From an uncultured Nitrospirota bacterium (GTDB taxonomy: Bacteria > Nitrospirota > Nitrospiria > SBBL01 > CAZOFZ01), in the NCBI GenBank assembly GCA_964579175.1, contig CAZOFZ010000001.1, positions 7,549 through 42,581 on the forward strand: a DNA stretch of 35,033 nt, written 5' to 3'. Each line of letters starts with the position of its first letter. Position 1 is the stretch's first letter. The position numbers were made by a program, and so were the translations under genes. The notes beneath the pieces are model-generated. The model did not search any database, was not told the DNA's origin, and saw only the letters and a program-made list of their open reading frames with translations. Below are positions 1-35,033 of this stretch, one piece after another.

Positions 1-26
1 GTAACCGTTACGTGCGTGACACCCAT
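1..26 (-). CDS. nuoD: possible 5' end of NADH-quinone oxidoreductase subunit D (partial, runs off window)
   Basis: ATG at 26..24 (minus) opens a frame (MGVTHVTV...) that runs off the window edge, 68 nt downstream of the nuoC stop. The call rests only on the conserved nuoA-B-C-D order; 8 codons are too few to recognise by sequence. Confidence 0.25.
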
Positions 27-94
27 TTTTCGCCAACCGTATCAATGTGGAATCGGATCGCCGATTGAGCGTCCGATTAGGTTTCTTATGCGTG

Positions 95-577
95 TCACGC
101 CATAAAGTCGTCGAATGTATCCCGCCATCCTTTCCCCTCCACGGGGAAGTCTTTTCGCAGGGGATACCCTTCGTCATACTCCTCGGTCATCAGGATGCGG
201 CGCAGGTCGGGGTGATTGTTGAAGGTAATCCCCATCATGTCATAGACCTCCCGCTCCAGGAAATTTGCCCCACGCCAGATGTGGCAGACGGAGTCAATGC
301 GGCAGTCCTCTTCCGGCACGCGGGCCTTGACCCGAATGCGATGCTTTTTTTCGATGGAATAGAAATGATAGACCACCTCAAAACGGAGCATCTCGTTCGG
401 AAAATCCACGGCGGTAACGTCCGTAATGTGGTCGAAGTCCATATCGGGGTCGTCATGGAGCAACGTGCAGACGGCCACGATCTTCTCCCGCGGGACGGAA
501 ACCGAAAGCTCTCCCAGCGCTTCTCGGACAACCGCTTCGGGGAAGCATGAATGGACTTTATCCGTAATCTGGCGCAT
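95..577 (-). CDS. nuoC: NADH-quinone oxidoreductase subunit C (30-kDa subunit)
   Basis: ORF 95..721 trimmed to the first ATG after the nuoB stop. Conserved core HIWRGANFLEREVYDMMGITFNNHPDLRRILM...YPLRKDFP. Position follows nuoB. Confidence 0.9.
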   Translation of the reverse strand: MRQITDKVHSCFPEAVVREALGELSVSVPREKIVAVCTLLHDDPDMDFDHITDVTAVDFPNEMLRFEVVYHFYSIEKKHRIRVKARVPEEDCRIDSVCHIWRGANFLEREVYDMMGITFNNHPDLRRILMTEEYDEGYPLRKDFPVEGKGWRDTFDDFMA

Positions 578-608
578 CGATTGGATGGAAGATGGGAGGG
601 TTACGGGG

Positions 609-1088
609 TTATCGCGTGAAGACCTTTTCCTGCATGATCTTTTCCTGAAGCCGCAGGATACCGGCAAACAGGGCCTCCGGTCGGGGGGGGCATCCGGGGA
701 CGTAGATGTCCACCGGCACAAAACGATCCACCCCCTGCACCACGCTGTAGCTGTTGTAGATGTTCCCGGAGGTGGCGCAGGAACCCATGGAGATCACATA
801 GCGCGGCTCCGGCATCTGGTCGTAGATTCTGCGGATTACGGGGGCCATCTTGCGGCAAACCGTCCCGGCCACAATCATCAGATCGGACTGTCGAGGGGAA
901 GCGCGAAAGACCCCGGCGCCAAAACGATCCAGATCGAACTTGGAGGAAACGGCGGCGATCATCTCGATCGCGCAGCAGGCCAGACCGAACGTCATCGGCC
1001 ACAACGCCGACTTTCTGGCCCAGTTGACCATCGAGTCGAGCGAGGTGGTCATGACGTTCGCTTCAAATTGGCGGTCCATCAATCCCAT
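609..1088 (-). CDS. nuoB: NADH-quinone oxidoreductase subunit B (PSST/20-kDa, cluster N2)
   Basis: [22 protein letters not shown] and [12 protein letters not shown] motifs carry the conserved Cys ligands. Lies between nuoA and nuoC. Confidence 0.95.
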
Positions 1089-1450
1089 TCGAGTGCACCT
1101 TTCTTCCAGGCATAAAAATAGCCGACCAGCAGAATCGAGAGAAAAACGATCATCTCGACCAAAGCGAACAGCCCCAATTGGTTAAACGTGACGGCCCACG
1201 GATAAAGAAACACGACTTCGATATCGAACACCACAAACAGCATGGCGATCATGTAATAGCGCAACGGGAACCGCTGCCGTGCGTCGGTGGTGGGGTGCAT
1301 GCCCGACTCGTAGGGGTAGAGCTTATCGGTGTAGGGCCGCTTGGGGCGTAACAGGTTGCCCGCCAGGATCGTAACCGCGCCAAACCCAAAGGCAATGACG
1401 GAAAAAATCAGGATCGGCAGATAATTCGACGGCAACTGTGGATCGGACAC
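1079..1450 (-). CDS. nuoA: NADH-quinone oxidoreductase subunit A
   Basis: 123 aa, three hydrophobic helices. YESGM...[27 protein letters not shown] matches the NuoA/ND3 signature. 10-nt overlap with the nuoB start. Confidence 0.9.
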
Positions 1451-1608
1451 CCTTCCTCCCCCTCTCGATCGAAGAGAGGCCCATCCTAAAATAGACGTTC
1501 CGCAATGTCAATCACCCGCATAATACGTGGCCCCATACATGGCCTTGAAAATCGCTCCGGGTTCATAGTACCATCGCACTCCGTCGGTAAACTTTGGAGG
1601 AATTTCCA

Positions 1609-2418
1609 TTGAGCGCAGTCGCATTCACGGAATTACTGGAAGCGGGTGTTCACTTTGGCCACAAAGCCAATCGGTGGCACCCGAAAATGGAACGGTATAT
1701 CTTTGGACAACGCAACGGCGTTCACGTCATAGATTTGCACCAGACGGTGCAAAAGCTGTCGGTCGCCTGCGATTTCGTTCGAGACCTGGCCATGCAGGGG
1801 AAGGGCGTCCTGTTTGTCGGAACGAAACGCCAGGCACAGGAAATCGTGATGGAGCGGGCACGGGCGTGTGGCGCCTTCTATGTCAGTCACCGTTGGTGTG
1901 GCGGCATGCTTACCAATTTTTCAACGATCCGGAAAGGGATCGAAAAGCTGAAGAAACTGGAAGCGGCGCGCGAAGATGGAACGCACGAGCGGCTCCCCAA
2001 GAAAGAGGTATTCCAGCTTGAAAAAGAGCGGGAGCGCCTGGAGCAGAGCCTGGGGGGTATCAAGGAGATGTCCGACCTGCCGGCGGCGGTCTTTATCGTG
2101 GACATCATCCGGGAGAACACGGCCGTGTTGGAGGCCCGACGACTGGGCATCCCGGTTGTGGCCATGGTGGATACGAACTGCAATCCGGATCGGGTGGACT
2201 ATGTCATTCCGGGCAACGACGATGCCCTGCGTGCCATCCGTCTGGTGACCGACCGGATGGCTGCCGCCGTCCTGGAAGGGCGCGGCCTCTACGAGAAGCG
2301 CGAAAAACGGGCGCCTCTGCCAACTTCCTCTGCCAGTGCATCGGTTGTCCGGACCGATGGATCGGCCGCACCGGCCGCACCGGTGGAACCGCCCCCCTCC
2401 GGCATTAAGTGGGACTAA
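1609..2418 (+). CDS. rpsB: 30S ribosomal protein S2 (uS2)
   Basis: LLEAGVHFGHKANRWHPKM and LGIPVVAMVDTNCNPD motifs. GGAGG at 1596-1600 favours the TTG at 1609; the open frame also allows TTG at 1594. Confidence 0.95.
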   Translation: MSAVAFTELLEAGVHFGHKANRWHPKMERYIFGQRNGVHVIDLHQTVQKLSVACDFVRDLAMQGKGVLFVGTKRQAQEIVMERARACGAFYVSHRWCGGMLTNFSTIRKGIEKLKKLEAAREDGTHERLPKKEVFQLEKERERLEQSLGGIKEMSDLPAAVFIVDIIRENTAVLEARRLGIPVVAMVDTNCNPDRVDYVIPGNDDALRAIRLVTDRMAAAVLEGRGLYEKREKRAPLPTSSASASVVRTDGSAAPAAPVEPPPSGIKWD

Positions 2419-2420
2419 AA

Positions 2421-2450
2421 GTCCTGCGGACGGCGTCCCGCTTCGCGCGG
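2421..2450. repeat. copy of dispersed ~30-nt repeat (gtcctgcggacggcg core)
   Basis: My hand alignment gives 24/30 identity to 29110-29139, including a 15-nt identical core. It lies 2 nt after the rpsB stop codon. Confidence 0.75.
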
Positions 2451-2491
2451 TAATCCATCGTATTGAGAGATTGAGGATTCCGAGCATTGTG

Positions 2492-2523
2492 GGCGTCGCG
2501 TGCCCGCAGGCGTCGCGTGCCCG
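2492..2523. repeat. tandem 15-mer (ggcgtcgcgtgcccg x2, 2-nt spacer) in the rpsB-tsf spacer
   Basis: Perfect copies at 2492-2506 and 2509-2523, read directly from the sequence. Confidence 0.9.
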
Positions 2524-2593
2524 TGCCGCATGCGGTTTGGATGCTGCGGCTGGGATAGATTCTGGGATGTATTCGTAGCTACTTTGGAGTGTT

Positions 2594-3202
2594 ATGTCGC
2601 CCACCGAAATGATCAAGCTGCTCCGGGAACAGACCGGAGTGGGAATGATGGACTGCAAGACGGCCCTGGCCCAATCGGCGTGGGATATGGATAAGGCCGT
2701 TGACTTTTTACGCAAGAAGGGGCTGGCGGCTGCGGGGAAGAAGGCCGGGCGCGCAACCCAAGCCGGCGTTGTCGGGACTTACATCCACGCCGGAGGGAAG
2801 ATCGGCGTGCTCATCGAGGTGAATTGCGAGACCGATTTTGTCGGGCGCAACGTCGAGTTCCAGGACCTGGTCCGCGATCTGGCGATGCAGGTGGCAGGGG
2901 CTTCTCCCGTTCCACGCTATATTCGGCGGGAGGAGGTTGCAGCCGACATCATCGAAAAGGAAGAGGCCATTTATCTGGCGCAGGCGAAAGAGAGTAAAAA
3001 GCCGGAGGCGGTGCTCCAGAAAATTGTGGCGGGGAAGGTGGATAAGTTTCTCCAGGAAATCTGCCTGCTGGAGCAGAAGTTTATCAAGAACCCGGACATC
3101 ACCGTCCAGGAACTGGTCTCCCAAAAGATCGCGAAGCTGGGGGAGAACATCCAGGTCTGCCGGTTTACACGCTATCAACTGGGCGAGACGGGTGGGGTCT
3201 GA
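2594..3202 (+). CDS. tsf: translation elongation factor Ts (short ~200-aa form)
   Basis: N-terminal UBA-like [16 protein letters not shown], then [13 protein letters not shown] lies 6 nt upstream of the ATG. Follows rpsB as in the canonical rpsB-tsf operon. Confidence 0.95.
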
Positions 3203-3209
3203 CCGAATC

Positions 3210-3950
3210 ATGGCGACATCCAAGTACAGGCGGGTCTTGCTGAAGGTCAGCGGGGAGGTCTTGGCCGGAGAGCAGCACTATGGCATTGACCCCAAGATGC
3301 TGGATACGATCTCGGACGGGATCAAGGAGATGGTCACGCTGGGGGCGGAAACGGCCGTCGTCATCGGCGGCGGGAACATCTTCCGTGGCGTTGCGGGGAG
3401 TGCCGCCGGCATGGAGCGCTCTTCGGCGGACTATATGGGAATGCTGGCCACAGTGCTCAACGCCCTGGCGCTTCAGAATGTGCTGGAACAAAAAGGGGTC
3501 GTCACACGGGTGCAGTCGGCCATCGAGATGAGGTCGCTGGCCGAAATTTACATCCGTCGGAAGGCGATCCGACACCTGGAAAAGGGGCGGGTCCTGATTC
3601 TGGCCGCGGGGACCGGGAACCCCTATTTTTCGACCGACACTGCGGCCGTTCTGCGTGCCATGGAGATCGGCGCCGACCTCATCTTGAAGGGAACCAGGGT
3701 GGACGGCGTATTCGACCGCGACCCGGTCAAATATCCCGATGCCGTGCAGTTTCGCACCCTGACCTTTTTTCAAGTGATCGAAAAGCGGCTGGAAATCATG
3801 GATTCGACGGCGATGACCCTCTGCATGGACAACAACCTCCGACTCATGGTGTTCAACATCAAAGAGACCGCCAATATCAAGCGGGTGCTCCTGGGCGAAC
3901 ATGTCGGGACGCTCGTCACGAAGGAGGAAGCGGATGTTCTCGGACATTAA
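3210..3950 (+). CDS. pyrH: UMP kinase
   Basis: ORF 2838..3950 trimmed to the ATG at 3210 ([16 protein letters not shown]). Motifs [19 protein letters not shown] and [12 protein letters not shown]. Confidence 0.95.
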
Positions 3951-4491
3951 GACGCGGATGCAGGGAAAGATGGATCGTGCCATCGAAAATCTGATGACGG
4001 GTCTGTCCGGCATTCGGACGGGGCGCGCCTCCCTGATTCCGTTCGACGGCGTTCAGGTGAACTACTACGGGACGCAGACCCCGCTCAAGCAGATGGCCAG
4101 TCTCTCCATCCCCGACAGCCGGTCCGTGCTCATCCAGCCCTGGGACCTCACGCAGATTCCGTCCATCGAAAAGGCGATTCAGACTTCCGGGCTGGGTCTG
4201 ACGCCATCGAACGACGGAAAGGTCATCCGGGTCGGCATCCCCCCCCTGACCCAGGAACGGAGAAAAGAACTGACAAAGTGGGTGGGGAAACTGGGCGAAG
4301 AGTGTAAAGTCGCGATTCGGAACGTCCGCCGCGAAGTCAACGACGAGGTGAAGGCCCTGCAGAAAAAAGGGGATCTGTCGGAAGACGACGCGCGGCGCCT
4401 CCACGACGAGGGGCAGAAAATCACCGACCAGATGATCGCGAAGGTGGACGAGGCCCTCCGCAAGAAAGAAAAAGAAATCATGGAAGTTTAA
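3934..4491 (+). CDS. frr: ribosome recycling factor
   Basis: ATG at 3934 preceded by AAGGAGG at 3921-3927. IRTGRASL and [14 protein letters not shown] motifs. 17-nt overlap with pyrH. Confidence 0.95.
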
Positions 4492-4495
4492 CGAA

Positions 4496-4523
4496 CTCAC
4501 GGGACGGACCGTGGGTTCTTTCC
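4496..4523 (+). terminator. possible intrinsic terminator after frr
   Basis: About 7-bp stem (ctcacgg / ccgtggg, one G-U pair) with a 6-nt loop, followed by ttctttcc. Weak U-tract. Confidence 0.3.
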
Positions 4524-4592
4524 CCCTCCCTCGTTCGAGCGCCCTCCCAATCCGCATCGCACGTCCACATCGTCCGCATAAGCCATAGAGGC

Positions 4593-5756
4593 ATGTCGTT
4601 GCGCTCCGCCGGTAAGATAGAGATTGATCTGGCCGCGCTCTCGCACAATCTTCGGCAGGTTCGGATTCGCCACAAAAACATCCTGGCCGTCGTCAAGGCA
4701 GATGCCTATGGGCATGGCGCGGTGGAGGTGGCGCGCGCCCTGACCCGAGACGCCGGGGTGTTCATGCTCGGCGTGGCCTATTTGGACGAGGCGATCTCGC
4801 TTCGGTCGGCGGGTGTTGCCCTCCCCATCCTGTTGATGACGGGCGCCCCGGCGGACCAGATTCCCGAAATCGTCCACCATCGGATTACCCCCGTCCTCTT
4901 TGACGCCCAATCGTTGACCCTGCTGGGCCAATATCTTGAGACCCACCGCCAGACGATGAACGTCCATATCAAAGTGGACACGGGCATGGGGCGGTTGGGG
5001 GTGTCGGTGGCCGACGCGCCCGATCTGATTCGGAAGGCCCATGCGCAATATGGTCTCCGCGTGGAAGGCCTCCTGACCCACCTTGCGGATGCCGATCTCC
5101 AGGACCTCTCCTTTGCCAGAGAGCAGATCTCTCGCTTTGAGGGTCTGCGATCTCTGTTGGCACGCGACGGTCTCCCGATCCGCCATTGTCATTTTGCCAA
5201 TAGCGCTGCTATCATGCGTCTCGACACGTTGGGCGCGGCGGATACGGATTTGGTGCGGCCCGGGCTGATGCTCTACGGTTATGTGTCGGGGGGCGGCGGC
5301 CGTTCGCTCCGTCCGGTCATGCGGGTGCGGGCCCGCGTACTGGCGATTCGCAATTTTCCGGCGGGGACGGGCATCGGCTATGGACACACCTATACGACTT
5401 CTCGGGAAAGCCGGATTGCCGTGACCTCCATCGGTTATGCCGACGGCTATCCGCTCGCCCTCTCCAACAAAGGGGTTATGCTGGCCGGCGGGCGTCGTGT
5501 GCCGGTGGTGGGCCGGGTCTGCATGGACATGACGATGATTGACGTCACCGCCGTCCCCTCCCTCCAGGTCGGGGATTGGGTGACGGTCATCGGGGCGGAA
5601 GGGGACGCATTCGTCGGCGCGGATGAACTGGCCCGTTTGTGTGAGACGATCCCCTACGAGATTCTTTGCGGCGTCGGCAGCCGCATCCCAAGACACTACG
5701 TTTCCTCCTCTCCATCTTCAGGAGATTCCCTAGGAGATTCTCCCGCGGAGTTCTGA
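4593..5756 (+). CDS. alr: alanine racemase
   Basis: PLP-lysine motif AVVKADAYGHG, plus GYADGYP and GRVCMDM. Confidence 0.92.
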   Translation: MSLRSAGKIEIDLAALSHNLRQVRIRHKNILAVVKADAYGHGAVEVARALTRDAGVFMLGVAYLDEAISLRSAGVALPILLMTGAPADQIPEIVHHRITPVLFDAQSLTLLGQYLETHRQTMNVHIKVDTGMGRLGVSVADAPDLIRKAHAQYGLRVEGLLTHLADADLQDLSFAREQISRFEGLRSLLARDGLPIRHCHFANSAAIMRLDTLGAADTDLVRPGLMLYGYVSGGGGRSLRPVMRVRARVLAIRNFPAGTGIGYGHTYTTSRESRIAVTSIGYADGYPLALSNKGVMLAGGRRVPVVGRVCMDMTMIDVTAVPSLQVGDWVTVIGAEGDAFVGADELARLCETIPYEILCGVGSRIPRHYVSSSPSSGDSLGDSPAEF

Positions 5757-5765
5757 CAGGCACCC

Positions 5766-6533
5766 ATGCGCTGGATTCGGACGATCGGGGCCTGGGGTAT
5801 CCGGTTTTTGACGGAACTGGGGTCCATCGGACTTCTCTTCGGACAAGCCTCCATGGGGGTTGTACGCCGTCCATTCGATCTGCGCGGCATTGCACGCCAG
5901 ATGGACGCCGTGGGGGTCGGCTCCATTCCGGTGGTGCTGATTACGGCCAGTTTTACCGGCATGGTGCTGGCGCTCCAGAGTCACACGGGATTCAAACGCT
6001 TCAACGCGGAGGGGCTGGTCGGCACGGTCGTGGCCCTCTCCATGACGCGGGAGCTGGGGCCGGTGCTGACCGGTCTCATCGTGGCCGGACGCGCGGGGGC
6101 CGCCATGGCCGCCGAACTGGGCACGATGAAAGTCACCGAACAGGTGGACGCCCTCGCCACCCTGGGCGTCCATCCGGTGAAATACCTCATCACGCCGCGC
6201 CTGCTGGCCGGGCTGCTCATGCTCCCCGTCCTGACCATCCTGGCCGACCTCGTCGGCATCATGGGGGGCTATTTCCTGTCGGTGCAACTCCTGGACGCCA
6301 ACCCCGAAGTCTATCTCCGCAGGACGCAACAATATCTGGAGGTTGCGGACATCTTCGGAGGCATCCTGAAAGCGGCCGTTTTCGGGATTCTCATTGCCAC
6401 CGTAAGCTGCTACAAAGGCTTCCAGGCCGAGGGTGGCGCGGAGGGGGTCGGGAAGGCCACAACCGGCGCCGTGGTCCTTTCCGAAATGCTCATCCTGATT
6501 TCCGATTATTTCCTGACGGCCCTGCTATTCTGA
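5766..6533 (+). CDS. mlaE: MlaE/YrbE-family ABC transporter permease
   Basis: 255 aa, multi-TM. TRELGPVLTGLIVAGRAGAAMAAELGTMKVTEQVDAL is the MlaE family signature. Confidence 0.85.
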   Translation: MRWIRTIGAWGIRFLTELGSIGLLFGQASMGVVRRPFDLRGIARQMDAVGVGSIPVVLITASFTGMVLALQSHTGFKRFNAEGLVGTVVALSMTRELGPVLTGLIVAGRAGAAMAAELGTMKVTEQVDALATLGVHPVKYLITPRLLAGLLMLPVLTILADLVGIMGGYFLSVQLLDANPEVYLRRTQQYLEVADIFGGILKAAVFGILIATVSCYKGFQAEGGAEGVGKATTGAVVLSEMLILISDYFLTALLF

Positions 6534-6573
6534 ACGTTTTCAATTTTGTCGGGCCGTCTTATCATTGCGGGCC

Positions 6574-7866
6574 ATGACCCACTATGAACAGGCCATTGAT
6601 TATCTGTATCGTTTACAGTGGCACGGCATTCGGCCCGGCCTGGAACGGATGGCGCAGCTCCTTGCGGCACTCGGCAATCCCCACCGGAAATTCAAATCCG
6701 TTCATGTCGGTGGGACAAACGGCAAGGGCTCCACATCCGCCCTGCTGGCCTCCGTTCTGCAACGGGGCGGGTATCGGGTCGGCCTCTATACCTCTCCCCA
6801 TCTGATCGATTTTTCCGAACGCATCCGCATCGGCGGCGTCCCCATTTCCGAATCGCAACTGGTCCACCTCACGCAAATGCTCCGGGGGCACATCGAGGCG
6901 CTGGGGCTTGCCGATCGGATCACCTTTTTCGAGTTGACGACGGCGATGGCCTTCGTCTATTTTGCGGAGTCGAACGTGGATTGGGCCGTCGTCGAGGTGG
7001 GACTGGGAGGACGGTTCGATGCCACCAATCTGCTGGCCCCCGAAGTCAGCGCCATTACCCATATTGACCTGGACCATGAACAGTTTCTGGGCGCCACGTT
7101 GCTGGACATTGCCCGGGAGAAGGCCGGCATTATTAAAATGGAGACGCCCATCGTTACCGGCGCTTCGCAACCGGAAGTCCTGGGCTACTTCGCCGAAGTG
7201 GCGCAATCGAAACGGGCTCCGCTGCTGCGGCTGGGGCATGAAATGACCGTGCAGGGGGACGCGCCCCACGATTTTCGCTACCGGGGGATTCGGACCTGGG
7301 ACGTTGAATGTCCGCTCCCGGGGCGTCACCAGATTTCAAACTGCGCCGTTGCGTTGGGGGCGATCGAACAACTGCGGCAAAAAGGGGTGCCGCTCGCCGA
7401 CGCGGACATCCTGGAAGGGATCCGAACGACCCGCTGGCCCGGACGGCTCTCGACGGTGCGGCAACGTCCGCTGATTCTCCTGGATGGGGCACATAATCCT
7501 GCGGGTGCGCGGGCACTGGCCGCCCACCTGACGGAGGTGGACCCAAAGCGGCGCGGCGTCCATTGGATGATTGTCGGCATGATGCGGGATAAAGATGGAT
7601 CAGGTATTCTGGCCCCCCTGATTTCCTGGGCGGACGCGGTGGTCTTGACCCGCCCGAACGTGGAACGGGGTGCCGATCCCGCGCAGTGGATTCCATCCCT
7701 GAAAAACCCTCCCGCGGCCATCCTGCCCCGCCTGCCGGACGCCATTGCCCACGTCGAATTGCGCCTCAGGCCGGAGGACACGCTGCTTATCACCGGATCG
7801 CTGTATATCGTGGGCGAAGCGGCCGCCTACTTCGAAGGACGCACCCCCTCGCTTCCGAGAGGATAG
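6574..7866 (+). CDS. folC: bifunctional folylpolyglutamate synthase / dihydrofolate synthase
   Basis: Mur-ligase P-loop HVGGTNGKGST and the later DGAHNP motif. ATG at 6574; an in-frame TTG at 6565 is also possible. Confidence 0.9.
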   Translation: MTHYEQAIDYLYRLQWHGIRPGLERMAQLLAALGNPHRKFKSVHVGGTNGKGSTSALLASVLQRGGYRVGLYTSPHLIDFSERIRIGGVPISESQLVHLTQMLRGHIEALGLADRITFFELTTAMAFVYFAESNVDWAVVEVGLGGRFDATNLLAPEVSAITHIDLDHEQFLGATLLDIAREKAGIIKMETPIVTGASQPEVLGYFAEVAQSKRAPLLRLGHEMTVQGDAPHDFRYRGIRTWDVECPLPGRHQISNCAVALGAIEQLRQKGVPLADADILEGIRTTRWPGRLSTVRQRPLILLDGAHNPAGARALAAHLTEVDPKRRGVHWMIVGMMRDKDGSGILAPLISWADAVVLTRPNVERGADPAQWIPSLKNPPAAILPRLPDAIAHVELRLRPEDTLLITGSLYIVGEAAAYFEGRTPSLPRG

Positions 7867-7869
7867 CCG

Positions 7870-9894
7870 ATGCCATCTGGGAGGGGATTATGCCGTGGAT
7901 GGAGGGCGTTCTGCCTGTTCGTTTTCCCGCTTCTTCCCGGCATTGTCCACGCACAATTGTCTCCGGAGATGCAGGAGGCGCCGATTCATCTGACGGCGGA
8001 CCGGCTGGAGCATCGGGCGGACGTCTATGATGCCGAGGGATCCGTCGTTGTCACGCAGGGACCTTTGCGCCTTTCGACCGATCGGCTTCGCTTCGACGCA
8101 CGAAGCGGGGATATGGAGATTCGCGGGGGGCTGCAACTGACGGAGGGGGAGAATCGTCTTTCCGCCGAGGAGGCCGATCTGAATCTCCACACACAGCGGG
8201 GCTGGCTGACACAGGGGCATCTGTTTCTGGCACGGGAGCACTATTTTCTGGAAGGGGAACGGATCGAGCGGCTGGGGCCGGATCGCTATCTCCTCCAGAC
8301 CGCCTCGTTCACCCCCTGCGACTGCGATCCGGACTGGCAAATTCGGGCGCGGCAGTTGCGCCTGGACGCGGATCGTCTGGTGGCGCGGGGGGTGCGCTTC
8401 CGGGCGGGCGGCCTGCCGGTCCTCTATCTCCCTTATTTCGCCTATCCCACCCAGGCCCGTGCCACGGGGTTCCTGACCCCCCATCTGGGCTACAGCTCTC
8501 GGGACGGTTTTCGATATCGGCAGGACTTCTTTCTCACGATCGGGCCGAGTCGGGATGCGACCTTTTCCTGGAACGATCGCGGTGCGACGGGCCGGGGAGG
8601 GGGGATCGAATATCGCTATCGGCTGTCAGAGCGGGATGGCGGGGAGATGCAAGTGGACTTTCTGCGCGACGACGAACAACAAACCGACCGGCTCGACCTG
8701 CTCTATCGGCACACCCAGCAGTTCGGCCAGCAGACGCGGCTGATGCTGGATTTGCGGTATCTTCATCCGCGCGACAACCTGCGCATCCTGGGCGACGACG
8801 TGGCGCAACGTAGTCGCACCTCCATCCTCTCCGACGCGGTTTTGAGCTATCACGGGGAGCGGGTTGCGGCCTATTTGCTCGCGCAATACGCGGCGGACAT
8901 AAACGACCGGAATCGAGATTTGGCCCGACTTCCGGAGATCGGTCTGCAACTCCCTTCGCGCCCGGTGGGACCGCTTCGGGGCCGGTTCGACGGCCGCATC
9001 GCACGATTTTTTCGGCCCGCCGAGGCTGGTGTACGGGGCACACGGATAGACCTCTATCCACACGTTTCGAAACCGATTACGTGGGGGGGGATCTGGACCC
9101 CCTGGGTCGGGTTGCGCGCGGTGGGGTACCACGCCCAGACGGATGGCACCTCCCTCACCCGAAACATTGTCCCGGCGGGTCTCCATTGGGAGACGCGGCT
9201 TACTCGCCGTGGGGCGCGGTCTCTGCATGAGGTGACGCCGATGCTCCGATACGGATATATCGCCGCAGAGGAGGCCGACGTGCCGCAGTATGACGATCTG
9301 GACCGGATTGCGGATCGCAACGCGCTGACGGCCGTGCTGGAACAACGGTGGTTGGCGGCGGACGCGACCGAACGCGGATGGCTCCGCCTAAGCCGCAGTT
9401 ATCACCTTCGGCCCCATCACGGGCCTTCCGATCTGCGCGGGGAGATGCGCGTCTCTCCGCGGCCCGGTTTCTGGTTGGAAGTGGACTCTTTTTTCGGGAC
9501 AAATCGAATGGCGCTCTGGAACGCCGACCTGCGTCTGAATGCCCGATCCGACTTCGATCTGTCCCTGGGGCATCGTTACGCGCGGGAGGGGACGATCCCA
9601 AAACGGGGCGATCTTTTCGATCCGCTCTATTTGGGGGATTCCGCACCGACCCCGCGCGTTTCGCACCTCACCTACCAAGTCGCGCTGGATGTCGGTCCGG
9701 GCGTGCGCGTCAGCAGCCGGGCCGATCTGGATATGGATCAGGGGACCTTTCCCGAAAGAAAGTATGCCCTCCAGTACGATCAAGCCTGCTGGGGGATGAC
9801 ATTCACCTACACGGACCTCCCGGACCGTAACGTCTTCTCCTTCTCCGTCCGCCTGAAAGGCCTGGGCGAGCGTACATCCACGCTTCCGGAGTAG
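7870..9894 (+). CDS. lptD: LPS-assembly outer-membrane protein LptD (OstA family)
   Basis: Signal peptide (...LLPGIVHAQ), OstA-like N-terminal beta-jellyroll segment (IHLTADRLEH...GSVVVTQG...LRLSTDRLRFD), then a long Tyr/Arg/Asp-rich beta-barrel region. Confidence 0.8.
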   Translation: MPSGRGLCRGWRAFCLFVFPLLPGIVHAQLSPEMQEAPIHLTADRLEHRADVYDAEGSVVVTQGPLRLSTDRLRFDARSGDMEIRGGLQLTEGENRLSAEEADLNLHTQRGWLTQGHLFLAREHYFLEGERIERLGPDRYLLQTASFTPCDCDPDWQIRARQLRLDADRLVARGVRFRAGGLPVLYLPYFAYPTQARATGFLTPHLGYSSRDGFRYRQDFFLTIGPSRDATFSWNDRGATGRGGGIEYRYRLSERDGGEMQVDFLRDDEQQTDRLDLLYRHTQQFGQQTRLMLDLRYLHPRDNLRILGDDVAQRSRTSILSDAVLSYHGERVAAYLLAQYAADINDRNRDLARLPEIGLQLPSRPVGPLRGRFDGRIARFFRPAEAGVRGTRIDLYPHVSKPITWGGIWTPWVGLRAVGYHAQTDGTSLTRNIVPAGLHWETRLTRRGARSLHEVTPMLRYGYIAAEEADVPQYDDLDRIADRNALTAVLEQRWLAADATERGWLRLSRSYHLRPHHGPSDLRGEMRVSPRPGFWLEVDSFFGTNRMALWNADLRLNARSDFDLSLGHRYAREGTIPKRGDLFDPLYLGDSAPTPRVSHLTYQVALDVGPGVRVSSRADLDMDQGTFPERKYALQYDQACWGMTFTYTDLPDRNVFSFSVRLKGLGERTSTLPE

Positions 9895-9927
9895 ATCGCA
9901 AGGTGCCCTGTATCCTGACTCCGGGCG

Positions 9928-11094
9928 TCAGTCCGGTTCGTTCCGGCTGTACTTTCTGGACAAGGTCCGGACATGGGAGAGCGCCAATTCCGGCGTTGTC
10001 AGGGAATTCGGAAACGCGCGATACAGGGCCTCCGCAATGTGCGAAAGCGACGCCTGCCCGTCCATCCGATTCAGGACGAATAGATCCATCCGGCCCGCTT
10101 CATCCAGGCTTGGAATATGCTCCGGCACCCCTTTGCGAAGGTGCGCGAGGGAGATCGGGGTGCCGTAGAATGTGGATTGCCGAAAATCGGCCAGGACGCG
10201 CGCACCCTGTTCCGTCACGCAACTGTCCCAGCGCCAAACGTAGTCGTTATCCACGAGAGACGCATCCAGCGCAACGGAGACGGAATCCCCCGCTTGGAGC
10301 GGAACGGGTGTTTGCCAGGGGAAAAATCCGCTGCCGTACACCTTCGCGCATTCCGCGCTGTCTGGACGATTCGAAAAGCCGACGTCGTCGGTCAGCATCG
10401 CATCGAACCCGATGATCAGGCCATGCGCCAGACCGGGTCGGGTGACGGTTTGAGTAAACTTTCCCGCGACGTGCGGACGCTGGATCGTGGCGTAATCCAG
10501 GCGGGCCCATACTTGGGGTTCCGTCAACAACGTCGCCTTTCGGACCTCCGCCCCGGTCATCCACATATTCAGGGCCATCTGGCGGATATACGACATATCC
10601 AGGCCATCCGGCCGATCCGACCAGGGCCCGACACACTTCTCGTACAGCTCCGGTGACGACACGACGGCGCACCAGAGCAGGTCGCGTTTCGGAATGAGCG
10701 TGCCGCCCGGGGCCAGCAATCGCGCGCGCGCGTCAATAATCGTGGGGATGTGTCGGTCGAACAGGGGGAGTTGACCGCGCAGATCGGAAACGATCAAATC
10801 CGCCGGATGGGGAAGGGAGATGTCGGTCGAATTTTTTTGAATGAACTCGATCCGCCCGGACAAGCCGTTGTCCGCCGCAACCTTCCGCGCCACGGAAACT
10901 GCAGGGTTGGGTTCAATGGCATACACCCGTCGCGCGCCAAGCTGACAGGCCAGCAAGGCAAAAATGCCGGTGCCCGTGCCGATATCCAGGACCACCGAAT
11001 CGGGGGTCACGGACGCCGCAAGGGCCGCGCGGTAGGCACGCATCCGCACCCGATCCAACAACATTTCTCCGTAGTGCCCAATCGTATAACGCAT
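9928..11094 (-). CDS. class-I SAM-dependent methyltransferase, PRMT-like core with a C-terminal PqqD/RRE-like segment
   Basis: HYGEMLLDRVRMRAYRAAL...VVLDIGTGTGIFALLACQLGARRVYAIE parallels PRMT motif I/post-I. LLAPGGTLIP parallels motif III. The last ~70 aa (DLFVLNRMDGQASLSHIAEAL...) resemble a PqqD-type peptide-recognition wHTH. Confidence 0.7.
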   Translation of the reverse strand: MRYTIGHYGEMLLDRVRMRAYRAALAASVTPDSVVLDIGTGTGIFALLACQLGARRVYAIEPNPAVSVARKVAADNGLSGRIEFIQKNSTDISLPHPADLIVSDLRGQLPLFDRHIPTIIDARARLLAPGGTLIPKRDLLWCAVVSSPELYEKCVGPWSDRPDGLDMSYIRQMALNMWMTGAEVRKATLLTEPQVWARLDYATIQRPHVAGKFTQTVTRPGLAHGLIIGFDAMLTDDVGFSNRPDSAECAKVYGSGFFPWQTPVPLQAGDSVSVALDASLVDNDYVWRWDSCVTEQGARVLADFRQSTFYGTPISLAHLRKGVPEHIPSLDEAGRMDLFVLNRMDGQASLSHIAEALYRAFPNSLTTPELALSHVRTLSRKYSRNEPD

Positions 11095-11216
11095 GGCGAT
11101 ATTCCCCTCTCCAGGCCGGAAAAGCTTAAAGGTACGGAAGACTGACGCCGGGAGTGTATCATATTCTGCGGTGGCCCTCTCAATGTCTGACGGTCACAAA
11201 ATATCGTTCAATGATC

Positions 11217-11245
11217 TTGACACATGCAGTCAGAGTTCATACATT
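11217..11245 (+). promoter_or_regulatory. sigma70-like promoter for tolC-adaptor operon
   Basis: TTGACA (11217-11222), 17-nt spacer, TACATT (11240-11245), about 100 nt upstream of the tolC ATG in an AT-richer divergent spacer. Confidence 0.4.
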
Positions 11246-11343
11246 ACGGCCTCTATTCCCACGAACGGTGATGAAGCGTTCGTGAAAGAGGTGCTGGCGA
11301 GATGCTGGCATGGGGTTGGGGGGAGATCGGTTCCGAATTTGCC

Positions 11344-12942
11344 ATGATGAAATCCGTTTTCGTCTCGCGCCTGGGTGCGCGATGGATCGTTCTGCTCCCG
11401 TTGTTGAACCTCCTGTTGTCGAACCTGCCGTTGTATGCCCAGGAGGGCGCTGAAGCGCGTCCCTCGTCACAAGACACGATTGAGAGGTCGGCGGATGGGC
11501 GAGGCACACCGCCCTCCGCAGGAGCGCCCTCCGCAGGAGCAGGGGCGCGTTTTTCGCTGCGGGACGCCATCGAAATGGCCGTACAAAACAACCCCGAGAT
11601 TGCGGCCGCGTCGGAAAGCGTTCGGGCGTTCAAGTGGGCTGCGGCAGCGGCCGCCACCACCTTCGATCCGACCGTTTACCTGGACGTTCGGGCCGATCGC
11701 TCCATGCGCGCAGCCGCCTCCATTTTCGAAACCGACCTGATCGGCGCGGACAGCCGTATCACGCAAAATGCGCAGCACATCAAAGCCGGTTTCAAACGCC
11801 GTTTCCTCTGGGGGGGCGAATATGACCTGGCACTCCGACAGGACCGATCGAGCGACTCCCTTCAGGAAGAAAACCCCACGTTCAGCGGCGATCTTTCCCT
11901 GACCGTCACACAACCGCTGTTGCGCGGCTTCGGACGCGACATTGCGGATGTGCCTCGCCGGATGGCCGAGATACAGCACCGAGGGGCCTTCGCCGATTTC
12001 CAGGTGCAGTGGTCGGAGGTGATCTTGTCCGTCGCCAATACCTACTGGCGGCTGGTCTTTGCGCGAGAAAATCTGGAGATACAGAAGCAACGCCTGACGT
12101 CGGCGCGACAGTTGATCGACATCAACCGAACGAAGGTTGAACTGGGATTGCTTGCGCCCATCGAGGTGCTGGTGGCCGAGGCAGGGATGGCTTCCCGCGA
12201 GGAGGCGGTTGTCGTTTCGGAGGCGGAGCTGGCCGCCGAGGAGGAACGGATGCGGTTGCTTCTGAACGATCCGTCCTTCCTGCCACGTCCCACCGACACG
12301 CCGATGACGATGGAGACAACCCTGAACGAAGGGTCTCTTTTGGAACAAGCCATTTCACGACGTCCCGAAGTGCAAAAGCAGCGGCTGATTGTGGAACAGG
12401 AGGCCGTCTCCGTACGACAGGCCGGTCATCAGCGGCTTCCCGCGTTAGATCTGGTTGCCGCAGCCGGACCGAGCGGATTGGACACGACCTATGGAAAGTC
12501 ACTTTCGCAGCTGTTTTCAGGCGATTCCTATCGCTGGGATATCGGACTCCTTTTCTCGTATCCATTGGGGAATCGCGCGGCCCTGGCCCAGCTTGAACAG
12601 GAGACCGCGCAATGGAAATCGGCGCAGCGTCTGCGCGAGAAGGTCGTGCGGCAGGTCACGCTGGAAGTGCGGGAAGGATTGCGCAGGATCCGCACCGACC
12701 TGACGCGGATCGAAACCACGCGCCGGGCGCTCGATCTTGCGCAAAAAAAACTCTCTGCGGCCGATGAACGTTTTTCCTTCGGGCTTCTTACCAGTCAGGA
12801 CCTTCTGGCGTTCCAGGACGATCTGGCCGATGCGCGGGGCCGTGCGCTCAAGGCGGTCATCGATTACAACCAGTCGCTCATCTACCTGGAATCGGTGACC
12901 GGCGCCCTGCCGGATCGTGTCGGTCGCGTGGAGGCCCCTTGA
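11344..12942 (+). CDS. tolC: TolC-family outer-membrane efflux protein
   Basis: Signal peptide MMKSVFVSRLGARWIVLLPLLNLLLSNLPLYAQE and two OEP-type repeats (LSLRDAIEMAVQNNPEI..., LEQAISRRPEV...). ORF 11302.. trimmed to the ATG at 11344. Confidence 0.85.
   Translation: MMKSVFVSRLGARWIVLLPLLNLLLSNLPLYAQEGAEARPSSQDTIERSADGRGTPPSAGAPSAGAGARFSLRDAIEMAVQNNPEIAAASESVRAFKWAAAAAATTFDPTVYLDVRADRSMRAAASIFETDLIGADSRITQNAQHIKAGFKRRFLWGGEYDLALRQDRSSDSLQEENPTFSGDLSLTVTQPLLRGFGRDIADVPRRMAEIQHRGAFADFQVQWSEVILSVANTYWRLVFARENLEIQKQRLTSARQLIDINRTKVELGLLAPIEVLVAEAGMASREEAVVVSEAELAAEEERMRLLLNDPSFLPRPTDTPMTMETTLNEGSLLEQAISRRPEVQKQRLIVEQEAVSVRQAGHQRLPALDLVAAAGPSGLDTTYGKSLSQLFSGDSYRWDIGLLFSYPLGNRAALAQLEQETAQWKSAQRLREKVVRQVTLEVREGLRRIRTDLTRIETTRRALDLAQKKLSAADERFSFGLLTSQDLLAFQDDLADARGRALKAVIDYNQSLIYLESVTGALPDRVGRVEAP
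11495..11540. repeat. inverted copy of the dispersed ~30-nt repeat plus a perfect 15-nt tandem duplication, inside tolC
   Basis: 11495-11524 is 24/30 identical to the reverse complement of 29110-29139. gccctccgcaggagc occurs at 11511-11525 and again at 11526-11540 (encodes PSAGAPSAGA). Confidence 0.75.
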
Positions 12943-14066
12943 AAAAGACGCTCATCGTTTTACTGCTGGTGGCGGCTGCCGTGGCCTATGGCGTCAAGGC
13001 GCGGCCGCGGAATCCGCCGGTCATCGAGCGTTCTGCGGTCTCGGTCAAACGGGGAGACGTCATCGTCAGGGCGACGGAGACCGGCTCTTTGGAGCCAGTC
13101 AATATCGTGGAGATCAAGTCGGAACAGGCCGGCGAGATCAAGACACTGCACGTGCGCGCCGGCGACGCAATACAGACCGGACAACCCCTGGCCACCCTTC
13201 AACAGGAATCCAACCAGGCCCGGCAGGTGGCGGAAGCGCGCGCGGCCATCGAACAGGAACAACTCAATTGGGATGAGGCGCAGCGCGAGAAGGCGCGTGT
13301 GGCGAGGCTGTTCGAGAAGGGTTTTGTGGCGCGCGTCGAGTTGGAACGCGCGCAGAAAGCCGAGGAGAATGCCCATATCCGTTACGATCTGGCGAGGCGC
13401 CAGTTGCTTCTGACGTTGGGGGGAGACGCGGCGCGCTTCGAGGCGTCACTCTCTCGAAACCTGGCCTATCCTGACCTGGAAGAGTTCGTCCTGCCGTCGC
13501 CGTTGTCCGGGACGGTGATCGAGGTGATGGTGTCCGAAGGAGAGATCGTCTCTTCCGGCACGTCCGCCGTGAGCGGCGGGACCCCGCTCATGCGCATTGC
13601 GGACCTCTCCCGGATGTGGGTGAAGACGAAAATCAACGAGGTCAATGTCGGTCAGCTCAAGGTGGAGCAGCGCGCGGAGGTCCGTCTGGATGCAATTCCG
13701 GACAAGGTATACGAGGGGACGGTGATGAAGATCGCGCCGAAGGGGGAGACACTCGAAAATGTCGTGACCTATGAGGTTATGATCGGTCTGAACGACTCCG
13801 ATGCGCGCCTGAGGCCCTCCATGACCGCCAACGTGGATATTGTCACCGATCTGGCGCGCGATGTCCTTTATCTGCCGCGCGCGGCCGTGGCGCGAACCGA
13901 AGGGGAGGCGACCGTCACCCTGCGCACGCCCACGGGCGAGACGCGCGTCCAATCCGTACGGACGGGCATTCAGAACGAAACCGTGTTGGTGATTCTGGAG
14001 GGACTTTCGGAGGGGGACAGCGTGTTGCTGCCGGAGCCGGAAAAGAAGAAAGAAGATGAGAAGTAG
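12939..14066 (+). CDS. efflux periplasmic adaptor (membrane-fusion protein, HlyD/MacA-like)
   Basis: N-terminal anchor MKKTLIVLLLVAAAVAY, lipoyl-like and coiled-coil segments, beta-barrel region. TTG start overlaps the tolC stop (TTGA). Confidence 0.8.
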   Translation: MKKTLIVLLLVAAAVAYGVKARPRNPPVIERSAVSVKRGDVIVRATETGSLEPVNIVEIKSEQAGEIKTLHVRAGDAIQTGQPLATLQQESNQARQVAEARAAIEQEQLNWDEAQREKARVARLFEKGFVARVELERAQKAEENAHIRYDLARRQLLLTLGGDAARFEASLSRNLAYPDLEEFVLPSPLSGTVIEVMVSEGEIVSSGTSAVSGGTPLMRIADLSRMWVKTKINEVNVGQLKVEQRAEVRLDAIPDKVYEGTVMKIAPKGETLENVVTYEVMIGLNDSDARLRPSMTANVDIVTDLARDVLYLPRAAVARTEGEATVTLRTPTGETRVQSVRTGIQNETVLVILEGLSEGDSVLLPEPEKKKEDEK

Positions 14067-14097
14067 CGGACCGGCGCCGATCGAGCAGCCGTCTATC

Positions 14098-14123
14098 TCC
14101 ACGCCACGGCTCCACGCCACGGC
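14098..14123. repeat. tandem 13-mer (tccacgccacggc x2)
   Basis: Perfect copies at 14098-14110 and 14111-14123 in the convergent spacer, immediately 3' of the comM stop. Confidence 0.9.
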
Positions 14124-14124
14124 C

Positions 14125-15657
14125 CTACACTGCGGACATTTTACGATCCAGGCTGCGGTATTGAACCGCCTCGGCCACATCCGCCGTTTCGATCTCTGCC
14201 CGCTGCGCAAGATCGGCAATCGAACGGGCGACTTTGAGCACACGGGTATACGCACGCGCGGAAAGACCCAGCTTGTCCATGGCCGATTCCAGTAGTTTTC
14301 GGGCCGGTTCTCCGATTTTACAGATTTTTTTGATGTGTCGTGGACGCAATTGGGCGTTGCAGCGGACACCCTCCCCCTTGTAGCGCTCCGACTGAAACAA
14401 GCGAGCGGCCAACACCCGCTCCCGCATCGCCTCGGAGTTTTCCTCCCGCGTCGAAAGGGTCAAGTCTCGAAAGGGGACGGCGGGGACCTCGATGTGCAGA
14501 TCGATCCGGTCCAGCAACGGCCCGGAAATACGGGAACGGTAGCGTTGAATCGCCATCGGCGTGCAGACGCAATTGCGCGTCGGATCGGAAAGATGTCCAC
14601 ACGGACAGGGATTCATGGCCGACAGCAGAACGAACCGGGCGGGAAAAGTCAGCGAAGCGGTGGCCCGCGCAATGGTCACGACGCCCTCCTCCAGGGGTTG
14701 TCGCAGGACTTCCAGGACATTTCGGCGAAACTCCGGCAACTCGTCCAAAAACAGCACCCCATTGTGCGCCAGGCTGACCTCGCCGGGTCGGGGCACCGGG
14801 CCACCGCCGATGAGACCGGCATCCGAAATCGTGTGATGGGGCGCGCGAAACGGGCGTGTCACGATCAAGGGGCTTGCGAGACAACCCAGGGCGCTGTGCA
14901 CCTGCGTGGTTTCCAGCGATTCTTCAAAACACATCGGGGGAAGAATGGTGGGGAAGCGCCTGGCCAGCATCGTCTTACCCGACCCCGGAGGGCCCACCAT
15001 CAGGAGGTTGTGACCCCCCGCCGCTGCAATCTCCAGCGCCCGTTTTGCGTGGGCCTGCCCCCGAACGTCGCAAAAATCATCCACGAATGAAGCGGATTCC
15101 GGGGTCTGACGCGAGAGATCGGCGCGAATCGGGTGGAGGGTTTCCTGGCCATTGAAAAAGGCCACCACCTGTGGCAAGGTTTCGATCCCCAGGACCTCGA
15201 TGCCGTCCACAACGGACGCCTCGGCGCCGTTTTCGGAGGGGACCAGGATGCCGCGCATCCCGCTCTTTTTCGCCAGAATGGCCATCGGGAGCGCCCCCCT
15301 CACGGGCTTGACCCGTCCATCCAGCGAGAGCTCTCCCACAATCAGGTAGTGCGCAAGACGATCGCCACCCACGACGCCGTCCGCTGCCAACACCCCCAAC
15401 GCCATCGGAAGGTCAAAGGCCGCCCCTTCTTTTTTGAGGTCGGCGGGGGCCAGATTGATCGTGATTTTTTTGACGGGACATTGGAAGCCGCTATTCTTCA
15501 GGGCGGCGCGCAGGCGGTCTTTGCTCTCTCTGACGGCCAGGTCGGGGAGACCGACAATGGACAGGTAGGGGAGCCCTTGTGAGAGATCGATTTCGACTTC
15601 GATCCGATGCGCTTCAATCCCGTATAACGCCGCGCTGAATATCCTGGAGAGCGACAT
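14125..15657 (-). CDS. comM: YifB/ComM-family Mg-chelatase-like ATPase
   Basis: N-terminal Lon-protease-like domain (IEVEIDLSQGLPYLSIVGLPD..VRESKDR), AAA+ Walker A MVGPPGSGKT, Walker B VLFLDELPEF, zinc-finger-like CPCGH. Confidence 0.92.
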   Translation of the reverse strand: MSLSRIFSAALYGIEAHRIEVEIDLSQGLPYLSIVGLPDLAVRESKDRLRAALKNSGFQCPVKKITINLAPADLKKEGAAFDLPMALGVLAADGVVGGDRLAHYLIVGELSLDGRVKPVRGALPMAILAKKSGMRGILVPSENGAEASVVDGIEVLGIETLPQVVAFFNGQETLHPIRADLSRQTPESASFVDDFCDVRGQAHAKRALEIAAAGGHNLLMVGPPGSGKTMLARRFPTILPPMCFEESLETTQVHSALGCLASPLIVTRPFRAPHHTISDAGLIGGGPVPRPGEVSLAHNGVLFLDELPEFRRNVLEVLRQPLEEGVVTIARATASLTFPARFVLLSAMNPCPCGHLSDPTRNCVCTPMAIQRYRSRISGPLLDRIDLHIEVPAVPFRDLTLSTREENSEAMRERVLAARLFQSERYKGEGVRCNAQLRPRHIKKICKIGEPARKLLESAMDKLGLSARAYTRVLKVARSIADLAQRAEIETADVAEAVQYRSLDRKMSAV

Positions 15658-15767
15658 TGGGCTTCCCGTCGGACTTTACTGAAGGCGGTTTGGACCCCTC
15701 CATTGGGAGGGCCAACGGTTCCGTCAGGACACCGCATGGGATGGGTCATGGGACGGGCCGCCGGAAA

Positions 15768-16133
15768 TTAGGATGGTGTGTTTCTTAAAAACGAGGGGGT
15801 CCCGTTTTGACTGTTTTCTTCAATCCAGCGATAGAGGCCGGGTTGCAGGCCGAAGTGGAGATCGGGTGCGAACTGGACCCCATAGGAACTCCCCTCCGGA
15901 CGGCGGTGAACGACGACAACGCGCCCGCTCACCATTTCCTGGAAGGTATTCCCGGCGTAACTGCCGGAAATCCGGAGATTGACGCGGTGTCCCAGGCTCA
16001 ACGCCTTTTCGGCGTAGAGGTGCAAACCGCCCATGCTGACGTTGCTGATCGTTACCGACACGGGGGGTGTCTCCGTCGTCAGCTCGGCCGTTCCAACGAA
16101 CGGAATGCGGCGATATTTTCTTTTCTGCTGCAT
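15768..16133 (-). CDS. PilZ-domain (c-di-GMP-binding) protein
   Basis: ORF trimmed to the ATG at 16133. RKYRR (RxxxR) followed by NVSMGG (D/NxSxxG), the two PilZ c-di-GMP motifs. Confidence 0.75.
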   Translation of the reverse strand: MQQKRKYRRIPFVGTAELTTETPPVSVTISNVSMGGLHLYAEKALSLGHRVNLRISGSYAGNTFQEMVSGRVVVVHRRPEGSSYGVQFAPDLHFGLQPGLYRWIEENSQNGTPSFLRNTPS

Positions 16134-16253
16134 CGTGTCGGCAGTATAACAAAACGGACTGCAATGCACAATGGCCGTTGGAGGGGTAATGGTGGGAGGG
16201 AAGATGACGCGGCAGGAAGCGGTATCGGCGTTGGCGTTTGAGCGAGCACGACC

Positions 16254-16282
16254 TTGACTTATGCCGCCCCCCCCGATAGATT
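16254..16282 (+). promoter_or_regulatory. sigma70-like promoter upstream of the ureohydrolase gene
   Basis: TTGACT (16254-16259), 17-nt spacer, TAGATT (16277-16282). GGGAGG at 16299-16304 precedes the TTG start at 16309. Confidence 0.35.
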
Positions 16283-16308
16283 CAGGCGTCTGACGCGCGG
16301 GAGGCACT

Positions 16309-17232
16309 TTGGGAGCGATCACGTCATTTGAACAAAACGGGTGGTTTGGTCTAAACCGGCCGGACGCGATGTCTCCCGATATTGCAATCGTCGGTATTCC
16401 GTATGATGGCGCGGTCTGTTACCGGCGTGGCGCGGCGCTGGGGCCGGATCGCATACGTGAAGTCTCGGCGCAGATTCCTCCGGTGATCGAAACCGGCGAA
16501 GTGCTGGATCGCCTCCTCATCCGTGACGCGGGGAACCTCCCGTTTGGCACCGACTTCGCGGCCTCATTCTCCCAGATCGAGGACGAAATCGCGCGCCATG
16601 CGGCGACCGCTTTCGTGTTGACGTTGGGGGGGGACCATTCGATTGCCATTCCCGTACATCGCGCCTTTGGGAGGGTGGCCTCGCGGCCGATCGGGCTGAT
16701 CTACATTGACGCGCACACCGATCTCTCCGATCGCTTCGACGGCTCCCCCTATTCCCACGCCTGTCCGCTGCGCCGCACCCTGGAGACGGCGCGATTCTCT
16801 CCCGAAAATACCCTTCTGGTGGCCACCCGCTGTTTCGAACGGGCCGGGTTGGAATATATCCGGGAACATCGGATGACGGTGTTTTCTGCAGACGACATTG
16901 CGCAACGCGGCATGCAGGCGGTGGGTCGGGACATCCTCGCGCAGTGCGATGGTCTGTCGAACGTCTATCTCTCCGTTGACATTGACGCCCTGGACCCGGC
17001 CTATGCCCCCGGCACCGGCATTCCGGACGCGGGCGGGATCAGCACCCGCGAATTGATCGCCCTCCTCCGGATGTTACACCCGCTGCCGGTGATTGGCGCG
17101 GACCTCGTGGAAGTCGCGCCCCCTTTGGACCACGCCGACATCACCAGTTTTGCCGCGGTCAAACTGATCATGGAGCTCTTCGGGCTCGTGCAGAGAAGGA
17201 AATTACGGCAGCAACTTTCCAGGGTGCGCTAA
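16309..17232 (+). CDS. speB: arginase-family ureohydrolase (agmatinase / guanidinobutyrase-like)
   Basis: Mn-binding motifs GGDHSIA, IYIDAHTDL and SVDIDALDPAYAPGTG. Confidence 0.85.
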   Translation: MGAITSFEQNGWFGLNRPDAMSPDIAIVGIPYDGAVCYRRGAALGPDRIREVSAQIPPVIETGEVLDRLLIRDAGNLPFGTDFAASFSQIEDEIARHAATAFVLTLGGDHSIAIPVHRAFGRVASRPIGLIYIDAHTDLSDRFDGSPYSHACPLRRTLETARFSPENTLLVATRCFERAGLEYIREHRMTVFSADDIAQRGMQAVGRDILAQCDGLSNVYLSVDIDALDPAYAPGTGIPDAGGISTRELIALLRMLHPLPVIGADLVEVAPPLDHADITSFAAVKLIMELFGLVQRRKLRQQLSRVR

Positions 17233-17234
17233 CG

Positions 17235-18560
17235 ATGAAAAAGAAACAGGTCGCCCCGCCCGGTACGCGGGCGCAAGCGTGGATCGCACGGGATCGGGCG
17301 GTGCTCTCCCCCTCTTATACGCGTCAGTACCCGCTGGTGGTGAAATCGGCCAAGGGGGTCGTTGTGACCGACGTGGACGGACACCGCTTTCTGGACTTTA
17401 CGTCTGGCATTGCCGTGACGGCTACGGGGCATTGCCACCCCAAAGTCGTTTCCGCCATTACGGCGCAGGCCAAACAGTTCATCCATTTGTCGGGTACCGA
17501 TTTTTATTATCCGCAGGAGATTCTTCTGGCAGAACGTCTGGCCGCCATCGCGCCGGGGGGATCGGACAAAAAAGTCTTTCTGACCAACTCCGGCACCGAG
17601 GCGATCGAAGCCGCGATGAAACTGGCGCGCTATTGGAGCAAGCGTCCGTATTACATGGCGTTTCTGGGCGGGTTTCATGGCCGGAGCATGGGGGCGCTCT
17701 CCCTGACGGCCAGCAAGGCGATCCATCGGAAGGGCTTCGCGCCGCTGCTGTCGTCGGTGATTCATGCCCCCTATCCGAATCCGTATCGTCCGCCGGCGGG
17801 CGTCGCGCCGGATGCGTGCGATCGCTACACGCTGCATTGGATTCGGGAAGTGGCGTTTCGGCATTTGGTGTCGCCGGAAGAGGTGGCCGCGATTTTTGTG
17901 GAACCGATCCAGGGAGAGGGGGGATATATCGTGCCGCCGCCCCGTTTTCTGTCCGACCTTTCCGCCCTGGCGCGTGAATTCGGCATCCTCCTGATTGTGG
18001 ACGAAATCCAGAGCGGCATGGGCAGAACGGGCCGGATGTTCGCCTGCGAACATTTCGGTGTCGCGCCCGATATTCTGACCGTGGCCAAGGGGATTGCCTC
18101 CGGACTGCCGCTGGGCGGGATGATCGCCGACGGTGCCCTGATGAATTGGGAGCCGGGGGCGCATGGGAACACGTTCGGGGGAAACCCCGTGGCCTGCCAG
18201 GCGGCGCTGGCGACGATCGATTTGTTGGAAGGGGGCCTGATCCAAAATGCCGAGGCGGTGGGATCACGGATGCTGACCCGGCTGCGCGCCATGCAAAAGC
18301 GATATGAGTTGATCGGGGACGTGCGGGGCATGGGCCTGATGATCGGCGTCGAGTGTGTCCGGAATCGGGAAACCAAGGAGATGGCGATTCCGGAGCGCAA
18401 CCGGATCATCCAACGCTGTTTCGAGATGGGCCTGCTGATTCTAGGCTGCGGTCAAAATGTGATTCGGTTCGCCCCACCACTGACCCTGCGGCCACGGGAG
18501 GCCGATCGGGGGCTCGATATTTTCGAGGCGGCACTGGCCGAACTGACGCACGGGGAATAG
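17235..18560 (+). CDS. class-III PLP aminotransferase (GabT/ArgD-like)
   Basis: FLDFTSGIAVTATGHCHP, TNSGTEAIEAAMKLAR, LIVDEIQSGMGRTG and TVAKGIASGLP (PLP-Lys) motifs. Starts 2 nt after the ureohydrolase stop. Confidence 0.85.
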   Translation: MKKKQVAPPGTRAQAWIARDRAVLSPSYTRQYPLVVKSAKGVVVTDVDGHRFLDFTSGIAVTATGHCHPKVVSAITAQAKQFIHLSGTDFYYPQEILLAERLAAIAPGGSDKKVFLTNSGTEAIEAAMKLARYWSKRPYYMAFLGGFHGRSMGALSLTASKAIHRKGFAPLLSSVIHAPYPNPYRPPAGVAPDACDRYTLHWIREVAFRHLVSPEEVAAIFVEPIQGEGGYIVPPPRFLSDLSALAREFGILLIVDEIQSGMGRTGRMFACEHFGVAPDILTVAKGIASGLPLGGMIADGALMNWEPGAHGNTFGGNPVACQAALATIDLLEGGLIQNAEAVGSRMLTRLRAMQKRYELIGDVRGMGLMIGVECVRNRETKEMAIPERNRIIQRCFEMGLLILGCGQNVIRFAPPLTLRPREADRGLDIFEAALAELTHGE

Positions 18561-18573
18561 AGTCTTTTGCGAG

Positions 18574-21345
18574 GTGACGATGGTCACGACGTGGGATTGG
18601 AGTGGCGCGCGATGGTGGAAATTCGACTTCCACACCCACACGCCAAAATCGGATGACTACGCAGCGAAAGCACTATCGGCGCAAGATTGGGTACTGAACT
18701 ACATGCGTGCGGGGTTGGACTGTGTTGCGATCACGGACCACAACTCCGGCGAATGGATTGACGAACTGAAAAAGGCGGAGGCTGCCCTCGCAGAGGAGAA
18801 ACACGCGGAGTACCGCAAGCTCTACCTCTTTCCCGGAGTCGAATTGTCCGTAAACGGGGGATTCCACGTTCTCGCAATTCTCGATTCCTTCAAAACGTCG
18901 CACGATATTGCCGGGCTGATCGGCGCGTGCGGCTATCACGGGACACCGGGAACGAGTGACGCCGTCACAGAAAAATCATTCGTGCAAGTCGTTGACGAGA
19001 TCGTGAAATTGGGCGGCATTGCCATTCCAGCACATGTCGATCAGCCCAGTGGGTTGTTCAAACTTCAGGGAAACACACTGGAGCAGGCGGTTCGGTGTGA
19101 GCACGTTTTTGCCATGGAGGTGGTCAATCCGAACGTCGGGAAACCGCAGATTTACACCAACGCAAAGCTGTCATGGACGGAGGTTCTTGGTTCGGACGCG
19201 CACCATCCATCCGGCAGCACAGGACAACAATATCCCGGCAGCCGATTCACTTGGGTAAAGATGGGAACGCCCAGCATCGAGGGACTGCGATTGGCGCTTC
19301 TCGACGGGCCGCTGTCGGTCTCGCGCTCCGATGCGACGACGGGCAATCCCAATGACCATGCCGAAATGGTTATTGAGTCCGTTGAAATATCGAAGGCGCG
19401 TTATATGGGCAGGAAGAAGCCTTACGAGCTGCGCTTGAACCCGTGGATGAACGCGGTCATCGGTGGACGAGGAACGGGAAAATCTACCTTAGTCGAGTTT
19501 CTACGCTTGGTCTTGCGGCGGGAAGAGGAGTTAGAGGCGTTAACGGATGTTGTACTGAAATCCGACTTTGAGAAATACAAAACCGTTGATGCAGACCGAG
19601 GCGAAAGTGGCTTGTTAACCCAAGATGCTGAAATCCGTGTCGTGTATCGGAAAGGTGGCGTTTCCTATCGTATCCAATGGAGTCCGAGCGGATTGTTGGA
19701 CCCAATTCAGAGACAGACCGCGAACGGATGGGTTCGGGACGAAGGGGATATCCGCCAACGATTCCCTGTCCGGATGTACAGTCAGAAGCAGGTGTTTCAA
19801 CTGGCCAGCACTCCGCTCGCCTTGCTGCATATCATCAACGACGCTCCCGAGCTGGATTATGCGTCCTGGAAAAAGAGTCTGAACGCCCAAGAAAGCCAGT
19901 ACCTCTCATTGCGAGCCAAGATTCGAGAGATCGAAACGGGGTTGGCGGAGGAATCACGGCTCAAAGGTGAACTGGAAGACGTAAAACGTAAACTTGTGGT
20001 GTTTGAGCAGTCGGGACATGCAGACATCCTCAAGACCCTTCAAAAGAGGCGTCGGCAGCTTCAGGCGGTCGAAGCGTGGGAGGAGCGATTAGGCAACGGG
20101 GGACACCGCTTGCGTGAAATGGCTGAAGAAATAAGCCCAGAAACATTGGACGATGCGACTTTCGACCGGGCCGAGACGGAAGACGCCCGTCTACTTGAAT
20201 TGGCTCGGGATGTCCACGAATCAATTGGCAAGATCGCCGGACAAATCAAGGAGTTGGCCAGGCAGTCGGACACGGTTCTTGTAGAGTGGCGCGGAAAGAA
20301 GGACGGATCCTCATGGAAGGCGGCGGTAGATACCGCCACGGGTGACTACGAAAGCCTGCTAAAACGATTAACGGACGAAGGGGTGGCCGACCCATCGGGA
20401 TATGGTCTCCTCGTCCAACGCCGTCAAGTGATCGAAAAACAACTGGGTGAGTTGGAGGAACGTAAAAAACAAAGCGTGATCCTGAAAATACAGGCGGACG
20501 GTGTGTTGGAGTGTGTCGCCGTGCTGCGACAAGCAATTACACGTAAACGAGGGGAGTTTCTGGACAAAGTGCTCAAAGACAATCGGTATGTTCGGATATC
20601 CGTTGTTCCCTATGGCTCAAAGGAAACGGTCGAGACAGAATTGCGTCGTTTAATTCAACGAGATTCTGGGGGGTTCGAGAAGGATATTGGCAGACCGGAG
20701 CCGGATGGCGAAGGTTTGCTTGGCAAGATTTACAAGAATAATCCGACTGACGCCGAGCTGGAAAAGAGATTGGTCGCCCTGAAGCACAACCTCCGAGAAA
20801 TCGCGTGTAACCCGCAGCAAGCCGACGTTTCTGATCGGCGTTTTGCAGTGCACGTTTCCAAACTTTCACCCGAGACATTGGATCGGCTGGACCTCTGGTT
20901 TCCGGATGACTCCCTGAAGATCGAGTACAGCACATCTGCGGACCAGGGGGTATTCCGTCCCATTCACGAAGGATCGCCGGGCCAAAAGACAGCTGCTCTG
21001 CTGGCCTTCCTGCTTTCCTACGGGGAGGAACCACTTATTCTGGATCAACCGGAAGACGACCTCGACAACCACTTAATTTACGATTTGATCGTCACCCAAC
21101 TGCGCGACGTCAAACGACGCCGACAGGTGATCGTCGTCACGCACAACGCAAACATTGTCGTGAACGGCGACGCCGAGTACGTGGTCGCCCTGACCGCACG
21201 TGGCAGACAATCTCAAGTGGAGGCAGACGGTTCCCTTCAGGACAAGGCCGTTCGGCAGACCATCTGCAACGTCATGGAAGGGGGAGAAAAGGCGTTTGAG
21301 CAACGCTACCGCCGCATTGCATTGGAGGGGCGACATGTACGATAG
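18574..21345 (+). CDS. PHP-domain phosphoesterase fused to an SMC/ABC-like ATPase with coiled-coil insert (Ppl-like candidate defence protein)
   Basis: PHP metal motifs: FHTHT (aa 19-23), ITDHN, GVE, FHVL, PAHVD, SDAHH. Walker A GGRGTGKST (nt 19462-19488). About 250 aa of charged heptad-like sequence. Signature-like SPGQK (20974-20988), Walker B LILDQPEDDLD (21034-21066), VIVVTHNANI. GTG at 18574, or ATG at 18580 after GAGG. Confidence 0.8.
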   Translation: MTMVTTWDWSGARWWKFDFHTHTPKSDDYAAKALSAQDWVLNYMRAGLDCVAITDHNSGEWIDELKKAEAALAEEKHAEYRKLYLFPGVELSVNGGFHVLAILDSFKTSHDIAGLIGACGYHGTPGTSDAVTEKSFVQVVDEIVKLGGIAIPAHVDQPSGLFKLQGNTLEQAVRCEHVFAMEVVNPNVGKPQIYTNAKLSWTEVLGSDAHHPSGSTGQQYPGSRFTWVKMGTPSIEGLRLALLDGPLSVSRSDATTGNPNDHAEMVIESVEISKARYMGRKKPYELRLNPWMNAVIGGRGTGKSTLVEFLRLVLRREEELEALTDVVLKSDFEKYKTVDADRGESGLLTQDAEIRVVYRKGGVSYRIQWSPSGLLDPIQRQTANGWVRDEGDIRQRFPVRMYSQKQVFQLASTPLALLHIINDAPELDYASWKKSLNAQESQYLSLRAKIREIETGLAEESRLKGELEDVKRKLVVFEQSGHADILKTLQKRRRQLQAVEAWEERLGNGGHRLREMAEEISPETLDDATFDRAETEDARLLELARDVHESIGKIAGQIKELARQSDTVLVEWRGKKDGSSWKAAVDTATGDYESLLKRLTDEGVADPSGYGLLVQRRQVIEKQLGELEERKKQSVILKIQADGVLECVAVLRQAITRKRGEFLDKVLKDNRYVRISVVPYGSKETVETELRRLIQRDSGGFEKDIGRPEPDGEGLLGKIYKNNPTDAELEKRLVALKHNLREIACNPQQADVSDRRFAVHVSKLSPETLDRLDLWFPDDSLKIEYSTSADQGVFRPIHEGSPGQKTAALLAFLLSYGEEPLILDQPEDDLDNHLIYDLIVTQLRDVKRRRQVIVVTHNANIVVNGDAEYVVALTARGRQSQVEADGSLQDKAVRQTICNVMEGGEKAFEQRYRRIALEGRHVR

Positions 21346-22588
21346 CCCAGAGGCATTACTCCGACAGATTCGTTTGGGAGAAGACACGTCGCTCGAGTTA
21401 AAGGCCGTTTACTTCAAGGGCGACCGAGTTTCCGATCCCAAGAAGGAAAGCCTTGCCGACGAAATCGCGGCCATTGCCAACGCGCACGACGGCGTCCTGG
21501 TTTTTGGTGTCAACGACAAGACGCGGGAGATCGACGGCATTCCCGTGGAGAAACTGGAGTCGGTGGAACGTTACGTTTTTGAGGCTTGTACTGACAGCAT
21601 CAAGCCATCCGTGATGTTTCGCTCATTTCGCATGGAAATACCCGATAGCGCCGGGACGCCCCGGGCCATTCTCAAGGTGGAGATCCCCCGCAGTCTCTTT
21701 GTTCACAAAAGTCCCGGCGGCTACTTCTCCCGTCAAGGGAGTTCGAAGCGTGAGATGCCGTCGGACTATCTTGTGCGATTGCTCCAGCAGCGTAGCCAAG
21801 CCCGGTTAATCCGCTTCGAGGAGCAAGTCGTTCCCGGAACAAGCCCAACCGATTTGTCCGAGACGCTTTGGCGGCGGTACACCACGCGCTCTGCAGAACC
21901 CGCTGACATTGTGCTTCTGAAGCGTAATCTCTTGTCGAAAGAAGAGAATGGGGACATTCGATGCTCGGTCGCTGGAATTTTATTGTGCTGTGAAAACCCA
22001 GAACGATTTCTGTCGAGCGCGTTTATCGCAGCCGTTCGTTATCGAGGCACGCGACAGGATTCGAATTATCAAATGGATGCGCAAACGATCGTCGGCCCGC
22101 TCGACGCGCAAATCCATCAGGCCATGCTGTTTCTTGCGCGGAATCAGTCCGTGACCGCGATCAAGGTGCCTCATCGCGTCGAGACCCCACAATTCAGCAA
22201 ACGCGCAGTCTTCGAAGCCATCGTCAACGCCGTCGCCCACCGCGACTACTCTATTGCAGGGTCGAAGATCCGGTTTTTCATGTTCGACGACCGGCTCGAA
22301 ATCTATTCCCCCGGCGCACTGCCGAACACCCTAACCGTCGAGAGTCTGGCGCTCCGGCAGGCGACCCGGAATGAACTGATTACGAGTTTACTGGCGGAGA
22401 CCCCTATTGCCGAAGCCGTTGGTAACGTTGGACGATCCTCCTTCATGGAGAAGCGGGGCGACGGGGTTCCCATTATTCTCCGTGAGAGTACAGAGTTGAG
22501 CGGTCAAGAGCCGAAATATCGGCTGATCGATGATAGCGAATTGCTTCTGACTATTTGGGCGGCAAGACAAGGCTCTGTTTCAGAGTGA
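21335..22588 (+). CDS. Schlafen/AlbA_2-domain + HATPase_c_4-domain protein (often annotated as RecG-like putative regulator)
   Basis: ATG at 21335 preceded by GGAGGGG, overlapping the upstream stop by 11 nt. N-terminal E..SLELK....LADEIAAIANAHDGVLVFGVND..REIDGI (AlbA_2). C-terminal VFEAIVNAVAHRDYSIAGSKIRFFMFDDRLEIYSPGALPN...RNELITSLL...EKRGDGVPII (HATPase_c_4). Confidence 0.8.
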   Translation: MYDSPEALLRQIRLGEDTSLELKAVYFKGDRVSDPKKESLADEIAAIANAHDGVLVFGVNDKTREIDGIPVEKLESVERYVFEACTDSIKPSVMFRSFRMEIPDSAGTPRAILKVEIPRSLFVHKSPGGYFSRQGSSKREMPSDYLVRLLQQRSQARLIRFEEQVVPGTSPTDLSETLWRRYTTRSAEPADIVLLKRNLLSKEENGDIRCSVAGILLCCENPERFLSSAFIAAVRYRGTRQDSNYQMDAQTIVGPLDAQIHQAMLFLARNQSVTAIKVPHRVETPQFSKRAVFEAIVNAVAHRDYSIAGSKIRFFMFDDRLEIYSPGALPNTLTVESLALRQATRNELITSLLAETPIAEAVGNVGRSSFMEKRGDGVPIILRESTELSGQEPKYRLIDDSELLLTIWAARQGSVSE

Positions 22589-22632
22589 AGCAAGGCAGCG
22601 TTCCACCCTCTTCACCGAGGCAATGCGGGGCG

Positions 22633-22662
22633 TTGACATGGATTCTGGGGGGCTTGTATGAT
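22633..22662 (+). promoter_or_regulatory. sigma70-like promoter for the OFOR operon
   Basis: TTGACA (22633-22638), 18-nt spacer, TATGAT (22657-22662), 30 nt upstream of the ATG at 22693, which has a GGAGGGGG SD. Confidence 0.45.
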
Positions 22663-22692
22663 GCTGCTGGATGCAACATTGGAGGGGGCTGG

Positions 22693-23442
22693 ATGACGAC
22701 AACGGAACGGATCGCACCTAAATATCGCGTACTCCCTGGACCGGAGGGGCTGCTGCCTCCCGCTGCGGCGGCAATGGGGGTTGTGCTGCCGGAAGAGGGG
22801 GAAGGACTGCTCGAAGGTTCCATCGTGAGCGAAGACGAGGCGATGGCGGCGGCGGCGGTGGCCATGCTCACCCGAAAAAATCCGACCCTCTTTCCCGGGC
22901 CGCTCATGCTGTGGGGCTGGACCGAACACACGCGCGAAAAGGCGGCGCCGTTTTTTGAGGTGGCCCACGAGATTCCGGGTGTGCGGATCATCCCCATGCC
23001 AGATTATCGCCCCATCTACCCCAAGATCGATCCCGAAGCGGTGATCAACCCTTGCCATCCAAACCTTACCATCTGGCACAACAAAATCGAGGCCTGCGTC
23101 CTGATCGGCGTGCATTGCCACTTCGCCAACGTCACGCTCAAAATGATCCGTGCCGGCACCAATTGCTTCACGATCGCCCTTTGTGCCGAGGCGGGTCACG
23201 AAGACGCGATGATGTCCGTCCCGAATGTAGACGCCGGCAAGATCGCAAAATTTGCCGAAGCCCTTCGACGGGTCAAGCGAAATGGCATCAGGCCTCTTTA
23301 CGAGGGACATGGCATTATCCCCTCTGGCTGGGCGCAGATCGCGGGCCTGACCGGCGCCGACATCGAGAAACCGCAGGAAGAGATGATCCATGCCGGGCTT
23401 TCGCACGACCTCGAACGGGGTCTCGACGAAAACGAGGAGTAG
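22693..23442 (+). CDS. putative epsilon-type accessory subunit of five-subunit 2-oxoacid:ferredoxin oxidoreductase
   Basis: 249-aa ORF (trimmed to the SD-preceded ATG) with no cofactor motif I recognise. Assigned from size and position at the head of the alpha/beta/gamma/delta cluster. Confidence 0.45.
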   Translation: MTTTERIAPKYRVLPGPEGLLPPAAAAMGVVLPEEGEGLLEGSIVSEDEAMAAAAVAMLTRKNPTLFPGPLMLWGWTEHTREKAAPFFEVAHEIPGVRIIPMPDYRPIYPKIDPEAVINPCHPNLTIWHNKIEACVLIGVHCHFANVTLKMIRAGTNCFTIALCAEAGHEDAMMSVPNVDAGKIAKFAEALRRVKRNGIRPLYEGHGIIPSGWAQIAGLTGADIEKPQEEMIHAGLSHDLERGLDENEE

Positions 23443-23553
23443 GGGCGTACTCTGTTGTCTGATCGCCCGATGGGTGCCCCCGTTGCAGGGATGCTATGAA
23501 CGCGCGGAGTGCGCAACGGACGAATTCCCCGCAGATTGCAAAGGAGAAGGAAG

Positions 23554-24792
23554 ATGAGCGAAGCGTTGGTCGAAGAGGTTAAGACGAATCCGCAGGGGGA
23601 TGTTATCACGGTGGCAGCGCCGGTAACCAAGGAAGCGAAGAAAGGGGCGGCTGCGCAGCGGGTCGTGGATCCCGACTATTTGATTCTCAAGGCCCCGCGC
23701 GAGAAGACGTTCATCACCGGCAGCGAGGCGGCCAAAGAGGCCATTCGCCGCGCCAATGTGGATATTGCCATCTCCTATCCCATCACGCCGCAGAGCGAAA
23801 CGATGCAGCAGGTGGGCTATCTTTACGCCGAGGGCTACATTAAGGATTACTACCGGGGCGAAGAGGAGTACGGCGTGATGTCGGCTATCGCGGGGGCGTC
23901 GCGGTCGGGGGCGCGTTGCCTGACGGCGACTGCGGGACCGGGTCTTATGCGCGGTTTGGAGGTGATCGCTTCGTGGCCGGGAGGGCGGCTCCCCACCATG
24001 CTGCTGATTATGTGCCGCGTGATCAACGCGCCGCTGGCGATCCAACCCGACAACATCGAGCTGTCGTACATGCTCAACACCGGCTGTCTCCTGCTTCATG
24101 CCGAAAATCAGCAGGATTTTTTCGATTACCCGCTGATTGGCTACATGGTGGGCGAAAAGCCGGAGGTGACGTTACCGGTGGCGGTGGCCGTGGACGGCTT
24201 CTTCGTGACCCACGCGCGTGGATGGGTTCGGCTGCCGGAGGCGGGGATCAAACTGCCGCCACGCACCTGCTATCACGAAGCGGTTCCGATGATGGACAAC
24301 GAAAATCCCCCTATCCGGATTTCCCGCGATGCCCCGATTCAGAAGTCCAACTTCATCTCCTATCAGATGCATGCCTCCTGGCAGCAGGAGGTCTGGGCGG
24401 CGGCGGAACGCGCCCGAAAGTGGCTGGACCGCTGGTTGGGTGGGCTGATCGAGGTAGTCAATCCGACGGCCCGCACCATGATCGTGGCCTCTGGCGCGGC
24501 CGTGTCGCAATCCCGCGAGGCGGTGCGCCAGTCGCAGGAGCAGGGAAAGGATGTGGGCCTGATCAAGATCAAGTCCATCCGGCCATTTCCCGCGCAGGAG
24601 CTCATCGCGGCGTTGGATCACGCCGAGCGGATCGTCGTCCCCGAATTCAATTACGTCGGCTGGTTGGCCAAAGAGGTCAAGGCCGCGATCCCACGGGCGG
24701 ATCGCGTGGTGGCGGGCCCGCGGGTGTTTGGCGGCATGTCCATGCCGACAGAGCTGATCATGGAGTATGTCACGGGAACCACGGGTCGGTAA
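23554..24792 (+). CDS. 2-oxoacid:ferredoxin oxidoreductase subunit alpha (POR/OGOR)
   Basis: ATG at 23554 after AAGGAG. GSEAAKEAIRRANVDIAISYPITPQSE N-terminal signature of Por/Kor alpha. Confidence 0.85.
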   Translation: MSEALVEEVKTNPQGDVITVAAPVTKEAKKGAAAQRVVDPDYLILKAPREKTFITGSEAAKEAIRRANVDIAISYPITPQSETMQQVGYLYAEGYIKDYYRGEEEYGVMSAIAGASRSGARCLTATAGPGLMRGLEVIASWPGGRLPTMLLIMCRVINAPLAIQPDNIELSYMLNTGCLLLHAENQQDFFDYPLIGYMVGEKPEVTLPVAVAVDGFFVTHARGWVRLPEAGIKLPPRTCYHEAVPMMDNENPPIRISRDAPIQKSNFISYQMHASWQQEVWAAAERARKWLDRWLGGLIEVVNPTARTMIVASGAAVSQSREAVRQSQEQGKDVGLIKIKSIRPFPAQELIAALDHAERIVVPEFNYVGWLAKEVKAAIPRADRVVAGPRVFGGMSMPTELIMEYVTGTTGR

Positions 24793-24825
24793 TCCAAATT
24801 CGGTCATCATAATAAGGAGGTCACC

Positions 24826-25713
24826 ATGTCATTGGCGACGGTTCAGGTTGCACCTGGGTTTAAGAACTATCTTCCACGGGAATATCAGGATCTGGTGGAG
24901 GACAGCCAATTTGTCAAAGAGCGGAAGGTCTCGGAAATCGGCTCGTTCAAGGAGCTGGTTGAAGAACATCCGATGTGCGCCGGCTGCGCCATGACGCTGT
25001 TCATCCGGACGACGATCGTGGGTCTGCCGAATCCAGAGCACACCATTATCATCGGTACGGCGGGTTGTGGGCGCCTGGTCCTTTCTCAGACGGCGATCCC
25101 CTTCATCTACGGCAACTATGGCGACACCAACGCCGTGGCCAGCGGCCTCAAACGCGGTCTTGCCACCCGATTTCCGGACCAGCACAAGGACGTGGTGGTG
25201 ATGGCTGGCGACGGGGGGCTTGCCGACATCGGGTTTTCGGCGGTGATGCACTCCTGGTTCCGCAAGGAAAAGTTTACGACCATCATGCTCGACAACGAGG
25301 TCTACGGCAACACGGGTGGGCAGGAGAGCGGCATGACCCAAAAGGGAATGGTGCTCAAGATGGCCCCCAACGGCAAGAAATTCGAGAAGATGGATATGAT
25401 GGGTCTGGCCAAAACGGCGGGGGTGGCTTACATTGCCCGCATCGTTCCCACCAATCCGACGAAGGTGGCGGCCACCGTGCGCAAGGCGGTGCTGCTCGCG
25501 CGCGAAGTGGGGCCGACCTATATTCAGGCCTACACCTCCTGCAATATCGAATATGCGATCCCCACGCCGAAGGTGATGGACGACGCGCGCGAAGTGGAAA
25601 AGGCCCGTTACGGGTTCAGCGAGTACATCAGCGACGAGGCGAAGGAATATTGGGATCACCTGGAAGCCGAACGTCGTAAACTGAAGGCCCCAGCCGCCTC
25701 TGCGGCGGAGTGA
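24826..25713 (+). CDS. 2-oxoacid:ferredoxin oxidoreductase subunit beta (TPP-binding)
   Basis: MCAGCAM, GTAGCGR, and the TPP motif MAGDGGLADIGF...LDNEVYGNTGGQ. AAGGAGG SD. Confidence 0.9.
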   Translation: MSLATVQVAPGFKNYLPREYQDLVEDSQFVKERKVSEIGSFKELVEEHPMCAGCAMTLFIRTTIVGLPNPEHTIIIGTAGCGRLVLSQTAIPFIYGNYGDTNAVASGLKRGLATRFPDQHKDVVVMAGDGGLADIGFSAVMHSWFRKEKFTTIMLDNEVYGNTGGQESGMTQKGMVLKMAPNGKKFEKMDMMGLAKTAGVAYIARIVPTNPTKVAATVRKAVLLAREVGPTYIQAYTSCNIEYAIPTPKVMDDAREVEKARYGFSEYISDEAKEYWDHLEAERRKLKAPAASAAE

Positions 25714-25738
25714 TCGTGAAGCCATTGGGAGTGCGCCC

Positions 25739-26173
25739 GTGATATGGCAGGAACAGGCGGCGGCTTCACATTACCAGACGGCCGTCGCAGTGTCTAAGGA
25801 AATTGCTACAGGCAATATTGCTGAAGGGGTGGCGGGACTGGATGAACTCATAGACGCCGTGGCCCGCTCTGAACGTCGCGCCCTGCGCAGCCATCTGATT
25901 CGCCTGATGGCCCATATTATCAAGTGGAAAAACCAGCCCGCGCGGCGTTCCGGGAGTTGGGCCGTTACGATCCTTCAGGCCCGTGAGGAGATCGCGGCGA
26001 TTCAGGAAGAGGTGCCGAGTCTGACGCGCGAAACGATTTTGGCTCTATGGCCACACTGTTCGGATGCGGCGCGACAGCAGGCGGAAGCCGAGATGGGCCA
26101 GATGGGACAGGATGTTGATCTATCGTGGGATGAGGTCTTCAACGTGACCTACAAAGTCACTTCATTGGGATGA
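25739..26173 (+). CDS. DUF29-family protein
   Basis: ARSERRALRSHLIRLMAHIIKWKNQPARRSGSWAVTILQAREEI matches the DUF29 core as I recall it (GRSEKREL..RL..LL.HLLKW.YQP..RS.SW..TI.EQR). GTG start. Confidence 0.7.
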   Translation: MIWQEQAAASHYQTAVAVSKEIATGNIAEGVAGLDELIDAVARSERRALRSHLIRLMAHIIKWKNQPARRSGSWAVTILQAREEIAAIQEEVPSLTRETILALWPHCSDAARQQAEAEMGQMGQDVDLSWDEVFNVTYKVTSLG

Positions 26174-26185
26174 GGGAGAGATAAG

Positions 26186-26911
26186 ATGGCGATGGAAACC
26201 AGGAGACGGTTCAGCGTTCGGATGGCCGGTATTGGCGGTCAAGGGGTGGTGACAGCGTCGCACATCCTGAGCAACGGCGTCATCATCGGCGGCGGCGAGA
26301 GTACACTGGTGCCTTTCTTCGGATCGGAGAAGCGGATGGCGCCGGTGGAGAGTTACGTGCGCATTGCCGCAGACCAGATTTACGAGATCGGAGAAATCAT
26401 CTACCCGAACGTGATCATGATCTTTCACAGCCAGGTGATTACGCATGGAAAGTCCTACACGATGCCCTTCTATTGGGGGCTCAAGAAGAACGGCGTTGTG
26501 CTGATTAACAGCGATGCGCCGGTGCCGATGATTCCGGACCAGGTTCGTGAATTGGAAGAAAACGAGGCGAGGGTCTGCTACATCCCGGCCACGAAAATTG
26601 CCTCGGAAGTGGCGGGGACCGATCTTGCGACAAATATGGCGATGTGTGGTGCGATCGCCGGTATTTTGGGCATGCCCGACCTCAAATCGCTGGAGCAGTC
26701 GGTGCGCGAGCGGTTCATCGGAAAAGGATTCGTGGTCTCCGGCGGCACCGCCTCGCTCGACAACGTGATCGAACGAAAATTTGCCAAGAAGGCCGAGTTG
26801 GTGGCAAAAAACTTCGCCGCCGTCAAGGCCGCGCACGACTACGCAGTGGAGCACGGCTGGGGCACGGGCGATCCCTCTGCCGTTGCGGACGCGGAGCTGG
26901 TGGCGGCATAG
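26186..26911 (+). CDS. 2-oxoacid:ferredoxin oxidoreductase subunit gamma
   Basis: VRMAGIGGQGVVTASHILSNG N-terminal gamma-subunit signature. GGGAGAG SD. Confidence 0.85.
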   Translation: MAMETRRRFSVRMAGIGGQGVVTASHILSNGVIIGGGESTLVPFFGSEKRMAPVESYVRIAADQIYEIGEIIYPNVIMIFHSQVITHGKSYTMPFYWGLKKNGVVLINSDAPVPMIPDQVRELEENEARVCYIPATKIASEVAGTDLATNMAMCGAIAGILGMPDLKSLEQSVRERFIGKGFVVSGGTASLDNVIERKFAKKAELVAKNFAAVKAAHDYAVEHGWGTGDPSAVADAELVAA

Positions 26912-26963
26912 TCTTCGCGGTTCGTTTGGATTGTCACAAGGAACAAGGAAAAGGAGAGGGTGC

Positions 26964-27254
26964 ATGTACACAGTTGCTGATATTGATGTCGAAATTTGTG
27001 GCGCCACGCGGTGCCGTCTGTGCACCCAGTTCTGTCCGGAGTCCAACACCATCCTGTACGATACGGTGCGGGCGACGGCCTATGTCGCGGCCGACCGCTG
27101 CAAGGGCTGTGAGATCTGCGTGGGGGTCTGCGACGATCTTGCCAAACATCATGCCATCAAGATGGTTCCGATCAACGAGGTGGAAAACCCCTTCGAGATT
27201 CGCAACGTCGGCTTCAAGGACTCTATCGTGGGGATTGGCGGCGTCACGGCGTAA
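26964..27254 (+). CDS. 2-oxoacid:ferredoxin oxidoreductase subunit delta (2x[4Fe-4S] ferredoxin)
   Basis: 96 aa from the ATG at 26964 (AAGGAGAGGG SD). Cys clusters CGATRCRLCTQFCP and CKGCEICVGVC. Confidence 0.8.
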   Translation: MYTVADIDVEICGATRCRLCTQFCPESNTILYDTVRATAYVAADRCKGCEICVGVCDDLAKHHAIKMVPINEVENPFEIRNVGFKDSIVGIGGVTA

Positions 27255-27275
27255 CCCTCCGACGATCTTATACCG

Positions 27276-27320
27276 AAACAGCCGACCTTCGTATGTGCAG
27301 AGGGTCGGCTGTTTTGTTTT
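27276..27320 (+). terminator. rho-independent terminator of the OFOR operon
   Basis: Perfect 12-bp stem aaacagccgacc (27276-27287) / ggtcggctgttt (27303-27314), 15-nt loop, followed by tgtttt. Confidence 0.8.
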
Positions 27321-27346
27321 CGACAACGAAGGTGTCGAGGTGCTCC

Positions 27347-27529
27347 ATGCAGTGCCGAAAGTGCGGGCAGGAGAACGATCCGGACCTTCCTTGGTGCACG
27401 AAGTGCCTCGCTGAATTTCCGTCCCAGCACCCTTATCTGGGGTGCCCCGAGTGTCGCCATCGCAACGATCCCGACGCCGTTCATTGCGAGTTGTGCCATG
27501 AGCCGCTCCGCCCCGGACAGTCAGAGTGA
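27347..27529 (+). CDS. small double zinc-ribbon protein
   Basis: 60 aa with two CxxC...CxxC pairs: CRKCGQ...CTKC and CPECRH...CELC. GAGGTG SD 4 nt upstream. The longer 27293 start would lie inside the terminator hairpin. Confidence 0.5.
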   Translation: MQCRKCGQENDPDLPWCTKCLAEFPSQHPYLGCPECRHRNDPDAVHCELCHEPLRPGQSE

Positions 27530-27534
27530 TGGCC

Positions 27535-28308
27535 CTACGTATTTTCTGGCCGATCCGTCCGGTTCAGGTCATACAATATTCTCAGACCCTCCAGCGTCAG
27601 GTTGGGACAGATGCGTGAGATCGTGATACATTCCGGCGCGATCAACTCACAGAGGCCGCCCGTGGCCGTCACGGGTGCATCCTGCCCCATCTCCTTCCAA
27701 ATCCGTCGCACCATCCCGTCCACCAGACCCACATAGCCCCAAAAAATGCCGGCCTGCATGCCGGTGACCGTATCGGTTCCCAGCACCTGTCCGGGTTTGA
27801 TGAGGGGGACGCGAGGAAGCTGCGCCGCGCGCGTGAAAAGGGCCTCCGCCGAGGTGGCGAGGCCCGGCGCGATGGCACCCCCCAGGTAGTCGCCCGCCTC
27901 GGACAGGGCGCAGAAGGTGGTGGCCGTTCCGAAATCCACGATGACCCTCGGCCCCCCATACAGATGATAGGCCGCCACTGCATTCGCAATCCGGTCGCTG
28001 CCCAATTTCCCCGTATATCGCATCCGAAGCGCCATTTTAAGTCGGTGCGTCACGATCAGGGGATTCACTGCAAAGGCGTTTCGAAGGGCGGTTTGAATCG
28101 TGTCCGTAAGGGAGGGGACGACGCTGGACAGGATGGCGTGGGCGATGGCTTCCGTCGTGTGCGTGTGGGTCGAGGCCGTCAGTAAACGGGTGTATTCGTC
28201 GGCGCTCTTTTGGACATCGGTGGCAAGATGCCACCGTGCGATCAGGCGATCCGATTGAAACAGCCCCAGCGTAATCTGGGTATTTCCAAGGTCAAGGGCC
28301 AGGAGCAT
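27535..28308 (-). CDS. coaX: type III pantothenate kinase
   Basis: ORF trimmed to MLLALDLGNTQITLGLF. DFGTATTF and GGAIAPG motifs. 17-nt overlap with the birA stop. Confidence 0.9.
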   Translation of the reverse strand: MLLALDLGNTQITLGLFQSDRLIARWHLATDVQKSADEYTRLLTASTHTHTTEAIAHAILSSVVPSLTDTIQTALRNAFAVNPLIVTHRLKMALRMRYTGKLGSDRIANAVAAYHLYGGPRVIVDFGTATTFCALSEAGDYLGGAIAPGLATSAEALFTRAAQLPRVPLIKPGQVLGTDTVTGMQAGIFWGYVGLVDGMVRRIWKEMGQDAPVTATGGLCELIAPECITISRICPNLTLEGLRILYDLNRTDRPENT

Positions 28309-29098
28309 CTTCCCCGATCTCACGCAGGTGGAGGATGTCGGCCAAGGCGATTTTCCGGATACTTCCGTCTCCCAGTCGGCACCGTAGCGCACCATCCGGC
28401 TCGATATCGTCCGCCCACCCTTCAAACGTATTACGCGGGGTACGAACGGAGACCTTCTTCCCCAGCGTTCGGCAGGCGGGCCGGATCGTTTCGATTAAAT
28501 GGCGGGAAGAACCACGGAGGGCGTCGTACTGTTCGGAAAGGGCGCCCAGCATCTCCTGCGCCAGGGCGCTTCGGTCAATCGGCTTCCCCGCCGCGATTTT
28601 CAGGGACGTGGCGATCGGCTGGAGTTCGGGTGGGAACTCGTCCACGTTGACGTTGATCCCGATGCCGACCACCAGCGGTGGCGTCTGTCCGCCGAGGCTG
28701 GCCGATTCCAGCAGGATGCCCGCAACTTTCCGGTTTCCCATGACCAGGTCGTTGGGCCATTTGATCTGTACGGTACATTCGGCCACGCGTTGAATCGCCT
28801 GTACCAGCGCCACGGCCGTGGCCAGAGAGAAGAGGTGAAAGGTACGTACCGGTTGATGCGGCATCAAAAAAAGGGAACAGTAAAGATTGACCCATTCCGG
28901 AGAGAACCAGGAGCGTCCCAGGCGTCCTCGGCCCGCCGTCTGTGACTCGGCAAAGATGGCAACGCCGCCCGGCATGCCCATGCCCGCCATTTCCAGGGCC
29001 GTGCGATTGGTCGAGCCGATGCGATCGAAAAAGAGGACCTCCCGGATCCATTCGCGCGCCTTCGGATGCTGCTTGCAGTGCGTCCTGATCGCCTCCAT
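28292..29098 (-). CDS. birA: biotin--[acetyl-CoA-carboxylase] ligase (group I, no HTH)
   Basis: IGSTNRTALEMA and QTAGRGRLGRSWFSP motifs. ATG at 29098 is the preferred start. An in-frame TTG at 29263 would add 55 aa of repeat-derived sequence (see findings). Confidence 0.85.
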   Translation of the reverse strand: MEAIRTHCKQHPKAREWIREVLFFDRIGSTNRTALEMAGMGMPGGVAIFAESQTAGRGRLGRSWFSPEWVNLYCSLFLMPHQPVRTFHLFSLATAVALVQAIQRVAECTVQIKWPNDLVMGNRKVAGILLESASLGGQTPPLVVGIGINVNVDEFPPELQPIATSLKIAAGKPIDRSALAQEMLGALSEQYDALRGSSRHLIETIRPACRTLGKKVSVRTPRNTFEGWADDIEPDGALRCRLGDGSIRKIALADILHLREIGEDAPGP

Positions 29099-29107
29099 CT
29101 CCAGTCC

Positions 29108-29138
29108 CGGTCCTGCGGACGGCGGTGCGCTTCGCTCA
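29108..29138. repeat. dispersed ~30-nt repeat, copy A (cggtcctgcggacggcggtgcgcttcgctca)
   Basis: 31/31 identical to 29207-29237; the two copies are offset by 99 nt. Confidence 0.95.
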
Positions 29139-29206
29139 CCCAGCGAGGTCGGGTGATCCTGCGGCAAAGCGTCTTTCTCCGTGTCTCGCGTGAGTCCCGC
29201 AGATGG

Positions 29207-29237
29207 CGGTCCTGCGGACGGCGGTGCGCTTCGCTCA
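29207..29237. repeat. dispersed ~30-nt repeat, copy B
   Basis: 31/31 identical to 29108-29138. Its last 3 nt (29235-29237) overlap the nadC stop codon. Confidence 0.95.
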
Positions 29238-30095
29238 TCCACCTTGCGTCTCTTGGGCGGCAATGTCCATGCTGATGTCCACGGCGGGCGCCGAGTGGGT
29301 TAATGCGCCGATGGAGATCATGTCCACGCCGCACTGGGCCACGGCGGCGACGTTATCCAGATGGATGCCTCCCGACGCCTCAATGGCGATTGAAGGGGCC
29401 CGCGTCCGAATCAGGGCGACGGCCCGTTTGATTTCCGGAAGCGCCATGTTATCCAGCATGATAACATCGCAGCCGCTGGCGATGGCCTGTTGAACCTCGA
29501 TGAGCGTGGTGGTTTCGACTTCCACTTTCAATGGATGGGAAAGCGAGGCGCGTGTTTGGCGCACCGCATTGGGGATGCCGCCGGCCAGGGCAATATGATT
29601 GTCTTTAATCAATATCAGATCGCCCAGATGGAATCGGTGGTTCCAGCCGCCACCCAGCAGGACGGCCTCTTTTTCCAGCGCCCGCAGTCCGGGGGTGGTC
29701 TTCCGCGTGTCCACGATTTTGGCGGAGGTTCCGGCAATCCGCGCCACAAAACGGTGGGTGTAGGTGGCGATACCGGAGAGATGTTGCAGGAAGTTGAGTG
29801 CCGTGCGTTCCCCTTTGAGGAGCGCCCTTCCATCTCCAGTGAGGCGCGCGATGCTGCTTCCCGCAGCCGCAACCTGCCCAGGAGGGACGTTAACCTCCAG
29901 GCGGATTTCCGGGTCCAGATTCTGAAAAACGGCTTGGAAGACATGAATGCCCGCGACGACCAGGTCTTCTTTTGCGACGAGCCGTCCCGCAGCCACAATC
30001 GGGTGCGGAAAGAGCGTCTCCGTCGTGCGATCGCCATACAGCAGGTCTTCCGCAAGGGCCCGCTGCACCATCTCTTTGAGGAAGAAAGCTTCCAT
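29235..30095 (-). CDS. nadC: nicotinate-nucleotide pyrophosphorylase (carboxylating)
   Basis: KGERTALNFLQHLSGIAT, DTRKTTPGLR, LIKDNHI, IEASGGI motifs. Confidence 0.92.
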   Translation of the reverse strand: MEAFFLKEMVQRALAEDLLYGDRTTETLFPHPIVAAGRLVAKEDLVVAGIHVFQAVFQNLDPEIRLEVNVPPGQVAAAGSSIARLTGDGRALLKGERTALNFLQHLSGIATYTHRFVARIAGTSAKIVDTRKTTPGLRALEKEAVLLGGGWNHRFHLGDLILIKDNHIALAGGIPNAVRQTRASLSHPLKVEVETTTLIEVQQAIASGCDVIMLDNMALPEIKRAVALIRTRAPSIAIEASGGIHLDNVAAVAQCGVDMISIGALTHSAPAVDISMDIAAQETQGG

Positions 30096-30132
30096 GCCGC
30101 CACTCTAGCACGACGTTTCGTCGGGTGTAAAT

Positions 30133-30198
30133 TATGGGGCCATCCGAGGGAGTGAAACAGGGAGTGAAATAGGGAGTGCAAGATGGGGTGGCCCCATA
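30133..30198. repeat. 10-bp inverted repeat enclosing three tandem 12-mers
   Basis: tatggggcca (30133-30142) and tggccccata (30189-30198) are reverse complements. Between them: gggagtgaaaca (30148-30159), gggagtgaaata (30160-30171), gggagtgcaaga (30172-30183). Confidence 0.9.
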
Positions 30199-30296
30199 TA
30201 CCGGGTTGTTTGGTGCGGAGGGTTTATGGTATCGTTTGGCGTCGTCGTATGGGGTGGTGAGGAGCCGGCGCGCGGGCTGGATGCGCATGACTTGGA

Positions 30297-31601
30297 ATGT
30301 GGTTTGAAATTATCCTGATCGGACTCTTGATCCTGCTGAATGGGTTCTTCTCGGCGGCGGAAATCGCCGTCGTGACGGCCCGGAAGAGCAACATCGAACA
30401 TCTTTCGGAGCAGGGGGATGGTCGCGCAAAGGTGTTGTTACGGCTCCAGGGCGATCCGGAGCCGTTTTTAGCGACCGTCCAGATCGGCGTCACGCTGCTG
30501 GGTTCCGCCGCAGCCGCCTTGGGGGGCGCCGTGGCGGTGGAACGGATCAAGCCCCTGCTGGACTATCTTCCGTTTCTGCGCCACTACAGCGAAGGGATGG
30601 CCGTCTCCCTGGTCGTCCTCCTCGTCTCCTATGTTTCCCTGACGTTGGGCGAATTAATCCCCAAATCCCTGGCGCTGCAATACCCGGAACAGATCGCGCT
30701 GGGTGTCGCGCGGGTCTTCGACTGGCTGGAACGGCTGCTTCGCCCCTTCGTCAAAACGCTGATGACTTCCGTCCGCTTTATGCTCAAGCCGGTGGGTGGA
30801 AAACCGTATCGCGGGCATTTCGTCTCGGAGGAAGAGATCAAGCAGATGCTGAAGGAGGGACGCGACAACGGTGTCTTCGACCAGACGGAACAGGAGCTAA
30901 TCCACAGCGTCTTCGAGTTTAACGACATCTCCGCAAAAGAAGTGATGGTGGCGCGCCCCAAAATCCATGCGATCCAGATAGACACCCCTTCCCAGACGTT
31001 GCTCAAATATGTGACGGAGAACATGTTCTCCCGCTATCCGGTCTATCGGGAGAACCTCAACGATGTCGCCGGCATCGTCTACTTTAAAGACCTGCTGGCG
31101 GCCCTGATGCGCAATCGGGCCATCGTGTTGAGCGAACTGCTCCATCCGGCCTATTTTGTGCCGGAGACGATGCAGGTCTCCCGTCTCCTCAAAGAGCTGC
31201 AACGGCGGCGCATTCAGATAGCGATCGTCATCAACGAATATGGGAGCGTCGAGGGGCTGGTGACGATGGAAGACCTGGTCGAGGAAATTGTCGGCGAAAT
31301 CCAGGACGAATACGATATCGAAGAGCGTCCGGTGGAACGCCTCAAGGATGGTTCGTTGTGCGTGGATGCCTCCCTCTCCGTGCGCGATCTGAAAAGCGAG
31401 TATGGCCTTGCGGTGCCGGAAGCGGCCAACTACGAAACGCTGGGCGGCTTTGTCCTCTCTCAACTCCAGGATATGCCCAAGGGGGGGGACATCATTCAAT
31501 ATGGCGACTACAAATTTACGATTGTGGATATGGAAGGCCGCAGGATTGCAAAACTGAAAGTGGAAAAGCGGCGCACCGAAGAAGTGGTCCCAAACCCTTA
31601 A
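30297..31601 (+). CDS. CNNM/TlyC/CorC-family protein (DUF21 membrane domain + CBS pair + CorC_HlyC domain)
   Basis: N-terminal LLNGFFSAAEIAVV (DUF21), central CBS pair (VMVARPKIHAI..., ETMQVSRLLKELQRRRIQIAIVINEYGSVEGLVTMEDLVEEIVGEI), C-terminal transporter-associated domain. Confidence 0.85.
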   Translation: MWFEIILIGLLILLNGFFSAAEIAVVTARKSNIEHLSEQGDGRAKVLLRLQGDPEPFLATVQIGVTLLGSAAAALGGAVAVERIKPLLDYLPFLRHYSEGMAVSLVVLLVSYVSLTLGELIPKSLALQYPEQIALGVARVFDWLERLLRPFVKTLMTSVRFMLKPVGGKPYRGHFVSEEEIKQMLKEGRDNGVFDQTEQELIHSVFEFNDISAKEVMVARPKIHAIQIDTPSQTLLKYVTENMFSRYPVYRENLNDVAGIVYFKDLLAALMRNRAIVLSELLHPAYFVPETMQVSRLLKELQRRRIQIAIVINEYGSVEGLVTMEDLVEEIVGEIQDEYDIEERPVERLKDGSLCVDASLSVRDLKSEYGLAVPEAANYETLGGFVLSQLQDMPKGGDIIQYGDYKFTIVDMEGRRIAKLKVEKRRTEEVVPNP

Positions 31602-31622
31602 AGCCGATCGTCAGTCATCCCC

Positions 31623-32210
31623 TTGCGTACCGCGCTCATTCAACGAAAAACAAACGAAACGGACATCACCCTCTCCGTTGACCTGGACGGGACGGGGGTG
31701 CACCAGATTCAGACCCCGTTCCCGTTTCTGGATCATATGCTCTCCGCTTTTTCCAGACATGCTTGCTTCGATTTGACCCTCCACGCAACGGGCGATGTCC
31801 ATGTGGACGATCACCATACGATCGAGGACATCGGCATCGTATTGGGAGAGGCCCTGAGGGAGTCCTGGGGGGAGAAGCGGGGAATCCGTCGCTTCGGGCA
31901 CGCAACGATTCCCCTGGATGACGCGCTGGCCGCCGTGACCGTTGATCTTTCGGGGCGTTCCTACCTGGTTTACAACGTCAAAATGCCCAAGCGCGCGATC
32001 AAATCCTTCCCGACCGACATGGTTGAACATTTCTTCCGTTCCCTGACCGATCACAGCCGGATCAATCTGCACATCAATCTGCTCTACGGAACCGACGCCC
32101 ACCATATTCTGGAGGCCATCTTTAAAGGTTTTGGCCGTGCCATGGACGTGGCGACGCAGATCGATCCGCGCGTGGCCGACGCCGTGGCATCCACCAAAGG
32201 AACGTTGTAG
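31623..32210 (+). CDS. hisB: imidazoleglycerol-phosphate dehydratase
   Basis: RKTNETDITLSVDLDG, HHTIEDIGIVLG and G.DAHHILEA motifs. TTG start. Confidence 0.93.
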   Translation: MRTALIQRKTNETDITLSVDLDGTGVHQIQTPFPFLDHMLSAFSRHACFDLTLHATGDVHVDDHHTIEDIGIVLGEALRESWGEKRGIRRFGHATIPLDDALAAVTVDLSGRSYLVYNVKMPKRAIKSFPTDMVEHFFRSLTDHSRINLHINLLYGTDAHHILEAIFKGFGRAMDVATQIDPRVADAVASTKGTL

Positions 32211-32291
32211 GGGTTGTGGAATGAACGGGTCAAGTTGGAGCGACGCTTTTCAATCCAGTACGATGTCCTCCGCGCCGCTGCGTGAGTCCGG

Positions 32292-32915
32292 GTGGATTTG
32301 GTGACGAAGATCGTGATCGTGGATTATGGTTCCGGCAATCTGCGAAGTGTACAGATGGGGCTTGCGCGGGCCGGTTTTCAGGCCACGATCAGCCACGATC
32401 CGCAGGTGGTTGCCGAGGCCAGTCATTTGATTGTGCCGGGTGTCGGGGCCTTTGCCGATTGCATGCGGAACCTTTCGGACCTCGATCTGCTTTCGCCGAT
32501 CCGTGACGCGATTCGCGTGGGCAAGCCCTACCTGGGGATTTGTTTGGGCTTCCAAATCCTCTTTACGGAAGGGGCGGAGTTCGGGGCATCCCCCGGCCTG
32601 AACCTGGTTTCGGGGAGGGTCGTCCGTTTTCCAGAAGGGCCGCTTAAGGTGCCGCATATGGGGTGGAATCAGATTCGGATCGAAAAGCCGCATCCGGTTT
32701 TAGAGGGGGTGCCGGAGGGGGCCCATTTCTACTTCGTCCATTCCTATTATCCGGCCCCGACGGACGACGCCTGGGTGGTCGCCACGACCGAATACGGTGT
32801 CCGTTTTCCGTCTGCCATCGGGCGCGACAATCTTTTCGCCTGCCAGTTTCATCCGGAAAAAAGCCAGTCCGTCGGACAGCACCTGCTGGCCAATTTCGCC
32901 AGGCTGAAGGCATGA
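32292..32915 (+). CDS. hisH: imidazole glycerol phosphate synthase, glutamine amidotransferase subunit
   Basis: IVIVDYGSGNLRSV, GICLGFQ (catalytic Cys), MGWN, QFHPEKS. Confidence 0.93.
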   Translation: MDLVTKIVIVDYGSGNLRSVQMGLARAGFQATISHDPQVVAEASHLIVPGVGAFADCMRNLSDLDLLSPIRDAIRVGKPYLGICLGFQILFTEGAEFGASPGLNLVSGRVVRFPEGPLKVPHMGWNQIRIEKPHPVLEGVPEGAHFYFVHSYYPAPTDDAWVVATTEYGVRFPSAIGRDNLFACQFHPEKSQSVGQHLLANFARLKA

Positions 32916-33649
32916 TCCCCATCCCTGCAATAGACCTGAAAGGAGGCCGCTGTGTCCGGCTGACACAGGGAGCGATGGACGCGGAGACCGTCTATGCGGA
33001 CGATCCCCTGTCGGTCGCGCGGCGGTGGGAGGCGGAAGGGGCCGAGCGGCTGCATTTGGTGGACTTGGATGGCGCGGTTGCCGGGGCGGCGGTGCATTTT
33101 GACGCGATTGCGGCCATCCTAAAGGGGGTGCGGATTCCGGTCGAGGTTGGAGGGGGCATCCGGAGCATGGAGGCGATCGAGCGGTATCTTTCCGCAGGCG
33201 CATCCTGGGTGATCCTGGGGACGTCGGCGCTTCGGAATTTTGCGATGGTGCAGCAAGCGGCGCGGACGTTTCCCGACAGGATCGTCGTGGGGATTGACGT
33301 TAAAAAAGGGGCGGTGGCGATTCAGGGTTGGACGGCGCTGCATGCCGATGGTCTGATGGACGTGGCGCTGCGCACGTTGGATGCGGGGGTGTCCAAGTTG
33401 ATCCTGACCGACATCGAAAAAGACGGGATGTTGGCGGGGCCGAATTTTTCACTCTTTGAAACGGTGGCCGCAGCGGTTAAACTCCCGCTGATCGCATCGG
33501 GGGGAATCGCGACGCTCGGACACTTGCAGCAACTTGCGAAGATGCCCGGCATCGAAGGGGCGATCATCGGAAAGGCGCTCTACACCGGGGCCATCTCCCT
33601 GCCGGATGCGATCGCAACACTGCGCGGCAAAGGAACGGGGCCATGCTGA
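32912..33649 (+). CDS. hisA: 1-(5-phosphoribosyl)-5-[(5-phosphoribosylamino)methylideneamino]imidazole-4-carboxamide isomerase
   Basis: ATG at 32912 overlaps the hisH stop (ATGA). [31 protein letters not shown] and SGGI motifs. Confidence 0.93.
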
Positions 33650-34401
33650 CGCGGCGGATCATCCCCTGCCTGGACGTTCGGGGGGGGCGGGTGGTGAAGG
33701 GGGTCCGTTTTGCCGACCTGACGGATGCCGGAGACCCGGTGGAGGTCGCCAAAATCTACGAGGCGCAGGGGGCGGACGAACTTTGCTTTTTGGATATTAC
33801 CGCCTCTTCCGAGGGACGGGAAACGCTGATTGATTTGGTGCAACGGACGGCGGATGCCGTCTCGATGCCGCTCACCGTCGGCGGTGGCGTTCGGACGGTT
33901 TCGGACGTGCGCAAGTTGCTTGTGGCCGGTGCCGACAAGGTGTCCATCAACACGGCTGCGGTGGAACATCCGGATCTGGTGCGGGAGGCCGCCCTCCGGT
34001 TTGGCAGCTCGACGATCGTGGTGGCCATTGACGCAAGACGGGAGGAAGCCGGCTGGCGGGTCTATACGCACGGTGGGAGAAACCGAACGCCCCATGATGC
34101 CGTGGCATGGGCGCGGCAGGTTGCGTCCATGGGGGCGGGGGAGATTCTGCTGACCAGCATGGATCGGGACGGCACTACGCAGGGCTATGACCTGGCCCTG
34201 ACGCGCGCGGTCTCGGAGGCGGTGAAGGTCCCGGTCATTGCCTCCGGCGGTGTCGGTACCTTGGCCCACCTCTATGACGGGCTGACGGTGGGATCGGCCG
34301 ATGCGGTCCTGGCGGCCTCCATTTTTCACTATCGGACACACTCGATCCCGGAAGCAAAACGGTATCTGGCCGATCGGGGGATTGCGGTGCGGCTCTCATG
34401 A
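33643..34401 (+). CDS. hisF: imidazole glycerol phosphate synthase, cyclase subunit
   Basis: [42 protein letters not shown]. Confidence 0.95.
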
Positions 34402-34438
34402 CGGGAAAGCGGGGGAAGAAAATGGGGGAAGCCGCGGA

Positions 34439-35033
34439 ATGATTCCGGACATTAAATGGGCGGATGGATTGATTCCCGCAGTGATCCAGGATGACAAAAC
34501 CCGGGAGATCCTGATGCTGGCCTATATGAACGAAGAGGCGCTTTCGAAGACGCTTTCGACGGGGGAAACCCACTTCTACAGCCGATCCAGAAAGAAACTC
34601 TGGCGGAAAGGGGAGACTTCGGGGAACATCCAACGGGTCCGGCGGCTCTCCCTGGATTGCGATCGGGATACGCTGCGGGTGGAGGTGGATCAGGTGGGCG
34701 TGGCCTGCCATACGGGGCAACGGAGCTGTTTTTTCCAGCCGCTTTCGATGGAACATGAAAATGGGGATCATGAAACCGCAGATCGTGAAACCGCCCCTTC
34801 GGAGGCGTCGGGGGGACGGGAGTGGGACATGCTCTATGCCACCATCCTGGCGCGCAAGGCGGAGCCGTCTCCGGACTCTTATACCTCCCGGTTGTTCGAG
34901 GGGGGACCAGACCGCATCCTGAAGAAGGTGGCGGAGGAGGCGGGGGAATTTATTATCAGCGCAAAGAATGGTCAAAGAGAGGCCATTGCCCATGAAGCGG
35001 CAGACCTCCTCTATCACCTGTTTGTCGCCCTGG
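34439..35033 (+). CDS. hisIE: bifunctional phosphoribosyl-AMP cyclohydrolase / phosphoribosyl-ATP pyrophosphatase (3' partial)
   Basis: Hand translation from the ATG at 34439: [19 protein letters not shown]...[21 protein letters not shown]...CDRDTL...[12 protein letters not shown] (HisI), then [24 protein letters not shown]...[11 protein letters not shown] (HisE). The frame is open to the window end and is absent from the ORF track because there is no stop. Confidence 0.9.

Follow-up and report, generated by a model that had tools for sequence, protein, structure and literature searches.

The temperature restriction locus of Photorhabdus laumondii, trlR-trlF-trlG, was described by Hapeshi et al. 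2020 (PMC7554251), who have shown that the operon is induced on temperature upshift. Sixteen distinct alleles lifting the growth arrest at 36 C were all located in trlG, whereas no mutation was recovered in trlF, which is ~2.3-fold larger, and the whole operon could be deleted; TrlF is thus dispensable for TrlG toxicity in this organism. Temperature-dependent growth arrest is the sole phenotype reported for any TrlFG operon, and no phage test was reported (PMC7554251). Ppl (PADLOC PDLC02208; NF042955) is an anti-phage system made of one gene (Gao et al. 2020); the E. coli protein digests ssDNA as a 3'-5' exonuclease whose activity is gated by both NTPs and 3'-OH ends (PMC12904381). Bacterial Schlafens with an Ex4(E/D)xK motif cleave tRNA in phage defence (PMC13056530), and the Schlafen+PF13749 supradomain of SLFN-pAgo tetramerises on ATP and cleaves tRNA (bioRxiv 10.64898/2026.05.29.728809). 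A stand-alone Schlafen protein from Enterococcus is a potent defence by itself (PMC13552941); two bacterial Schlafens of the HisKinase type, assayed alone, gave no defence.

In this work we analysed a window of 35,033 nucleotides from an uncultured Nitrospirota bacterium, which carries a distant clade of the same pair on its plus strand. Mechanical ORF calling yields 18574..21345 (GTG at 18574, 923 aa) and 21200..22588. Gene 1, trlF-like, probably starts at ATG 18580: GAGG is read at 18570-18573, ahead of this codon, and the database copy P0001 has the 921 aa of the resulting gene (18580..21345). Gene 2 (21335..22588, 417 aa) encodes a trlG-like, stand-alone Schlafen-GHKL protein or 'Schlatpase'; its database copy P0121 has 417 aa as well, and homologue N-termini read MFDS or MYDS, matching ATG 21335. 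The coupling junction (21324..21345) comprises a Shine-Dalgarno (SD) sequence GGAGGGG at 21324-30, inside gene 1, the gene-2 ATG and the gene-1 stop TAG at 21343-45, so that, read directly, the genes overlap by 11 nt (ATGTACGATAG, 21335-21345). This overlap is not a matter of chance, because relatives keep the junction GGAGG-N5-6-ATGTTTGA, with the SD within trlF.

In the product of gene 1, a PHP phosphoesterase is fused to an ABC ATPase that resembles SMC/Rad50 and contains a long helical insert. The PHP metal-dependent phosphoesterase domain (18580..19365, aa 1-262) contains H18, H20, D53, H54, E88, H96, H152, D206 and H208. It matches CehA/McbA metallohydrolases (E=1e-13) and, in Foldseek, the PHP domain of RNase AM (7ug9, E=1.3e-5), and scores 15.7 bits with Pfam PHP, below the cut-off of 26.4. 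The Walker A motif GGRGTGKST (19462..19488, aa 295-303) is invariant in alignment A1, with K301 100% conserved. The ATPase C-lobe (20860..21342, aa 761-921) displays three invariant motifs, SPGQK (signature), LILDQPEDDLD (Walker B) and THNAN (H-loop), and Pfam AAA_21 matches residues 763-862 with 43 bits, exceeding its cut-off; SMC_N and AAA_23 remain below theirs. All PHP metal ligands and the ABC motifs K301, S799-G801, D822/E825 and H855 are at least 99% conserved among 74 homologues. Between the two ATPase lobes, AF2 predicts a long, coiled-coil-like insert (19858..20571, aa 427-664) made of helices 427-455, 457-477, 480-505, 507-518, 533-576, 578-599 and 607-664; these ~240 residues are the least conserved region of the protein. 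The overall model (pLDDT 77) combines a barrel-shaped PHP domain with a split ATPase head and long helices, and the top Foldseek matches of the ATPase are the heads of JetC, SMC, Rad50 and RecN.

The second protein is well above the Pfam cut-offs for both of its domains, with 60.5 bits for SLFN_AlbA_2 and 69.1 bits for HATPase_c_4. Its Schlafen (AlbA_2) nuclease domain (21380..21757, aa 16-141) bears the motif E16-x4-E21-x-K23 together with D61; among 58 TrlG sequences E16 and K23 are conserved in all 58, E21 in 56 and D61 in 57. The N-terminal domain is modelled confidently by AF2 and matches the nuclease domains of SLFN13/14/5/11, with E down to 5e-6. The GHKL-type ATPase domain (PF13749; 22187..22537, aa ~285-401) contains an N-box (E294/N298), HRDY (302-305), SPGxLPN (325-331), RN (345-346) and RGxG (374-377), kept in 57-58 of the 58 sequences; the AF2 model is unreliable over this half (pLDDT <50). 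Judging from these alignments, the active sites of both proteins (PHP/ABC in one, Ex4ExK and the GHKL E/N box in the other) are under selection.

How does the cassette compare with the TRL locus? The order is the same, a PHP + ABC-ATPase gene followed by an overlapping AlbA_2 + HATPase_c_4 gene, TrlG of P. laumondii having the same two domains as gene 2 (PMC7554251), and gene 1 passes the NCBIfam model TrlF_fam_ATP (NF045780, 'TrlF family AAA-like ATPase') with 632 bits for a cut-off of 350. Moreover, V. parahaemolyticus TrlG, which is 27% identical to gene 2 (E=4e-29), has the wild-type residue at 13/13 mutated P. laumondii positions, so the mutations can be mapped onto gene 2, where these loss-of-function residues sit in conserved motifs: S16N falls in Ex4(E/Q)xK, P318R/L in SPGxLPN, N335D at the invariant N346 of gene 2, and G354V in the RGxGxG loop. 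The clade is nevertheless a distant one: identity is 27% with both Vibrio and Yersinia TrlG, gene 1 resembles pYR3 TrlF over the PHP domain and C-lobe only (27-40%), trlR is absent at the window locus, and the second Glu of Ex4ExK, E in the window clade, is Q in the reference clade.

Gene 1 shares its architecture with Ppl, presumably also the logic of a PHP exonuclease with an NTPase, and it is called Ppl by PADLOC on a full-length HMM match (E=7.9e-146). Strict identity with Ppl is rejected: gene 1 scores 599 bits with the NCBIfam model NF042955, whose cut-off is 1000, it is ~30% identical to Ppl, and validated Ppl belongs to a solo clade found in IncF and other plasmids, as opposed to the 81% coupling to TrlG reported below. 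Gene 2 follows the plan of the SLFN-pAgo (RzAgo) Schlatpase and of the 'HisKinase'-class bacterial Schlafens, Schlafen_AlbA_2 then PF13749 GHKL, with Ex4ExK, the GHKL catalytic Glu/Asn and the Schlafen nuclease fold at the N-terminus; the PADLOC SLFN-pAgo model aligns through its N-terminal region with residues 38-400 (E=1.7e-17). In contrast to these proteins it ends directly after GHKL, with no fused Argonaute, NACHT, Ig-like or HTH sensor, and its putative sensor, if any, would be the separate upstream gene. A coiled-coil-split ATPase head with a metal-dependent nuclease also recalls Wadjet JetC/JetD, Lamassu LmuB, Rad50-Mre11 and RecN, but the HMM matches of gene 1 are weak and partial (LmuB 1e-10, Rad50 3e-8), its nuclease is a PHP domain in cis rather than Mre11, Toprim or Cap4, and its coiled coil is short (~240 residues). 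PARIS (AriA/AriB) and Gabija (GajA/GajB) likewise combine an ABC/OLD-type ATPase with a nuclease; the PARIS effector targets tRNA, and both systems occur embedded in defence loci. Gene 1 matches them at motif level only (AriA 1e-10, GajA 1e-5), their effector fold is Toprim instead of Schlafen, and neither HMM matches nor folds point to a common ancestry apart from the ABC fold.

A sequence-only reading of this DNA had reported the two overlapping ORFs, their 11-nt overlap, the GGAGGGG SD and the coupling, and had assigned the above domains to both products. The coupled two-gene cassette is confirmed and both domain calls hold, in the case of PHP through ligand conservation, AF2 and Foldseek, with Pfam below its cut-off. 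The link to Ppl was sound as regards the PADLOC HMM and fails for strict Ppl identity.

The pairing itself was followed across genomes. At 56/69 informative loci (81%), that is, loci retrieved through gene 1 alone, a gene-2 homologue lies at the trlF stop codon, usually as ATGTTTGA, and this coupling spans more than 10 phyla in the gene-1 clade. Pairwise identities of TrlF and TrlG correlate (Mantel r=0.85, reached by 0/999 permutations). From the side of gene 2, TrlF is upstream in only 28/74 relatives; in the other 46 the gene is found behind SNF2, HerA or DrmA-like genes, or stands alone. Close TrlG relatives (46-74% identical) often have no TrlF, and paired and unpaired members are intermixed in the tree. 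The dependence is therefore one-sided, with TrlF mostly keeping TrlG and TrlG often found without TrlF. Because the gene-2 clade is not restricted to TrlF, the pair is not established as an obligate two-subunit system.

In the window the cassette lies between metabolic genes (an arginase-family gene, the aminotransferase behind which it is tightly packed, and CO_dh/POR genes), with no defence island among these neighbours. Its GC content is 0.54-0.56 against 0.60-0.62 in the flanks, which makes a horizontal origin most likely, and the distribution of trlF-trlG is patchy. In relatives the pair is often nested in BREX, between PglX and PglZ, or in Hma, between HmaB and HmaC, overlapping the methyltransferase gene by 4 nt; of 83 same-strand neighbours, 13 have a match to PglX-type methyltransferases and 9 to PglZ. 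Other copies, carried on plasmids, adjoin genes for a relaxase, a PLD endonuclease or HEPN proteins. At most loci, among them the window, the plasmids and Photorhabdus, BREX and Hma genes are absent from the neighbourhood, and the pair moves as a unit among BREX, Hma, plasmid and metabolic settings. The sequence-only reading is thus partly supported: the pairing is conserved elsewhere, across phyla, and occurs in defence operons. Its belief that such a pairing was undescribed is contradicted by P. laumondii trlF-trlG, which is exactly that pair (PMC7554251).

Genes of the TrlF family, validated Ppl among them, work or occur without a partner, and TrlF and TrlG may therefore be independent, co-travelling systems, a Ppl-like exonuclease and a Schlafen-GHKL tRNase that are adjacent and co-inherited without functional interaction. 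Solo TrlF clades, the single-gene Ppl of plasmids, the 46 TrlF-less gene-2 loci in their several contexts and the Enterococcus Schlafen that defends alone (PMC13552941) agree with this, and co-inheritance alone would produce correlated trees. We nonetheless find it doubtful, given that most TrlF of the clade keep an overlapping TrlG with its internal SD over so many phyla, that the pair travels as a unit into all four settings, and that unrelated defence-island neighbours normally shuffle far faster. Another possibility is a toxin-antitoxin-like pair, with TrlG as a toxin restrained by TrlF. This would explain the missing trlF mutants, because they would be lethal, and it agrees with the contrast between 16 trlG alleles and none in the larger, co-deletable trlF and with the coupling of the upstream gene to a downstream toxin-like one. 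It is quite improbable in view of the frequent absence of TrlF beside close TrlG relatives, of locus L108, where an intact TrlG adjoins a TrlF remnant of just 30 residues, and of the full nuclease and ATPase motifs that TrlF, unlike an antitoxin, retains.

The pair could also regulate growth physiologically instead of serving defence and, as in Photorhabdus, bring it to a halt under stresses like heat or stationary phase. The only experimental phenotype, with its induction on upshift (PMC7554251), points this way, as does the place of the window copy amid metabolic genes. We hold this improbable: the distribution is patchy and horizontally acquired, on low GC, copies recur on plasmids and inside operons of BREX and Hma, both protein families include validated anti-phage members, and arrest on overexpression would be typical of abortive-infection effector autoimmunity. 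The nesting between PglX/PglZ or HmaB/HmaC, with the 4-nt methyltransferase overlap, might instead mark TrlF and TrlG as accessory subunits of BREX (type 3 or type 1) or Hma, the window copy being a stranded remnant. The pglX-pglZ slot, however, holds unrelated embedded defence genes. Most loci lack BREX and Hma genes nearby, and both window genes are intact with conserved motifs, which leaves this last reading barely credible.

The cassette is a TrlF-TrlG module, a distant member of the Photorhabdus trlF-trlG family, and we favour, with a probability of roughly 55%, its reading as a mobile defence with two nucleic-acid-targeting arms. Such a module would be a horizontally mobile anti-phage or anti-plasmid system. 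In one arm, the ATPase head and coiled coil of TrlF would sense foreign DNA through free 3' ends and nucleotide status, and its PHP domain would degrade DNA as an exonuclease. In the other, TrlG would act as a growth-arresting effector, an ATP-gated tRNase: ATP bound by the GHKL domain would lead to oligomerisation and to an active Schlafen RNase, which would cleave tRNA and stop translation. TrlF may also license TrlG, and the copy carried by this Nitrospirota bacterium could bring DNA-end sensing and tRNA cleavage together in the defence of its host.

The pairing of a trlF-like gene (gene 1, 18580-21345, forward strand) with a trlG-like gene (gene 2, 21335-22588, same strand) in the window is real and conserved; the operon family to which it belongs is already known from the literature and from NCBIfam, each component being of a known defence-related family. 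The two same-strand open reading frames that had been described by the sequence-only reading are indeed present, and their 11-nt overlap ATGTACGATAG (21335-21345) and the GGAGGGG at 21324-21330 were confirmed in the sequence. Gene 1 most likely begins at ATG 18580, which follows a GAGG at 18570-18573 and agrees with the 921-residue database copy (P0001), rather than at GTG 18574. Gene 2 encodes 417 residues from ATG 21335, exactly as long as its database copy (P0121), and homologues open with MFDS or MYDS; a 462-residue form from GTG 21200 was rejected, because homologues and database copy begin at the ATG. The junction in relatives reads GGAGG-N5-6-ATGTTTGA, and a TGA-to-CGA change in the window and in its nearest genome relative (locus L001) lengthens the overlap from 8 to 11 nt.

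Gene 1 was previously described as a PHP domain joined to a split SMC-like ATPase, and this is correct since HMM, motif, AF2 and Foldseek results agree. In Pfam, AAA_21 scored above its cut-off and SMC_N, AAA_23 and PHP under theirs. The NCBIfam model NF045780 (TrlF family AAA-like ATPase) gave 632.1 bits for a curated cut-off of 350, with residues 11-915 aligned to profile positions 2-943 of 944. Across 74 gene-1 homologues, conservation is at least 99% for all nine PHP metal ligands and for each of the Walker A, signature, Walker B and H-loop motifs. The AF2 model (mean pLDDT 77) combines a PHP barrel with a split ABC head, and its long helices at 427-664 take up about 240 residues. Its best Foldseek matches in the PDB are the JetC, SMC, Rad50, MukB and RecN heads with their coiled coils, and the PHP domain of RNase AM is a further match. 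A PDB sequence search with gene 1 returned no match.

The kinship of gene 1 with the anti-phage protein Ppl holds at the level of the overall architecture, and not in the strict sense. The PADLOC Ppl HMM spans gene 1 over its full length (E=7.9e-146; residues 11-915 on profile positions 4-892 of 894), but the NCBIfam Ppl_antiphage equivalog gave 598.9 bits, below its cut-off of 1000. None of eight diverse clade members reaches this cut-off, and all eight pass that of TrlF. Proteins named "anti-phage protein Ppl" by PGAP are about 30% identical to gene 1 and are encoded singly on enterobacterial plasmids, IncF among them; further TrlF-family genes of enterobacteria likewise stand alone, next to Abi, toxin-antitoxin or prophage genes. 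Thus Ppl sensu stricto is a single gene, whereas gene 1 is coupled to gene 2. The E. coli Ppl is a 3'-5' exonuclease of ssDNA whose release is brought about by depletion of nucleotides and by the 3'-OH ends that phage homing endonucleases produce (2026 review, PMC12904381). HMMs of Lamassu, Wadjet, Rad50-Mre11, PARIS and Gabija differ from the Ppl model in matching gene 1 only partially, through the ATPase motifs (E 1e-10 to 1e-5). Membership of the pair in MADS or PDC-M49 was also rejected: mad3 reached E=1.6e-16, but the matches are partial and cover the ATPase or the PHP domain only, and gene 2 matched no MADS or PDC model.

Gene 2 is composed of an N-terminal Schlafen domain (Pfam SLFN_AlbA_2, residues 16-141, 60.5 bits, above cut-off) followed by a GHKL ATPase domain (HATPase_c_4, PF13749, residues 309-401, 69.1 bits, likewise above cut-off). 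Residues E16-x4-E21-x-K23, D61 and the N-box residues E294 and N298 are conserved in 56-58 of 58 TrlG-type proteins, with E294 and N298 invariant (58/58); E16, E21 and K23 satisfy the prokaryotic Schlafen motif Ex4(E/D)xK, which bacterial Schlafens use for tRNA cleavage in phage defence (PMC13056530). No PADLOC model takes gene 2 as a system component. Its sole PADLOC match is to the N-terminal part (55-428) of a 1121-residue pAgo model, because SLFN-pAgos carry there a Schlafen plus PF13749 GHKL "Schlatpase" supradomain (2026 preprint, bioRxiv 10.64898/2026.05.29.728809). According to the same preprint this supradomain occurs in 58.6% of 103,533 prokaryotic Schlafen proteins, most of them small and stand-alone, and ATP-driven oligomerisation and tRNA cleavage have been shown for the Schlatpase of RzAgo only (bioRxiv 10.64898/2026.05.29.728809). 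The AF2 model of gene 2, built from a 41-sequence alignment with members 72-85% identical to it, has a pLDDT of 56 overall and below 50 at residues 266-381 in the GHKL half, so that the Schlafen domain alone is usable and the C-terminal half gives no reliable structural match to a Bergerat (GHKL) fold. This confident N-terminal part matches the nuclease domains of SLFN13, SLFN14, SLFN5, SLFN11 and SLFN12 and the tRNase domain of SAMD9, and a PDB sequence search with gene 2 returned 3lmm alone.

A phage origin was rejected because viral contigs yielded no relatives of gene 2, and the matches in phage records are limited to distant Schlatpases and fragments of the C-terminal ATPase. Temperate actinophages encode distant Schlafen-GHKL homologues, 26-30% identical and annotated "RecG-like helicase", namely gp31 of Mycobacterium phage Squirty (NC_026588.1, 26372-27457) and a Gordonia phage gp38 cluster (KX557273.1, 30339-31385).

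To follow the pair across genomes, a 25-sequence gene-1 alignment was used to retrieve 80 genome loci from many lineages, among them Acidobacteriota, Latescibacterota, Rhodothermales, Myxococcota, Desulfobacterota, Chloroflexota, Poribacteria, Verrucomicrobia, Spirochaetes and Proteobacteria. Sixty-nine of these were informative, with a full-length gene-1 homologue and at least 1300 nt downstream, and in 56 of them (81%) a gene-2 homologue (44-75% identical) starts at the gene-1 stop codon; the check proposed earlier, whether gene-1 homologues have a gene-2 homologue as overlapping neighbour, thus shows the pairing to be conserved. Of the 58 pairs in all, a set that includes two plasmid loci retrieved via gene 2, 34 overlap by 8 nt and 8 by 11 nt. 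Gene 2 is the more conserved partner (mean pairwise identity 0.53 versus 0.45 for gene 1), and the distance matrices of the two genes correlate (Mantel r=0.85, reached by 0 of 999 permutations). In a neighbour-joining tree the paired state is widespread, outgroup included. Solo genes are few and sporadic apart from one tight TrlF clade from E. coli, Hafnia, Pectobacterium, Desulfobulbus and Spirochaetales; its presence in very distant hosts suggests that it has recently spread horizontally. A member of this clade on the E. coli ACN002 chromosome (L083, 6998-9751) has 91% DNA identity to the Hafnia copy and is flanked by the pao operon on one side and a prophage tail/pinE region on the other. 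Apparent pseudogenes were also observed: a TrlF frame broken after 301 codons (L010, 8001-8906), and TrlG homologues shortened to 228-373 residues (L018, 10753-11595; L034, 3104-3790; L057, 10804-11925).

Seen from gene 2, the association is looser. A metagenome scan with gene 2 gave a sample of 80 loci, 46-75% identical; of the 74 whose upstream sequence reaches 300 nt or more, only 28 have a TrlF C-terminus abutting the TrlG relative. The other TrlG relatives follow SNF2 helicases (L164, L169), a HerA-like ATPase and unknown genes (L099), a DrmA-like helicase (L109), another Schlatpase (L149) or metabolic genes (L118, L133), and in the TrlG tree proteins with and without a TrlF partner are interspersed. 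In L108, a TrlF 3' remnant of about 30 codons (3919-4008) lies directly upstream of an intact TrlG homologue, which suggests that TrlF was lost and TrlG kept. Taken together, pairing frequency, tree and remnant show that dependence is asymmetric: the Schlatpase is a portable module that can do without TrlF, and this TrlF clade rarely occurs without a Schlatpase. Two other arrangements were noticed. L149 carries tandem Schlafen-GHKL genes (2814-3974 and 4001-5230) without TrlF, and the order is inverted in L172, where an SNF2 helicase gene (1122-3974) and a TrlG-like gene (about 3980-5197) precede a distant TrlF-like gene (5477-8069, 25-38% identical).

In relatives, the pair is repeatedly nested in methylation-based defence operons, with a 4-nt overlap with the preceding methyltransferase gene. 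In BREX loci it lies between PglXI and the SNF2 helicase or PglZ (L007-9, L035, L053, L088-92), as in the type-3-like order BrxC, PglXI, pair, SNF2, PglZ of L090 (3080-16451) and L092 (1548-18452); in Hma loci it lies between HmaB and HmaC (L084-87, L011), as in L084 (7032-16928), with the order HmaA, PDC-S02, HmaB, pair, HmaC. Solo TrlF occupies the same BREX slot in L012 and L026-28, and the methyltransferase-adjacent position appears to be a slot in which accessory defence genes insert repeatedly. The PADLOC matches among 83 same-strand immediate neighbours include PglXI (8), another PglX model (5), two PglZ models (5 and 4), BrxH (4) and DrmD (4). Plasmid copies of the pair adjoin a relaxase and a PLD endonuclease, or transposases and a HEPN gene, and the closest relative (77% identity) adjoins a ResIII helicase and a TnsA-like gene. 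The L092 BREX locus also holds, between BrxC and PglX, a second and different Schlafen-GHKL gene (5331-6731, 466 residues) without a PADLOC match.

In the window, the cassette is located between arginase-family and class-III aminotransferase genes on one side and a CO_dh/POR oxidoreductase operon on the other, and no PglX, PglZ, BrxC or Hma homologue was found there. Its GC content is 0.54-0.56, against 0.60-0.62 in the surroundings; no flanking direct or inverted repeats were found, nor any tRNA gene in the window. The trlF ATG lies only 19 nt past the aminotransferase stop, a junction at which no terminator-like site was predicted, and a 105-nt spacer follows gene 2. This spacer (22589-22696 region) holds a promoter-like TTGACA-18-TATGAT at 22633-22662, matched at 11 of 12 positions, so that the oxidoreductase operon downstream is apparently transcribed from a promoter of its own. 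For the next gene, which encodes a CO_dh-like subunit, the probable start is ATG 22694, preceded by GGAGGGGG, instead of the mechanical TTG 22555. Upstream, the opposite strand carries genes for a ComM-like Mg-chelatase-family ATPase (14125-15657) and a PilZ-domain protein (15768-16322), which have no relation to the cassette.

The sequence-only reading knew of no described system pairing a Ppl-like protein with a Schlafen/HATPase_c_4 partner; such a pair had in fact been published as trlF-trlG of Photorhabdus laumondii, and TrlF is an NCBIfam family. The name comes from the temperature restriction locus (TRL) of this species, with the order trlR-trlF-trlG, in which TrlF is annotated as a histidinol phosphatase and TrlG, mis-annotated "recG", bears AlbA_2 (14-128) and HATPase_c_4 (298-365) domains (PMC7554251). 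A reference copy on Y. ruckeri pYR3, a TrlF of 875 residues with an overlapping 382-residue partner, has the same layout as the window. Gene 1 is 27-40% identical to the pYR3 TrlF, aligning in the PHP domain and the C-lobe, and gene 2 is 27% identical to its partner over 360 residues (E=5e-30). The cassette thus shares the TRL core, trlF followed by an overlapping trlG with AlbA_2 and HATPase_c_4 (overlap of 11 nt in the window), but the small upstream regulator trlR is missing from the 19 nt that separate it from the aminotransferase stop. Judging from these alignments, the pair in the window is a distant member of the TRL operon family, without trlR. Among the papers in the library searched, none links TRL with Ppl or Schlafens.

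Temperature-dependent growth arrest requiring TrlG is known only for P. laumondii, where temperature upshift induces the operon; spontaneous mutants growing at 36 °C carried 16 distinct alleles in trlG and none in the larger trlF, and deletion of the whole operon also permits growth at 36 °C (PMC7554251). These mutations could not be placed by number on the pYR3 TrlG, whose numbering differs. In the V. parahaemolyticus TrlG (P0322), 13 of 13 mutated positions show the wild-type residue, and the Photorhabdus numbering is therefore transferable to gene 2. Via P0322, S16N maps to T18 within the Ex4ExK loop, V35I and A36V to A45 and A46, R80H to K90 next to the invariant P91, P318R/L to P330 in the SPGxLPN motif, N335D to the invariant N346, and G354V to the RGxGxG loop (residues 374-379). 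These positions, combined with the literature alleles, indicate that growth arrest depends on the nucleotide site of the GHKL domain as well as on the Schlafen site. As TrlF is about 2.3 times the size of TrlG, the absence of trlF from 16 alleles would have a probability of about 0.31^16 if TrlF loss rescued equally. We therefore infer that TrlG is the growth-arresting effector, able to act without TrlF at least under operon induction. The link with Ppl and the Schlatpase work suggests that the published "temperature restriction" phenotype reflects autoimmunity of a mobile defence module.

Both proteins keep the catalytic residues of both of their enzymes, the two genes are coupled in translation and inherited together, and the association of the family with defence loci is strong. 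In the model that we prefer, with a probability of roughly 0.55, TrlG would be an ATP-gated tRNase effector and TrlF a sensor of DNA ends or nucleotide status that would also degrade DNA; TrlF may in addition license TrlG, a signalling step that we rate lower. The main rival, two autonomous single-gene systems that co-travel, has the solo TrlF genes and the TrlF-free Schlatpases on its side and the coupling and co-inheritance of the pair against it, and we hold it to be unlikely. In a bolder reading, TrlF could be the sensor that the most frequent class of bacterial Schlafens lacks so far, an SMC/Rad50-like PHP nuclease that would detect phage DNA ends or nucleotide depletion and then license the coupled Schlafen-GHKL tRNase; we put this forward tentatively, as a possibility on the doubtful side.

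Defence catalogues, namely the PADLOC Ppl model and the Ppl literature, treat this family as a single gene, when four out of five copies in the clade are coupled to a Schlafen-GHKL protein; moreover, in the sole available genetics, from Photorhabdus, growth arrest comes from the Schlafen partner and not from the nuclease-ATPase. The value of our work lies in the link between Ppl, TRL and Schlatpase and in the data on asymmetry and nesting; the copy in the window adds only membership, and little by itself. Three lines can now be connected, namely Ppl and the TRL locus, both from 2020, and the 2026 studies on the Schlatpase and on bacterial Schlafens, which provides a concrete, testable model for the control of stand-alone Schlafen-GHKL proteins, the most frequent Schlafen architecture of prokaryotes, for which no trigger has yet been demonstrated. 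The sensor reading would explain the inactivity of HisKinase-type Schlafens tested alone, and would recast Photorhabdus "temperature restriction" as autoimmunity of a defence system. If it is true, a single module would both hit the DNA of the invader and stop translation.
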